From: Candidatus Daviesbacteria bacterium
GTDB lineage: Bacteria; Patescibacteriota; Microgenomatia; Daviesbacterales; UBA10151
DNA length: 64,000 nt
Direction: 5' to 3'
Assembly (NCBI GenBank): GCA_016186955.1
Contig: JACPKP010000009.1
Location: 24,463-88,462, forward strand
In this document: in pieces, positions 1 to 64,000 of the stretch
Layout of the letters: each line of letters starts with the position of its first letter
Numbering within the stretch: position 1 is the first letter of the stretch
Notes under the pieces: generated by a model
Seen by the model: the letters and a program-made list of their open reading frames with translations, nothing else
Databases searched by the model: none
Told to the model about the DNA's origin: nothing
Made by a program: the position numbers and the translations under genes

Positions 1-1
1 C

Positions 2-178
2 AGGGGGCCGTATATTGCGGTAGTTTACTGGACGGTTGTAACAGAAGGAATACTTAAAGCAGGTGATGATGCAAAGAAGGTTAAAGTTTACCCTTTTGAT
101 AAGATTCCCCAAATTATGGCCTTTGACCATAAATTAATTATTGATGATTTTCTAAGCAAATACTTGACAAAACAATAG
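2..178 (+). CDS. 3' end of an upstream gene (partial); C-terminal region resembles NUDIX hydrolases (…IMAFDHKLIIDDFLSKY)
   Basis: Open frame from the window edge to the TAG at 176-178. The C-terminal AFDH..I.DF motif is typical of the NUDIX C-terminus. Partial, so the call is weak. Confidence 0.3.
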   Translation, partial: RGPYIAVVYWTVVTEGILKAGDDAKKVKVYPFDKIPQIMAFDHKLIIDDFLSKYLTKQ

Positions 179-192
179 TAAGTGTGTATAAT
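164..192 (+). promoter_or_regulatory. Consensus sigma70 promoter TTGACA-17 nt-TATAAT upstream of the 213 ORF
   Basis: TTGACA at 164-169, a 17-nt spacer, and TATAAT at 187-192. The ATG is at 213, and no Shine-Dalgarno sequence lies between them. Confidence 0.6.
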
Positions 193-212
193 ACACTAAG
201 TAATGATAAAAT

Positions 213-1141
213 ATGATAGAAAGCCAACCGGTAGATTTGTCAAAAATAATAATTGCCAGAAAATGGAGTTATATTGAATGGAATATGCACCATAGTAACC
301 TTACTATGGAAGAGTTTATTAAAAACCAAAAGTCTTTAGGAATAAAAACAGATGCCATGACAGAAAGCCATTACAAACAGCAAGCATCTTTGGAAAAAAT
401 ATTAGGTTTATTTGAAAGAAAGCCAAAAGTTTTGATTGGGGAAACCTTAACGAAAAAATTATTAAGTACAGCAAGTTTAGTTATCTCTTTGGGAGGAGAT
501 GACCATCTCAAATATGTTTCCCATTTTATTGGCGATCAATTAGCGCTGCCTCTAAATTCGGATTATGAACGCAGTGAAGGGGGTATGATTTCATATCTTC
601 CGGAGGACTTCAAAAGGCTTTTGCCGAAGCTGAAAAAAGGAGATTACGAGATTGAAGAGTGCCAAGATTACAAGCTACCCTACTCCACCCCAACCGTACG
701 CCTCTAAAAATTAAGCAACTTGCAATTTCGGAAATATATATCGGGACCTGGGCTAGAATCAGCATGTCCAAATATAACATTGGTCTTCCCCAAAGGCATA
801 AAGATTCGGGTGCATTGATTGCTTTGCCATCAGGTATCGGTGAAGGGAGCTGGTTTAATAGCGCTGGTGGCAACTTTCCTGATGTACAAACATTTTCATC
901 CAGATCAGAAAAAGTTGCCCGGTATTTGTCAACCGAAGTTTGGAGGGGCAGAACATTACCAGCAGCGGATAGGATTAAAAGAATCTATCCGGGTGAGCAA
1001 TTAAATATCTATTACACCTCTTATTACGGGGGGGTATTAAGTATAGATCCCAAAGAAGGATCAGGCAGGAATTATAAAATGTTAATGGGGGATAGGGCAA
1101 TTGTAGAGTTTGCTGGTAAGACTTTACGGGTAATGAAATGA
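213..1141 (+). CDS. NAD kinase-like (PpnK family) protein encoded as two overlapping ORFs in different frames (213-707 and 659-1141); possible frameshift or pseudogene
   Basis: ORF1 carries LVISLGGDDHLKY, resembling the GGDG motif. ORF2 carries LPSGIGEGSWFNSAGGNF, resembling the NAD kinase DGxxxSTPSGSTAYSxSAGGP motif. The spacing between the two motifs fits a single ~300-aa NAD kinase. Frame 2 opens at 656 and frame 0 closes at 707. The NGxLGFL motif was not recognised. Confidence 0.35.
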
Positions 1142-1965
1142 GGAATATGCAAACATTTAATGGGTTATTTACAAAAAAAATTGAAAATAGATTAATCTAT
1201 CTTTCCAGGATGGAGAAACCACTAAAAGATAAATTAAAAATTGTTAAATATATTCCCAAAAATGTGGCGAATATTTTGGATGTTGGCTGTGCAGACGGAT
1301 CTTTAACAATTGCCCTTGCAAAAACTTTTCCCGATAAAATTTTTTTAGGGGTGGATTTAGATGATAATTTTCTTGACTTAGCAAAAGAGAAAGCGCAGGG
1401 TTTAAAAAATATAAAATTTGAAAAAATTTATTTAAGGGATTTATTGGCCAGACCTGAGAGATTTGATGTAGTAATTTTCTGTTCTGTATTGCATGAATTT
1501 TTTAGTTATGGAGAAGGAATATCTTCTGTGTTGAAAGCAATTGCTGATGCGCATGAACTTTTGCGAAAAAGCGGGGTGATTATAATAAGGGATATGATTT
1601 TGTCAGAATACACTAAAAATGCAAACTTAAAATGCTTGGAAGTTGCAGATAAAATTTATAAAGCAGGTTTAGATATCACAAAAGAGTTTGAGGTAAGGTT
1701 TGGAAAATTAAATAATATATATAAAATTAACCACTACCTTTTAAAGTATTTTTATCAAGAAAACTGGAATAGGGAAGGAAAAGAAAATTATGTACCGGTT
1801 ACTATAGAACAATACGGACAGATCTTTTCTCTTTTAGGTATGAGGGAACAGTCGGAAAGCTACTTACTGGATTTTTTTAAGGATAAATGGAAAAAAGATT
1901 TTAATCTAACAGCTGATGAGATTTCAGAATTTAAATCTACAGGCATAATTGTTGCTCAAAAATAA
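1138..1965 (+). CDS. Class I SAM-dependent methyltransferase
   Basis: Motif I ILDVGCADGSLT. The ATGA overlap with the upstream ORF suggests an operon. Confidence 0.7.
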   Translation: MRNMQTFNGLFTKKIENRLIYLSRMEKPLKDKLKIVKYIPKNVANILDVGCADGSLTIALAKTFPDKIFLGVDLDDNFLDLAKEKAQGLKNIKFEKIYLRDLLARPERFDVVIFCSVLHEFFSYGEGISSVLKAIADAHELLRKSGVIIIRDMILSEYTKNANLKCLEVADKIYKAGLDITKEFEVRFGKLNNIYKINHYLLKYFYQENWNREGKENYVPVTIEQYGQIFSLLGMREQSESYLLDFFKDKWKKDFNLTADEISEFKSTGIIVAQK

Positions 1966-2929
1966 TATTAGTGATATTATCCTCGGGTTGGTTGTTATGT
2001 TAAAAGAATCACTTGTAAAAATTATTGGAAGTAAGGCTATGAGGGATTTTGTGACTAGCAGCAAAATGGCTAAACCTATTGTTGACAGGTTTGTGGCCGG
2101 AGTGGATATTGAAAGCGGAATCCGGGTTGTACATACCTTGAACAAGAGCGGGAAAAGAGCAACCCTTGACTACTTGGGAGAAGGAGTTAGCGATGAAGCT
2201 TCAACTAAAATACCGGTTGGTGTATACCTAGAGTTACTTGAAGCAATAAACGAAGCAGGTTTAGATGCGAACATTTCCCTGAAACTGACACAATTGGGGC
2301 TTGCTATAAATAATGAAGGCCATGTGATTAACCAGGATTTAGCAAAAAGAAATTTGCGCAAAATCGTAGAGAGGGCATCTAAATTTGACAATTTTGTCCG
2401 GATAGATATGGAATGCAGTGATTACACAAAAGCCACACTGGCGGTATTTTATGATACTGCAATAAGCCACAGTAACGTTGGTGTAGTGGTTCAGGCATAT
2501 CTTAAAAAAAGCGGAGAGTATGTTGATAATTTGATAAAGCATGGAGTAAGAGTGCGGCTTTGCAAAGGAGCATATTTGGAACCCCCCTCAGTTGCCTTCA
2601 CAAAAAAGACGGAAGTTGACCAAAATTACAAATACCTTATGGAACGTTTGTTAAATATGGGTAACTTTCCGGCAATTGCAACCCATGATGTTAAGTTGAT
2701 AGATTATGCAAAAAATTTTGCCGAAAACCGTAAAATTAAACCTAACCGCTTTGAATTTCAAATGCTTTATGGTATCAAAAGGAGCTTGCAAGACGGATTG
2801 GTATCTGATGGATATGGGGTCAGGGTTTATGTTCCTTTTGGCGGAGAATGGTACCCGTATTTAACCAGGCGTCTTGCAGAACGTCCTGAAAATCTTTTAT
2901 TTTTTCTAACGAATTTATTTAAAAAATAA
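1949..2929 (+). CDS. Proline dehydrogenase (PRODH/PutA-like catalytic domain)
   Basis: RFVAG...ATLDYLGEGV and the TIM-barrel pattern are characteristic of the proline dehydrogenase family. The true start is probably an internal Met near 2006 or 2039. Confidence 0.65.
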   Translation: MLLKNNISDIILGLVVMLKESLVKIIGSKAMRDFVTSSKMAKPIVDRFVAGVDIESGIRVVHTLNKSGKRATLDYLGEGVSDEASTKIPVGVYLELLEAINEAGLDANISLKLTQLGLAINNEGHVINQDLAKRNLRKIVERASKFDNFVRIDMECSDYTKATLAVFYDTAISHSNVGVVVQAYLKKSGEYVDNLIKHGVRVRLCKGAYLEPPSVAFTKKTEVDQNYKYLMERLLNMGNFPAIATHDVKLIDYAKNFAENRKIKPNRFEFQMLYGIKRSLQDGLVSDGYGVRVYVPFGGEWYPYLTRRLAERPENLLFFLTNLFKK

Positions 2930-2946
2930 TTTGTTAAAATATCAAT

Positions 2947-4890
2947 ATGAGTGAAAATAATACTGGCCCGGAATTTCTTCAGCAAAAATATCAATTAAAT
3001 AAAGATCCCGGGGTAATAGCTAGCGCGCAGCGTCGTGAACAACAAACAGGAGAAAAGGTTGACCAGGGTGATTTTCAAACCCGTATCCAAAATTACCTTG
3101 ACCGTCTAAGGAGAATCATTAACCCCCCTAAACTGGAAGGCCATGATGGTTTTGACAGAAAGGAAAGAAACCTGGCAATGATAAAAGAAGCTCTTTACCG
3201 GCAATTTATTACTACCCCTGAGGATATCCCTGAAAGCTATTATGATGCAATAAAAAGAAGGCATAGGGAAGAAGGCCATGGTGATATTGAAATTCCCAAA
3301 GATTATAGGCAAGAACTGGCCCAAACTATCATAGAAGACCAAAAAAAATCACTTGATCTCTGGGTTGATTATCTGGCTTCAGATGAGGCTAAATATCCTG
3401 ACTTTCTTAAATATTTTGCCTTTCGCAGTGTTCTGCGCATGGGTAATTATGATAAAAACAAAGGTATTTTTAATGAGAGAACAAAAGGCAGAAAAACAGT
3501 TGCTCCTTTCCCTGAACTCAACAGGGAAGCTTTAGCAATCGTTTTAGGTGATTTGGAGAAAAAATACCCCAGTGGAAAAGCTAAATCAGATTTTGAATTT
3601 ATGGGCCGTTCTGACATATCTTACGAGGCAAAACAAAAATATCAAAAAGCTTTAGAGAATAAAAACTTTGCAGATCTTTATGCCCTGGCCCTGGAAGAGT
3701 TCAAACCAATTGCTGAAGAATTATTAAAGAAAACAGAAGGGAGTTGGATTAAGTATCCAAAAGAATCTGACCCCAAAAAGCTTGTTGACTCCATTGCAAA
3801 CTATGGCACAGGTTGGTGTTTAAGGGGTGAGGCGATGGCCCAGCGTTACTTAGTCCGTGATAAAAATGACCTGTATGTTTACTATTCCCAGGATCAGGCA
3901 GGAAAGAGTGTTGTCCCAAGGGTAGTTATGGTTATAAACCAAAATGGCAAAATTACTGAAATAAGAGGGGTGGCAACCCAGGAGCACCTTGACCCTTACA
4001 TAGGCCAAGTTGTGGAGGACAAACTCAAGGAACCGGAATTTAAAAGAGAAGGCCAGGCATATAAAAAGAGGTCTTCTGATATGAAACATTTAACTGCAAT
4101 TGAAAATAAAATAAAAGCCAAAGAGGGGCTTACAGGTGAGGACTTAATTTTCCTTTATGAGATAGACTCTAAAATTGAGGGGTTTGGCTATGGTGCAGGT
4201 ACAGATCCAAGAGTCAAAGAGCTCCTGTCCCAAAGAAAACCTGAGGAGGATATGTTAATAATTTTTAACTGTGAGCCTTCTCAAATTGCCCATACTGCCT
4301 CAGAAATCAAATCTGGCACCAAAGCATTTGTGGGTCAACTGGAACCAGGTATATTTGATTTACTTTCAAAATACAATATTGAACACATCTATACCAACTT
4401 TCCTGAAGGGAAAATACAAATTCAGGATCTTACCATTGGTGGTAAGCAAAAAGAACAGTTACTAAAGGATTTGAGAGAAGCAAACATTAAACTTCCCTTT
4501 GATGATTTGATTGAAAGTTATGACTTTACCACTTTGCCAGGTTCAAAAATTATTACAGTAGTAAGATTGAAGGTCAAAGATTTAGGGTTCACTCGAGTTT
4601 TTACTGACCTAATGTACCAAAGAGCAAGTGATCTGGGTTTAGATCTTTGCCTTCCTGAGGTGGCTGTGTACCAGAGGCTAAAAGATATAAGTCAACCACC
4701 AGAAAGATCATACTGGATTGCTATGAAACAAATCGCTGATCGCTATAATATACTGCACATATTCCATTTGGTACACCGACAAGATGGTCTATGGTTAGAC
4801 TGTAATCGGGTTCTTCCTATTGGTGGTAGATGGAATTCTGACTACGAATTTGTCTTCACTCTCCGCAAGAGTAAATCCTCAAACCTTTAG
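2947..4890 (+). CDS. Hypothetical 647-aa protein, no recognisable motif
   Basis: Long uninterrupted ORF whose codon usage matches its neighbours. No domain was identified by eye. Confidence 0.6.
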   Translation: MSENNTGPEFLQQKYQLNKDPGVIASAQRREQQTGEKVDQGDFQTRIQNYLDRLRRIINPPKLEGHDGFDRKERNLAMIKEALYRQFITTPEDIPESYYDAIKRRHREEGHGDIEIPKDYRQELAQTIIEDQKKSLDLWVDYLASDEAKYPDFLKYFAFRSVLRMGNYDKNKGIFNERTKGRKTVAPFPELNREALAIVLGDLEKKYPSGKAKSDFEFMGRSDISYEAKQKYQKALENKNFADLYALALEEFKPIAEELLKKTEGSWIKYPKESDPKKLVDSIANYGTGWCLRGEAMAQRYLVRDKNDLYVYYSQDQAGKSVVPRVVMVINQNGKITEIRGVATQEHLDPYIGQVVEDKLKEPEFKREGQAYKKRSSDMKHLTAIENKIKAKEGLTGEDLIFLYEIDSKIEGFGYGAGTDPRVKELLSQRKPEEDMLIIFNCEPSQIAHTASEIKSGTKAFVGQLEPGIFDLLSKYNIEHIYTNFPEGKIQIQDLTIGGKQKEQLLKDLREANIKLPFDDLIESYDFTTLPGSKIITVVRLKVKDLGFTRVFTDLMYQRASDLGLDLCLPEVAVYQRLKDISQPPERSYWIAMKQIADRYNILHIFHLVHRQDGLWLDCNRVLPIGGRWNSDYEFVFTLRKSKSSNL

Positions 4891-4980
4891 ACCCCTTGAT
4901 TCTTTCGCATTAAGACAAAAAATCGTTAAAATTTAATCTTCACTTGATTGAGGCGGGAATGATAGGTGGAAGCACTAAAG

Positions 4981-5004
4981 AAACCCCCTAAAAAATGGGG
5001 GTTT
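4981..5004. terminator. Bidirectional intrinsic terminator hairpin AAACCCCC-TAAAAAAT-GGGGGTTT between convergent genes
   Basis: Perfect 8-bp G/C-rich stem flanked by A and T runs. It lies between the stop of the + gene (4890) and the stop of the - strand small gene (5024). Confidence 0.6.
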
Positions 5005-5023
5005 CTTTAGATTTTGGCTTGGC

Positions 5024-5167
5024 TTAGACAGCTGCGCCAATTTTGTACATTCCAGTGCCACAGACCGAACAAACTCCTTTAGCTGCTTGTTTACCATTTT
5101 TCATTGTTACACTTTGAACATTGTTTGCATCTCTTTTAGTGCGGCACTTAACACAATACATCTGCAT
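5024..5167 (-). CDS. DUF5679-family small zinc-ribbon protein (47 aa), absent from the supplied ORF track
   Basis: Minus-strand translation gives MQMYCVKCRTKRDANNVQSVTMKNGKQAAKGVCSVCGTGMYKIGAAV. It has the CxxC...CxxC pattern and a TMKNG.QA.KG.C..CGT motif typical of DUF5679 proteins common in CPR genomes. Confidence 0.65.
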   Translation of the reverse strand: MQMYCVKCRTKRDANNVQSVTMKNGKQAAKGVCSVCGTGMYKIGAAV

Positions 5168-5193
5168 TATTCAACTCACCTCCCTTCGTAATT

Positions 5194-5502
5194 TTAAAAA
5201 CCTAAATGAATCAGATTCATCCGTAGGCTCCAGTATAGCAATAATTGTACAGTTAGCGCAAGAAAGGATAGCACAAAAATCTTTGTCAGGTCTTGGCGTA
5301 GGTACATTGTTCCAGTCTCCACAGGAGTATTAATACGGTTGAAAGCTTGTGCATTGCGGGTGATCATGTCTGCAGTGATAAGGGCTTTTTGTGTATCAGG
5401 CCTGTTTTGATCTTGCTGATTTTTAGTAATCTTATGAGGACTGCCGTATAGTTGTTGTCTTAATACATCCAACCTTCTTTGGTCTAATGAAACTTTAGGC
5501 AT
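5194..5502 (-). CDS. Hypothetical protein (102 aa) immediately upstream of the DUF5679 gene
   Basis: ORF sits 27 nt upstream of the DUF5679 gene on the same strand. No motif. The hydrophobic C-terminus is odd. Confidence 0.3.
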   Translation of the reverse strand: MPKVSLDQRRLDVLRQQLYGSPHKITKNQQDQNRPDTQKALITADMITRNAQAFNRINTPVETGTMYLRQDLTKIFVLSFLALTVQLLLYWSLRMNLIHLGF

Positions 5503-5661
5503 AGTGGAATTCTTGCAGGATCAGCGAAGCTGAACCTATTTGAGCCTAACACGCCTGGAAAGCCTTGTCAAGCACTAAATGAGGCTAAAATTATAGGATT
5601 AAAAGATTGTCGAGTTTGACAATAGTATGTAATATCCGCTAAACTTAAAAAAGAGTAACTT

Positions 5662-6129
5662 ATGTATCCGACTGGAGCAGCAGCAGAGATTGTAGTTTTG
5701 TTTTTGGTTGCCTGGCTCTTGGTTTTGAGTTTTTTATTTTGGCGGGAGAAAAATTTTTTGCATAAACTTTTCCCCAAAAGCCAGGAAAGGGATATCAGGA
5801 ATAAATTTAATGAAGTTTTAGAGGCGATAGAAAGCTTTGGTAAAAAAGGGGAAGTTTTAAATAATAATTTTAAAAAGCTTTCCAGGGAGGGGTTGGATTA
5901 TATCCAAAGGGTTGAAGTTTTAAGGTATAATCCGTACAAAGATACCGGTGGGGACCAGAGTTTTTCGATCGTTCTTTTAAACGGTAAGATGGATGGTTTT
6001 GTTTTAACAAGTTTACACTCAAGGGCAGGGACGCGGGTTTATGCAAAACCTATCAAAAATGGTCAGGGTGAGTTAGAGCTTTCTAAAGAAGAAGCAGAAG
6101 TAGTAAAGAAAGCCATAGCTTTAAATTAA
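5662..6129 (+). CDS. DUF4446 family protein
   Basis: VLRYNPYKDTGGDQSFSIVLLNGKMDGFVLTSLHSRAGTRVYAKPI matches the DUF4446 signature as I remember it. Has an N-terminal TM helix. Confidence 0.6.
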   Translation: MYPTGAAAEIVVLFLVAWLLVLSFLFWREKNFLHKLFPKSQERDIRNKFNEVLEAIESFGKKGEVLNNNFKKLSREGLDYIQRVEVLRYNPYKDTGGDQSFSIVLLNGKMDGFVLTSLHSRAGTRVYAKPIKNGQGELELSKEEAEVVKKAIALN

Positions 6130-6132
6130 TTT

Positions 6133-7329
6133 ATGTTTACAAATTTAACAACAACGCAAAAAAGCCTGATTGTTGCCATTATGACTGTTGTAATTTATAC
6201 TGTTTCATCCGCTGTCTCATATTCAATTTTTTCAGCAATTGGCAATAAAGCCGGAAGTGTCAATTTGAAGACTTCATTGCCGGGTCCTGCGAACAGTCTT
6301 GAAGAAGACCCCTCTGTCCCAAAAACTGAAAGTTGTCCCCTAAACGGCGCCATGCATTCCAAAGAGGCGCGGCAATCCTGGGAATTAAGGAGACCGCTTG
6401 CTGTAATGATCGAAAACCATGTTGAAGCCAGGCCTCAGTCCGGTTTAACCAGCGCGGATATTATATATGAAGTGGTTGCTGAGGGAGGCATAACACGGTT
6501 TATGGCAGTATACCTCTGCAACTTGGCTGATATCCAGATAGGACCGGTCCGCTCAGCCAGGACTTACTTTTTAGACTGGCTCTCAGAATATGATGCTTTG
6601 TATGCGCATGTGGGAGGCGCAAATTGTACAGGGGGGCCGGCTGCCCCGGGATGCCAAAATGGCGCCCCGGCAGATGCCTTAGGGCAAATTATCACCTATA
6701 AAATTAAGGATTTAAACCAGTTTAGTATTGGGTTTCCGACATTCTGGAGGGATTACCAGCGGCTTGGCCATGCTGTTGCCACAGAACATACCATGTATTC
6801 AACAACCCAGAAATTATGGGAGATAGGGGCTAAAAAAGGTTGGACTGCCACTGATTCGGCAGGATTGAAGTGGGAAAATAAATTTACTCCATGGAAGTTT
6901 AAGGATGCTGATAATAAGTCCGGATTGACAACAAAAATTGATGTAACTTTTTGGGAGAACCAGAATGATTACAAGGTCGCCTGGAATTATGACAGCGCCT
7001 GTAATTGTTATAAAAGAAAAAATGGCGGGGTGGACCATACAGACTTTAATAATAAAAAGCAGCTTAGCCCAACTAATGTTGTGGTGCAATTTATCAAGGA
7101 ATCCAATGCCAATGATGGGTATGAAAATAATGTGCATCTTCTCTATGCAAACAAAGGGGAGGGCAGGGTATTAATCTTCCAAAACGGAACTGTAATAGAA
7201 GGTAAGTGGATGAAAACAAACAGGTTATCCCGCGAAAAGTTTGTAGATGCTAAAGGTCAAGAAATAAATTTTGTGAAAGGTCAAATTTGGATCCAAACTG
7301 TCCCGGAGGGATCAAAGGTAAGTTACTAA
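6133..7329 (+). CDS. DUF3048 domain lipoprotein/secreted protein (YerB-like)
   Basis: RPLAVMIENHVEARPQSGLTSADIIYE is the DUF3048 core. Has an N-terminal TM or signal helix. Confidence 0.65.
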   Translation: MFTNLTTTQKSLIVAIMTVVIYTVSSAVSYSIFSAIGNKAGSVNLKTSLPGPANSLEEDPSVPKTESCPLNGAMHSKEARQSWELRRPLAVMIENHVEARPQSGLTSADIIYEVVAEGGITRFMAVYLCNLADIQIGPVRSARTYFLDWLSEYDALYAHVGGANCTGGPAAPGCQNGAPADALGQIITYKIKDLNQFSIGFPTFWRDYQRLGHAVATEHTMYSTTQKLWEIGAKKGWTATDSAGLKWENKFTPWKFKDADNKSGLTTKIDVTFWENQNDYKVAWNYDSACNCYKRKNGGVDHTDFNNKKQLSPTNVVVQFIKESNANDGYENNVHLLYANKGEGRVLIFQNGTVIEGKWMKTNRLSREKFVDAKGQEINFVKGQIWIQTVPEGSKVSY

Positions 7330-7378
7330 CTCTAGGTGAAACCGGGATCAACTTTCTGTCCGGAAGGAGGCGAAAAAT

Positions 7379-7963
7379 ATGGAAGAGCTGTTTGTTTCCA
7401 AAGTCCGCGTTAAAATACTACAACTTTTTTTAGGCTCTCAGGAACCACTTTTTCATGTCAGGGAAATTGTCAGGCGTGTCGGGGAAGAGATTAATGCAGT
7501 CAGGCGCGAACTCGCCCGGATGGAGAAGTTTGGCATGGTTACATCAGAATGGAGGGCAAACAGGAGGTTGTACAGATGGAGAAAAGACTATATTTATTAT
7601 CCTGAACTTCTGGCATTGGTTGTCAAATCAACGGGATTGGGTGGGGTGATTATCAAAAACCGTATTAAATTAGGCAGGGTTAAATTTGCTTTTTTATCCA
7701 CCAGGTTTGTAAAAAATGAACCTTCCGGGGCTGAAGATGTTGACTTTTTAATCGTGGGGCAGATTGTGTTGCCGGAGCTACAGGCAGATATATCGGATGA
7801 ACAGACCAAGAGGGAAAGGGAGATTAATTATTCTTTTATGGATGAGGCTGAGTTTAACTTTAGGGTTAGGAGACGTGACCCGTTCATTTTACGGGTTTTA
7901 GTACAGCCTAAAATTATGCTGATCGGCAATGAAAATGAGATGCTTGAAGGGGTGTTGGTATGA
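7379..7963 (+). CDS. Winged-helix transcriptional regulator with a C-terminal nucleotidyltransferase-like region
   Basis: The N-terminal third resembles a wHTH domain (RVKILQLFL...HVREIVRRVGEEINAVRRELARMEKFGMV). Overlaps secD by 4 nt. Confidence 0.45.
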   Translation: MEELFVSKVRVKILQLFLGSQEPLFHVREIVRRVGEEINAVRRELARMEKFGMVTSEWRANRRLYRWRKDYIYYPELLALVVKSTGLGGVIIKNRIKLGRVKFAFLSTRFVKNEPSGAEDVDFLIVGQIVLPELQADISDEQTKREREINYSFMDEAEFNFRVRRRDPFILRVLVQPKIMLIGNENEMLEGVLV

Positions 7964-9297
7964 AACCGCGCCGAATTTTATGGTTCATAATTATTCTGGT
8001 CGTATTTAGTATTTTTGCAGATTTACCGAAGGTCTCTTTTGAACTGCCAACACTCAAGATAAACGGGAGTAATTTTTTTGGGGATAAAAAAATAAATTTA
8101 AACCAATTTGTTGGTGTTTTTCCGCTGAAGCTTGGTTTAGATTTGCAAGGCGGTACCCAGCTGGTATTACAAACACAGATGGAAAAAATTGCCGCCGGAG
8201 ACCGGGATAAAGCTTTAGAATCAGCGCGGGAAGTTATTGAAAGAAGGGTTAATTTATTTGGTGTGTCGGAATCTGTGGTGCAGGCATCAAAGATTGGGGG
8301 GGAGAGGAGGATTTTGGTTGATTTGCCGGGTATAAAGGATGCCAGCGAGGCAGCCTTATTGGTAGGTAGGACTGCCCAGCTTGATTTTAGGGAGTTGCCC
8401 GCAACAGAGTCGGCAGAAGCTACAAAATCAGGCATCCCTGCAATATATTTTGCCAAACCAACCGGATTGACAGGGGCAGACCTAAAAAGGGCCCAGGTTA
8501 CTTTCGGTTCAGGCGGAGCAAAACAAGCCGGGCCTCAGGTATCTGTGGAATTTAACGAAGCCGGGGCAAAAAAGTTTGCCGAGATTACAAAAAGAAACGT
8601 AGGCAGGCAGCTGCCGATATTTTTAGATGATACGCCGGTATCTGCACCTGTTGTCCAGCAGGAGATAGCAGGGGGTAATGCCGTAATTTCCGGGCAATTT
8701 ACCACTGATGAAGCCAAGAAACTGGCGATCCAACTTAATGCAGGGGCTTTGCCTGTCCCGATAAAGATTATAGAGCAGCGTTCAATTGGGGCATCACTGG
8801 GCCAGGAGTCAATTAACAAAAGTTTGGTGGCAGGCAGCTTAGGTCTTTTGGTAGTTATAATTTATATGGCGCTTTATTACGGGGTTTGGGGGATCATTGC
8901 CGATCTGGCGCTTATTATTTACTCACTTTTTGTTTTGGCGATATTTAAGACAGGGTTATTTATATTGCCGCCGGTTACCTTAACATTGGCAGGGATTGCA
9001 GGTTTTGTCTTATCCATCGGCATGGCGGTTGATGCTAATATTTTGGTTTTTGAAAGGATGAAAGAAGAGAGGCGTTGGGGTAAAAGCGCAGTGCAGGCCC
9101 TGGACCTCGGATTTAAAAGGGCCTGGACCTCAATTAAGGATTCCAATATTTCATCCCTGATTACAGCATCGATACTTTACTTTTTAGGAACTGGGTCGGT
9201 TAAGGGTTTTGCACTGACCCTGGCTATTGGGGTTTTGGTCTCCATGTTTACAGCTTTAGTTGTAACAAAGACATTTTTAAAACTTCTTATCAAATGA
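7960..9297 (+). CDS. secD: Protein translocase subunit SecD
   Basis: LGLDLQGGTQLVLQ motif, a periplasmic domain and C-terminal TM bundle. Typical SecD length. Confidence 0.9.
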   Translation: MKPRRILWFIIILVVFSIFADLPKVSFELPTLKINGSNFFGDKKINLNQFVGVFPLKLGLDLQGGTQLVLQTQMEKIAAGDRDKALESAREVIERRVNLFGVSESVVQASKIGGERRILVDLPGIKDASEAALLVGRTAQLDFRELPATESAEATKSGIPAIYFAKPTGLTGADLKRAQVTFGSGGAKQAGPQVSVEFNEAGAKKFAEITKRNVGRQLPIFLDDTPVSAPVVQQEIAGGNAVISGQFTTDEAKKLAIQLNAGALPVPIKIIEQRSIGASLGQESINKSLVAGSLGLLVVIIYMALYYGVWGIIADLALIIYSLFVLAIFKTGLFILPPVTLTLAGIAGFVLSIGMAVDANILVFERMKEERRWGKSAVQALDLGFKRAWTSIKDSNISSLITASILYFLGTGSVKGFALTLAIGVLVSMFTALVVTKTFLKLLIK

Positions 9298-9791
9298 AAA
9301 AAATTTCTTCCAAAAAAAAAGCGCTGTTGGATAAAAAAATAATACAGAGTTTGAAAATCAGCTGGAAAAACTGTAACAGCGCTACTTTGGACTTTGCCAA
9401 TTCAGTCCCTGCCTCTTCCTGGCAAAGCAAACCATTCCAGTTTAGGTTTAAGTCTTTTGCCTGGGAATTTGCGTGTATTACCCGGACAAGGTTTTGTCAT
9501 CTTGAAGCATTCAAGACAGGCAGGCTCTCGTTTGCTGAAAGAAGTTCAGCGCCAAAAAAATCCAATCTGGAGAAGGAACCGAAGGCAATAATTATAAAAG
9601 AGTTGAATAAGCTGGGAACAAGTTTGTTAAGGGAAATTGATGCGGTTGACTCCATACAAAAGGTTGATTTTATAACCTGGCTTTTGCAGCACGAAAGGGT
9701 TCATCAGGGTAAATTAGTACTTTATTTTGCAACTTCCGGTTTAAAAACCCCCAACTCTTTTAAAAATACCTGGGGAAGATCAAATTTTTAA
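9294..9791 (+). CDS. DinB/YfiT-like metal-dependent hydrolase family protein (tentative)
   Basis: The WLLQHERVHQGKL segment resembles the DinB_2 HxxxH..Q pattern. It is inserted between secD and secF. Confidence 0.35.
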   Translation: MKKISSKKKALLDKKIIQSLKISWKNCNSATLDFANSVPASSWQSKPFQFRFKSFAWEFACITRTRFCHLEAFKTGRLSFAERSSAPKKSNLEKEPKAIIIKELNKLGTSLLREIDAVDSIQKVDFITWLLQHERVHQGKLVLYFATSGLKTPNSFKNTWGRSNF

Positions 9792-9792
9792 A

Positions 9793-10671
9793 ATGAAACT
9801 TTTTAAAAGTAAAAAACCTCAATATGAATATTTGCGTAAAAAATGGTTGCAGCGCCATAAAGAGATTACACAAAGAGTATTGGATAAACACTTCCGTAAG
9901 GCAGCGATAAGTTCCCTGGGAGGTTTAATACTTTTGACAACACCAGGCCTTTCCCTGCCTGCTGCCAATTTTATAGCCGACCAGGTCAATGTTACTGCCC
10001 AAGAGGATAGGAACGCTTTGATTAAAGCTGAGCTTTTAGATAAATTGCCGCATGAGATGAGAAACCTGTCAAAAGAAGAAGAGACTAAAATTACGGATGT
10101 TTTATCTAAAGATTTTGGCATTAAAGTTACAGGGGAGTTGGAAGGCAAAAGATTAAACAGGACATATGGTTTGATCGGTGGAGAACAACACCTATACAGA
10201 TATCCAGGGGATAATTTATTTGCGCATGCCAAAACTGTCCAGGATTTTGCGATGTATGGTGATGCGGGTATAGCGCCCGGATTGGGCGCTTGGGGTTACT
10301 TTGCCCCCTCAAAAGCAGAATTTACCCAAAAAGACGAAGAAAGGGAAAGATATTATATAGCGGTACAAACTTTTTTATCTTCTGGTTTTGCGGAAAGATT
10401 TAAAGAGTACCGGGATTTTTTTAAATTCCGTAAAATGTTATTAGCCAATCCAAAAACCGGGCAATCAGTGGTGGCGGTTATTGGTGATGCAGGTCCGGCT
10501 CAGTGGACAGGCAAGCATCTTGGCGGCAGCCCTGAAGTGATGCAGGGATTAGGTTTGGCATCAGGGCCGCGAAAAGGGCCGGTACTTTATTTTTTTATTG
10601 ATGACCCTGAAGATCAAGTTCCTTTAGGCCCAATAAAAATAGCTGAAAATGCTAAACTGGCAGTAAAGTAA
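9793..10671 (+). CDS. Hypothetical protein with an N-terminal signal/TM segment
   Basis: 292-aa ORF with a hydrophobic N-terminal segment. No motif. Confidence 0.5.
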   Translation: MKLFKSKKPQYEYLRKKWLQRHKEITQRVLDKHFRKAAISSLGGLILLTTPGLSLPAANFIADQVNVTAQEDRNALIKAELLDKLPHEMRNLSKEEETKITDVLSKDFGIKVTGELEGKRLNRTYGLIGGEQHLYRYPGDNLFAHAKTVQDFAMYGDAGIAPGLGAWGYFAPSKAEFTQKDEERERYYIAVQTFLSSGFAERFKEYRDFFKFRKMLLANPKTGQSVVAVIGDAGPAQWTGKHLGGSPEVMQGLGLASGPRKGPVLYFFIDDPEDQVPLGPIKIAENAKLAVK

Positions 10672-10680
10672 TTTAAATTT

Positions 10681-11019
10681 ATGAAATATTTTTATAGCCA
10701 TGTACTTGAGATAGAATCATTAATTTACGAACTTGATAAGATGGATTTGTCTAAAGATGAAAAATACCATCTGGCACAACTTATTGATGCGAACATACAC
10801 AACCATGTTTTAGATATAGTGCTATCAGAGTTGTCAGAAGAAGACAAAATAATTTTTTTAAAACATTTAAACGCCGACCAACATGACAAAGCCTGGCAGC
10901 ATATCCAGGAAAAGATAGAAAAGATAGAAGAAAAAATTATAAACGCAGTAGAAGATCTAAAAAAAACCTTGCATAAAGATATAAAAATGAGCCAAAAATT
11001 AAAAAGACTGCAATCTTAA
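10681..11019 (+). CDS. Hypothetical acidic helical protein
   Basis: 112-aa ORF directly abutting the secF start. Confidence 0.45.
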   Translation: MKYFYSHVLEIESLIYELDKMDLSKDEKYHLAQLIDANIHNHVLDIVLSELSEEDKIIFLKHLNADQHDKAWQHIQEKIEKIEEKIINAVEDLKKTLHKDIKMSQKLKRLQS

Positions 11020-11892
11020 ATGATACATTTAATGAAGTACAAATTATGGTTTTTTATTCTTTCTACTCTGGTTATACTTCCAGGGATTTTTTATCTTTAT
11101 ACATCAGGTTTGAAACTGGGGATAGATTTTACAGGTGGCGCGCTTTTAGAATATCAATTTATTTCACCAAAGGAATCACTCACTAAAGAAGCTCTCTCCG
11201 GTTACGGGGTTGTAACGCCGGAAGAAAAAAATACCTTCATCATCAGGACTAAACCGTTGGAGCAGGATGAGTTGAATAAACTTAGGGTAAAGTTTACTGA
11301 TCAGTTTGGTAAATTTGAGGTCAGGAGGGAAGAAAATGTAGGGCCGGTGATTGGTGAGGAATTAAAACAAAAAGCAATTTTAGCAATTTTACTGGCCTGT
11401 ACTGCCATAGTCCTCTATATTACTTATGCATTCAGGAAGCTCCCCAAACCGGCAAGTGCTTTCCGCTTTGGTATTGCAGCAATTGTTGCACTCATCCATG
11501 ATGTGCTTGTGGTACTGGGAATGTTTGCGATCTTTGGAAAATTTTTTAATGTTGAAATAGATACTCTTTTTGTCACAGCCCTTTTAACTATCATTGGTTT
11601 TTCTGTCCATGACACAATTGTTGTATTTGACAGGATTAGGGAAAACATGCCCAAATTCATAGGAAAAAAGTTTACTGAAGTTGCGGATGTATCGATAACA
11701 CAAACTTTAGCCAGGTCACTCAATACCTCACTGACAGTTGTTTTTGTGCTATTGGCATTGCTGCTATTTGGAGGTGAAACAATCAAATGGTTTGTAGTTG
11801 CACTTTTGGCAGGTGTTATTTCCGGCACATATTCTTCAATTTTTAATGCCACAGCGCTGCTGGCTTTTTGGGAGGAGAGATTGGGCCATTAA
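11020..11892 (+). CDS. secF: Protein translocase subunit SecF
   Basis: LGIDFTGG motif and six TM segments. Confidence 0.9.
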   Translation: MIHLMKYKLWFFILSTLVILPGIFYLYTSGLKLGIDFTGGALLEYQFISPKESLTKEALSGYGVVTPEEKNTFIIRTKPLEQDELNKLRVKFTDQFGKFEVRREENVGPVIGEELKQKAILAILLACTAIVLYITYAFRKLPKPASAFRFGIAAIVALIHDVLVVLGMFAIFGKFFNVEIDTLFVTALLTIIGFSVHDTIVVFDRIRENMPKFIGKKFTEVADVSITQTLARSLNTSLTVVFVLLALLLFGGETIKWFVVALLAGVISGTYSSIFNATALLAFWEERLGH

Positions 11893-11901
11893 GGAATAAA
11901 T

Positions 11902-13542
11902 ATGACCTTTTTTTTAGAACCGCTGGTTTTTTTTCTGACATCGGTTGTAAGTGTGGTATTAATTTACTATAAAATTCCGATAGCAACGCTGCAGCAAATA
12001 ATTCTTGGGATACTGATTGTCTTGCTCCTTTCTTTCCGCTGGCTGCTTGCTGAAAGGACTAAACGGTTGATAAAAGTTTTTGCCCGTTTGGTTTTACTTA
12101 GTCTCTCCTCCCTATTTGTCCAAATTTTAGTAATTTCTTCCGGCGGTTTTTACAGTCCTTTGTTGATATTATTGCATTTATATACTTTGGGAGCCAGTTT
12201 TTTATTAAATATCCCCTCATCTATTAGTTTTCTGGTGTTCTCGGTGGCGGTTTTGATAACTAATATTGTTTTAGACCCAAAACTGCAGAGTATTTTCAGG
12301 GACGATCCCGGCTCGGCAATTTTATATATAGTTTCATTTTTGGTAATTATTCCGTTGGCACAGACTCTTATGAAAACCTATCACCTGAAGGATGCATTGG
12401 CAAAAATTCTTTATGAGAGCTTAAACCTGAGGGTATTAAGGGAAAAATCAATATTGACCAGTTTAAATGAGATAGTAGTCATTACAGACCATAATTTGAA
12501 AATTATTTCTGCCAACGATGCTTTTGAAGACGCAACCGGTTTATCCGGCGGTGAGTTTATAAACCAGAATTTTTTGGATAAAATTTCACTTGTTGATCGA
12601 GATAATGTGCCGGCAAACTCAACTTCACTTTCAATAAAGGATGTATTGGTTGACCAAACAAACCATATTGTCAGCGGTTTTTATCTTTCTACAAAAGGAA
12701 ACCCTAAATCCAGACAGGTTGTTGTGGAGGTCAAACCTATTGTTGGGGTTAGTAGAACAATCATACAGCTTGTATTTGTGATCAAGGAACCAAGGGCGGC
12801 TATAGAGATTGAACCTCACACTGACCTTGAGGCAGCGCACACTAAACAAAATATGATAATAACCAATATCAAAAGATTGTTGGTAAACTTTAAGGAACCG
12901 GGTTTAAAAACAGAACTGGAACTTTTGCAACAAGGGGAGAGTGACCTTTTAATAGCACAAGAGCTTGAAGATCACCCCATCAAAAATGCCAACCAATATG
13001 AGGATATTGTGCTGCTTTGCAAAAAAGCAATTTCATACAAACAGGATCTGGCCAGAAGTTTGGGGGTTAACCTGCAACTGATATTTCCAAACGCACCGGG
13101 TGAATCCTCGTATTTAAACCTCCGTGAAACTAATTCCAGTTTAATATCTCAGGTTGTTTCAGATTATGCTGCGCAGGTAAATGTCAAGTGGTTTGGTATT
13201 CTGCTAAGTAAATTATTGGATATAGCTGTTTTGCTATCATCAGGGCAAAAAAACCCTACAGTTGTTGTATCTATTAATATAATACTTAAAAGTGAGATAG
13301 AAGTTGAGCTTGTTTTCCCTTCACCTGTTATGACACCTGAAAAACAGAAAGAGCTGTTTTTACAATATTATGGAGATCTTGCTGCCACAACTAACTTAAG
13401 GTTAGGCAGCGGGTTGGAAGGGTTTATTGCCAAAGTTGTTGCTGACCAGCTTAATATTAACCTTGATGTAAAAACAAAGGAGGGTCCGGACAGATTGGTC
13501 TTCAGGTTTAAATTATATAAAAAGCCCGCAGGTAAGATTTGA
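11902..13542 (+). CDS. Membrane sensor protein with a PAS domain (histidine-kinase-like, degenerate)
   Basis: Multi-TM N-terminus. A PAS-like segment follows (LNEIVVITDHNLKIISANDAFEDATGLSGGEFINQNF). No clear H-box or G-box was seen. Confidence 0.5.
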   Translation: MTFFLEPLVFFLTSVVSVVLIYYKIPIATLQQIILGILIVLLLSFRWLLAERTKRLIKVFARLVLLSLSSLFVQILVISSGGFYSPLLILLHLYTLGASFLLNIPSSISFLVFSVAVLITNIVLDPKLQSIFRDDPGSAILYIVSFLVIIPLAQTLMKTYHLKDALAKILYESLNLRVLREKSILTSLNEIVVITDHNLKIISANDAFEDATGLSGGEFINQNFLDKISLVDRDNVPANSTSLSIKDVLVDQTNHIVSGFYLSTKGNPKSRQVVVEVKPIVGVSRTIIQLVFVIKEPRAAIEIEPHTDLEAAHTKQNMIITNIKRLLVNFKEPGLKTELELLQQGESDLLIAQELEDHPIKNANQYEDIVLLCKKAISYKQDLARSLGVNLQLIFPNAPGESSYLNLRETNSSLISQVVSDYAAQVNVKWFGILLSKLLDIAVLLSSGQKNPTVVVSINIILKSEIEVELVFPSPVMTPEKQKELFLQYYGDLAATTNLRLGSGLEGFIAKVVADQLNINLDVKTKEGPDRLVFRFKLYKKPAGKI

Positions 13543-13550
13543 GTTTAAGG

Positions 13551-14936
13551 TTATAGATCCCCGTAAAATGTGAAATCTGCAGGTGTAGGATAGAGCAAAT
13601 GATCCATAGCCTCATCCCGTTTGACTTTAAGATAACTTTTAATTAAATCTTTTGAAAATACGCCGCTTTTTACCAAGGCAGTGTCATTTTCCAAATTATT
13701 CCAAATGTCAAAAAGGTTGTTAGCGGCCTGGGGAATATTTTTATTATCCCAAATATTTTCATCAAACGGACCGAAATTAAAATCTTTCGGTTTTAAATCT
13801 TCCCTGATCCCTTCAAGACCGTATATAAGCATTGCAGAAAAAGAAAGATAGGGGTTGCATGTTGGGTCAGGGGTCCTAAACTCTATTCTTTTTGATTTTT
13901 CTTCACCTGTATAATACATGGGTATTCTTATTGCAGCAGAACGGTTTCTTTTGGCGATTGCTTTGGAGGTAGGCGCCTCATATCCCGGAACAAGCCTCCG
14001 GTAAGAATTTAAGGTAGGGTTTGTAAACCCCAGGAGGGAATCAACATTTTTGAGGAGGCCTATTGCATATGACATGCCGGTATTTGATAATTCACCATAA
14101 CCTTTAGGGTCGTAAAATATATTTTTTCCGTCTTTAAAAATACTCTGGTGGGTGTGCATGCCTGAACCATTGTCGCCTTTGATTGGTTTAGGCAAGAAAC
14201 AGGCAACCAGGCCGTATTTTTTTGCCAGGTTTCTTGCTACATACTTGTACTTCATCACCTGGTCTGCTGTGTTTACCAAACTGCCATAATGCATGTCTAT
14301 CTCAACCTGGCCGGCAGTTGCAACTTCATGGTGGTGCACTTCTATTGTGATACCGATACTTTCTAAAATCCTGACCATTTCAGACCGGAACTCCTGAAGT
14401 TTGTCAAAGGGAGGAGTTGGGACATAACCTGATTTATTCTGGATAGGATATCCATCTTGTTCATCAGGGTTTTGATCCGGTAATTCACGGCTTTTGATTT
14501 CAAAATATGAGTGGTATGGGTTTGAACTGTAACTTAATTTATCAAAAAGAAAAAATTCTATTTCAGGGCCCCAGTATGATATGTCGCCAAAACCGCTTTT
14601 TTTAAGGTACTTCTCTGCTTTTTTTGCAGCGCTGCGGGGGTCTTTTCCGAAAGCCTGTTTTGTTTCAGGGTCGTAGATGTCGCAAATTACCGACAAAGTC
14701 CTTTCAAAAAAGGGGTCATTAAAATGGGTGGTAATATCAGGCACAAGGAGCATATCGCTTTGGTCAATGGATGAAAATCCCCTGATTGAGGATCCGTCAA
14801 ACCCAAATCCTTTACTGATATTATCAGGTGTATATTCATGGTAAGGGACACTTTTGTGTTGCCAAGTTCCGCGCAGGTCAATAAATATCAAATCAACAAA
14901 ATCAATATTTTCTAAATTTTTTTTGTCTTTTTCCAT
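13551..14936 (-). CDS. glnA: Glutamine synthetase type I
   Basis: DLRG near the N-terminus and GSGMHTHQS in the ATP-binding region. Length 461 aa. Confidence 0.9.
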   Translation of the reverse strand: MEKDKKNLENIDFVDLIFIDLRGTWQHKSVPYHEYTPDNISKGFGFDGSSIRGFSSIDQSDMLLVPDITTHFNDPFFERTLSVICDIYDPETKQAFGKDPRSAAKKAEKYLKKSGFGDISYWGPEIEFFLFDKLSYSSNPYHSYFEIKSRELPDQNPDEQDGYPIQNKSGYVPTPPFDKLQEFRSEMVRILESIGITIEVHHHEVATAGQVEIDMHYGSLVNTADQVMKYKYVARNLAKKYGLVACFLPKPIKGDNGSGMHTHQSIFKDGKNIFYDPKGYGELSNTGMSYAIGLLKNVDSLLGFTNPTLNSYRRLVPGYEAPTSKAIAKRNRSAAIRIPMYYTGEEKSKRIEFRTPDPTCNPYLSFSAMLIYGLEGIREDLKPKDFNFGPFDENIWDNKNIPQAANNLFDIWNNLENDTALVKSGVFSKDLIKSYLKVKRDEAMDHLLYPTPADFTFYGDL

Positions 14937-15024
14937 GTCTGGTTAAAATTTGAAGACTACAATGTCCTGGAGAATCCTCTGCGGTGAAGAACTGTTTTTA
15001 TATTGGCACAAATTTTTTTTTCCG

Positions 15025-15798
15025 TCAAGTACCAAAAACTATAATTATAGATTCTGCGATATCCCTCATAGATTTTCGCCTGTTCATAGATTCTTTGCGG
15101 ATGAATTGATATGACTGCGCTTCATTTAATTTTTTATACTTCATCAACAGCCCTTTGGCTTTTTCTATCAATTTTCTTTCTTCTAAAGTATTCTCAAGGT
15201 GTAGCACCCGTCTTTTTAAAGTAATCTTTACAAAGGCAGACGCAATCAGTTGAACCAGTGAATTTATAGTCCTTACCTCCGTAACGGAAAAATTGTAAGG
15301 CATGCGGTTTTGCAGATTAATTACACCGACAACACCTCCGGAATCCAGTATCGGGATAGACATGAAGCTTTCATAGGTGTCTTCCGGCAGTTCCTTAAAA
15401 AATTTAAAACGGGGATCTTTATAGGCGCCCCTTTTTATAACGACCACTTCTTTGTGCGCTACAACCCAACCGGTGATTCCCTCCCCCTGGTGTAATATAA
15501 TTTTCCCCAACTGTTTTTTGTGGGGTTTTTTTGACCCAATTAAAATTACCTGTTTTTCGTCCCTGTCATGGAAATATATTAAGATAGAATCAGCAGGGAT
15601 AATTTCAGTAATGATTTTAATTAAGTTTTTTAGGAAAATATCAAAATCAAAGTGATTGAATACAACCAAATCGGATAGTAAGTTAATCGCTTTTGACAAG
15701 GAATTGCCTGGTTGGTTTTTAATTTGGGGCATAAACTTTGATCCGTCCGAGTAAATATTCACGTCTGTTTTTAGAAGAATCTTTAAGGACTTCTTCAA
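15025..15798 (-). CDS. GAF-ANTAR RNA-binding antitermination regulator
   Basis: Central GAF-like region. The C-terminal ANTAR signature is ERKLIEKAKGLLM...SYQFIRKESMNRRKSMRDIAESII. It lies directly upstream of glnA on the same strand. The start is probably the internal Met at MPQIKNQ. Confidence 0.7.
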   Translation of the reverse strand: MKKSLKILLKTDVNIYSDGSKFMPQIKNQPGNSLSKAINLLSDLVVFNHFDFDIFLKNLIKIITEIIPADSILIYFHDRDEKQVILIGSKKPHKKQLGKIILHQGEGITGWVVAHKEVVVIKRGAYKDPRFKFFKELPEDTYESFMSIPILDSGGVVGVINLQNRMPYNFSVTEVRTINSLVQLIASAFVKITLKRRVLHLENTLEERKLIEKAKGLLMKYKKLNEAQSYQFIRKESMNRRKSMRDIAESIIIVFGT

Positions 15799-17173
15799 AA
15801 AGTTTATTTAAAATTTCTCCAACCTTGGGTCCGGGTTTAATATTTAAAACTTTCATCACATCATGCCCGTTGATTTTTAAGTCACTGATGGTAAAAGGTT
15901 TTTTCAAAACTGCGGCAATTTTCTGTTGGAATTTTTCCATTCTCCACGAGACCTCTTTTTGGGTTCCTCCGCCCAGCCTGTCGCCGATCCTTAGGGCCAT
16001 CATATCATCCAGATTTTCTATGCCGGCATTTTTAATAAACCTTCTGATGGCGCTGTCTGTTTGGTTTTCTGAAACAGAAAACATATGCCAACGCACCAAA
16101 CGGTAAAGTTTATCAGCCTGTTTGTTGGATAAGTTAAACCTTCTGGCGATTGTAGTTACTTTCCTCCCTCCGTAAACATCATGATTGTAAAAAGTGACAT
16201 TACCGGTTTTGTCAATTGTTACTGTGTCCGGTTTGCCCACATCATGGAGCAAAGATGCTAGCCTGGTTAGCGGGTCCTTTGCCGGGCAGTATTTTAGTGT
16301 CAGCAGTGAATGTTCCCCTATATCATAGACTCTGCTATGTTTTGGTCCTTCCTGCTTCAAGCCAAAACATTTTTCCAGTTCCGGAAGAATAATTTGTAAT
16401 ATTCCCGCTTCCCTGAGTTTTAAAATTCCATCATATGAATTTTCAGCTGCCAATATTTTGAAAAGTTCATCCCTGATCCTTTCCCAGGCGATATTTTTAA
16501 TTAAAGAAGCGTTTTGTTTTATTGCCTCAAATGTTTTTTCTTCAATATTAAAACCGAGCTGGGTTGAAAATCTAATAGCACGCATGAGCCGCAGTGCATC
16601 TTCTTCAAACCTCAGATTAGGATTTCCGACAGCTTTTATAAGTTTATTTTTTATGTCCTGTTGACCGCTAAAAGGATCAACTAACGTCATTCTGGCCCGC
16701 TTCGCCGAAGCTCCCGCGAGGTGAGCTTGTCCAGAATCTCTCGTTTGGTTTGGTTCTGGAGTCGCTTCGCTCCCCAGAATGACGGATAAGGCTATAGCAT
16801 TTATAGTAAAGTCGCGGCGCGATAAATCATCTGCGATTTTATCAGTCCAACTAACATTAGTTGGATGCCGATAATCTCGATAATCTCCTTCTTTACGCAT
16901 TGTAGTTATCTCAACGAGTGATTGATCTCGGCCTTTATCGTAATGAATATTTTTTTCTGGGATGATTACAGTTCCAAAGCTGTTTCCGTAAACTCCTTCC
17001 GGAAAAATCTTTAAGATCTCCTCCGGTTTGGCATCAGTTGTAAAATCCCAATCTTTTACCCCCTTTTCCATTAAAAGGTCACGGACTGCCCCGCCGACAA
17101 TATAAATTTGATAATTGGCTTTTTGAAATTTATCTAAAATATTGAATACCTCTTTAGGGAATTTAAAATCCAT
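15719..17173 (-). CDS. cca: CCA-adding tRNA nucleotidyltransferase with HD domain, carrying a ~33-aa in-frame insertion
   Basis: YIVGGAVRDLL...DWDF head motif, RDFTINAIA, and a C-terminal HD region. The inserted peptide VILGSEATPEPNQTRDSGQAHLAGASAKRARMT is encoded by a palindromic repeat element. Confidence 0.85.
   Translation of the reverse strand: MDFKFPKEVFNILDKFQKANYQIYIVGGAVRDLLMEKGVKDWDFTTDAKPEEILKIFPEGVYGNSFGTVIIPEKNIHYDKGRDQSLVEITTMRKEGDYRDYRHPTNVSWTDKIADDLSRRDFTINAIALSVILGSEATPEPNQTRDSGQAHLAGASAKRARMTLVDPFSGQQDIKNKLIKAVGNPNLRFEEDALRLMRAIRFSTQLGFNIEEKTFEAIKQNASLIKNIAWERIRDELFKILAAENSYDGILKLREAGILQIILPELEKCFGLKQEGPKHSRVYDIGEHSLLTLKYCPAKDPLTRLASLLHDVGKPDTVTIDKTGNVTFYNHDVYGGRKVTTIARRFNLSNKQADKLYRLVRWHMFSVSENQTDSAIRRFIKNAGIENLDDMMALRIGDRLGGGTQKEVSWRMEKFQQKIAAVLKKPFTISDLKINGHDVMKVLNIKPGPKVGEILNKLFEEVLKDSSKNRREYLLGRIKVYAPN
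16686..16783. mobile_element. MITE-like palindromic element (about 98 bp) inserted in frame in cca
   Basis: Terminal inverted repeats GTCATTCTGG...CCAGAATGAC. Internal GCTTCGCCGAAGC/CGCTTCGC palindromes. It shares its GTCAT(T/C)C termini and CGAAG core with copies at 27896, 30895 and 56062. Confidence 0.6.
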
Positions 17174-17236
17174 ATTCTGATTTTACGCCCCATCATTGCT
17201 ATTGACAACAGTCATAAAAAGGCTCTATCGTATATA

Positions 17237-18946
17237 TTGATGGGCAAACGGCATTCTTATGAAAAAGGGATAGTGCATCTGCTACCACTGGTTCTGATTG
17301 CTGCGGTTGGTGTTATCTCTTTTTTGTTAATATCTTCAACAGCGCCGTTTAAAGGCAACCTATTTGACAAACTTTTCCCTAAGCACCGTCCCAAGGCGGC
17401 TATAGCAGATTGTTCTGCAACGGCAGTAGGGACTGCCTGTCTTTATTTATCGCCAAAGAGTAAGACAGTAGCCCCTTCTACTGCTTTTGCGGTTCAGATC
17501 AGGGTTAACTCAAATGGAGTCAATGCTAATGCTGCGGAAACAGTAATAACATATCCGACTAATATTTTTAAAGTTGACAACATAGATTATACAGGCAGCG
17601 ATTTTGACGTTAAGGCGCAGGAGACAAATACCCCCGGATTGATTGATTTAGTTAGGGGGTCTACTGTGCCACAACAGGGGGATAAGTTAATTGCTACTGT
17701 AAATTTCAGCTCGCTTACCACAGAAGCCTCCTCGGTTGTAGATTTTGATACTAACTCGTCTGTATACTCCGGGGCAACCAATATACTACAAAATACTCTC
17801 GGGGGGGTTTATGCCGTAAAAGTAAACTTTGCAGCCGGCCAGGCAAGTTTTCTATTGAGCGCCCCTTCAACAACATATTCTGTCGGGCAACCGGTTTCAG
17901 CCAGTCTAAGCGTTAGGGCCGATACCGATGAAGCTAATCTGTTTTCTGCTAAGATCCATTTTGATAATACGAAATTGCAGGTTGTAGGAATTGATACAAC
18001 AGGCACATTTGTACAAAATTGGGTTGATAATTTTTCTGATAATTCCACAGGTGAGATTTCTCTGGTGGGGGGAGTGCCAACCCCTGGTTACAAAACTGCC
18101 GGTGCAGACAGCCTGATGGCAAAAGTCAATTTTAATACCATTGGAGCCGGCGCTGCTGCGGTAGACTTTGAGGCAACTTCGGCGATATACCGTAATTCCG
18201 ACAACACAAATATGTTAAACACAACACAAAACTTGTTGATAACTATTAACCCGGGTGCGACCCCAACACCGACTCCAACTCCGACGCCTACACCTACGCC
18301 CACGCCAACTCCTCCCCCAACTGCAACACCTACTCCAACAGCTTCACCTACCCCAACCCCAACGCCCATAGCTTGTTCTATAAGCAGTGCAAGTTGGGAT
18401 TTTATAGATCCCAGTAATACAGCAGTTATCGAAAGTGCAGTAGTTGGGTTGAAAATAAATGGGACAGGCGATTGCAACGGGCAAAGCGTACAAACCAAAG
18501 TGAAACAGGCAGGTTTATTTGTCAATGAAGCGGTCAACACCCAACCGTCTGCCGCCACATTCAACGGGAACACTGCGGTAACTTCATGGTTGAGTGAATA
18601 CCATCCTGACGGTCCTTTTGGGATTGGATTATTTGATCCGCCTGATTACTATTTCACAGCTAAATTGGCTGGCGGTACTAATGAATTTTCATCAAGTGAC
18701 CCCAAACTGCAGGTTAGACAGGCTGGTGCACCTAATTTTAGAAAGGGTGATGCTAACCATGATGACGTAGTAGATTTCCAGGACCTTTCAGTACTGCACA
18801 CCCATTGGCTTGATAATAAAGCCACCAATCCGGAACAGTGGATTACAGAATTGGATGTAAACGATGATAATGACCTAAATACCATAGATTTCTCCGGTAT
18901 AATATTGGTGCTTTGCGGGAATGGTTTAGTGAAAGCCTGCAATTAG
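17237..18946 (+). CDS. Secreted/anchored protein with two cohesin-like domains, a Pro-Thr linker and a C-terminal dockerin-like domain
   Basis: N-terminal leader with TM helix. Cohesin-like repeats are similar to ORF 25478. The PTPTPTPT linker runs 18244-18355. The C-terminal Ca-binding repeats are GDANHDDVVDFQDLSVL and DVNDDNDLNTIDFSGIIL. Confidence 0.6.
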   Translation: MMGKRHSYEKGIVHLLPLVLIAAVGVISFLLISSTAPFKGNLFDKLFPKHRPKAAIADCSATAVGTACLYLSPKSKTVAPSTAFAVQIRVNSNGVNANAAETVITYPTNIFKVDNIDYTGSDFDVKAQETNTPGLIDLVRGSTVPQQGDKLIATVNFSSLTTEASSVVDFDTNSSVYSGATNILQNTLGGVYAVKVNFAAGQASFLLSAPSTTYSVGQPVSASLSVRADTDEANLFSAKIHFDNTKLQVVGIDTTGTFVQNWVDNFSDNSTGEISLVGGVPTPGYKTAGADSLMAKVNFNTIGAGAAAVDFEATSAIYRNSDNTNMLNTTQNLLITINPGATPTPTPTPTPTPTPTPTPPPTATPTPTASPTPTPTPIACSISSASWDFIDPSNTAVIESAVVGLKINGTGDCNGQSVQTKVKQAGLFVNEAVNTQPSAATFNGNTAVTSWLSEYHPDGPFGIGLFDPPDYYFTAKLAGGTNEFSSSDPKLQVRQAGAPNFRKGDANHDDVVDFQDLSVLHTHWLDNKATNPEQWITELDVNDDNDLNTIDFSGIILVLCGNGLVKACN

Positions 18947-18957
18947 ATAAATAGGTC

Positions 18958-20511
18958 ATGAAAAATTTTGATCAAAAGGCTTTTATCCATGCCCCGTTGT
19001 TGCTTCTTCTGGCCGCCTTTGGGTTAATCACTTTTCTTTTATTTACCTTTAACTCATCTTTTAAAAATGGCCTGTTTTCTTATCTTTTCCCAAAACCACC
19101 CTCCCATGCTGCTACTGCTGTAGATGTAACTTCCCAACTTGAAAATTTAGGTAATCCCTTCACTGCGAAACCCACCTATGCCAGGAATGTTTGGGATATG
19201 CAAAACTTTAATGGAAAAATCTATTTAGGGCATGGGGATTTTAATAGCAATGCCGGGCCGATTGATGTTTTCTATTATGATCCAAGCTCCTCAACCTTCT
19301 TGAAACAAGCTACTTCAGGCAATAGTTGTGGTTCAACATGTGTGGATGAGGAGCAGCTTGGGATATATCACATTTTTAACAATACCCTTTATACTCCTGG
19401 GATTGACCCAAGAGGATCAGTTCCTGCCGGCAATTTCTACCGCATAGAAAATGGTTCTTTAACCAAGCACAATACCATTTCTCCTTTAAATCTTCACACT
19501 TATGATATTTATAAATTTGGAACTGCTCTTTTTGCTGCAGGTTATGGCACCAACACTTCCCAAGGATTAGCAATTTCTACTAATGATGGTGTCAGCTGGA
19601 CAGCGCCCGCTTATGGCAATGAAAACACTACTGATGGTGGTTCCTCCACCTATAAAGGCGGCGCTAATAACTTTTTTGAGATTGGAGGAAAATTATATGT
19701 CGCAGGTACCTTTTACAGACAAGGCCAGGATACCAGTGGCAACTGGTGGCAACACTTTATAAATATTGCCCGTTTCGACGGAGGGAATCTTTTTACCATA
19801 GTTAACTGGGACGCTGCTAAGGCCATGTTTCCTGGCTTTCAGGGCACTTCAGTTGTGGCTGGAACACCTTCGCTTACTATTACCGGCAACTTAATCCTTA
19901 CAAGATGGGTAAATTTCAATAACCAACTTGTCTATATTGGCGAGGATAGCGGTGTGCCAAAAGCCTTATTTAAAGCTGCCACTTTTGGTACAGGCCAGGT
20001 TATCACTTTGCCTGATAACGCCCTGCCCAGGGATATTTTAGTTTCAGGAGGAACTGTCTATGTTTTAGCGTCAACTGGATCAGGCTCCACTTATACTAAC
20101 TATGTTTTTTCTTCAACTGATTTAAATACCTGGGATGAGGTTTTGCATTTTGGTTCAGATACTTTTGCCAGATCTTTTGAGATGTTAAATGGGGACTTTT
20201 ACTTTGGCCTAGGGACTGACTCAACTACCTCCCCTTCTCCCTCAACAGGTAATATTTTAAGGGTAAAACAAGCTGCTTATCAACCGCCACCTTCACCTTC
20301 TGCACCTATCTCAGAGCCAATTACCCCTTCGCCAACCCCTACCCCAGGCCCCAAGCAAGGGGATATCAATGGGGATAACAAGGTGGATATAATTGACTTA
20401 TCAGTACTTTTGTCTAACTGGCTTGGCACAGATACCAGCTCTGATATAAACAAGGATGGCAAGGTTGGTATTATTGATCTATCAATACTTCTATCCAACT
20501 GGCTAAAGTAA
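18958..20511 (+). CDS. Secreted protein with a C-terminal dockerin (two DINGDNKVDIIDLSVL / DINKDGKVGIIDLSIL repeats)
   Basis: Conserved N-terminal leader. The body may be a beta-propeller or lectin-like domain. Dockerin type I-like repeats at the C-terminus. Confidence 0.6.
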   Translation: MKNFDQKAFIHAPLLLLLAAFGLITFLLFTFNSSFKNGLFSYLFPKPPSHAATAVDVTSQLENLGNPFTAKPTYARNVWDMQNFNGKIYLGHGDFNSNAGPIDVFYYDPSSSTFLKQATSGNSCGSTCVDEEQLGIYHIFNNTLYTPGIDPRGSVPAGNFYRIENGSLTKHNTISPLNLHTYDIYKFGTALFAAGYGTNTSQGLAISTNDGVSWTAPAYGNENTTDGGSSTYKGGANNFFEIGGKLYVAGTFYRQGQDTSGNWWQHFINIARFDGGNLFTIVNWDAAKAMFPGFQGTSVVAGTPSLTITGNLILTRWVNFNNQLVYIGEDSGVPKALFKAATFGTGQVITLPDNALPRDILVSGGTVYVLASTGSGSTYTNYVFSSTDLNTWDEVLHFGSDTFARSFEMLNGDFYFGLGTDSTTSPSPSTGNILRVKQAAYQPPPSPSAPISEPITPSPTPTPGPKQGDINGDNKVDIIDLSVLLSNWLGTDTSSDINKDGKVGIIDLSILLSNWLK

Positions 20512-20523
20512 TATACTGGTTAT

Positions 20524-21084
20524 ATGCCCAGGAATTTAAACTCCAAAGGGATAATACACCTTAGCATACCAATACTACTTGCTATAGTTGGTGTGATAGT
20601 TTTTTTGCTGTTTTCATCAAGCGCATCTTTTAAAAACAAACTATTTTCCTCGCTTTTCCCTAAATTACCTGGTTTTGCAGCAACAGGTGCAATTTCCAAT
20701 ATTACAGACAATAGTGCTTCTTATCCCAATGGACAAATTCCAAAGTATGAAAAATATGAAGTTACCTTTGATGTGGCGACCAATGCTTCCAACCCCCAGC
20801 TGCCTTATGATCCTGCCCCTCCACCAGGCATGCAAGCTGGAGTAGGAGTGACAGTTAATGGAGAATTTTCCCAGGATAACTTTACTACCAAAACGGTTAT
20901 TCCTGCTTTTTACTATCAAAATTTTGACTACCAGGTTAAAAGTAACCGGGAATGGTTTTATCCTACCTCCAATTATTCCTGGAAGTTAAGGTTTGCACCG
21001 GATAAAGAAGGAACCTGGCAATACAGAATTACCGCCCAAGATAGCTCCGGAACTTCTACTTCCGGGCCCAAACCTTTACAGTAA
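20524..21084 (+). CDS. N-terminal fragment (leader plus 130 aa) of a dockerin-containing glycoside hydrolase, separated from the rest by a frameshift
   Basis: Has the same leader as the 18958 and 23481 proteins. The reading frame of the downstream ORF opens at 21045, overlapping this ORF's 3' end in a different frame. Confidence 0.5.
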   Translation: MPRNLNSKGIIHLSIPILLAIVGVIVFLLFSSSASFKNKLFSSLFPKLPGFAATGAISNITDNSASYPNGQIPKYEKYEVTFDVATNASNPQLPYDPAPPPGMQAGVGVTVNGEFSQDNFTTKTVIPAFYYQNFDYQVKSNREWFYPTSNYSWKLRFAPDKEGTWQYRITAQDSSGTSTSGPKPLQ

Positions 21085-21185
21085 CCCCAAATTCTACCAA
21101 CCATGGTTTTGTTAAGGTTTCCAAAAAAGACCCCAGGTATTTTGAATATGATGACGGAACTTATTTTCCAGCTCAAGGCTACAAC

Positions 21186-23468
21186 ATGACTTGGGGAGAA
21201 ATTAGCTGGGATAATCCGGTTTTATTCAATCAGGCTAATTTCCAGAAAATGGGCCAAAATGGAGTTCAGCTTATTAGAAACTGGCTATCAGATTGGGGTA
21301 TTTTTGCTTCTGATGACCAGCCTTGGACTGGTGTTTCAGGCAATGCTGCCAACAATCCGGGGGTTAGGGTGCCTTATATTCCTCCCGCAACATCTCCTAC
21401 AGTGGTACCGCCTTTTGGCAGTTCAGATGTCGAGTTTCAGATTCAACATTACTACAATCCATGTAACTTTTATGGAGGGTGGCATGATGGCCAAGGCCCG
21501 GCTGTCAAGACCAACACTAAATACCGTGTTTTTATTAGATACTTAATTCCCCAAGCTTTGCCACAAGCTGTAGATACTACTAAACCGTCTGGTTTGGTAG
21601 CTAAAGTCTCAGGCTGGCTAGATGCACCTTTGACCAATCCAAACAATAACTGTGCCAAGGCTGGTTCAGGAACAGATATAACACCTCATGTAACTCAGGT
21701 ATCCAGCAAAGATGCAAACGGGAATTGGCAATGGCAGATTTTAGAGGGAACAATCGATCCTAGCTTAATTGGTACTAAAAACTTTTTAGGTAGGATTTAT
21801 CTTTCCATGGATAATATAGATCATCTCACCGTTCCTGCTCCAGGTGTAGGTGAAATAATTTGGGTGGATAGGATTGAAATTAGAGAGGATTTGGGTGACA
21901 ACTTATGCGCGGCTGCCTCAGGTTCAGGAGCCCCGTTTGATTTGAGTAATGGGAAATGCGGCACCAACATTATGACTGCTCCCTGGTCTTCCTACAACCA
22001 GTATTACAACCAAAGGTTTTCCTTATCATTTGATAAAGCTTTAGAACTGGCCCACCAAAATAATGTTTATTTGAAACTGGTAATTTTGGAGAAAAATGAA
22101 TATATCCAAAACCATATTGATTATTTAGGCAGAGGTATTTTGGATAACCAGACGGGTTGCCTTCAACCCTATGGGGTAGTAGAGTGTCCAAATAACAATT
22201 GGTTTTATGGTAATTGGCGGAGTGTGACTAAGACCAGATGGCTTCAGCAAGCCTACTGGAGATATCTTCAGGCCAGGTGGGGTTATTCAACTAATGTTCA
22301 CTCCTGGGAACTTATTAATGAAGGAGATCCATTTAGTGGTTTGCACTACACCTTGGCAGATGAGCTGGGAAAATATATGCATCAATTTGGGCCAAATGCC
22401 CATTTAGTTACCACCTCTAATTGGAACAGTTTTCCGGAAGGGACAAACCAACTTTGGGGCAACCCAAGTTTCCCAAACTTGGATTATACAGATGTTCATC
22501 ATTATATGATTAAAGGCCAAAATGGTTCTGTTAGGACTGATAAGAAATTTATGGGAGATAGCGTTACAGCCTTTCTGGCTCCGGATTGGTTTGACTCAGC
22601 TTCAGCGGTCAACAGAGTAAGCCAGGTCTTAAGCCCTCTTGGTATATATGGTGTTGGTAAACCCATTATGAGAGGAGAAACCGGCTTTGTGACTGGTAAT
22701 AGTGATGGCTGGAACAATGAAATTCAAAACGATACTAGTGGAGTTTGGCTTCATAAGTTTGTTTGGGCGGGGATTAATTCAGGGGGACTGATAGAAAGCT
22801 ATTGGTATAGCAAGCAACATATCAACCCATCGCCGACTAAGGATTTTACGCCGGAATTTGGCAAATATTACAACTTTATTAAAGATATCCCTTTAAGTAA
22901 TGGTAATTATCGGGAAGCCTCTGCTTCTGCCTCAGATACTAATTTGAGGGCTTGGGGGCAGAAAGACACAGTTAATAAAAGGGCGCATCTTTGGATAGAT
23001 AATAAAACCCATACCTGGGGTAATGTAGTTTATGCTACTCCATCTGCAACCATTGCTTCTGGAACTACGATAACTCTGCCTAATATGCCACAAGGCTCAT
23101 ACCCTATTTCCTGGATAGATACTTATGCTTCTCCCTCTGCCGCTTTAGTTAAAACAGAAACAGTTAACGTAGATGCATCTGGTAATTTAGTTTTATCCCT
23201 CCCTCAAGCTTTAACTAAAGATGTAGCTGTAAAAATTGGGGATTACTTTTCTCCGGCTCCTAACCCCTCTCTCAGCCCTTCTCCTATACCAACCCCTACC
23301 CCAGGTTCCAAGCAGGGAGATATCAATGGGGATAACAAGGTGGATATAATTGACTTATCAGTACTACTGTCCCATTGGCTTGGCACAGATACCAGCTCTG
23401 ATATAAACAAGGATGGCAAGGTTGGTATTATTGATCTATCAATACTTCTATCCAACTGGCTAAAGTAA
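21186..23468 (+). CDS. Glycoside hydrolase, clan GH-A (GH5/GH26-like), with a C-terminal dockerin; frame open from 21045
   Basis: WELINEGDP (acid/base NEP-like) and IMRGETGFV (nucleophile GE.G) motifs. C-terminal dockerin repeats identical to those of the 18958 protein. Confidence 0.6.
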   Translation: MTWGEISWDNPVLFNQANFQKMGQNGVQLIRNWLSDWGIFASDDQPWTGVSGNAANNPGVRVPYIPPATSPTVVPPFGSSDVEFQIQHYYNPCNFYGGWHDGQGPAVKTNTKYRVFIRYLIPQALPQAVDTTKPSGLVAKVSGWLDAPLTNPNNNCAKAGSGTDITPHVTQVSSKDANGNWQWQILEGTIDPSLIGTKNFLGRIYLSMDNIDHLTVPAPGVGEIIWVDRIEIREDLGDNLCAAASGSGAPFDLSNGKCGTNIMTAPWSSYNQYYNQRFSLSFDKALELAHQNNVYLKLVILEKNEYIQNHIDYLGRGILDNQTGCLQPYGVVECPNNNWFYGNWRSVTKTRWLQQAYWRYLQARWGYSTNVHSWELINEGDPFSGLHYTLADELGKYMHQFGPNAHLVTTSNWNSFPEGTNQLWGNPSFPNLDYTDVHHYMIKGQNGSVRTDKKFMGDSVTAFLAPDWFDSASAVNRVSQVLSPLGIYGVGKPIMRGETGFVTGNSDGWNNEIQNDTSGVWLHKFVWAGINSGGLIESYWYSKQHINPSPTKDFTPEFGKYYNFIKDIPLSNGNYREASASASDTNLRAWGQKDTVNKRAHLWIDNKTHTWGNVVYATPSATIASGTTITLPNMPQGSYPISWIDTYASPSAALVKTETVNVDASGNLVLSLPQALTKDVAVKIGDYFSPAPNPSLSPSPIPTPTPGSKQGDINGDNKVDIIDLSVLLSHWLGTDTSSDINKDGKVGIIDLSILLSNWLK

Positions 23469-23480
23469 TATACTGGTTAT

Positions 23481-25475
23481 ATGCCCAGAAATTTAAACTC
23501 CAGAGGGATAGCCCATCCAGCCATACTTATTTTCCTGGCTGTTGTGGGGATTCTTTTATTTTTGTTTATCACCTCAAGCGCATCTTTTAAAAACAATCTA
23601 TTCTCCTACCTCTTTCCTAAACCTAAATCTCAGGCTGCTACCACAAACCCCTGGGTCTCAGCTTACTATTTAGGTTATTTCTGGGACTGGATTTCAGACC
23701 CCACCCAAGCTGTTAATGCTGTGGATATGTCCACCATGACCCATCTGATCTTTGCCAGGTATGCCCCTGGATCAGGGTCAATGGGTGGAAGCGCAGGGCA
23801 GTTAATGAATGGTGCAGGTACAGGACATACAGCAGTTGAGGACCCTTTAATTGCCAAAGCCCACTCAAACAATGTCAAGGCTATCTTGATGATTGGCGGG
23901 GTGGGTGACGGAGGAGGCTTTGTGGCATCAACAGCCAATCCCACAATCCGGGCCACCTTTATCAGTAACATCTTAAATAAAGCTGTTGCAAAAAACTATG
24001 ATGGGGTGGATATTGACTGGGAAGACAGTCTTGATAATACAACCCAGCAAAACCAGCTGATTGCATTTCTAACAGAGCTAAGAACTGCTGCCAACAGTAG
24101 GCCCAGATACCAAACCCCTAACCAGCCGTTTATTATTACCTTTCCGGGGTTCTGGGCTAATTCTAATTTTGATACAGTCCAACCTGCCTGGAAAGTAACT
24201 GTGGCTAATTTAGTTGATCAATACAACTTAATGAGTTATGACATGATGTGGTGTTGTGATGGTTGGCAAACCTGGTTTTGGGCAGCGTTAAAAGGAGAAG
24301 CGCCTACTCATCCTACATCTTTAGAACATTCCATTCAAACGTATGTCAACGCCGGAGTTCCAAGAAGCAAATTAGGAATAGGTATAGGGTTATATGGCGG
24401 AGGCTGGAGAGCACCAGTGAATGGCCCAAGACAGGATCCTGGTACTGCTCAGGATTGGGGTGGAGATGATACCAATGATACTTATGCAGAGTTTTATAAA
24501 ACAGGAATGTTTGACCCTGCCTCTTTTTATTGGGATAGTGCTGCTCAGGTTGGGTATTATTCCTATAACCCGCCCAAAAGCTATCATGGCAATACTGTTT
24601 CATACCTTACTACTGAAGATGATCGGACAATTGCATCACAAGGAGCCTGGGTGAGGGCAGGTAATGCCGCAGGAACTATAGTTTGGGGTATTAATTATGG
24701 TGATGTTACCCCAACCAGTAATCCTGCTATGCAGGCTATTAAGCAGGCTTTCTTAAACCCAAATGCGACCCCAATTCCTACTCCCACAACCGGTCCAACT
24801 CCGCCTCCGCTTCCTTCGCCTACTCCTACCCCAACACCTACACCACTACCGTCAGGGATAATTAACATAGGTGAGACTAATATTTTAACTATTCCTGACA
24901 ACGGCAACGCTAATCTTTTAATTGCCCAACAAACTACGCTAGCCCAAACTGCCACAATACAATCTTTGTCCTTCTATGTTACTAATGCAGCAGGCAATCT
25001 GCGTTTGGGAATCTATGATGCTACAGGACCTGGAGGAGGGCCTGGTGCTAAAAAAGCTGAATCAAATTCATTTACCCCTATTGTTGGCTGGAACACTGCG
25101 AATGTAATATCTCCGGCATTACTTCCAGCGGGGACATATTGGCTGGCATATTTACCCAGTGATGGTAATTTAACTTTTGTCAAAGACTATCCAGGAGCTG
25201 CTGCATACTATTCATATAACTTTGGAGTTATGCCAACAACTTTCTCCACTGCTCCCAATACTGAAGGAGTCCACTGGTCACTCTATGCCACTTTTAACAG
25301 CGCTACTGTGCCTACTTTGCCAGGTGATTTAAATGGAGATAACAAGGTGGATATAATTGACTTATCAGTACTGCTGTCCCATTGGCTTGGCACAGATGCC
25401 GGCTCTGATATAAGCAAAGACGGTAAAGTTAATATTGTAGACTTGTCAATACTTCTATCTAACTGGCTGAAATAA
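23481..25475 (+). CDS. Glycoside hydrolase family 18-like (chitinase-like) protein with a PT linker, a beta-sandwich domain and a C-terminal dockerin
   Basis: YDGVDIDWE fits the GH18 DxxDxDxE catalytic motif. Has the N-terminal leader and C-terminal dockerin repeats. Confidence 0.65.
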   Translation: MPRNLNSRGIAHPAILIFLAVVGILLFLFITSSASFKNNLFSYLFPKPKSQAATTNPWVSAYYLGYFWDWISDPTQAVNAVDMSTMTHLIFARYAPGSGSMGGSAGQLMNGAGTGHTAVEDPLIAKAHSNNVKAILMIGGVGDGGGFVASTANPTIRATFISNILNKAVAKNYDGVDIDWEDSLDNTTQQNQLIAFLTELRTAANSRPRYQTPNQPFIITFPGFWANSNFDTVQPAWKVTVANLVDQYNLMSYDMMWCCDGWQTWFWAALKGEAPTHPTSLEHSIQTYVNAGVPRSKLGIGIGLYGGGWRAPVNGPRQDPGTAQDWGGDDTNDTYAEFYKTGMFDPASFYWDSAAQVGYYSYNPPKSYHGNTVSYLTTEDDRTIASQGAWVRAGNAAGTIVWGINYGDVTPTSNPAMQAIKQAFLNPNATPIPTPTTGPTPPPLPSPTPTPTPTPLPSGIINIGETNILTIPDNGNANLLIAQQTTLAQTATIQSLSFYVTNAAGNLRLGIYDATGPGGGPGAKKAESNSFTPIVGWNTANVISPALLPAGTYWLAYLPSDGNLTFVKDYPGAAAYYSYNFGVMPTTFSTAPNTEGVHWSLYATFNSATVPTLPGDLNGDNKVDIIDLSVLLSHWLGTDAGSDISKDGKVNIVDLSILLSNWLK

Positions 25476-25477
25476 CT

Positions 25478-26146
25478 ATGCGATCTGATAAATATTACCA
25501 GAAAGGTATTGTGCCGGTAGCAATAATTCCTCCTGCCCTTTTTCTGACAATAATCACAACAATCCTCGTTTTGGTTATTTTGCGTGGCGGCCTAAGACAG
25601 AATACAAATTTTAATCCGGATAAAAAAGATAAAATTGTTTCCGACGAAGCAACACCGTCTGCCGGTTCTATAACGGACGTTGATGTTAAAAACGATAACA
25701 GTATAGAATCACAACCGGAAGAAACATTATCCTCTGCGGCTTTTTTGCTTGAAGCAAAAAACAAATACCAAGCGGATGAGGAATTTTCTGTAAAAGTATT
25801 GGCGCGTTCTAAAAATGATGCATCCAACCTTTTTGTTGCAGAGCTTAACTTTTCAAAAGATATTTTCAAGGTGAAGGGAATTAACACAGGCGACAGTTTT
25901 GTCCGGTTTTGGGCGGATAATTTTTTTGACAATGAAACAGGAAAGATTAATTTAGTTGGGGGAATACCTAATCCCGGATTTAAAACACAGGGAAAAGGTG
26001 GTTTACTGGCTGTAATAATTTTTAAGCCAAAAAAGACCGGTGAAGGGTCTATCTCTTTTGATAAGAACTCAGCAATTTTTAGGAATTCAGACAACAAAGA
26101 TATTTTAGAAGAAAAAAGCGGGATACAAATTACAATTACTGAATAA
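25478..26146 (+). CDS. Membrane-anchored cohesin-like domain protein
   Basis: N-terminal TM helix. Its domain resembles the cohesin-like repeats of ORF 17237 (FKVKGINTGDSFVRFWADNFFDNETGKINLVGGIPNPGFKT...). Confidence 0.5.
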   Translation: MRSDKYYQKGIVPVAIIPPALFLTIITTILVLVILRGGLRQNTNFNPDKKDKIVSDEATPSAGSITDVDVKNDNSIESQPEETLSSAAFLLEAKNKYQADEEFSVKVLARSKNDASNLFVAELNFSKDIFKVKGINTGDSFVRFWADNFFDNETGKINLVGGIPNPGFKTQGKGGLLAVIIFKPKKTGEGSISFDKNSAIFRNSDNKDILEEKSGIQITITE

Positions 26147-26210
26147 CAAAGCATTTTTCATCCTTGATTATTCATATGCAGAAAAATTATTATACTTGTA
26201 ATAAGTTCCG

Positions 26211-27797
26211 ATGCACAAAGAATGGAAAATACTCCCCAAAAAATCCGACGGTTTAACCGAACAGTTTCTTTCAAACAGGGGGATTGGCACAGGGCAGGCA
26301 AGGGAAGAATTTTTTAAGCCCGCCCTGGAAAATTATCAGCAAGCCCTGGAAATCCCCGGTATCAAAAAAGCCCAGGATAGGATTAAAAAAGCAATTGAGA
26401 AAAATGAGTTGATTATTATTTATGGCGATTATGATGTTGACGGTATTTGTGCTTCAGCCATCCTTTATAAAGCTTTGACTTCAATCGGCGCAAAAGTTTT
26501 GCCCTATATTCCCCACAGGGAAAAGGAAGGTTACGGTTTATCTAGATTGGGGCTTGAGTCTGCCAAACAATCCGGCGCTTCCCTGGTTATCACGGTTGAT
26601 AATGGGATTGTAGCAATAGAGGAGGCAAAGTTTGCCAAAGAGAGTGGTTTGGATTTGATCATCACCGACCACCATCTGCCCCTTGATGAAAAACCGCAAG
26701 CTTACTCAATAGTCCATTCAACCAAAATGTGCGGGGCGGCAGTGGCTTGGTGTTTGGTCTGTGACCGGATCAGACAGGATCTAAAAAAGGATCTTTTGCA
26801 ATTTGTTGCAGTAGCAACTGTTTGTGATTTAATTCCTCTGGTTGGTTTGGGGAGGGCGTATGTTGTTGAAGGCTTAAAGATTTTAAACCAGACACAAAAT
26901 TTAGGATTTCTGGAACTTATTAAACAGTCCGGTATTGAATCCGGCCATATTGGCTCATACGAGATAGGTCATATCATTGGCCCGCGGATCAATGCAATAG
27001 GCAGACTGGAACATGCTATTGATGCCTTAAGATTACTTTGCACCAAAGATCCAGCCAAGGCAAAAAGTTTAGCAAAGCTCTTAAACGATAAAAATAGTGA
27101 AAGACAAAAACTGACTATTGATGGGGTGGAGCAGGCGAAAATTCTGGTGAATGGAAATGGCAATAAAAAAATTTACGTTCTCGATAGTAAAAATTGGTCC
27201 CCGGGAATCATTGGACTGATTGCAGCTAGGATTTGTGAAGAATATTACTGCCCGGCAATTGCCATCTCTGTTGGCCCAACCCACTCCAGGGGTTCAGCAC
27301 GTTCAATAAAGGGAATAAATATTGTTGGTTTAATCAGAGAGTGCTCGGATTTACTGGTGGGTATAGGAGGACACCCTGGGGCAGCAGGGTTCTCTATACT
27401 TAATGAAAATATCCCCCAATTTAGAAAAAGGCTGGAAGAGTTGGTGGAGAAGATACCCAAAACTGAAACTACTCTGGAGATTGAAGCGGAAATTCCTGTT
27501 GGTCAACTGACAAAAAGCTTGGTAAAGGAAATCGAAAAATTTGAGCCGTTTGGTTTTGGAAACCCTAGGCCTGTTTTGGTAACACGCGCAATGAGGATCT
27601 CAGAGATCCGGACTGTTGGCGGGGGTAAACATTTGAAGCTTAAGGCAGATGGGATAGACGCAATAGGTTTTGGTATGGGAGAAATGGAAAAAGATTTAAA
27701 ACAGGGGCAGCTTCTGGATGTGGCATACTACCTGGAAATTAATAAGTTTAATGGCTCAGAAACCCTGCAGCTTAAAGTAAAAGATGTGCTTTTTTGA
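26211..27797 (+). CDS. recJ: RecJ-like single-stranded DNA exonuclease (DHH/DHHA1)
   Basis: IIIYGDYDVDGICAS, DLIITDHH and the DHHA1 GIGGHPGAAG motifs. Confidence 0.7.
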   Translation: MHKEWKILPKKSDGLTEQFLSNRGIGTGQAREEFFKPALENYQQALEIPGIKKAQDRIKKAIEKNELIIIYGDYDVDGICASAILYKALTSIGAKVLPYIPHREKEGYGLSRLGLESAKQSGASLVITVDNGIVAIEEAKFAKESGLDLIITDHHLPLDEKPQAYSIVHSTKMCGAAVAWCLVCDRIRQDLKKDLLQFVAVATVCDLIPLVGLGRAYVVEGLKILNQTQNLGFLELIKQSGIESGHIGSYEIGHIIGPRINAIGRLEHAIDALRLLCTKDPAKAKSLAKLLNDKNSERQKLTIDGVEQAKILVNGNGNKKIYVLDSKNWSPGIIGLIAARICEEYYCPAIAISVGPTHSRGSARSIKGINIVGLIRECSDLLVGIGGHPGAAGFSILNENIPQFRKRLEELVEKIPKTETTLEIEAEIPVGQLTKSLVKEIEKFEPFGFGNPRPVLVTRAMRISEIRTVGGGKHLKLKADGIDAIGFGMGEMEKDLKQGQLLDVAYYLEINKFNGSETLQLKVKDVLF

Positions 27798-27895
27798 TCT
27801 GTCTTTTTGCAGCGGATGTCACTGCAAATTGTAGCCAATCTTTGCTTGGTTTTAAAGACCTGCATATGTAACTATTCAGTTTTTTCCAATCAAAC

Positions 27896-27966
27896 GTCAT
27901 CGCGAGGTCCGACGTACATCGGACCGTGGCGATCTAATAAGATTGCTTCGCTACGCTCGCAATGAC
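27896..27966. repeat. MITE-like palindromic element copy (about 71 bp), intergenic
   Basis: Termini GTCATCGCGAGG...CGCTCGCAATGAC. Internal perfect hairpin GGTCCGACGTACATCGGACC. Contains the GCTTCGCT core. Confidence 0.5.
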
Positions 27967-28006
27967 GAAACTGCTGGGAAGAACTGAACTCATACTCAAC
28001 AATGTA

Positions 28007-28035
28007 TTGATATACTAATCATTTCGTGCTATAAT
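28007..28035 (+). promoter_or_regulatory. Sigma70 promoter TTGATA-17-TATAAT giving a leaderless transcript for ORF 28042
   Basis: TTGATA at 28007-12 and TATAAT at 28030-35. The ATG lies 7 nt after the -10 box. Confidence 0.6.
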
Positions 28036-28041
28036 TTCCGC

Positions 28042-28512
28042 ATGACAGAATACGAATGCCCTCGTGCTAAACTGACTACCAATAAAATTGAGAAAATTCA
28101 GGGCAGCATTTCATTTAGAGTTTCCAAAGACCCAGCTGTGCTTGAAGTGGCAAAAATGGTAACGGCTGGAATATACGGACCACCTAGTCTACACCCTAGA
28201 TATGAAGCTTGGCTTGCTCGCTATGGGCAAAGAAAGACTGAAGAATTAATACATGATGCGGTTACGATTGCTGGTGCGTGTGATATTATACAGACTGATA
28301 TGGAGTTAGGGGGTGTAGGACTTTTTGGAGGTTTGTCAGAAAAAGGCTTAGCAGGAGATAAAAGCGAGTTTGTTTTTTATGAATGGTTAAGTCCGGAGGA
28401 TGGACAGCTGACTACTATAGTAACATCTGGTGAAGCTAGAGACATTGTAAATAGGAGAAAAAGGGTAATTGAATTTAGAAGGGCACCGCGATCTGAAAGT
28501 CTTCTGACTTAA
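28042..28512 (+). CDS. Hypothetical 156-aa protein (orphan, unknown function)
   Basis: Clean ORF with its own strong promoter and no Shine-Dalgarno sequence. No motif recognised. Confidence 0.5.
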   Translation: MTEYECPRAKLTTNKIEKIQGSISFRVSKDPAVLEVAKMVTAGIYGPPSLHPRYEAWLARYGQRKTEELIHDAVTIAGACDIIQTDMELGGVGLFGGLSEKGLAGDKSEFVFYEWLSPEDGQLTTIVTSGEARDIVNRRKRVIEFRRAPRSESLLT

Positions 28513-28685
28513 AATTCTTTTATTTGGGTATAAACAACACCATCAGTTTATTTTCGAACCAGAATACCTCTTAAAATACTGGCCATTAATACTGACAATG
28601 GCCCGGAATATTTACTTGCCTTTCATAAAAAAGGGGTCCTGAACAATGTATTGACTTAAGCGTTGGGAACTGGTAAAAAGGTTTT

Positions 28686-28907
28686 ATGGATCGTGAGAGA
28701 AATGTTAATTTTGAAGTAGAAATGCCTAAAGAGTCATATCAAACTTTAGAAAATATAGCATATTTTACTGATGTACAAAATATTGATTGGTTAGCAAAAG
28801 TTATGCAGGATGCTTTAAGGGTTTATGATAGGATATTGCAATATCAATCTCAACGCAAAACGGTTGCATTACTGGATGATGCGCAGTTGTCCAAACTGGC
28901 AGATTAG
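28686..28907 (+). CDS. Hypothetical small protein (73 aa)
   Basis: The ORF is preceded by the same AACAATGTATTGA motif found in front of ORF 28042. Confidence 0.4.
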   Translation: MDRERNVNFEVEMPKESYQTLENIAYFTDVQNIDWLAKVMQDALRVYDRILQYQSQRKTVALLDDAQLSKLAD

Positions 28908-29012
28908 TCAACAGAAGCGCCGGTTACATTTAATAGTTTCATTTGTCCAGGCAAACTGATCCAAGCAGAAGAATATTATAAAAAATTGTTAGAAGATAAA
29001 AAACAGAGTAAG

Positions 29013-30455
29013 TTAATCAGAATGAACCCTTTTAATGCTTCTTCTGGCTGTGGATGTAATAACAAACTTTAACCAGTCCCTGCTTGGTTTTTTGGATGGG
29101 TTTTTTGAAATGATTATTTCGCAAACGTCACCGTTTTTTAAGGGGGTATTAAGCGAAACCAGCCGATCGTTTAATTTTGCCCCGGTTGTCAAATCCCCCA
29201 GCCGGGTATGAACTTTGTAGGCAAAATCTATCGGTGTAGCTTTTTCTGGCAGGTCAATAACATCCCCTTTTGGGGTGAAGACATAAATTCTTGCCCCCAG
29301 AAAATCAGTTTTGACGGATTTTAAAAACTCCTCGTTGTCTGTAACCTCTTTTTGCCATTGGCTTAAATTTTTAACCCATTTCAGTTTTTCACCGGCAACT
29401 TTTGTGCCTTTTTCTAAAACTTCATCCGCTGCACCCAGGTTTTTTGTTTCCGAGTAATGCCAGTGTGCCGCTACACCATATTCTGCCTCTTCATGCATCC
29501 CCTCTGTCCGGATCTGGATTTCAAAAGGGGCGTCCCCCGGCCCTAACACCGTTGTATGGATTGACCTATAACCGTTTGGTTTTGGGTTGGCAATATAATC
29601 CCTGACAGAGTCAGGAAGAGGGCGCCAAAGCTTATGGACAATACCCAGCACCCTATAACAATCTTCGGTATTTTTTACAATTATCCTGCAGGCTATCAAA
29701 TCATAAATACGGTTTATATTAAAATTTATCTCAGGCCTTTGCTGTTTTGTAAAAAGGGAATAAATATGTTTAGTGCGGCTTTCCAGCCGGTAGTCTATTT
29801 TTTCCTCCCCCAAAGTAATATTGAGCTTGGATTTAATTTTAAGCAGCGCTTTGTCAAGCCGGCTTAAGCTTGTATCAAGTAATTTGAGGGTTTTTTTGTA
29901 ATCCGTAGGGTAAAGATATTCAAATGCCAAATCCTGCATCTGTCCCTTCATCTCGCCTATTCCGAGCCGCTCGGTTAAAGGTGCAAAAATTTCAATCGTC
30001 TCTTTTGCCAGCTCAACCCTTTTTTGCTCAGGCAGATATTTTAAAGTCTGTAGATTGTCATATATGTCAGCGAGTTTTATCAAAACGATCCTCAAATCAC
30101 GGGCAAGAGTCAAAAACATCTGCCTCAAATTTTCTGCGAACTCTTTTTTGGAGGTTTCAACCAGCTTAATTACTCTCAGCTTATCAAGAGTACCCAGCAT
30201 TGCAGCAATTTCGGGGCCAAACTCTTTTTCTATATCGGATACAGTAGCTGCACTGTCTGAAAAACTGTGGTGTAAAATGGCCACAGACAGCGTAGTCGGG
30301 TCAAAAACCTTAAATCTCTCCAAAACCGCAGCTACTTTCAGACAATGGTTGCTAAAATCCTCGCCGGAATACCGTTTTTTTCCAGCCAGACTAAGGATGG
30401 CAAATTGATATGCTTTTTTGACAAGCGGGTTTTCCAACCCCTTTAGAACATTCAT
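29013..30455 (-). CDS. rel: Bifunctional (p)ppGpp synthetase/hydrolase, RelA/SpoT family (short form with HD, synthetase and TGS domains)
   Basis: HD region. Synthetase motif GYRSIHTTVLGPGDAPFEIQIRT. The TGS segment is IYVFTPKGDVIDLPEKATPIDFAYKVHTRLG. Confidence 0.85.
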   Translation of the reverse strand: MNVLKGLENPLVKKAYQFAILSLAGKKRYSGEDFSNHCLKVAAVLERFKVFDPTTLSVAILHHSFSDSAATVSDIEKEFGPEIAAMLGTLDKLRVIKLVETSKKEFAENLRQMFLTLARDLRIVLIKLADIYDNLQTLKYLPEQKRVELAKETIEIFAPLTERLGIGEMKGQMQDLAFEYLYPTDYKKTLKLLDTSLSRLDKALLKIKSKLNITLGEEKIDYRLESRTKHIYSLFTKQQRPEINFNINRIYDLIACRIIVKNTEDCYRVLGIVHKLWRPLPDSVRDYIANPKPNGYRSIHTTVLGPGDAPFEIQIRTEGMHEEAEYGVAAHWHYSETKNLGAADEVLEKGTKVAGEKLKWVKNLSQWQKEVTDNEEFLKSVKTDFLGARIYVFTPKGDVIDLPEKATPIDFAYKVHTRLGDLTTGAKLNDRLVSLNTPLKNGDVCEIIISKNPSKKPSRDWLKFVITSTARRSIKRVHSD

Positions 30456-30655
30456 GGTGTTGCGGGCGGGTTAAAACTTAGAGCCTCCTGTACCATCTTC
30501 AGCCTTTTAGCCAAAGAAAGTAATTCTTGCTCCAATGATTGCCGTTTTTCCAAAATCTGCTGTTCCTCATTTTTCAATGCTGTTTGGTTTCTGTTTACGA
30601 GTGTACTGGTCCATGACTCTTTCATAATATTATTCACCTCCCTTCTAAAATTCAA
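30452..30655 (-). CDS. Hypothetical small coiled-coil protein overlapping the rel start
   Basis: 67-aa ORF with a 4-nt overlap to rel. Confidence 0.4.
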   Translation of the reverse strand: MNFRREVNNIMKESWTSTLVNRNQTALKNEEQQILEKRQSLEQELLSLAKRLKMVQEALSFNPPATP

Positions 30656-30667
30656 ACATCAAAAAAA

Positions 30668-30683
30668 CCTCCCGTTCGGGAGG
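30668..30683. terminator. Intrinsic terminator hairpin CCTCCCG-TTC-GGGAGG flanked by A and T runs
   Basis: AAAAAAACCTCCCGTTCGGGAGGTCTTTAAAAGTTT. It could terminate the minus-strand small peptide gene at 30711-30815. Confidence 0.5.
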
Positions 30684-30894
30684 TCTTTAAAAGTTTGGGT
30701 TTTTAGGTTCTTACCTAAAAAGACCTCCCAAAAGCACTCCAATAAAGAGCACCAAAGAGAGGTTTACAATTAAAATACCAAAATTTCTAGGATATAGGGT
30801 TTGCGTATATGACATAACTTAAGATTATTATAAGTTTTTTAATAAACCTTGTCAAGGAGGCTTGAAGCTGGTAAGATGGATCAAGCATCCCACT

Positions 30895-30956
30895 GTCATT
30901 CCCGCGAAAGCGGGAATCTATAAAAGTTATGGATCCCCGATTAAATCGGGGATGAC
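30895..30956. repeat. MITE-like palindromic element copy (about 62 bp) upstream of aspS
   Basis: GTCATTCCCGCGAAAGCGGGAATC....GGATCCCCGATTAAATCGGGGATGAC. Each arm is itself a hairpin. Translated, it gives the SRFRGNDS-type peptide seen in spurious ORF 30787-30984. Confidence 0.5.
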
Positions 30957-30971
30957 AAAAAAAGAAACATA

Positions 30972-32297
30972 ATGCAGAGAACACTGATTTTGAATTGTAA
31001 TAACAAAATAGGGGAAAATGTCATGGTTTGCGGTTGGGTTTCCGTAAGGCGGGACCATGGGAAAATTGTGTTTTTGGATGTTTATGACAGGAGCGCTATT
31101 GTTCAAGTTGTGGTAACTGGGGAATTAGCAGGGGATTTACATCCCCAGGATGTAGTTTGCATAACAGGTAACGTTGCCAAAAGGCCTGAAAACCTCGTTA
31201 ATCTAAATTTAGAAACAGGTTCTGTTGAACTTCAGGCCTCAAAAATCGAAATTTTATCCAAAGCAGAAGAGCTGCCTTTTGATATGGGGGGAAAAGAGTT
31301 AGATTTGCAGCTCCCAACCCTGTTGGATTTTAGGTCACTGACTTTAAGGCACCCAAAAGTCAAAGCAATTTTTAAAGTGCAGGAAGTCACAATTGATGCA
31401 TTTAGGGAGGCGATGAAGAAAAAAGATTTTACGGAATTTCAAGCCCCGGTTATTATCCCCCAAACCGCAGAAGGGGGCGCTGATGTTTTTGAAGTAAAAT
31501 ATTTCAACCATAAGGCATTTTTGTCCCAGAGCCCCCAATTTTACAAACAGATAATGGTTGGGGTATTTGAAAGAGTTTTTACTGTCAATAAAACATTAAG
31601 GGCAGAGCCTTCTGTAACGACCAGACATTTGACTGAAGTAACAACATTGGATGCTGAATTTGGGTTTATTGAGAACTGGCTGGATGTTATGGAGATGGCA
31701 GACTATGTTATTAAATATATTTTCGAAAGGGTTGGGAGAGAATGCGGGGAGACTCTGAAAATGTTTGGCGTCACCATTCCAACAGTACCTGAAAAAATTC
31801 CGATGATTAAACTCCGGGATGCGCAGGAGGTTATTTTTAAAAGAACCGGGAGGGATAACAGGAAAGAGCCGGATTTAGAACCGGAAGATGAAAGAGAAAT
31901 TTGCAGATGGTCTAAAGAAGAAAAAGGTTCAGAGCTTATTTTTGTAACCCATTATCCGGTCAAAAAAAGACCATTTTATACTTTTGAGGATCCGGAAGAT
32001 CCGGGTTATACACTAAGCTTTGATTTAATTGGGAGAGGGACTGAATGGTTAACCGGCGGGCAAAGGATCAATAATTTAGAAACTTTAGAGAGAAACGCTA
32101 AAGAATGGGGGGTTGATTTAAAAAAGAGCGAGCTTTATCTGCAGGCATTTAAATATGGCATGCCACCGGAAGGCGGATTCTCTTTTGGTTCAGAGAGAAT
32201 AGTAATGCACGTTTTGGGACTTACTAATGTCAGGGAAGCCAGTTTGTTCCCGAGAGATATGGAAAGAGTAGATGTTAGGTTGTCAACGTTAAAATAA
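30972..32297 (+). CDS. aspS: Aspartate--tRNA ligase, archaeal/type-2 short form (possibly non-discriminating)
   Basis: N-terminal OB fold. SQSPQFYKQ motif. Class II motif 3 GGFSFGSERIVM. Length 441 aa. Confidence 0.75.
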   Translation: MQRTLILNCNNKIGENVMVCGWVSVRRDHGKIVFLDVYDRSAIVQVVVTGELAGDLHPQDVVCITGNVAKRPENLVNLNLETGSVELQASKIEILSKAEELPFDMGGKELDLQLPTLLDFRSLTLRHPKVKAIFKVQEVTIDAFREAMKKKDFTEFQAPVIIPQTAEGGADVFEVKYFNHKAFLSQSPQFYKQIMVGVFERVFTVNKTLRAEPSVTTRHLTEVTTLDAEFGFIENWLDVMEMADYVIKYIFERVGRECGETLKMFGVTIPTVPEKIPMIKLRDAQEVIFKRTGRDNRKEPDLEPEDEREICRWSKEEKGSELIFVTHYPVKKRPFYTFEDPEDPGYTLSFDLIGRGTEWLTGGQRINNLETLERNAKEWGVDLKKSELYLQAFKYGMPPEGGFSFGSERIVMHVLGLTNVREASLFPRDMERVDVRLSTLK

Positions 32298-32304
32298 TTC
32301 TTCA

Positions 32305-33270
32305 ATGCCCGATAAATTCAAAAATATCCAATTTCAAAAGTACGGACTTTACTTGTACAGTATTTTGATATTGGCATTGGCACAGCTTTTTTTAATTACT
32401 GCGCCAAAAGCAGTGGGTTTGGTAGAAACTAAAGTTGCCTTTTTGGGCAACCAACCTCAAATCAAAGTACAACCCCTGGATAAAAAAATTGAACTCCCAA
32501 AAATTATTGAAATAATTGATAAAAACATACCTCCTCCTGAATTTAAAGCCCATGCAGTCCTTGCCAAAGATTTAGAATCCGGCAAAATACTTTTTGAAAA
32601 AAATATACATAACCGCTTGTCACCGGCATCAACCACGAAAATTATGACAGCATTGGTGGCGCAGGATTCTTTCAAGGCAGGGGAAGTTTTGAAGGTTCCG
32701 GAAGGCGCTTTGGTGGGTGGTTCGAGCATGGGTGTAAATATTGGCGAGGAGCTTACCTTCAGAAGTTTGCTTTACGGAATGCTTTTGAATTCCGGCAATG
32801 ATGCAGCTTATACAATAGCATTAAATTATCCGGGCGGTTTCGAAGCTTTTGTTTCAAAAATGAACGAAAAGGTACAAAAGCTGAATTTAGAAGACAGCCA
32901 TTTTCAAAATCCGGCTGGGTTTGATTCAGACAACCATTATTCATCGGCCTATGATTTGGCAGTGATATCTGAGGCTGCCGTCAAAGATCCCTATCTGTCT
33001 AAAATTGTTGATACCAAAGAAACATCAATACTGGCCTATGATAAGACTAAACTGCATAACCTTAAAAATTTAAATAAGTTGTTGTCTGAAGACGGGATTT
33101 TGGGGATTAAAACCGGGACTACCGAGAAAGCGGGGGAAAATTTTATTGGACTAGTTGAAAGAAATGGGCATAAAGTATTGACAGTAGTGCTCTCCAGTAC
33201 GGACCGTTTTGGTGAAACAAAAAATTTGATGGATTGGGTGTATAGAAATTATTCCTGGGAAACAAAATAA
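32305..33270 (+). CDS. D-alanyl-D-alanine carboxypeptidase (S11 PBP5/6 family)
   Basis: SPASTTKIM (SxxK), LNSGND (SxN) and IKTGTT (KTG) motifs, with an N-terminal signal/TM. Confidence 0.8.
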   Translation: MPDKFKNIQFQKYGLYLYSILILALAQLFLITAPKAVGLVETKVAFLGNQPQIKVQPLDKKIELPKIIEIIDKNIPPPEFKAHAVLAKDLESGKILFEKNIHNRLSPASTTKIMTALVAQDSFKAGEVLKVPEGALVGGSSMGVNIGEELTFRSLLYGMLLNSGNDAAYTIALNYPGGFEAFVSKMNEKVQKLNLEDSHFQNPAGFDSDNHYSSAYDLAVISEAAVKDPYLSKIVDTKETSILAYDKTKLHNLKNLNKLLSEDGILGIKTGTTEKAGENFIGLVERNGHKVLTVVLSSTDRFGETKNLMDWVYRNYSWETK

Positions 33271-33298
33271 TTTTTAATTTAAACTTCGAAATTTCAAA

Positions 33299-34312
33299 TT
33301 ACTTCTGGAGGTATTCATCAGTAATTGCAGGTACTAAAGCCGCAAATTGTTCACCTTCGAACAAAAAAACTGGTTGGAGATATTGTGAATAATCTTCACT
33401 CAAAAAGTAAACCAGGCCAATCTTATTAATGGAAACCTGGGCTTTTTTAGGTTCAATAACAACTGCCCCTTGCCCGTTTTGCAACCGGGTGAAGGCAACT
33501 TCGGCGTTTTTGATAGGATAAGTTGAAAAATTGGTCTGGTCAATTGGCCAAAAAATATACTCCAGCTCAAGGAATTTTTGCAGCTCATCTTTAAATTTTG
33601 TCACCACCCCGTTAATAAGTCCTTTTGTAAACCTATCCGTGATGATTTCGTGCCCGTCAACATCTTCCTGCCATAAAGATATGGCAGCGCTGGAACTTTC
33701 TTTTGGAGTGGATTTGTTGAAGCTTATTTTAACCCTACCTTCACTCAAGCCTTCCCGTAATAAATTTTTGCGGCGCAGGTAACTCATAAAGTCTGTTTTG
33801 ATTCTTGATTCATCACCCAACGTTTCATCCTGGAGCAATGGACTGTCTGTAGCGATGCTGTGTTTGTATTGAAAATTACTGCTGCTAAGGTCAACAATAA
33901 ACTCACCGCCACCCTCATCAGTGAAACGGTATTTTGTGTTTGATAAAATATCCGGCCCATTGGTAAATTTGAAATCCGCAGCAAGTTCTCTGGCTTTGTC
34001 CGCAGCAAGCAAGGTTGTGCCCAGTTGGGGGATAAAATAAACCTTCATGATTTTGGGCAGGTCTTTTGGTACGGAGCCGGTCGTCGTATCCAGTGTGTAT
34101 GAATAATTTGCCGAGGATACACTGGTAAGAGGTAAGTTGGGTTTTGGCAAAATGCTCCATAAAACATCAGGTTTTTCTTCTACCGGTGGGGGTTTGGGCC
34201 TATTCCTTTGGTAGATCTGAAACCATATTCCGCCGCCAATTAGGGCTATTGATAAGATTACAGAAAGGATTATTAACTTTTTTGTTAAAGATGCAGTTTC
34301 GGTTAAAGTCAT
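33299..34312 (-). CDS. Hypothetical membrane-anchored protein (337 aa)
   Basis: N-terminal TM helix followed by a Pro-rich spacer. No motif. Confidence 0.5.
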   Translation of the reverse strand: MTLTETASLTKKLIILSVILSIALIGGGIWFQIYQRNRPKPPPVEEKPDVLWSILPKPNLPLTSVSSANYSYTLDTTTGSVPKDLPKIMKVYFIPQLGTTLLAADKARELAADFKFTNGPDILSNTKYRFTDEGGGEFIVDLSSSNFQYKHSIATDSPLLQDETLGDESRIKTDFMSYLRRKNLLREGLSEGRVKISFNKSTPKESSSAAISLWQEDVDGHEIITDRFTKGLINGVVTKFKDELQKFLELEYIFWPIDQTNFSTYPIKNAEVAFTRLQNGQGAVVIEPKKAQVSINKIGLVYFLSEDYSQYLQPVFLFEGEQFAALVPAITDEYLQK

Positions 34313-34317
34313 AAGTT

Positions 34318-34345
34318 AGCTTCTAGGTTCTAGCTTCTAGGTTCT
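34318..34345. repeat. Tandem direct repeat 2 x 14 bp (AGCTTCTAGGTTCT) in the gltX promoter region
   Basis: Two perfect adjacent copies. Each supplies a TTCTAG -35-like hexamer, 17 nt upstream of TATTAT (34351-56). Confidence 0.5.
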
Positions 34346-34368
34346 AATTATATTATACTTCAATCATC

Positions 34369-35709
34369 ATGGAAGTTAGAGTCAGAATTGCCCCATCACC
34401 CACCGGATCGCCCCATATCGGCACTGCCTGGCAAGCGCTGTTTGATTATGTGTTTGCTAAAAAACATAACGGGAAATTTATCCTGCGGCTTGAGGATACT
34501 GACCGCGCCAGGTTTGTGCCGGAATCGGTAGACCAAATACATGAAACGTTGGAGTGGTTGGGTTTTGAATATGATGAGGGCCCGGGTAAAGGCGGAAATT
34601 TTGGCCCGTATATCCAATCCGAAAGGCGGGAGATTTATAAAAAGTATACAGACAAGTTGATTGGAAAAGATTTGGCATATGAAAGCGATGGGGCAATCCG
34701 GTTTAAGATGAATAAGGAGGGTAAAACAACCTATCACGATTTGGTAGGGGATAAAGATATTACAATCGAAAATTCCACCCAGGATGATTTTGTAATTTTA
34801 AAATCAGACGGTTTTCCCACCTATAACTTCGCAAATGTAATTGACGACCATTTAATGCAAATTTCGCATGTTATCCGCGGCAATGAGTATATTTCTTCAA
34901 TGCCAAAATATTTACAGCTTTATAAAGCGTTTGATTGGACGCCTCCCCAGTTTGCCCACCTGCCGCTTTTGGTTGGGTCGGACCGGTCTAAACTTTCCAA
35001 ACGGCATGGTGCAAAATCCGCCCTGGATTATAAAAAGGAAGGATATTTAAAACAGGCGGTTATTAACTTCCTCGCGCTTTTGGGCTGGTCGAACCCTGAA
35101 GGGAAGGAGATTTTTTCTTTGGAGGAGATGATAAAGGTTTTTGATTTGAAAGATTTTAACCAGGCTTCGGTTTATTTTGATCCCCAAAAATTGGAATGGA
35201 TGAACGGTGAATATATCAGGATGATGTCTGATGAGGATTTGGCCCAAAACTTACGTGAATACCTAGTTGATCATCCGGCAAAGGATAAAATTGGGGAAGT
35301 TGTGCCGCTTGTAAAGGAAAGGATTAAAAAACTTGCCGATTTTATTCCCCTTACAAACTTCCTCTGGCAAAAACCGGAATATGACCGGGCTGTTTTTGAG
35401 AAATTAAAAATTGATGGGGATATCCAAAAAGTGTTGGATAGGATAATAGAGAAGATGCAAAGTATGGGGAAACCATGGAAAGCGGAAGAGTTTGAAAAAA
35501 CTTTTAGGGAATTGGCAGGGGAATTAAAAATTTCTGCCGGTGATATGTTTCAATTGATCAGGGCAGCCATTTCCGGGCAGCTGGTTACTCCGCCGCTTTT
35601 TGAAAGTATACAGATTTTAGGTGAGGATGAAACCTTAAGAAGGGTTGAATATGTTGCCAGGTCTTACCAGGATCTGCCAAAGCTCGTAGAGAGGATAGAA
35701 TCTGAATGA
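34369..35709 (+). CDS. gltX: Glutamate--tRNA ligase
   Basis: PSPTGSPHIGTA (HIGH) and KLSKRHG (KMSKS) motifs. Confidence 0.9.
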   Translation: MEVRVRIAPSPTGSPHIGTAWQALFDYVFAKKHNGKFILRLEDTDRARFVPESVDQIHETLEWLGFEYDEGPGKGGNFGPYIQSERREIYKKYTDKLIGKDLAYESDGAIRFKMNKEGKTTYHDLVGDKDITIENSTQDDFVILKSDGFPTYNFANVIDDHLMQISHVIRGNEYISSMPKYLQLYKAFDWTPPQFAHLPLLVGSDRSKLSKRHGAKSALDYKKEGYLKQAVINFLALLGWSNPEGKEIFSLEEMIKVFDLKDFNQASVYFDPQKLEWMNGEYIRMMSDEDLAQNLREYLVDHPAKDKIGEVVPLVKERIKKLADFIPLTNFLWQKPEYDRAVFEKLKIDGDIQKVLDRIIEKMQSMGKPWKAEEFEKTFRELAGELKISAGDMFQLIRAAISGQLVTPPLFESIQILGEDETLRRVEYVARSYQDLPKLVERIESE

Positions 35710-35897
35710 TAGTTAAAAGACAAGATGGATACTATGTTGTATCTAAGAAAAGCCATAAAAATTTGGGTGGGCCGTATCAAACCCGTGAAGAAGCCCTAAA
35801 AAGGCTTAGGCAAGTAGAATTTTTTAAACATCAAAAAGGTTAACTAAAAATCCTAAAAAAACCAGAGTTTTAGAAGGCATGTTTAAATATTAGCAGA

Positions 35898-36875
35898 TTG
35901 GTATATAATACCTCCAGAATGAATCCTAAAGAGCTATACCAGAGCGCGTCAGCAAGTTTTTGGCAAGGACGGGGTGACGGCGGCAGCTTTGACAGGTATT
36001 TCAAAAATGTTAAATGCATTGATATCCGGAAAGAATCGCCTCCTCCTCAAAGTTTTTCCATAGCCGGTTTTAAATGCGATGAGGGTGTCAGAAGGAATTT
36101 GGGACGGCCCGGGGCTTTTAAAGGCCCGGACCGGATCAGGCATTTTTTGGCGACGCTTGCCTATCATATTGATCCCCGCCGACAGATCTATGACCTGGGG
36201 GATGTTACCTGCACTGATGGAGAGTTGGAACGCTCCCAACTTGAGTTGTCATCTCTTGTCGCGGCAGCTTCCTCAAAAGGCTCATTTACTACGGTTTTCG
36301 GAGGAGGTCACGAATTGGCATGGGGGCAGTACCAGGGCCTTGCACAAAATTTTAAAGAGATCGGGGTTGTCAATATCGACGCCCATTTTGACCTGCGGCC
36401 TCTTGAAAACGGCAAGGGGACATCTGGCACATCCTTCAGGCAAATTGCTGATTACTGCAGAGAAAACAACCTGCCATTTGACTACCTTTGTATAGGCATC
36501 CAGCCTGAAGGGAACACACCCTATCTTTTTTCCGAAGCGGAGAGACTCGGCACAAAATATATTCTTGCGGAAGATGCATATGCCCTCTCCAGTGCGGAAG
36601 AATTTATTTCGGGCCAAAAATCCATTTACCTGACTATCTGTCTTGACGTTTACGCGCAAAACTTTGCCCCGGGCGTAAGCGCACCGTCCCCCTTCGGCTT
36701 GACTCCTGCCCAGGTTAATAGATATCTGAAGATGCTTGCAAAGTCTAGAAAAGTCATTGGGTTTGGCATTGCCGAACTGGCGCCCAAATTTGACAAAGAT
36801 AATATAACAGCCCGCCTTGCCGCACTTTCAACAGCCTATTTTTTAAGGAATTACAAATTTTATGGAAGTTTTTGA
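35898..36875 (+). CDS. hutG: Formimidoylglutamase (arginase/ureohydrolase family)
   Basis: GGGHELAWG, IDAHFDLRP and LDVYAQ ureohydrolase motifs. It sits in the operon with hutI, hutH and hutU. Confidence 0.65.
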   Translation: MVYNTSRMNPKELYQSASASFWQGRGDGGSFDRYFKNVKCIDIRKESPPPQSFSIAGFKCDEGVRRNLGRPGAFKGPDRIRHFLATLAYHIDPRRQIYDLGDVTCTDGELERSQLELSSLVAAASSKGSFTTVFGGGHELAWGQYQGLAQNFKEIGVVNIDAHFDLRPLENGKGTSGTSFRQIADYCRENNLPFDYLCIGIQPEGNTPYLFSEAERLGTKYILAEDAYALSSAEEFISGQKSIYLTICLDVYAQNFAPGVSAPSPFGLTPAQVNRYLKMLAKSRKVIGFGIAELAPKFDKDNITARLAALSTAYFLRNYKFYGSF

Positions 36876-38082
36876 TGAGCTTTGGCTGGATGTAAATATT
36901 GCAACCATGTCAGGAGAAAATTATGGTGTCATACCAGCAGGCGCTATCGGTATTTCGGGGGAAAAAATTTCATGGGTTGGCAGACAAAAAGATTTAGGGA
37001 AAAAGGCTTTAAACTCAGTCAAAAAGATCCACCGGGGCAATAATTTTTGGGTAACGCCGGGACTTATTGAATGCCATACGCATTTGGTATACGGGGGAAA
37101 CAGGGTTTGTGAATTTGAGATGCGCCAGAAAGGTGTAAGTTATGCCCAGATCTCCAAAATGGGCGGAGGGATTAATGCAACAGTTCAATCCACCAGGGGT
37201 ACAAGTGAAGATGGGCTTTTCCTTAGCGCCAGGGAAAGGTTGTCCGGATTTCTTAAAGAAGGAGTAACCACCATAGAGATAAAATCAGGTTACGGGTTGG
37301 ATATGCAGACAGAGCTGAAAATGCTCAGGGTGGCTACACGTCTTCAGAGGCAGTCTTATGCAACAATCCAAAGGACATATCTTGGCGCACATGCAGTCCC
37401 TCCTGAATATAAAGGCAGGGCAGATGAATACATAGATTTTTTATGTAATGAAGTTTTGCCGGAGATAAAAAAAGAAGAATTGGCTGATACGGTTGATGCA
37501 TTTTGCGAAAACATCGCATTCAATACTGACCAGGTGGAGAGGCTTTTTTTAAAAGCCAAAAAATTAGGCTACCCTGTTAAACTTCATGCGGAACAGTTAA
37601 GCGACCAAAAAGGGGCAATCCTTGCTGCAAAGTATCAAGCGCTCTCTGTTGACCATCTGGAATATCTGCAAGAGGATGGGATAAAAGCGATCGCAAAATC
37701 AGGCACCATTGCAGTCCTGCTTCCGGGGGCTTCTTACTACCTGAACGAAACCAAAAAACCGCCTTTGGAGTTGCTCAAAAATTACAAAGTCCCTGTAGCA
37801 ATATCCACAGATTTAAACCCCGGTACCTCACCCATTAATTCACTGCTTGCGGTTATGAACATGGCCTGTGTTTTATGGAAGTTTACTCCGGTAGATGCGC
37901 TTTTGGGTGTTACCGCCAACAGCGCCAAAGCATTGGGGTTGGGATCTGCGGTTGGAACAATCGAGACAGGGAAAAAAGCCGATTTTGTGGTTTGGGATAT
38001 CAGCCAACCCGCAGAGCTCTCTTACGGCATCGGTCTCAGTCCCCATAAAATTGTAGTAAAAAACGGGAAAATTATTCAGTGA
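36862..38082 (+). CDS. hutI: Imidazolonepropionase
   Basis: IECHTHLVYGGNR amidohydrolase signature typical of HutI. Confidence 0.85.
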   Translation: MEVFDELWLDVNIATMSGENYGVIPAGAIGISGEKISWVGRQKDLGKKALNSVKKIHRGNNFWVTPGLIECHTHLVYGGNRVCEFEMRQKGVSYAQISKMGGGINATVQSTRGTSEDGLFLSARERLSGFLKEGVTTIEIKSGYGLDMQTELKMLRVATRLQRQSYATIQRTYLGAHAVPPEYKGRADEYIDFLCNEVLPEIKKEELADTVDAFCENIAFNTDQVERLFLKAKKLGYPVKLHAEQLSDQKGAILAAKYQALSVDHLEYLQEDGIKAIAKSGTIAVLLPGASYYLNETKKPPLELLKNYKVPVAISTDLNPGTSPINSLLAVMNMACVLWKFTPVDALLGVTANSAKALGLGSAVGTIETGKKADFVVWDISQPAELSYGIGLSPHKIVVKNGKIIQ

Positions 38083-39566
38083 ATATCTCCAACAGACAGC
38101 TTAGTTACCGGGAAATTTATGAAAGCATAAAAAGGGAGGAGAAGATATCGGTTAACCCCAAAATATTAAAACGGCTAGGGAAGCAAAGAGAAAAAATAAA
38201 AAAAATACTGAATCAAAAAGGCGCTGTCTATGGCATTAACACCGGGTTTGGCGCATTAAAAACCAAAAGCATCAACCCTGAAGACATCCTAACCCTTCAG
38301 GAAAACCTGATCCGCTCACATGCTGCAGGAGTAGGCAACCCATTCCCCCAAAATATTGTCAAGGCGGTCATGATTTTGATAATTAATAACCTGTCAAAGG
38401 GATATTCCGGGGTCCGTCCGGTGATAATTGAAACTCTCATACAGATGGTCAATAAAGGAGTAATCCCGGTTGTGCCGGAAAAAGGGTCGGTCGGTTCAAG
38501 TGGCGACCTCAACCCCTCTGCGCATATTGTGCTTGTCGCCATGGGGGAGGGTGAGGCGTATTTTAATGGTGTCAGGATTTCCGGATACGAGGCGATGAAG
38601 CAAGCAGGTATCCCCTCTGTAAAAATTGAAGCGAAAGAGGGTTTGGCCTTAATTAACAATACTGCAACTATGACAGCCAATGCCATTTTCGCGCTTTCCG
38701 ATGCCTGTTATCTTGCAGACATCGCTGATTTTTCAGGTGCGCTTTGTGCAGAGGCGCTGCGCGCAACACATGCAGCTTTTGACAGCAGGGTGCATCGGAT
38801 AAAACCTTCCAAAGGCCAGCTGCTGGTTGCCCAAAGGTTAAGGAAGCTTCTTTTAGGCAGCGCTATGCAGGATAAAACCCGGATCCAGGACCAATATTCA
38901 ATCAGGTGTATGCCGCAGATCCATGGGGCTGTCAGGGATGCCATGGAATATGTCAGGCATGTTGTCAATATTGAAGTCAACTCTGTAACAGACAACCCGT
39001 TGATATTTTCCAAAGGCCAGGAAATTGAAATTATCTCCTGCGGCAACTTTCATGGGGAGGCAATGTCCCTGGCGATGGATACGCTGCGGATAGCTGTTTG
39101 TGAACTGGCAAATATCGCCGACAGAAGGATATGTTCGATCCTGGACTCAAACCACAGCTATGGTTTACCTGCCTTTCTGGCAAAAAACCCCGGGTTAAAT
39201 TCCGGGCTGATGATCCTGCAGTATACAACTGCGGCCCTGGTTTCTGAAAATAAGATACTCGCCCATCCGGCTGTAGTGGACTCCATTCCTACATCAGCCA
39301 ACATTGAAGATATAGTATCGATGGGTACAATTTCTGCCAGGAAAACACTTGAGGTAGTGGAGAATGTTAAATATGTCCTGGCGGTAGAGCTTTTATCAGC
39401 CTGCCAGGCAGTGGACTTCCGGCTCAAAGAGGGTTATAATCTGGCTCAAGGCACACTAAAGGTTTATAATAAAATCAGAAAAATAGTACCTTTTTTTGAC
39501 AATGACCAGGAATATACACCTTTTATAAATAAAATAGTTAATTTAATAGATAACAGGGGATTATAG
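38079..39566 (+). CDS. hutH: Histidine ammonia-lyase
   Basis: Aromatic amino-acid lyase fold. The MIO region is GSVGSSGDLNPSAHI, with SSG where ASG is usual. Confidence 0.85.
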   Translation: MNISNRQLSYREIYESIKREEKISVNPKILKRLGKQREKIKKILNQKGAVYGINTGFGALKTKSINPEDILTLQENLIRSHAAGVGNPFPQNIVKAVMILIINNLSKGYSGVRPVIIETLIQMVNKGVIPVVPEKGSVGSSGDLNPSAHIVLVAMGEGEAYFNGVRISGYEAMKQAGIPSVKIEAKEGLALINNTATMTANAIFALSDACYLADIADFSGALCAEALRATHAAFDSRVHRIKPSKGQLLVAQRLRKLLLGSAMQDKTRIQDQYSIRCMPQIHGAVRDAMEYVRHVVNIEVNSVTDNPLIFSKGQEIEIISCGNFHGEAMSLAMDTLRIAVCELANIADRRICSILDSNHSYGLPAFLAKNPGLNSGLMILQYTTAALVSENKILAHPAVVDSIPTSANIEDIVSMGTISARKTLEVVENVKYVLAVELLSACQAVDFRLKEGYNLAQGTLKVYNKIRKIVPFFDNDQEYTPFINKIVNLIDNRGL

Positions 39567-41573
39567 ATGGAAAAAGAAATTTCTGAATTCCAAAAAAAGA
39601 TCCTTGAGGGTATCCCGGATCAACTGCCCCGCAAAAAACCATATGATAAAAATATCAGCCACGCACCAAAACGCAAAGATATTTTATCAAACACAGAAAA
39701 AATCCTGGCTGTCAAAAATGCCCTCAGATATTTTCCCAAAAAACATCACAAAATTTTAGCCGAGGAATTTGTCGGAGAACTGAAAGATTATGGCCGGATT
39801 TATATGTACAGATTTAAGCCTGACTATAAAATTTCAGCAAGAAACATCAATGAATTTCCCCACCGGTCAAAATCTGCAGCAGCCATAATGCTGATGATCA
39901 GCAATAACTTGGATAAGGCGGTTGCGCAGCATCCGGATGAGTTGATCACTTATGGAGGAAATGGGGCAGCTTTCCAAAACTGGGCCCAATATCTTTTGAC
40001 TATGCAATATCTGGCTAAGATGGGTGAAGACCAGACTTTAATTTTGTATTCAGGCCATCCCTTGGGTCTATTCCCTTCCGGTAAAGACGCCCCCCGGTTA
40101 GTAATCACAAACGGGATGATGGTGCCCAACTATTCCAAACCCGATGATTGGGAGAGGTTTAACGCTTTGGGAGTGACCCAATATGGACAGATGACGGCAG
40201 GATCATTTATGTATATCGGGCCGCAAGGGATAGTACATGGAACGACAATCACGGTTTTGAATGCCGGCAGAAGAATGGGTCTGGAGAATTTATCAGGCAG
40301 GGTTTTTGTTTCCTCGGGTTTGGGGGGGATGTCAGGGGCTCAGGCTAAAGCAGCTGTTATAGCAGGTGCGGTTGGTGTAATTGCGGAGGTTAATCCAAAA
40401 GCTGTTGAAAAGAGGTATTCCCAAGGATGGGTAGATGAAGTTTATACAGGTCTGGATCAACTAATATACAGAATTTCTAAAGCCAGGGAGGGACGGGAAG
40501 CAGTTTCTCTGGCCTATTCAGGCAATATTGTTGACCTTTGGGAAAAGTTTGTTGCGGATGACGTTAAGGTTGAACTTGGATCAGACCAAACCTCACTCCA
40601 TAACCCTTTTGCAGGCGGGTATTATCCGCAGGGTCTAACTTTGCAGGAATCAAACAAATTAATGGTGGAAGAGCCTTTAAAGTTCAAACATGAGGTGTAT
40701 AAATCGCTCAGGAGGCAGGTTGCTGCTATTGATAAGATGACTTCAAAAGGGATGTATTTTTGGGATTACGGAAACGCTTTTTTACTCGAAGCAGGCAGGG
40801 CAGGCGCGGACATATTAAAAGGCGACGGTTCTTTCAAATACCCTTCGTACGTGCAGGATATCATGGGGCCTTTATATTTTGACTTTGGATTCGGGCCTTT
40901 CAGGTGGGTTTGTACCTCATCTGACCCGGATGATCTGGCTAAAACAGATGAAATTGCCGGCGGGGTTTTGGAAAAAATTTTAACAAACGCCCCGGAGGAG
41001 ATTAAAAAACAGCTTGAAGACAATATTAAATGGATTAAAACAGCCGGATCAAACAGCTTGGTGGTCGGCTCACAGGCTAGGATCCTTTATGCTGATGCAG
41101 AAGGCAGGGTTAAGATAGCTTTGGCATTCAATAAAGCGGTCAGGGAGGGTAAGATTTCTGCGCCAATTGTGGTAGGAAGGGACCACCATGATGTTTCAGG
41201 CGCGGATTCACCATACCGGGAAACCTCCAATATTTATGACGGTTCAAAATTTACCGCGGATATGGCTGTGCAAAATGTGATCGGGGATTCATTCCGCGGC
41301 GCTACCTGGGTGTCTATCCATAATGGGGGAGGTGTGGGTTGGGGTGAGGTGATCAACGGAGGTTTTGGGCTGGTCATTGACGGTTCTAAAGACTCAGGAC
41401 ATAAAATAAAATCAATGCTTTTTTGGGATGTGGCAAACGGTTTGGCCAGGAGGTCCTGGGCCAGAAACGAAGGGGCGCTTTTTACAGCCAAAAAAATAAT
41501 GGAAGAGAAGTCAAAACTTAAAATAACCCTGCCTAATTTAGTTGATGAGGATACCCTGAGGAAATTGTTTTAA
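39567..41573 (+). CDS. hutU: Urocanate hydratase (long, 668-aa form)
   Basis: The YGGNGAAFQNWAQY and HNGGGVGWG urocanase motifs are spread along the protein. Confidence 0.85.
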   Translation: MEKEISEFQKKILEGIPDQLPRKKPYDKNISHAPKRKDILSNTEKILAVKNALRYFPKKHHKILAEEFVGELKDYGRIYMYRFKPDYKISARNINEFPHRSKSAAAIMLMISNNLDKAVAQHPDELITYGGNGAAFQNWAQYLLTMQYLAKMGEDQTLILYSGHPLGLFPSGKDAPRLVITNGMMVPNYSKPDDWERFNALGVTQYGQMTAGSFMYIGPQGIVHGTTITVLNAGRRMGLENLSGRVFVSSGLGGMSGAQAKAAVIAGAVGVIAEVNPKAVEKRYSQGWVDEVYTGLDQLIYRISKAREGREAVSLAYSGNIVDLWEKFVADDVKVELGSDQTSLHNPFAGGYYPQGLTLQESNKLMVEEPLKFKHEVYKSLRRQVAAIDKMTSKGMYFWDYGNAFLLEAGRAGADILKGDGSFKYPSYVQDIMGPLYFDFGFGPFRWVCTSSDPDDLAKTDEIAGGVLEKILTNAPEEIKKQLEDNIKWIKTAGSNSLVVGSQARILYADAEGRVKIALAFNKAVREGKISAPIVVGRDHHDVSGADSPYRETSNIYDGSKFTADMAVQNVIGDSFRGATWVSIHNGGGVGWGEVINGGFGLVIDGSKDSGHKIKSMLFWDVANGLARRSWARNEGALFTAKKIMEEKSKLKITLPNLVDEDTLRKLF

Positions 41574-41724
41574 ATGCACTACCGCCCCGCCTGCAATTGT
41601 TGAAAAAAAGTCAGCAGGGTAAAAATAATTACCATTTTTAAATTATAACCGATCAGGATGAATTCCGCGTTCTCAAATGGTAAAATTGACAAGTTGAGTA
41701 TAATTTTTTTTCAACACCAAATAT

Positions 41725-41795
41725 TGCGGGATGGTGTAACGGTAGCACAGCGGACTCTGAATCCGTTAATCTAGGTTCAAATCCTAGTCCCGCAG
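41725..41795 (+). tRNA. tRNA-Gln (anticodon CTG)
   Basis: Cloverleaf: acceptor TGCGGGA/TCCCGCA with U1:A72, D arm GTG/CAC, anticodon arm GCGGA-CTCTGAA-TCCGT, T arm CTAGG-TTCAAAT-CCTAG, discriminator G. No CCA is encoded. Confidence 0.8.
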
Positions 41796-41881
41796 CACGA
41801 GCATAGCGAGTGCTAAGGGACGGTGTGTTGTCCCGCAGCACGAGCATAGCGAGTGCTAAGGGACGGTGTGTTGTCCCGCAG
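41796..41881 (+). repeat. Two perfect 43-bp tandem direct repeats, each ending with a copy of the tRNA-Gln 3' end (GTCCCGCAG)
   Basis: CACGAGCATAGCGAGTGCTAAGGGACGGTGTGTTGTCCCGCAG occurs twice, starting immediately after the tRNA discriminator. Confidence 0.7.
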
Positions 41882-41895
41882 CTAAGCACAACAGA

Positions 41896-41940
41896 GAGGG
41901 TGGGAAGCCTTGCCTGTCGGCAGGCAGGTAATCCACCCTC
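41896..41940 (+). terminator. Long hairpin GAGGGTGG...CCACCCTC followed by an A/T-rich tail; possible terminator or structured RNA
   Basis: 8-bp outer stem with an inner CCTTGCCTG/CAGGCAGG near-stem, followed by CAAGTGTACAAATATTTTT. Confidence 0.4.
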
Positions 41941-42043
41941 CAAGTGTACAAATATTTTTGGATACAAATGGAAGATGGGAGATGGTTTATTTTCCATAGT
42001 ATAACTTGACAGCTTACTAAAGAAGACTATAATCTTAGATATA

Positions 42044-42244
42044 ATGAAAAAAATAGCTAGAATGTCTAATAAAGATTTAGTCCCAGGATCTAAAGTTCCG
42101 ATTGCTTTTTTGATTGACTACATCAAAGAAGGCTACAGCATCAAAGATTTTTTGAGTAATTATCCTTGGGTTAAGAAAAAATCTGTCCAAAAAGCACTGG
42201 CCGAGGTAAAAAAAAGAGATTTTACCTCCCAGTATGCCATCTAA
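42044..42244 (+). CDS. DUF433 domain protein (antitoxin-like partner of DUF5615)
   Basis: VPGSKVPIAFLIDYIKEGYSIKDFLSNYP matches the DUF433 core. Confidence 0.65.
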   Translation: MKKIARMSNKDLVPGSKVPIAFLIDYIKEGYSIKDFLSNYPWVKKKSVQKALAEVKKRDFTSQYAI

Positions 42245-42362
42245 ATCAAAACTTCAATTTTATGCAGACGAATGCTTTCCTATAGCTTCAGTCAAATTTC
42301 TTAAATCAATTTGGAGATACTTGTTTTTGAAATCAAAAAGCATTAGCATGAAGCAACTATGA
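42234..42362 (+). pseudogene. Truncated DUF5615 (PIN-like) remnant, 42 codons, overlapping the DUF433 stop
   Basis: Translation gives MPSKSKLQFYADECFPIASVKFLKSIWRYLFLKSKSISMKQL. FYADECFP..V..L matches the DUF5615 N-terminus (kFLADENLP..lv..Lr). Full-length members are about 110 aa. Confidence 0.4.
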
Positions 42363-42631
42363 CTGATAAAGATTTCAAAAAGATAGGTAACTTACTTGAT
42401 GGGAAACTTGATGAGAAGTTAAAGGAATCTGAAAAAAGGCTCATGGGTGAAATAGGTGATTTTTTTGACCAAAATTTACTACCACAAATAGCAGAAAAGG
42501 CAGACAAGACTGATATATACCGTCTGGAGAGAAAATTGGATAAAATATTTGACAAAGATTTTGAACAAGACAGAAGATTAGATAAAATTGAATCGGTTTC
42601 CGTCATTGCTCAAATTCCCCCTAGGCAATGA
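42359..42631 (+). CDS. Hypothetical charged helical protein (90 aa)
   Basis: ORF overlaps the next gene by 4 nt. No motif. Confidence 0.4.
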   Translation: MTDKDFKKIGNLLDGKLDEKLKESEKRLMGEIGDFFDQNLLPQIAEKADKTDIYRLERKLDKIFDKDFEQDRRLDKIESVSVIAQIPPRQ

Positions 42632-44106
42632 CCTTTTTAAAAATCAAACAAAGCTTTTTGTTGGTAATAATTTTAACAATTTTACTTTTTATTTTTTATT
42701 CTTTTAGGTTAGCCGAAACGCCCGACGGTATTACTGCAGATGAGGCTTCTTATGGGTATAACGGAATATCACTTGCGGATAACTTGCATGACCAGAATGG
42801 AAGATTTCTCCCCATCTTTATCCTGGGGACGGATGGAGTTACTTGGTATCCACCGTACATGCAATATTTGGCGGCTTTGTTTTTTAAGCTGCTTGGCCCT
42901 TCAGTGTTTGCTATGCGCTTCGCTACTGTTTTTGTAACAGTTTTGTCAGCTCTTTTAATGTTCTATTTTGCCAGACTACTTTTAAACAAAAAATATGGCC
43001 TTATAGCGCTTCTCTCTTTTATGATCACCCCCGAGGTATTGATTGAAACTCATACCCCATTTGAACACATGATAGTAATACCATTTGTTTTAATATGGTT
43101 GATAAGTTTGTATAAATACAAATTGCATTTGGAAAGAAAATATTTAATATTTGCAGCCCTGAGTTTAGGTATTAGTATTTATTCTTACGGAGGTGTCAGG
43201 CCACTAGTTCCTATTTGGGTTTTAGCTAGTAGTTTTTACATTATTTATTTGACTGGTAAGCAATTTCTAGCGCCGCTACTGACTTTTGCTGTTACCATTC
43301 TGCCTTTTTTTGCGATCATTCCAATCCTTGAACACTATTATTCAGGAGCAGTACTAAATCGTGTTAGTTTTAAGGTAAGCTCTATTTATAGTTTCTTTTA
43401 TTACTATCTGGCAAGTTTTGATATCTCTTTTTTGTTTGTCACCGGGGATAAACTATTAGTCCAATCAACCGGACGCCATGGCATGTTCCTTCTGTCAACA
43501 CTGCCTATATTTTTGGTAGGTATTTATCAGGCTTTTAGAAAAGGGTCTGCATTTTTAACTTTGTTGGGGGTAACTTTTTTCATCTCCCCATTGCTTTATG
43601 GTTTTGTAGGTTCTGCTTTTTTTGCTCATAGGCTACTTTATATGGTCCCATTCTATTGTGTTTTTTTTATTTTAGGGATCAAAAAGTTACTGGAAAACCG
43701 ATATAAATTTTTAAGATATGGCAGTTTTATCTTGATTTTTTTAATCATGATCAATTTTCTGGATTTTTGGCGTTATTATATTTTTAATTTTCCTAAAGAC
43801 ACATACCACCTTTTCCACCATCTTGAAGACCGAAACAAACCATATCAGGAGCTTTATCATCAAGCAAAAAACAGAGGGTTGGAACCATTTCTTTCAACAA
43901 GGGTTGCGCGCCTAGACAAAGTCAATATTAGTGATCCGGAACTTTTTTCCAGAGCGCTCTACTTCCCAAAATTGCCTAATGTTTTAGATGAGCAAAAGGA
44001 CCTCCTGCCTGAAAATGGCATATTATTATCAGATCAGGATAATTTACCTAATGTAAAAAAATTAGCAGTAGATATATTGCCTTTTCACCTCTATATCCGT
44101 CCATAG
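42628..44106 (+). CDS. Membrane glycosyltransferase of the GT39/GT83 (PMT/ArnT-like) family
   Basis: The multi-TM N-terminal part has ETPDGITADEASYGYNGISL, the DE-containing first loop typical of PMT_2/ArnT-like enzymes. Confidence 0.65.
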   Translation: MTFLKIKQSFLLVIILTILLFIFYSFRLAETPDGITADEASYGYNGISLADNLHDQNGRFLPIFILGTDGVTWYPPYMQYLAALFFKLLGPSVFAMRFATVFVTVLSALLMFYFARLLLNKKYGLIALLSFMITPEVLIETHTPFEHMIVIPFVLIWLISLYKYKLHLERKYLIFAALSLGISIYSYGGVRPLVPIWVLASSFYIIYLTGKQFLAPLLTFAVTILPFFAIIPILEHYYSGAVLNRVSFKVSSIYSFFYYYLASFDISFLFVTGDKLLVQSTGRHGMFLLSTLPIFLVGIYQAFRKGSAFLTLLGVTFFISPLLYGFVGSAFFAHRLLYMVPFYCVFFILGIKKLLENRYKFLRYGSFILIFLIMINFLDFWRYYIFNFPKDTYHLFHHLEDRNKPYQELYHQAKNRGLEPFLSTRVARLDKVNISDPELFSRALYFPKLPNVLDEQKDLLPENGILLSDQDNLPNVKKLAVDILPFHLYIRP

Positions 44107-44132
44107 ACGGGGTGTGCAAATATTAAATGGAG

Positions 44133-44708
44133 CTAGTTTTTTAATATTTCAGTTGGAGTTTCAATAAGTTTTTTTGTCAGGTCAGAAATTCTTCTTTCAC
44201 TTTGCATGAGCTGGTTGTAAAGGTTAGTCCTTTCCTGGGTGTTTTTCACTTGTTGGTTTTCGTTCCTTACCTGCATTGTAACATCAGGTTGCATAGAGAC
44301 AAAATATTTTGCGCTGCCCCGGTCATCTAAAAGAGGGGTTATATGAAGCTCCTGGGTATATTCAAAACCATTTTTATTCATATTCCTCACCCGGCCCACG
44401 AAAGGTTTTTTATCATCCTTGATTGTTTTCCACATATTGGCATAGAAACTGTTTGGTTCATGGCCACCCCATAAATCCCCGGGGTTTTTACCAAGCATCT
44501 CTTGCATGGAATACCCGGTCATCTTTTGTGCAGCTTTGTTGGCATAAAGTATATTCCCGTTTATATCCGTAATTAATATATGTACATCCAGTAAATCAAA
44601 AGCTTGCTCTAAACTGCTGAGCTCTTTTTTCATCTCGCCGATTTCTTTTTCTGTGATTGTAGTCCGTATGCCCATAAAAGGATAAATATTTATCTTATAG
44701 GGTCGCAA
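44133..44708 (-). CDS. PAS domain protein
   Basis: HILITDINGNILYANKAAQKMTGYSMQEMLGKN PAS S-box. Confidence 0.6.
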   Translation of the reverse strand: MRPYKINIYPFMGIRTTITEKEIGEMKKELSSLEQAFDLLDVHILITDINGNILYANKAAQKMTGYSMQEMLGKNPGDLWGGHEPNSFYANMWKTIKDDKKPFVGRVRNMNKNGFEYTQELHITPLLDDRGSAKYFVSMQPDVTMQVRNENQQVKNTQERTNLYNQLMQSERRISDLTKKLIETPTEILKN

Positions 44709-45169
44709 CCCATGGTTCGCCAGTAATTTACATTTCCGAAGCCTTCGCTTGCTAACTTATTAATCCAATATTCGCCTGAAGAGCCGTTTGGTATTTGTAC
44801 TACATATCTGGTGTTGGATTGAGGAGGGTAGACAATTGTCAGGTTGTTTGCCTGGAAATAGCTTTCTGCCTGCTGAGCTGTTTTATCATTAAACGGTTGG
44901 CTGTACCAGACTTCCAGTTTAGTGCGGTCAATGCAGGCTCCCTGGTTATTTTGATTGTTTGTTTTAGTAGGAGTAGGTTTGACAGTTGTACTAGGGGTCG
45001 GGGAGGTTGTGGCAAGAGGTGTGTTAGACAGTTGCGGCAAAAAAGTAGCAGCAGGAGAATTTGTAGGGGATGTTTTGTATGTATTGTTCTGATATATAAA
45101 AAACCCTGCTGCCAGGGATACCGCTAAAATTAAAATGATCAAACCTGGTGTGGGTGTGCCCATTGCCAA
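44690..45169 (-). CDS. Hypothetical membrane-anchored protein with an S/T/P-rich linker
   Basis: N-terminal TM helix followed by a low-complexity TSPTPSTTVKPTPTKT segment. Confidence 0.5.
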   Translation of the reverse strand: MAMGTPTPGLIILILAVSLAAGFFIYQNNTYKTSPTNSPAATFLPQLSNTPLATTSPTPSTTVKPTPTKTNNQNNQGACIDRTKLEVWYSQPFNDKTAQQAESYFQANNLTIVYPPQSNTRYVVQIPNGSSGEYWINKLASEGFGNVNYWRTMGCDPIR

Positions 45170-45235
45170 CTATTGTATAATTTAAGCCGTTATCTTGCAA
45201 CTGTATTGACTATGCATATTTGGTAAAATGCGAGT

Positions 45236-46406
45236 ATGGTTAAAACCGTAATGATAGTTGCCAAAAAGTTAATATATGGCGGTACTGAAAAGTACACACT
45301 CAACCTGGCTAATTTTCTGGCTAAAAAAGGGATAAACGTCATAGTTATAACAAGCGGAGGTCCGCTGGTTGAGCATTTTTCTGAGAAAGTAAAAGTTTTT
45401 ATAATCCCTGCCCTAATAATCCCTAGGTTCAAGGAAATTGTAGAAAGGAAGATCTTGCATATCGCCAAGGAGTACAAACCACAAATCATGCACGTATACA
45501 GCACAGGGCAATATTAGAAAGTGTTCAGCTGACCCGCAAATCCCTTAAAATTCCGGTTATCAGCCATGAACATCATATGTACCAGGCAGCAGATTACCGC
45601 GGAGTAGTCAAGCTTTTGAGAAAAGGAGCTGACAAAATAATTGCGATAGGCCCGTATACCCGTAAAAGGCTGATACAATATGGTTTGGATGAATACAAAA
45701 TTACGCCGGTGCTCAACGGTGTGGACGTAAATGAATACTTGCCTATTACCAAAAACGAAAGGAAGGTATCCAGGGAGCTTTTGGGGTTTAAAAAAATGAT
45801 AAGGTTATTTTATATATTTCCCGTGTTGTGCCGGGTAAGTCGGTCGATAAGTTAGCTCAAGCTTTCACTTCTGTTTTAGCAAAAATTCCAAATGCCAAAC
45901 TGGTTATTGTAGGGGACGATGATGAAAAAAATTTAATTATGTCATATTTAAAAAGATTTATCAGGAGGCATAAACTTCAGGAAAAATTGTTGCTTTTTCA
46001 GGGGCAGTTTGAAATACGCAAATTCCATGCTGTCGCAGATGTTTTTTGTTACCCTGCTATTGGAAAAGGTTTGTCCGTTATGGAGGCTATGGCTGTAGAG
46101 GTGCCCATTGTCGCCAAAGGTACAGATAAAAAGCCCTTTGTGGTTGAGGATAAAATCAGCGGGCTATTGACGAAAGATTCATCTGAACTTTCGGCAGAAG
46201 AGAATCAATTAGCGGATAAGTTAATTTACCTGCTGGAAAGACCCAGGGTCGCCAAAAGAATGGGCAAGGCAGGCAGGATTAGAATTATCAAAAAGTTCGA
46301 TTTTAAAAAAAACATCTTTGGGGTTTTGAAGGTTTACCATAAGACAATAAAACATTATTATAAAAGGCCGAAGGATTTATATAATTATCCCTCCGCCACT
46401 TTTTAA
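45236..46406 (+). pseudogene. GT4 (GT-B) glycosyltransferase disrupted into three ORFs by two frameshifts
   Basis: ORF 45236 carries the Glyco_trans_4 N-terminal domain. ORF 45828 carries the Glycos_transf_1 C-terminal domain (NDKVILYISRVVPGKSVDKL... and GLSVMEAMAVEVPIVA). The second shift falls in the A7 run at about 45790-45797 (GFKK|NDKVILY). The first is near 45495-45515. Confidence 0.65.
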
Positions 46407-46454
46407 AGCGGTTATTGACTTTAATTTAGGAAAATATAAAGATTAATTAAAGAG

Positions 46455-46652
46455 GTGATATTAATGAAAAAACTTGAGAGTTATTTTGGCAAACATGTTT
46501 ATTTTAATTCCGCAGTCCATGTTTTAGTGGGGATGGGGATTGGAATGCTTTTGACTTATCCTGTATTTGGCGCCCATACCATGCGCTGGGGGATTGCCCT
46601 CTTGGCATTGGGGATATTAGGGCATGCTTACCCTTACTTTGTTAAAAAGTAA
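46455..46652 (+). CDS. Small membrane protein (65 aa)
   Basis: Good Shine-Dalgarno sequence (AAAGAGGTGA) 8 nt upstream. Two predicted TM helices. Confidence 0.5.
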   Translation: MILMKKLESYFGKHVYFNSAVHVLVGMGIGMLLTYPVFGAHTMRWGIALLALGILGHAYPYFVKK

Positions 46653-46695
46653 TTTACGTTCTGAAGACTGTGTTTGTGCCTTGTTTGATGCTTCT

Positions 46696-64000: not shown

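Follow-up and report, generated by a model that had tools for sequence, protein, structure and literature searches.

An in-frame dimer of CGTC-tagged REP hairpins in the cca gene of a Candidatus Daviesbacteria bacterium

The window analysed here, a stretch of 64,000 nucleotides from a Candidatus Daviesbacteria bacterium, carries on its minus strand a cca gene that contains a palindromic insertion (Table 1). All four Cca domains were found in the encoded protein with Pfam (PolyA_pol, PolyA_pol_RNAbd, HD, and tRNA_NucTran2_2), and it has relatives of known structure in the PDB (1MIV and 6IBP). It is 100% identical to an NCBI protein, a Candidatus Daviesbacteria CCA tRNA nucleotidyltransferase, and one assembly is known to contain this exact protein. 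A first-pass annotation of the DNA had described a palindromic element of about 98 bp inside this gene, and the letters at 16686-16783 (GTCATTCTGG...CCAGAATGAC) are as it described them. The GC content of the element is 0.57-0.58 versus 0.40 for the cca gene.

The perfect 10-bp termini reported for the element are present and are in fact 11 bp long (CGTCATTCTGG / CCAGAATGACG), giving an element of 100 bp. Taken alone, this terminal inverted repeat was rejected as proof of an element because it is no better than chance: among perfect inverted repeats within 150 nt, we observed 14 of 10 bp against 12.1 expected and 6 of 11 bp against 3.5 expected. What makes the element significant is its CGTC-AT tags, which are read at both of its ends, its composition, and an architecture that other copies share. 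Each tag is followed inward by a hairpin. The left hairpin has an atypically long, GC-rich loop of 35 nt (16696-16730) that holds the nested small palindromes GCTTCG..CGAAGC and AGCTC..GAGCT. The loop of the right hairpin is 14 nt long (16760-16773) and contains a GGAGCGAAGCGAC motif also found in the cca insert of one orthologue (L003). Folded as RNA, the element has a predicted energy of -36.9 kcal/mol (z = -3.2); as DNA, z = -2.8.

Table 1. Positions in the window of the cca gene, the parts of its insertion, and related repeats.
Feature	Position	Strand	Description	Basis
cca ORF	15719..17173	-	484 aa, class II CCA-adding enzyme with HD domain; host gene of the insertion	ORF listing
Full element	16685..16784	.	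Head-to-head dimer of CGTC-tagged REP hairpins, 100 bp	Sequence, fold, GC
CGTC tag, left REP unit	16685..16688	+	Unpaired	Sequence; family definition PMC3733652
Left REP hairpin	16689..16737	+	Stem ATTCTGG (16689-16695) / CCAGAAT (16731-16737), 7 bp, first pairs A-T, T-A	
Tails and short AT-richer spacer between REP units	16738..16753	.	CTCTCGTTTGGTTTGG	
Right REP hairpin	16754..16780	-	Stem TTCTGG (16754-16759) / CCAGAA (16774-16779), 6 bp plus one G.T pair	
CGTC tag, right REP unit	16781..16784	-	GACG on plus strand	
Intergenic head-to-head CGTC-REP dimer	27895..27967	.	CGTC...GACG; downstream of recJ	
Intergenic canonical dimer	30894..30957	.	Between relA/spoT and aspS	
Lone 31-nt hairpin, intergenic	42601..42633	.	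Tag on either side; C-GTCATTGC...GCAATGAC-C	
Intergenic dimer	56061..56177	.	TGTC...GACA, 115 nt core; between LOG-family gene and transketolase	
Single CGTC/TGTC-tagged REP unit (half unit) in copA	63025..63070	-	ATTCCC...GGGAAT stem, long loop	

Translated from the minus strand, the element reads VILGSEATPEPNQTRDSGQAHLAGASAKRARMT, as had been given, and corresponds to residues ~131-163 of Cca. Cca is thereby lengthened by about 33 residues after motif B (RRDFTINA) and before motif C (DPFSGQQD). The reading frame gains 33 codons (99 nt), and because 98 is not divisible by 3 the limits of the insert differ from the exact 98 bp originally assigned to it. The ORF is intact despite the insert and all catalytic motifs are kept. 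The first reading that this position is a short loop in other CCA enzymes also holds: the B. stearothermophilus enzyme (1MIV) has a turn of 3 residues there, and most orthologues have 4-6 residues. In an AlphaFold model of the protein, residues 136-157 have a pLDDT <50 and lie between strands at residues 128-132 and 160-165. The insert would form a hydrophilic loop of about 33 residues at the surface, probably disordered. We infer that the insert is translated and that Cca tolerates it.

The family to which the element belongs was defined by Di Nocera, De Gregorio and Rocco (2013, BMC Genomics 14:522; PMC3733652), who described CGTC-tagged REPs in families CGTC-1 to CGTC-4. These units have an unpaired CGTC tag (or one of its variants, TGTC and CCTC) next to a stem of 8-9 bp whose first two pairs are A-T and T-A, a loop of 4-5 nt, and a 3-nt unpaired tail with the consensus CCA, and they mostly form head-to-head dimers; families with other loop lengths are acknowledged (PMC3733652). 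There are tens to thousands of units per genome, mostly intergenic, and some lie inside genes, where dimers code for 20-30 aa (PMC3733652). The cca element is a member of this superfamily. The tag is found at 16685-16688 and in the complement of 16781-16784, the two units are head to head, and the left stem starts with the A-T and T-A pairs, whereas in the right unit a G.T mismatch comes first and T-A second. The element differs from the definition in size: instead of 8-9 bp its stems have 7 and 6 bp, and instead of 4-5 nt its loops have 35 and 14 nt. Its tails are CTC and C-CAA, and canonical units of other genomes have C-A-G or CCA. The cca copy, being non-canonical in loops, stems, and tails, may be old and decayed, or it may be a mosaic.

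Related repeats occur elsewhere in the window, for a tally of six loci: four dimers (the cca copy and three intergenic ones), one lone hairpin, and one half unit. The three further copies counted in the first-pass annotation thus exist and are intergenic, but they are related to the cca copy by termini and architecture only, since BLASTN of the element against the 64-kb window returned no similar copy; the lone hairpin and the half unit in copA had been overlooked. All copies are tagged CGTC or TGTC and the stems of those outside cca all begin with AT. Within the genome, the copies have a common architecture and common termini with differing stem sequences. The dimer at 30894-30957 reads TGTC-ATTCCCGC-GAAA-GCGGGAAT-C ... 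G-ATCCCCGA-TTAAA-TCGGGGAT-GACA. In our scan its stems measure 8 and 9 bp and its loops 4 and 3 nt; assigning the innermost pair to the loop gives 8 bp and 5 nt. It conforms to the stem and loop sizes of the family, as does an insert in the cca gene of another genome (L205), and these two are textbook cases. The half unit in copA is a second in-frame case within the window. It is predicted to be translated inside ORF 61681..63945 and falls on a gap of 15-16 residues in the alignment with the CopA structures 3RFU and 3J08.

We scanned 1.13 Mb of Microgenomates DNA for such dimers using reversed sequence as a control. Nine dimers were found versus none in the control; the scan missed the cca copy, which is therefore additional, and the density is low. 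A strict scan for hairpins gave 11 versus 0-6 in the control. A relaxed scan for half-sites was dropped, having yielded 161 versus 155 in reversed sequence. The canonical hairpin GTCATTCCCGC-N3-6-GCGGGAATC was present in >120 stretches. These come from many phyla, CPR included, and Saccharibacteria, Paceibacteria, and Parcubacteria are among the sources. Of 174 canonical units, 170 have C or T as the upstream base and 89 have an inverted partner within 110 nt; the tail is CAG. Such features agree with the CGTC-REP definition given above (PMC3733652).

Ogata et al. reportedly described Rickettsia palindromic elements (RPE) in 2000 as lying in frame in housekeeping genes with the host ORF intact. 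Surface loops are thought to be the place of RPE inserts, and the classic case, RPE-1, is about 150 bp long and belongs to a separate family. The features of this functional class, a palindrome in frame, an intact ORF, and a position compatible with the fold, are all found in the cca element. The analogy with Rickettsia drawn in the first-pass annotation is strengthened by the placing of RPE-4 (as CGTC-4) and RPE-6 (as CGTC-1) in the same CGTC superfamily by Di Nocera et al. (PMC3733652). Copies of one Rickettsia family can be aligned with each other, whereas the copies in the window cannot, and the lineage and lifestyle of the hosts differ.

In Neisseria, dRS3 and NIME were reportedly described by Parkhill in 2000. 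The dRS3-RS-dRS3 arrangement consists of two inverted hairpins around a short variable spacer, as in the dimers here. The superfamily as defined takes in Neisseria dRS3/NIME (PMC3733652), and the dRS3 consensus is ATTCCC-N8-GGGAAT (Bentley 2007, PMC1797815). The left hairpin of the dimer at 30894-30957 (the unit at 30895) has the same form and fits this consensus, whereas the cca copy with its ATTCTGG stems does not. NIMEs also differ in forming long intergenic arrays that are integration sites for filamentous phage; we saw no arrays in the window. A third likeness is to REPINs and BIMEs, which are made of GTAG-tagged REPs and associated with RAYT transposases (Bertels and Rainey 2011, PMC3116915). 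REPINs are inverted doublets of REP hairpins that act as a non-autonomous unit, like the dimers here, but their tag is GTAG instead of CGTC and they are near-identical within one genome, unlike the copies in the window. A RAYT is an IS200/IS605-like Y1 transposase gene flanked by REPs. CGTC REPs are not known to have one (PMC3733652), and there was none among the 40 window ORFs scanned against Pfam.

Alignment of the Cca protein with its orthologues showed that the inserted segment is lineage-specific and maps to the loop seen in 1MIV and in the AlphaFold model. The site is empty in the closest orthologue (P0002/L001, 76-80% identity), and about 60% of orthologues have a minimal loop. Many others have inserts at the same position. 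A conserved equivalent of the segment, which would have counted against an insertion, was not found among them: these inserts are neither conserved nor homologous, because they differ in palindrome family, frame, and length. They have no common sequence, length, or charge pattern and no conserved structure. The L205 insert is a canonical CGTC dimer that occupies loop 2 and is read in a different frame, an 81-nt CGTC dimer sits in loop 1 of L204, and other Daviesbacteria Cca proteins contain unrelated palindromes as well as CGTC dimers. These count as independent insertions in other orthologues.

Based on these results, we consider it likely that the insert is a selfish, non-autonomous CGTC-REP dimer that entered a loop of Cca and is translated with the gene and tolerated, with no function for Cca. 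The two head-to-head CGTC-tagged hairpins would together constitute the selfish repeat, and this dimer would have entered cca where the gene encodes a beta-hairpin tip of the head domain, between motifs B and C. Since the number of codons added is whole and none of them is a stop, the dimer would be transcribed and translated along with cca. The enzyme would tolerate the loop of about 33 residues, which would have no role for Cca, and copies would persist in two head-domain loops because there are few spots in essential genes where an extra peptide is harmless. By analogy with the GTAG-tagged REPs and their RAYTs, the element would most likely have been moved by a transposase or recombinase that recognises hairpins in single-stranded DNA. 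Of the 53 window ORFs of at least 100 aa, 40 were scanned against Pfam, as was cca itself, and none matched a transposase; no dedicated one has been reported for CGTC REPs (PMC3733652), so movement of the element as a unit is something that we infer.

Another possibility, which we hold to be on the less probable side, is that a single early insertion occurred in a Daviesbacteria Cca and was inherited, followed by divergence, partial deletion, or loss, so that the copy in the window is a decayed relic. Its degenerate look is consistent with this, as is the fact that most inserts of the GTCAT type in loop 2 agree in frame (V-I) and nearly agree in codon, with a junction TCC|GTCATT common to the window copy and L206. 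In addition, a near neighbour (P0042) has a GTCATTCTG... insert, and some orthologues have half units (short VIPxxxGIQ) at the same site that could be products of partial deletion. However, the closest orthologue has nothing at this site, dimers occur in another frame (L205, canonical) and another loop (L204), and several unrelated palindrome families occupy the same loop, all of which argues against one shared event. The types of insert are also scattered on a neighbour-joining (NJ) tree; this tree is poorly resolved, so that inheritance is weakened as an explanation but keeps some probability for the GTCAT subgroup.

We also asked how often such inserts occur in cca compared with its neighbours. 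Hairpin-forming inserts of at least 10 aa were found in 15 of 83 cca orthologues; for ten neighbouring genes, with 458 orthologues in all, the count was 4 (Fisher p = 4.5e-10). The comparison is based on loci picked for having cca, on crude ORF calls, and on mononucleotide shuffles. The inserts in Cca are limited to 2-3 sites in the head domain and involve several palindrome families, one of which (HLRGE / CACCTCGGAGGTG) occurs at both loops. This pattern could indicate that the two beta-hairpin tips of the head domain are specific, recurrent acceptors of unrelated palindrome families across Microgenomates, through targeted insertion or positive selection, a proposal that we regard as doubtful. 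The machinery would then prefer the head-domain DNA, for instance by acting on its structure or sequence at these codons, or longer loops would be selected for tRNA handling or regulation in CPR with palindromes as raw material; either seems unlikely to us, since the peptides resemble each other in neither sequence, length, nor charge, the loop is minimal in the majority of orthologues noted above, and plain tolerance at two exposed beta-hairpin tips accounts for the pattern. The way in which the loci, ORFs, and shuffles were obtained also counts against reading the excess as targeting.

The selfish REP dimer is also preferred to two further explanations. The label 'MITE-like' in the first-pass annotation suits the element only loosely, through its terminal inverted repeat. 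A classical MITE derives from an IS by deletion, and a DDE transposase moves it by recognising its terminal inverted repeats, leaving a target-site duplication. The 11-bp perfect repeat of the element, its length near 100 bp, and its lack of coding capacity would suit such an origin. The absence of a target-site duplication nevertheless sets the element apart from a classical MITE: flanking direct repeats were found in 0 of 6 copies. The termini are only the conserved tag and the variable stems of two REP hairpins in a head-to-head dimer, copies in the same genome are alike in architecture and not in sequence, and no IS match was obtained in the Pfam scan described above, making this origin very improbable. 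It is just as hard to credit that the insert is not a translated segment, being an RNA-level feature (acting on the stability of cca mRNA or on translational pausing) or an assembly artefact: the predicted fold is strong and REPs elsewhere are said to act as RNA elements (PMC3733652), but Rfam gave no family match to the element at the gathering threshold or at E up to 10, the orthologous inserts lack a conserved structure, and the frame is open through the insert in dozens of orthologues from independent assemblies (in P0049, on 6 contigs). An intein, an intron, and translational bypass were also considered and ruled out, given 33 aa with no splicing motifs, an open frame, and no matched take-off and landing codons.

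Membership of the element in the CGTC-tagged superfamily (dRS3, RPE-4, RPE-6) extends a known kind of repeat to a new host phylum. The five phyla covered in PMC3733652 do not include CPR/Patescibacteria, the host group here, and among the hosts of intragenic REPs in its supplement there is no Cca and no ATPase. Literature searches with the DNA and peptide strings of the element returned nothing relevant, and nothing was found on palindromic elements or MITEs in CPR. With the superfamily present in CPR, in-frame 'protein-coding palindromes' would occur in streamlined genomes too, beyond Rickettsia. For annotation, pairs of GTCAT...ATGAC hairpins that code for VI(P/A/L)...(N/D)D or ...MT are best treated as repeat-derived inserts and not as features of the enzyme. 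The loops of Cca amount to a natural experiment in which one essential enzyme has received dozens of independent peptide insertions at two defined sites, and could be used to study how loops tolerate extra peptide, how selfish DNA gives rise to protein segments, and how CGTC REPs move. Two of the intergenic repeats reach the first ATG of an ORF: the terminal ATGAC of the dimer at 56061-56177 overlaps the first ATG of ORF 56172, and the ATG of the lone hairpin at 42601-42633 is the first ATG of ORF 42628.

The cca gene of the window encodes a protein with PolyA_pol head, RNA-binding, HD and tRNA_NucTran2_2 domains. An identical NCBI protein, on record from a single assembly, is named as a Candidatus Daviesbacteria CCA tRNA nucleotidyltransferase. 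The first-pass annotation placed a palindrome with perfect termini inside this gene, at 16686-16783 (GTCATTCTGG...CCAGAATGAC). The sequence bears these termini out and extends the inverted repeat by one base pair on each side, so that the cca element is 100 bp long (CGTCATTCTGG...CCAGAATGACG). Its GC content is 0.57-0.58 compared to 0.40 for the gene, and it folds better than shuffled sequences (z = -3.2 as RNA, -2.8 as DNA). It had also been described as a 98-bp in-frame insertion of 33 amino acids. The frame is indeed open and 33 codons are gained (translated as VILGSEATPEPNQTRDSGQAHLAGASAKRARMT), but 98 is not divisible by three, so the true insert must end slightly off the palindrome ends. 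On its own, the terminal inverted repeat is no proof of anything because such repeats are not rare: perfect 10-bp inverted repeats at most 150 nt apart occur 14 times in the 64 kb (12.1 expected) and 11-bp repeats 6 times (3.5 expected).

Coordinates of the cca element, related repeats and other features of the window
Feature	Coordinates	Strand	Location or size
cca ORF	15719..17173	minus	484 aa
cca element	16685-16784		inside cca
Further copy (termini-based scan)	27896-27966		intergenic
Further copy (termini-based scan)	30895-30956		intergenic
Further copy (termini-based scan)	56062-56176		intergenic
Lone hairpin with both tags	42601-42633		
Single CGTC/TGTC-tagged REP unit	63025-63070		in frame inside plus-strand copA ORF 61681..63945
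Glutamine synthetase gene	13551-14936		
Paralogous genes for secreted proteins	17237-25475		four in tandem
Histidine utilisation cluster	35898-41573		
tRNA-Gln(CTG) and tandem units	41725-41882		
Giant ORF	46696-53106	minus	2136 aa

The insert lies after RRDFTINAIAL (motif B) and before VDPFSGQQD (motif C). Alignment with the Bacillus stearothermophilus structure 1MIV matched query residue 130 to residue 121 and query residue 163 to residue 125, where 1MIV has a three-residue turn. Most of the best 120 Daviesbacteria Cca orthologues have 2-6 residues here, in agreement with the earlier view that this is a short loop in other CCA enzymes. In an AlphaFold model built with 31 orthologues as input, strands 128-132 and 160-165 flank the insert and residues 136-157 have pLDDT values below 50. 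The catalytic motifs GGAVRD..DWD, RRD and EDALRLMRAIRF are all intact. We infer that the insert is translated and tolerated by the enzyme.

Three related intergenic copies had been proposed. All three were found and all are intergenic with one common plan, but BLASTN detected no sequence similarity between them and the cca element. The plan is (C/T)GTC, a hairpin whose stem starts with AT, a short tail, a spacer, a tail, a second hairpin and GAC(G/A). The compact copy at 30895 reads GTC-ATTCCCGC-GAAA-GCGGGAAT-C ... G-ATCCCCGA-TTAAA-TCGGGGAT-GAC, and its hairpin fits exactly the dRS3 consensus ATTCCC-N8-GGGAAT (PMC1797815). The 16 residues translated from the unit in copA fall precisely on a 15-16-residue gap in the alignment with CopA structures 3RFU and 3J08, where the nucleotide-binding domain begins, and the unit is a second 'protein-coding palindrome' within the window. 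The terminal ATGAC of the lone hairpin and that at 56172-56176 supply the first ATG, a candidate start, of ORF 42628 (PMT_2 glycosyltransferase) and ORF 56172 (N-terminal half of a transketolase), respectively.

Scanning 185,579 species genomes with the pattern GTCATTCCCGC-N3-6-GCGGGAATC located the canonical hairpin in at least 120 stretches. Hosts among the matches listed include Bacteroidota, Alpha-, Beta-, Gamma- and Deltaproteobacteria, Chloroflexota, Planctomycetota, Nitrospirales, Verrucomicrobia and Neisseria lactamica, as well as the CPR groups Saccharibacteria, Paceibacteria and Parcubacteria. In the 174 units among these matches, the preceding base is C (113/174) or T (57/174), the following bases are C-A-G, and 89/174 are paired, over no more than 110 nt, with an inverted unit that ends in ATGAC (median unit length 84 nt). 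These hairpins are the CGTC-tagged REPs of Di Nocera et al. 2013, which have an unpaired CGTC or TGTC tag, stems of 8-9 bp with an almost invariable AT start, loops of 4-5 nt and a CCA tail, occur chiefly as head-to-head dimers and lack an associated transposase; some units are intragenic, where dimers encode 20-30 amino acids (PMC3733652). Neisseria CGTC-1 is dRS3, and in Rickettsia conorii CGTC-1 and CGTC-4 are RPE-6 and RPE-4; the five phyla of that survey did not include CPR (PMC3733652). The cca element shares the tags, AT stem start and dimer plan but departs from the usual unit in its loops (35 and 14 nt) and stems (7 and 6 bp), and for that reason is best described as a divergent or mosaic family member.

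The closest orthologue, P0002 (76% identity by BLASTP, 80% in the alignment), has an empty site at this position in both protein and DNA, and the insert is thus lineage-specific. At least six extra residues occur here (loop 2) in 34 of the best 120 Daviesbacteria orthologues, and in a second head-domain loop after residue 75 (loop 1) in 41; apart from the termini, no comparable inserts were found elsewhere in these proteins. In cca DNA from 80 metagenomic loci plus six additional contigs (L-handles), the inserts prove to be palindromes that fall into several unrelated types, not an equivalent conserved segment: GTCAT...ATGAC dimers in L002, L003, L012 and L206 (half a unit in L023), CACCTCGGAGGTG-type palindromes in L007, L061 and L083, and other types in L034, L040, L048 and L080. 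L205 (protein P0038) carries a CGTC dimer of textbook form in loop 2, read in another frame, and L204 (P0026) an 81-nt dimer in loop 1, showing independent insertions of the same family. Insert types are scattered across a crude NJ tree. Inserts 10 aa or longer whose hairpin z is below -3 were present in 15/83 cca orthologues versus 4/458 orthologues of neighbouring genes (recJ, aspS, gltX, secD, secF, relA and four others; Fisher p = 4.5e-10), with loci selected for containing cca, crude ORF calls and mononucleotide shuffles only.

A second palindrome family, built on CACCTCGGAGGTG, fills both head-domain loops in many Daviesbacteria (listed at cca loci L007, L061, L083, L206, L003 and L205; peptides HLRGE/HLGGE/TSEVG) and occurs once in aspS (L003). 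The long loop of the cca element has a related AGCTCACCTCGCGGGAGCT core (peptide QAHLAGA). In the Microgenomates locus L023, a CGTC-REP dimer and one more single unit (9856-9981) lie directly upstream of the start of the cca gene that has the half unit in loop 2, which hints at local spread of repeats around cca.

The most likely account is that a selfish REP dimer inserted, at the DNA level, into the codons of an exposed beta-hairpin tip, would be co-translated as a disordered loop and would persist because it does little harm. The cca element probably moved as one unit. For the mobilising agent, the best analogy is a hairpin-specific single-strand DNA enzyme, as RAYT is for GTAG REPs; IS110-type recombinases also target such hairpins, as when a Neisseria filamentous phage integrates into dRS3 (PMC1797815). 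An old insertion decaying in place is plausible for the GTCAT subgroup because its members mostly have one entry frame in common, but this leaves L204, L205 and the other palindrome families unexplained. That the loop is a targeted or selected hot spot seems unlikely: the enrichment in cca is real, but the insert peptides have nothing in common and most orthologues keep a minimal loop. The first-pass label of MITE-like does not hold in the sense of a classical MITE, and a DDE-type MITE is highly improbable given no target-site duplication at the six copies examined and no IS or Pfam transposase match among 40/53 window ORFs of at least 100 aa. We give equally little credence to an RNA element or assembly artefact, with no Rfam match and with many independent assemblies in which the insert leaves the frame open (orthologue P0049, for instance, on 6 contigs).

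CGTC REPs, in-frame RPEs and dRS3 are already known as a kind, and an in-frame REP as such will not surprise a specialist. We found no literature report of this kind of repeat in CPR bacteria or in cca. What is new is a CGTC REP case whose loops are unusual; its site is strikingly prone to accept palindromes again and again, and this Cca hot spot deserves systematic study.

Elsewhere in the window, two perfect 43-nt tandem units lie after tRNA-Gln(CTG). Each joins the final 10 nt of the tRNA (GTCCCGCAGC) to a hairpin-forming 33-mer, and a third GTCCCGCAGC comes after the second unit, which makes three copies of the tRNA 3' end in all. The arrangement may reflect scars of att sites or a small repeat targeting the tRNA end. 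The four secreted-protein paralogues have in common N-terminal signal regions (repeat family D3), Pro/Thr-rich linkers and C-terminal dockerin-type domains (families D1 and D2). The complete-looking histidine cluster encodes an arginase-family formiminoglutamase, an imidazolonepropionase-like amidohydrolase, histidine ammonia-lyase and urocanase and, together with glutamine synthetase, is notable metabolism for a CPR genome. The giant ORF contains Gly/Ala-rich, GC-rich stretches.

Follow-up and report, generated by a model that had tools for sequence, protein, structure and literature searches.

A five-gene cohesin-dockerin operon in Candidatus Daviesbacteria and its unannotated leader family

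Does a CPR bacterium encode a cohesin-dockerin system, and what is the role of the leader with which most of its components begin? Both questions are raised by a 64 kb stretch of DNA (64,000 nucleotides, hereafter the window) from a Candidatus Daviesbacteria MAG (Microgenomates, CPR). The host is a groundwater bacterium with a tiny genome.

Gene layout and the dockerin-bearing proteins

Five tightly packed + strand genes, g1 to g5, fill positions 17237-26146, a span whose two ends coincide with the g1 start and the g5 stop; intergenic gaps are only 2-12 nt. The initial annotation had described five consecutive + strand genes, and the ORF coordinates agree, though g3 is split by a frameshift. 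This span is a five-gene operon encoding a minimal cohesin-dockerin surface enzyme system. Its features are as follows:

17237-18946, + strand: g1; leader, cohesin dyad, Pro/Thr linker, X module, divergent dockerin (ORF, AlphaFold, Foldseek, Pfam)
18958-20511, + strand: g2; leader 18958-19110, propeller-like passenger, Pro-rich linker, dockerin 20359-20508
20524-21084 and 21186-23468, + strand: g3, in two ORFs
20524-21084, + strand: g3a, the 5' part of the frameshifted gene; leader 20524-20679, DUF5060 domain 20848-21036
21055-21065, + strand: frameshift site splitting g3; -1 frame change around TCCGGGCCCAAACC (three-frame translation)
21045-23468, + strand: g3b with its upstream in-frame stretch; catalytic domain about 21087-22892, linker, dockerin 23316-23465
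22305-22331, + strand: WELINEGDP of g3b (NE motif)
22668-22685, + strand: MRGETG of g3b (GE motif)
23481-25475, + strand: g4; leader 23481-23636, GH18 domain 23670-24695, beta-rich module about 24855-25298, dockerin 25320-25472
24000-24023, + strand: GH18 motif DGVDIDWE of g4
25478-26146, + strand: g5; QKG and hydrophobic helix 25499-25582, low-complexity linker, one cohesin-fold module 25730-26143
20332-20631, + strand: 300-nt junction (dockerin end, intergenic gap, leader start); second copy at 23289-23588 with 86% identity (repeat search)

Two of the proteins carry recognizable glycosidase domains, both of which had been proposed initially. Judged by its sequence, g4 encodes a GH18 chitinase-type enzyme: Pfam confirmed the GH18 domain (E 5e-31) and the dockerin (Dockerin_1, E 1.2e-6), PDB matches were to chitinases (down to E 1.6e-17), the DxxDxDxE motif is intact, and the leader HMM matched at E 1.1e-34. 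The clan GH-A-type domain proposed for g3 was likewise upheld, by homology with a DUF5060 protein of solved structure in which both the NE and the GE motif have aligned counterparts. No catalytic Pfam family was found in g3b at E<=10; phmmer, however, aligned g3 in three collinear segments with the PDB entries 9gmj/9gpc, a 'DUF5060 domain-containing protein' (E 6.5e-11), placing WELINE on WEFWNE and GETG on GEFG. As in the solved proteins (9gmj, 9gpa, 9gpc and others), the NE (acid/base) and GE (nucleophile) motifs lie downstream of a DUF5060 domain, which in g3a scored above the Pfam threshold (E 9.5e-7; leader HMM E 7.9e-34). The g3 product differs from them in its low similarity, large insertions, added leader and dockerin (Dockerin_1 in g3b, E 4e-7), and frameshift. 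Residues 126-199 of 9gmj are matched by the stretch that separates the shift from the annotated ATG, and in L014 a homologue spans both halves as one ORF (15906-19580). An independent Logan assembly, L013, is split in the same way; because g3 is frameshifted, at least one of the 'enzymes' may be dead.

The third such protein, g2, has a leader (HMM E 1.8e-30) and a dockerin (Dockerin_1, E 2e-6). Its passenger contains seven spaced G-x-[LIV]-[YF] motifs and appears to be a seven-repeat, beta-propeller-like domain. Outside the dockerin, Pfam and PDB sequence searches returned no match, and no catalytic module was recognizable.

Cohesin modules and the putative complex

Dockerins had been assigned initially, and Dockerin_1 indeed exceeded the Pfam gathering score in four proteins, g1 included alongside g2, g3b and g4, with modest scores of 24-31 bits. 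The dockerins of g2, g3 and g4 are C-terminal, near-identical and internally symmetric, with duplicated Ca loops; that of g1 is of a different sequence type. The modules of g1 are:

17237-17398, + strand: leader, aa 1-54 (leader HMM E 2.5e-33)
17435-17830, + strand: cohesin-fold module 1, approximately aa 67-198 (high-pLDDT beta-sandwich; dyad match over about 350 columns)
17843-18250, + strand: cohesin-fold module 2, approximately aa 203-338 (34% identity to the g5 domain; AlphaFold, Foldseek)
18368-18721, + strand: X module adjoining the dockerin (BLASTP; poor AlphaFold model, pLDDT 30-60)
18743-18898, + strand: dockerin, aa 503-554 (Pfam Dockerin_1, E 3.9e-5), with two Ca-loop motifs, DANHDDVVDFQD and DVNDDNDLNTID

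Translation of g1 starts at TTG 17237 or ATG 17240; its leader has EKG at 17261 and FPKHRPKA ending at 17398, with Pro instead of Ser at position -3. AlphaFold modelled two beta-sandwich domains (pLDDT 85-94), for which the best Foldseek match in the PDB was the type II cohesin dyad of Acetivibrio cellulolyticus ScaA (3l8q, E 1e-14), followed by single cohesins. By BLASTP the g1 C-terminus shares 37-45% identity over about 370 aa with the C-terminal parts of P0088, P0117, P0048, P0096 and P0165; X module, cohesin and dockerin are conserved as a set in the C-terminal regions of other enzymes that bear the leader. The order of cohesin dyad, X module and other-type dockerin matches that of an adaptor scaffoldin.

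The start of g5 consists of only the 'QKG + hydrophobic helix' part of the leader, without its box or S-x-A site (described below). Its C-terminal domain was modelled with a pLDDT of 94.8, and the best 38 Foldseek matches in the PDB were all cohesins (E 2e-8, TM 0.70-0.78); a profile of this cohesin family searched against PDB sequences also returned cohesins as eight of its nine best matches. No Pfam family matched g5. We consider it a candidate membrane anchor of the complex; the orientation of its helix is not certain because the flanking charge balance is ambiguous. In L014 the small cohesin protein bears a full leader, and a g5-type anchor is therefore not general.

The cohesins initially assigned to g1 and g5 thus stand by fold, in AlphaFold/Foldseek and in the profile search against the PDB, and fail by Pfam Cohesin (PF00963), for which none of the five genes gave a match at E<=0.1. 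That failure, together with the modest dockerin scores, could mean that generic beta-sandwich and EF-hand-like modules have been over-read and that no complex forms. Such a reading is contradicted by the structural neighbours of g5, by the scaffoldin dyad matched by g1, by four dockerins over a curated threshold with duplicated Ca loops, and by leader-family relatives in which Pfam-positive cohesins adjoin dockerin enzymes; we consider it very improbable. In a working complex, the g2, g3 and g4 dockerins would dock into the g1 cohesins, and the g1 X-dockerin into the membrane-retained g5 cohesin. This assembly, like the substrate of the complex, we infer.

The closest known systems are cohesin-dockerin systems of cellulosomal and non-cellulosomal type, such as the A. 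cellulolyticus adaptor scaffoldin ScaA (3l8q) and the glycosidase complexes of Clostridium perfringens (2jh2, 2vo8, 2w1n), whose cohesin modules are exactly those matched structurally by g1 and g5. Shared with them are duplicated Ca-loop dockerins at enzyme C-termini, a protein with tandem cohesins, X module and its own dockerin (g1), and a small cohesin protein with a membrane helix (g5). In contrast, the cohesins here are too divergent for PF00963, the g1 scaffoldin lacks a CBM and offers just two enzyme slots, a GH18 and a DUF5060-type glycosidase take the place of cellulases, the anchor would be a transmembrane helix instead of SLH domains or a sortase, and the host is a CPR bacterium. Also unlike known systems, many enzymes in relatives combine cohesin and dockerin. 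The cluster had been called unexpected in a reduced genome; it is less so than claimed, because Microgenomates have already been reported as comparatively rich in glycoside hydrolases (PMC7143001).

The leader and its family

The proteins encoded by g1-g4 begin with leaders of about 51 residues. An HMM built from these four, searched against the six-frame translated window, found only the same four ORFs (E 1e-30 to 1e-34; next best match E 0.12), in agreement with the initial report of a leader shared by four of the five proteins. Its N-terminal half comprises a basic n-region, a near-invariant Gly (G5, 148/152) and a hydrophobic helix of about 22 residues, followed by a conserved Ser/Thr triad. 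The C-terminal half holds the box, F-K-x-x-L-F-x-x-L-F-P-K-P, and then, about 20 residues past the helix, a near-invariant S-x-A (Ser -3 in 147 and Ala -1 in 151 of 152 leaders) with P-K-P just upstream. At +1, A/S/Q/V/E/D are found and Pro is absent from the common residues; conservation ends directly after the site. As an interfacial helix the box found no support, not being amphipathic by helical hydrophobic moment.

The initial annotation was to be rejected if the leader was not conserved outside its cluster; instead, conservation extends well beyond it. An exhaustive HMMER search placed it on 550 protein clusters (50% identity) with diverse passengers at E<=1e-3, 117 of them at E<=1e-10, always N-terminally (protein positions 1-90); the motif was present in all of the top 148 clusters inspected. 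Passengers among 80 members included Big_7 (15), Peptidase_S8 (13), the Fervidolysin prodomain (12), dockerin (12), CBM60 (5), GH5 (3), Pfam cohesin (3) and GH26 (2), and L014 has six leader genes in a row, including Pfam cohesin and DUF5060-dockerin proteins.

Could the four leaders instead be ordinary Sec signal peptides kept alike by gene conversion among recent paralogues g1-g4? The locus does contain near-repeats: the 300-nt junction has a second copy at 86% identity, identity among the dockerin 153-mers at 20359, 23316 and 25323 is 96% and 86% (96% for g2-g3 dockerin DNA), and in independent assemblies the breaks fall within the dockerin repeat. Against this origin, the 550 clusters join unrelated passengers from many samples, the g1 and g2 leaders are only about 50% identical to that of g3 yet keep all family-invariant positions, and the window's other exported proteins carry short signals of the ordinary kind. 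Gene conversion is extremely improbable as an explanation.

How the leader may be processed

According to the initial annotation, the leader is unlike both Sec and pilin signals. In detail this is incorrect, as the N-terminal half of the leader aligns with prepilin N-termini and its last residues follow the -3/-1 rule of type I signal peptidases. These enzymes normally tolerate far less than about 20 residues between helix and site; with its S-x-A that far out, the leader departs from a Sec signal peptide in two defining features.

Our best model, to which we give about an even chance, is export, signal-peptidase-type release, and then assembly on a membrane-anchored cohesin. The pilin-like N-half would insert N-in via the Sec/SRP route, the conserved box would position the S-x-A site, and a type I signal-peptidase-type enzyme would cut after its Ala, releasing the passenger; freed dockerin-bearing passengers would be held at the surface through cohesin binding. 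A dockerin-tagged protein, we reason, must leave the membrane to reach its cohesin, and g5, the sole protein needing anchorage, keeps the QKG-helix without box and site. Subtilase prodomains begin a few residues past S-x-A. The model leaves the near-invariant Gly and the pilin-like register unexplained.

Both would be accounted for by a class III (prepilin-type) signal, cut after Gly by prepilin peptidase with the helix retained to tether the enzyme, or mounted on the surface by T4P-like machinery, box and S-x-A serving as a stalk. The Gly context (K/R before the Gly in 57%, Q in 106/152) recalls the pilin QKG↓F; against a pilin set consisting mostly of sequences entered by hand, hhalign aligned the first ~37 positions in register with prepilin N-termini (probability 88.5, P 2.7e-6; reversed control 3), with G5 on pilin G(-1) and a second conserved Gly on the pilin Gly14 region. 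The sole near-significant PDB match of the leader profile was a Geobacter pilin (9egp_A, E 0.0023), canonical pilin genes adjoin leader genes in L008 and L016, and g5 and some L017 genes retain the N-half only. Across CPR, type IV pili and PilD occur widely (PMC6744442). However, +1 lacks Phe/Met, +3 is His or Pro, and +5 lacks Glu, while the same kind of organism has real pilins with GFTLIE; N_methyl/TIGR02532 matched 0/66 leaders, and pilin models matched only singly (E 0.1-0.23). Cleavage after Gly would also give no reason for S-x-A and P-K, which are just as invariant; the box is present in three of 152 leaders that have no such Gly, and a membrane-tethered enzyme has no need of a dockerin. 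We regard this route as unlikely.

That no C-terminal or other anchor was found on about 90 full-size leader proteins suits the retained helix of a class III signal and also an uncleaved signal-anchor, with all four proteins tethered and the box a juxtamembrane element that serves folding, glycosylation or the binding of partners. The hydrophobic stretch is of transmembrane length, the candidate site is distant from it, the Ser/Thr triad follows it, and PMT-type glycosyltransferases are encoded close by, both in L016 and within the window. Permanent tethering sits poorly with a near-invariant -3/-1 pattern after which conservation stops abruptly, and with passengers that normally act released (dockerins 12/80, prodomain subtilases 13/80), a dockerin being redundant on a tethered protein; we judge it quite improbable.

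Known signals resemble the leader in part. Class III signals occur on non-pilins such as the Sulfolobus 'bindosome' sugar-binding proteins and the modular pilins PilB/PilC of Streptococcus sanguinis; they share with the leader a short basic n-region ending in Gly, a long hydrophobic helix, large functional passengers and the in-register alignment, whereas the leader lacks Phe+1, Glu+5 and an N_methyl match and adds the box and S-x-A. Motif-bearing Sec signals that are specially routed or have a dedicated peptidase include YSIRK-G/S of Gram-positive surface proteins and those of SipW-dependent TasA/TapA (NCBIfam TIGR04088). As in these, the leader motif exceeds Sec needs and is common to a surface or secreted set, and its putative site fits the -3/-1 small-residue rule; unlike theirs, it follows the hydrophobic core rather than lying before or within it, in a leader of about 51 aa with the site about 20 aa past the helix. 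Neither the NCBIfam signal-peptide models nor any other Pfam or NCBIfam model matched it. The leader is an undescribed variant of N-terminal sorting signal. It recurs on at least 117 other protein families, probably several hundred, and is part of a large unannotated N-terminal family in related uncultured genomes.

Gene content and module composition of the operon

Five genes on the plus strand, with intergenic spacings of 2-12 nt, were flanked upstream by a divergently transcribed gene for a CCA-adding enzyme and downstream by the gene for RecJ:

17237-18946, + strand: g1, adaptor-scaffoldin-like protein, with an X module at 18368-18721
18958-20511, + strand: g2, protein with a propeller-like passenger
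20524-21084 (g3a) and 21186-23468 (g3b), + strand: g3, DUF5060/clan GH-A type
23481-25475, + strand: g4, GH18 protein
25478-26146, + strand: g5, small cohesin protein

The source lineage falls in the Microgenomates group of the Patescibacteria group. The g5 protein was 100% identical to NCBI MBI2596058.1 (HYW46_04985), encoded on a 291,363-bp contig of a Candidatus Daviesbacteria MAG, and MBI2596054-57 corresponded to g2, g3a, g3b, and g4. The record calls g3a "DUF5060 domain-containing protein" and gives the other four only as "hypothetical protein". Pfam, motif, and leader-profile checks located every element listed in the initial annotation, which had described a cohesin/dockerin cluster with glycoside hydrolase modules and a shared leader. 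The rest of the window was housekeeping in character (glutamine synthetase, RelA/SpoT, tRNA synthetases, hut operon, transketolase), with SecD/SecF also present by our own reading of the sequence; among those ORFs of the 64 kb that were read or scanned with Pfam, no signal peptidase, prepilin peptidase (PilD), or sortase was found. A RecJ synteny test in species-representative genomes returned distant relatives only (≤37% identity). Two other regions of the window stood out. Positions 35898-41573 held an apparently complete histidine-utilisation set (an arginase-family HutG-like protein, a HutI-like amidohydrolase, histidine ammonia-lyase, and urocanase), which is notable as a catabolic pathway in a CPR genome that is reduced. 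Positions 46696-53106 (minus strand) held a 2136-aa ORF without a Pfam match at E ≤ 0.001, in a region whose composition is unusual, with GC reaching 0.48 and a strongly negative AT skew.

The proposed dockerins were upheld by Dockerin_1 (PF00404), which scored 24.2 bits in g1, 28.4 in g2, 30.6 in g3b, and 29.0 in g4 against a curated cut-off of 22.9. Both duplicated 12-residue Ca-binding loops (D-x-[DN]-x-[DN]...D) were present in g1, g2, and g3b; in g4 the first loop matched the pattern and the second, DISKDGKVNIVD, deviated at one position. The dockerins of g2, g3, and g4 were near-identical, with three 153-nt segments (at 20359, 23316, and 25323) sharing 86-96% DNA identity, and were internally symmetric, both helices reading IIDLS[VI]LLSNW. 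The g1 dockerin, two helices of which appeared in its predicted structure, had helices unlike these and was preceded by the conserved X module. A 300-nt junction comprising a dockerin end, a 12-nt spacer, and a leader start (20332-20631) was duplicated at 23289-23588 with 86% identity; together with the dockerin segments, this high-identity repetition suggests that the paralogs of the operon were duplicated or underwent gene conversion. Three Logan contigs carrying g5 all stopped 135 nt upstream of it, inside the dockerin repeat. The repeats break independent assemblies in this way; for the order of the genes on either side of them we rely on the MAG assembly.

The cohesins proposed for g1 and g5 were recovered by fold but not by the Pfam model. 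Cohesin (PF00963) gave no match to either protein at E ≤ 0.1, NCBIfam likewise gave none, none of the g5 homologs carried PF00963, and single-sequence searches of the PDB with g1 and g5 returned no cohesin; a family profile and predicted structures were needed. Residues 85-222 of g5 were 34% identical to residues ~200-337 of g1, and when a profile of this domain family was searched against PDB sequences, cohesins made up eight of the nine top matches (E 0.002-0.14). The AlphaFold model of the g5 domain (pLDDT 94.8) had cohesin modules as all of its top 38 Foldseek neighbors in the PDB (E 2e-8, TM 0.70-0.78). The model of the g1 passenger contained two confident beta-sandwiches, and it matched best to an adaptor scaffoldin, ScaA (cohesin dyad, 3l8q, E 1e-14), with single cohesins next in rank. 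As modeled, the g5 and g1 modules thus have the nine-stranded beta-sandwich (jelly-roll) fold of cohesins, while lying outside the reach of the sequence model.

The GH18 assignment of g4 was upheld: the domain scored 109 bits (cut-off 29.6, E 5e-31), the DxxDxDxE motif was intact (DGVDIDWE at aa 174-181), and many solved chitinases in the PDB were akin to the protein, down to E 1.6e-17. For g3 no Pfam catalytic family matched at E ≤ 10. The clan GH-A assignment was nonetheless sustained by homology to a solved DUF5060 protein, PDB 9gmj, of which we found no description in the literature. DUF5060 itself passed the Pfam threshold in g3a, and g3 with its upstream in-frame stretch aligned to 9gmj in three collinear blocks (phmmer E 6.5e-11), placing WELINE against WEFWNE and GETG against GEFG, the acid/base (Asn-Glu) and nucleophile (Glu) pattern of clan GH-A as read from the alignment.

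A -1 frame change near 21055-21065 broke this gene in two. The segment between the frameshift and the annotated ATG of g3b aligned to the solved DUF5060 protein, and in the homolog on the related contig L014 a single 1224-aa ORF spanned both halves. An independent Logan assembly (L013) showed the identical split; the NCBI annotation has two proteins, the second beginning at an internal ATG without a leader. Programmed frameshifting was rejected: in our own reading, the site of the shift has no slippery heptamer (X XXY YYZ) in the appropriate frame. g3 may be a pseudogene. The passenger of g2 matched nothing in the databases; its seven spaced G-x-[LIV]-[YF] repeats suggest a beta-propeller.

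Distribution and anatomy of the shared leader

The claim of a leader common to four of the five genes held exactly: a profile built from the four leaders recovered only those four ORFs from a six-frame translation of the window (E 1e-30 to 1e-34), with the next match at 0.12. A word-indexed profile search returned a single relative and implied that the leader was nearly unique. That reading was rejected when 1.84 billion cluster representatives were searched exhaustively with HMMER, which gave 550 clusters at E ≤ 1e-3, 117 of them at E ≤ 1e-10, and in every case the match lay at the N-terminus, no further in than residue ~90. The single match is a sensitivity artefact; the word-indexed search missed even the window's own leader proteins. 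A word index copes poorly with queries that are short and hydrophobic. The motif was present in 148 of 148 leader sequences read, a set drawn from above the lower part of the 550 matches. No Pfam or NCBIfam model matched any of 66 leaders, the literature yielded no description of the element, and a very narrow back-translated pattern did not find it in species-representative genomes.

Among 80 full-size members, the passengers included Big_7 (15), Peptidase_S8 (13), the Fervidolysin-type prodomain (12), dockerin (12), CBM60 (5), GH5 (3), Pfam-positive cohesin (3), and GH26 (2). On two JGI metagenome contigs the leader was borne by a CBM-GH26 protein and by a cohesin-dockerin protein. Leader genes also formed arrays, with dockerin proteins arrayed on contig L017 and six consecutive genes on L014:

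L014, 6898-21971 (GCA_034680565.1, contig JAXOUH010015211.1): six-gene leader array
Genes 1-3: GH30C-like; Pfam cohesin + Big_7; G8/CEMIP beta-helix with a dockerin-like stretch directly after the leader
Genes 4-6: DUF5060 + CBM6/35 + dockerin; CBM4_9 + PKD + DUF5060 + catalytic domain + dockerin; PQQ-type beta-propeller

The L017 array (locus at 1-9773 and 10001-21980, GCA_016307145.1) comprised five dockerin proteins and was directly preceded by a gene 7357 or more codons long; in some of the five, only the N-terminal half of the leader was retained and the box was degenerate.

The leader had a median length of 51 residues. Counted over 152 sequences, a short n-region ended in [NS]-Q-[KR]-G (G in 148 of 152, preceded by K/R in 87) and was followed by [IVF]-[AIV]-[HP]. 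A hydrophobic stretch of ~22 residues came next, with A-A-V-G in its middle (G in 146) and then S-S-[ST]-A, leading to the box F-K-[DN]-x-L-F-x-x-L-[FY]-P-K-P (K in 149). The leader closed with x-S-x-A, in which S (147 of 152) and A (151 of 152) stand at -3 and -1 and after which conservation stopped. Variants had the N-terminal half only (g5 and two L017 genes) or the box and site without the Gly (leader proteins P0111, P0129, and P0151). An amphipathic interfacial helix was considered for the box and dropped, its helical hydrophobic moment being no higher than in shuffles. LPXTG motifs and C-terminal transmembrane anchors, which would have pointed to a cleavable signal, were sought on leader proteins and none were found. 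A DUF4446 protein elsewhere in the window (5662-6129) has a transmembrane helix followed by NFLHKLFPK, like the L-F-x-x-L-F-P-K part of the box; this likeness is probably due to chance, since the leader HMM gave only E 1.2.

Export and processing of the leader

The leader had been said to resemble neither a classical Sec nor a type IV pilin signal. On points of detail this is incorrect: the leader follows the -3/-1 rule of Sec signals and aligns in register with prepilins. On the Sec side, the S and A just counted occupy -3 and -1, P-K-P lies at -6 to -4, and the six commonest residues at +1 (A/S/Q/V/E/D) do not include Pro; a looser regular-expression scan, in which some sites were mislocated, had one Pro at +1 among 150. 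Length and position were out of range: the leader has 51 residues against ~20-35, and the S-x-A site falls ~20 residues beyond the helix, where 3-7 would be expected, so that this is not an ordinary Sec signal.

On the pilin side, the first 37 positions aligned in register with type IV prepilin N-termini, in a set whose sequences were mostly entered by hand (hhalign probability 88.5, P 2.7e-6; reversed control 3), and in an independent test the sole near-significant match of the leader profile among PDB sequences was a Geobacter pilin (geopilin, E 0.0023). The leader shares with prepilins a Gly at -1, a basic n-region, and a hydrophobic helix of ~20 residues. It lacks the Phe/Met at +1 and the Glu at +5 of prepilins, having I/V/A/F/G at +1, His or Pro at +3, and no conserved Glu; neither N_methyl nor TIGR02532 matched any of 66 leaders at E ≤ 10. 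Genuine pilins on related contigs read GFTLIE. Canonical pilin genes of this kind adjoin leader-bearing glycosidase genes on two unrelated contigs (L008, 442-594; L016, 9740-10516), an adjacency that may be chance given so few loci.

We favor a reading in which the leader would direct export and the passenger would then be released by cleavage at S-x-A. Conservation stops exactly at this site, no part of the leader is more invariant than the -3/-1 pattern, and subtilase prodomains and other passengers start only a few residues downstream. Cargo tagged with a dockerin has to be free in order to dock, and g5, which is expected to stay in the membrane, is without both box and site. Release at S-x-A leaves the invariant Gly unexplained, which makes a prepilin-type (class III) signal a serious rival; the two are not mutually exclusive. 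We think it unlikely that the leader is the recognition tag of a new surface-sorting pathway of Microgenomates-type CPR bacteria that routes a whole secretome. In one version of such a pathway the signal would be pilin-derived and cut at two places, with a prepilin-type peptidase acting after the Gly and a dedicated one after S-x-A; in the other, the leader would be handed over to the type IV pilus machinery. If it exists, hydrolases, binding modules, and cohesin-dockerin parts would all be routed to the cell surface by the leader. The excised pilin-like peptide of ~45 residues might have a role of its own.

Assembly, comparison with known systems, and significance

In the assembly that we propose, the dockerins of g2, g3, and g4 would bind the cohesins of the scaffoldin g1, and the X-dockerin of g1 would bind the anchoring cohesin of g5, which would serve as the anchor. 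Judged from architecture, this layout resembles the classical hierarchy of enzyme dockerin, scaffoldin cohesin, X-dockerin, and anchoring cohesin. Several leader-bearing enzymes of relatives (P0096, which is the L008 gene, P0088, P0117, P0048, and P0165), one of them a CBM-GH26 protein, also ended in a cassette of cohesin, X module, and dockerin that is homologous to the last two-thirds of g1 (aa ~200-566, 37-45% identity). Single proteins with both cohesin and dockerin could link to one another, so that enzymes might also be daisy-chained.

Strictly speaking, the operon does not encode a cellulosome. Its scaffoldin has two cohesins and no CBM, its cohesins fall outside the Pfam model, and its enzymes are a GH18 protein and a DUF5060-type glycosidase rather than cellulases. 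It fits best as a divergent, new, non-cellulosomal cohesin-dockerin system, which by analogy would work like a small cohesin-dockerin enzyme complex. Conceptually, the leader stands nearest to signal peptides that carry a conserved motif (YSIRK, SipW-type) and to class III signals borne by proteins other than pilins, but it does not have the full defining features of either; we rate it, from its sequence, as a variant of N-terminal sorting/export signals. Among CPR bacteria, type IV pili, PilD, and sortase occur widely (PMC6744442), and a relative abundance of glycoside hydrolases has already been reported for Microgenomates (PMC7143001).

The predicted kit is minimal, with two cohesin proteins and three dockerin cargos, and could show how, with neither sortase nor SLH anchors, an ultra-small cell assembles an enzyme complex at its surface. 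CPR bacteria are believed to be attached to other cells or to scavenge from them, and the kit and the leader give two handles on how enzymes are delivered to and retained at their surface. The leader, which goes unrecognized by current tools and curated libraries, probably marks hundreds of exported protein families. A model of it would improve secretome prediction for these genomes, and phylogenetic profiling with such a model could reveal the peptidase or machinery that reads it.

Follow-up and report, generated by a model that had tools for sequence, protein, structure and literature searches.

In the genome of the uncultured Candidatus Daviesbacteria bacterium (CPR/Microgenomates) the tRNA-Gln(CTG) gene is followed directly by two perfect head-to-tail copies of a 43-nt unit, each of which ends in the 3' end of the tRNA. 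The array is probably the product of a tandem duplication that took place locally and very recently in the 3' trailer of this functional gene. The window analysed is a stretch of 64,000 nucleotides, and all positions are counted from its first letter. The tRNA gene and the features that follow it are:

41725–41795, + strand: tRNA-Gln(CTG) gene (ARAGORN; Rfam RF00005, 67.5 bits)
41796–41838, + strand: trailer unit 1 of 43 nt, CACGAGCATAGCGAGTGCTAAGGGACGGTGTGTT + GTCCCGCAG (TRF, period 43, 100% identity; direct reading)
41839–41881, + strand: trailer unit 2 of 43 nt, same as unit 1 (TRF; repeat-family search, family D4)
41794–41814, + strand: hairpin AGCAC-GA-GC-ATA-GC-GA-GTGCT, second copy at 41837–41857 (structure scan)
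41817–41834, + strand: short helix GGGAC / GTCCC with loop GGTGTGTT, second copy at 41860–41877 (fold)
41896–41940, + strand: 45-nt G+C-rich compound hairpin after the array (fold, −30.2 kcal/mol, z = −4.5)
42006–42033, + strand: sigma-70-like promoter match TTGACA-16-TATAAT before the DUF433 gene (promoter scan, 12/12; consensus match only)
42044–42244, + strand: DUF433 gene, 66 aa (Pfam PF04255, 29.5 bits against a cut-off of 23.6)
42234–42362, + strand: 42-codon ORF overlapping the DUF433 stop (ORF list)

The span of the tRNA gene is 41725–41796 according to ARAGORN and 41725–41795 according to the Rfam tRNA model (67.5 bits). The tRNA has the pair U1:A72 and the discriminator G73, and its CCA is not encoded. 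Its last 9 nt (41787–41795) are copy 1 of the repeated block, GTCCCGCAG, which is composed of the last T-stem base, the 3' acceptor strand and the discriminator. The array defined by TRF (41787–41882, period 43, 2.2 copies, 100% matches, score 192) thus starts inside the tRNA 3' end, which extends to 41795, and runs on the same strand. Unit 1 begins at the first base past the discriminator and both units close with GTCCCGCAG(C). Since a C follows every copy, including base 41882 after the last one, the repeated block is of 10 nt (GTCCCGCAGC) rather than 9. GTCCCGCAG occurs three times in the 64 kb window, only at 41787, 41830 and 41873, against 0.08 occurrences expected, and a count of 3 was reached in none of 100 shuffles. 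The first-pass annotation had described a tRNA-Gln followed by two perfect 43-bp tandem copies that each end in the tRNA 3' end, and in this ARAGORN, Rfam and TRF agree with it.

Each unit has a folding potential of its own. The stem of the hairpin at 41794–41814 begins within the final two bases of the tRNA, and one complete 43-nt unit folds with −22.3 kcal/mol (z = −3.1), while the short helix at 41817–41834 (−9.1 kcal/mol, z = −1.7) is not significant. Within the spacer, GGGACGGTGT is similar to tRNA positions 4–13 (GGGATGGTGT). An origin of the unit as an internally deleted copy of the tRNA was considered on the basis of this similarity, which reaches only p about 0.07–0.09, and is kept as a possibility. 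The G+C-rich hairpin of 45 nt that had been reported after the array is found at 41896–41940. It has no direct U-tract, a T-run beginning about 17 nt past its stem, and the terminator scan gave 0 intrinsic terminator sites; the hairpin is predicted to be the original end of the tRNA transcript, which it would probably terminate or stabilise. No promoter-like site was detected by promoter scan between tRNA-Gln and the array.

The 100% identity of the two units argues for a very recent local duplication and not for an old decayed scar. The unit is bounded by the 10-nt direct repeat, which is the substrate needed for slippage, and the units are arranged strictly head-to-tail. Before the duplication the order would have been tRNA end, 33 nt, tRNA end and then the hairpin-bearing original trailer; the second identical unit would have been generated by replication slippage or unequal crossing-over at the two 10-bp direct repeats, 43 bp apart. 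We infer this ancestral state in a setting where no relative above 86% GluRS identity has a readable trailer. The sequence past the last copy resembles an original tRNA trailer in having the strong hairpin that would be expected there. Slippage would predict a number of units that differs between strains. It does not account for the origin of the first extra copy, which may be a recombination scar at the tRNA end or may have been left by a partial duplication of the tRNA. A second perfect tandem (TAGCTTCTAGGTTC, 14 nt × 2.1) lies in intergenic DNA at 34317–34346, just upstream of the GluRS gene, and indicates that such duplications occur in this genome.

At the RNA level the array is probably a mere trailer. 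As the CCA is not encoded, it would be added once an RNase Z-type activity has cleaved off the trailer behind G73. In the minimum-energy fold of the whole precursor the 5' acceptor strand pairs with the third copy of the tRNA end, so that some misfolding is conceivable; co-transcriptional folding should favour the native tRNA. The stable hairpin in each unit (z = −3.1) and a GAGCATAGCGA-like loop motif that is somewhat enriched near other tRNA-Gln genes count somewhat against pure neutrality of the duplication.

Trailer duplication of this kind has long been known from the tyrT locus of Escherichia coli. In E. coli K-12 (NC_000913.3) TRF identifies a 178-bp unit in 3.1 copies with 95% identity directly after tyrV, where the last 19 nt of tRNA-Tyr end each unit (tail copies at 1239, 1417, 1595 and 1773). 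The tyrT/tyrV repeats are described as transcribed and processed (PMC3318445; 10.1101/2024.07.17.603846), one repeat unit giving rise to rttR RNA according to PMC3318445, which cites Bosl and Kersten (1991). Judged from its sequence, the array of the window reproduces the architecture of the repeated tyrT/tyrV trailer on a miniature scale. The repeats of both loci lie head-to-tail on the same strand directly after the tRNA, in an array that begins inside the tRNA 3' end, and every unit ends in tRNA 3' bases (19 nt in E. coli, 9–10 nt here). The two differ in unit length (43 bp here and 178 bp in E. coli, with no sequence similarity between the units) and in number and identity of the repeats (2 extra units at 100% here and 3 units at 95% in E. 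coli). Moreover, the tRNA of the window has no encoded CCA, there is no tpr-like ORF, and the array is known from DNA sequence. The direct importance of the finding is small, this being a minor structural variant in a tRNA trailer; it nevertheless indicates that the tyrT-type architecture of trailer repeats ending in tRNA 3' bases also arises in CPR bacteria.

The tRNA-Gln 3' end was compared in a set of related loci. A scan of JGI metagenomes with the last 25 nt of the tRNA gave 29 loci, to which L001, L116, L117, L119, L124, L126, L130 and L133 were added, making about 33 distinct comparable loci. The 43-nt unit is absent from all other tRNA-Gln loci (about 32) and from viral contigs, and thus appears to be young and lineage-specific. 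Presence of the same 43-bp tandem in relatives, which the first-pass annotation had proposed as a sign of ordinary tandem duplication, is therefore not what the comparison revealed. Short-range re-copying of the tRNA 3' end by itself was found in 3 of about 30 related tRNA-Gln loci. L116 (14305–14431) has 16–17 nt of the 3' end re-copied at +109. L092 (896–1050), additional to these three, does not carry a full gene: it has two tRNA-Gln 3' fragments in tandem, the second one, of 12–13 nt, at +100. The spacers of L116 and L092 display no tRNA similarity (p = 0.35–0.45). Partial copies of tRNA-Gln ends at short range are frequent in Microgenomates, and in some loci it is instead the 5' end that is re-copied upstream of the gene: L094 and L104 have the 5' 20 nt of the tRNA about 70 nt upstream, and L106 and L103 have, about 60–130 nt upstream of tRNA-Gln, elements of the size of a tRNA that consist of its 5' end, a hairpin and TCCCGC-T. 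Note that the tRNA-sized elements of L103 and L106 lie, by eye, behind promoter-like −10 boxes.

A given 10-mer is expected to be re-copied within 150 nt about 1.4e-4 times per locus (any 10-mer is repeated within 150 nt about 22 times per 64 kb), and the acceptor 6-mers of 13 other tRNAs from the same loci have no copies within 300 nt. As the copies exceed chance and the other tRNAs are devoid of them, the arrangement "tRNA end, short spacer, tRNA end, unrelated trailer" is a recurrent product in the clade. The array of the window is this recurrent re-copied state with one further identical unit. Like the window, the loci L116, L092, L094, L104, L106 and L103 have a tRNA end fragment re-copied 40–130 nt away on the same strand with hairpin-rich DNA in between; they differ from it by their unrelated spacers, by a single extra copy of 12–20 nt and by the lack of a perfect two-unit tandem.

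Other recurrent sequences were noticed in the trailers of this set. Patchy common blocks (GCAGCCCTTCGAC ... CTCAGGG ... GTCGAAGG ... TGAGTRAGCG) were recognised by eye, and were not reported by blastn-short, in L133 (12407–12522), where they come after the tRNA-Gln end, and in L092 (1046–1130), where the second 3' fragment precedes them. They are capable of forming nested inverted repeats, and in L133 a small GIY-YIG gene follows. A block of about 40 nt, (G)GATT..CTATTTGGGTTGAT..GG.TTGC.AA.C, is present 30–70 nt past tRNA-Gln in the trailers of L105, L126 and L090; L105 and L126 are 85% identical over 39 nt of it (blastn), L090 being added by eye. This block may be an attB-like site or an element conserved among trailers.

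In L087 a large serine recombinase gene (893–2383; Resolvase, Recombinase and Zn_ribbon_recom domains) ends at the tRNA-Gln 3' end. L087 and the loci L107/L112 are 100% identical over 250 nt upstream and through tRNA-Gln, and from the second base past the tRNA they carry two different sequences, which suggests the presence of alternative integrated elements at tRNA-Gln in this population. The tRNA-Gln 3' end is a recombination hot spot in the clade.

Loci of other Daviesbacteria were identified through homologues of GluRS (34369–35709). They have in common the backbone AsnRS, peptidase S11, hypothetical protein, GluRS ... rpiB-rpe-LOG-tkt, in which the GluRS-to-rpiB interval varies from 0.75 kb (L130–132) and 1.4 kb (L124) to 4.3 kb (L117), 6.8 kb (L119), 7.6 kb (L133) and 18.6 kb (window). 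The compact loci L124 and L130–132, which are distant (about 70–75% GluRS identity), have the order GluRS-(hyp)-tRNA-Gln-rpiB with little beyond tRNA-Gln in the interval; other relatives carry different genes there. In the window tRNA-Gln is preceded by a hut operon and separated from rpiB by 12.4 kb. Both are lineage-specific additions, as the compact loci lack them. The downstream stretch codes for PMT_2, a PAS protein, GT4 in three ORFs, a 2136-aa ORF and DUF5663, and the pentose-phosphate block rpiB-rpe-LOG-tktN-tktC starts at 54335. The 2136-aa ORF (46696–53106, − strand) has no Pfam domain and a G+C content of up to 0.49, compared to about 0.34–0.40 in its surroundings.

The hut operon between GluRS and tRNA-Gln (35900–41573) is complete, with an arginase-family gene, hutI, hutH and hutU. 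Among the Daviesbacteria loci examined it is common to L001 only. That locus is colinear with 29.4–41.6 kb of the window (86% GluRS identity) and has a tRNA-Gln(TTG) at the same place, its contig ending 100 nt past this tRNA. The closest homologues of the urocanase are that of L001 (82%) and otherwise those of Bacteroidales at about 75% identity, which is the level found for the housekeeping GluRS between this genome and other Daviesbacteria. On this protein similarity the hut genes look like a horizontal gain by a CPR bacterium from Bacteroidota-like donors. Urocanase was also tried as a route to close relatives and was abandoned, its nearest homologues besides L001 being from Bacteroidales. 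Taken with the related loci, this marks tRNA-Gln in Daviesbacteria as a hot spot where recombination occurs and genes are gained, with the hut operon on one side and 12 kb of accessory genes on the other.

The first-pass annotation had read the repeated tRNA ends as attL/attR-type scars and the DUF433 gene, its truncated partner, PMT_2, PAS, the GT4 pseudogene and the giant gene as a decayed mobile island integrated at tRNA-Gln. This reading is unlikely, even though several of its elements are found. Relatives do use tRNA-Gln as an integration site, as illustrated by the recombinase of L087 and by the alternative junctions after an identical tRNA; in L092 a second fragment, of 13 nt, comes after a partial tRNA-Gln 3' fragment that is genuine; the segment 42.0–54.3 kb is missing from the compact loci L124 and L130–132, as would be expected for an insertion; and this segment contains the GT4 gene, which is split into three ORFs at 45236–46406. 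The copy of a tRNA 3' end downstream of an intact gene is also a feature of tRNA-integrated islands and prophages. In those elements, however, the copies are kilobases apart, while here they follow each other at 43 bp and enclose no genes. A stretch of 96 bp contains all three copies; every candidate island gene lies downstream of it, and only 33-nt spacers are bracketed. No tRNA-end copy other than those at 41787, 41830 and 41873 was found in the window, either exact or with 1–3 mismatches, which extends 22 kb downstream. With all copies on the tRNA side and no distal copy, the repeats are not attL/attR of the downstream DNA. The 100% identity of the units is likewise unlike old scars.

The expected integrase remnant was also not detected. 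No integrase domain was identified by Pfam in the main ORFs of 42–64 kb (n = 16, 42–2136 aa), and tblastn with the L087 recombinase against the window gave only chance matches (E>3). A search for a phage attP in viral contigs gave no match to the tRNA 3' 22-mer or to the central 21-mer of the unit. Among the three features of att-bounded islands that were looked for, absence from relatives was thus found, and bracketing repeats and an adjacent integrase were not. Other relatives fill the interval with metabolic genes (rib genes in L117 and L133, G6PD/6PGD in L119), so that its variability can be understood without a single island. What stands of the proposed island is the recombination hot spot at the tRNA 3' end and the lineage-specific character of the downstream DNA; the repeats as its borders and the integrase do not. 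Island-finding methods that equate every re-copied tRNA 3' end with an att site call for caution in view of this array, whose copies, 43 bp apart, bracket nothing.

The gene next to the array also appears in better condition than first described. DUF433 had been considered decayed, but the protein passes the Pfam cut-off and covers profile positions 14–54 of 56, and therefore looks intact. The 42-codon ORF that overlaps its stop is present as annotated at 42234–42362. It has no Pfam or NCBIfam match even at E<=10, and FYADECFP at its amino terminus resembles that of DUF5615 proteins, of which it is a putative member; the ORF may be a truncated partner gene of DUF433.

It is quite unlikely that the units are functional RNAs, in which the hairpin with tandem G-A pairs and the short acceptor-stem mimic would serve maturation or termination or would be released as a small processed RNA, like rtT. 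The stable fold of one unit (see above) is in agreement with such a role. Loops of the GAGC-N-AGCGA type carried by different stems are found by tRNA-Gln in L115 (+0), L089 (+75), L103/L091 (−90) and L106, where the hairpin is inside the tRNA-sized element (tRNA 5' 17 nt, hairpin and TAGTCCCGC); a similar loop with a different stem is also near tRNA-Gln in L133. When up to 2 edits are allowed, 8 of about 31 other flanks contain the 11-mer GAGCATAGCGA, where 2.7 would be expected, but this enrichment (p = 0.007 before correction for 24 k-mers) is not significant after correction. The 43-nt unit is conserved in no other locus, and two identical units have no covariation signal. With no more than 5 bp (z = −1.7), the acceptor-like helix falls short of the minimal substrates known for RNase P and RNase Z. 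No Rfam family other than tRNAs was matched at gathering threshold or at E<=10 in the window, L116 and six other loci.

Three further lines were followed on the structure of the unit and set aside. Homology to other tRNA-Gln trailers gave L115 as best hit with a score of 18, within the null distribution from shuffles (mean 16, 95% point 20). The arrangement "stem-GA-stem-loop-stem-GA-stem" occurs about 150 times per Mb by chance and is uninformative alone. For a covariance model of the hairpin, the five short sequences were misaligned by MAFFT and the motif is too low in information to be of use in a search. A wider form of the RNA reading would make the unit a member of tRNA-Gln-derived RNA modules of Microgenomates that combine acceptor-stem halves with a GAGC-N-AGCGA hairpin able to form tandem G-A pairs and that are located beside tRNA-Gln genes, the tRNA-sized elements of L103 and L106 among them. 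This is very unlikely; if true, the modules, whose nearest analogue is E. coli rtT RNA, could give rise to small RNAs by co-transcription and processing, or could influence how the tRNA-Gln of the transamidation pathway matures.

That the second unit is an assembly or sequencing artefact, a repeat collapsed or expanded by the assembler, is extremely improbable: assembler errors are common at short tandem repeats, but at 96 nt the array as a whole fits within a typical read, and contigs from three sequencing runs in Logan start at 41853, which needs the 43-nt unit at least twice. These contigs, which break in the repeat, were built with k = 31; two of the runs were mapped directly, and the third, whose sequence is a variant, was placed through its identical start. 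Position 41853 is that of the first 31-mer leaving the repeat, and a restart at this point in a k = 31 de Bruijn graph implies the presence of at least 2 full 43-nt units. The tandem repeat is not a quirk of a single assembler. The Logan contigs that come from hutU (L084–L086) all end at 41776, within the tRNA and before the repeat. Such stops imply a second sequence in the samples that has at least 30 nt of the tRNA body in common and differs nearby; a further copy of tRNA-Gln or a different strain could be its source.

Two other observations were made in the window. Transketolase is encoded by separate amino-terminal and carboxyl-terminal ORFs (56172–58342), with a tRNA-Glu(CTC) gene on the opposite strand between them (57194–57265); the corresponding ORFs of L117, L124 and L130 abut or overlap and have no tRNA between them. 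Three families of direct repeats of 85–300 nt (D1–D3), with 60–96% identity and 1.6–3 kb spacing, are found at 17298–25475 and are probably due to paralogous genes in tandem.
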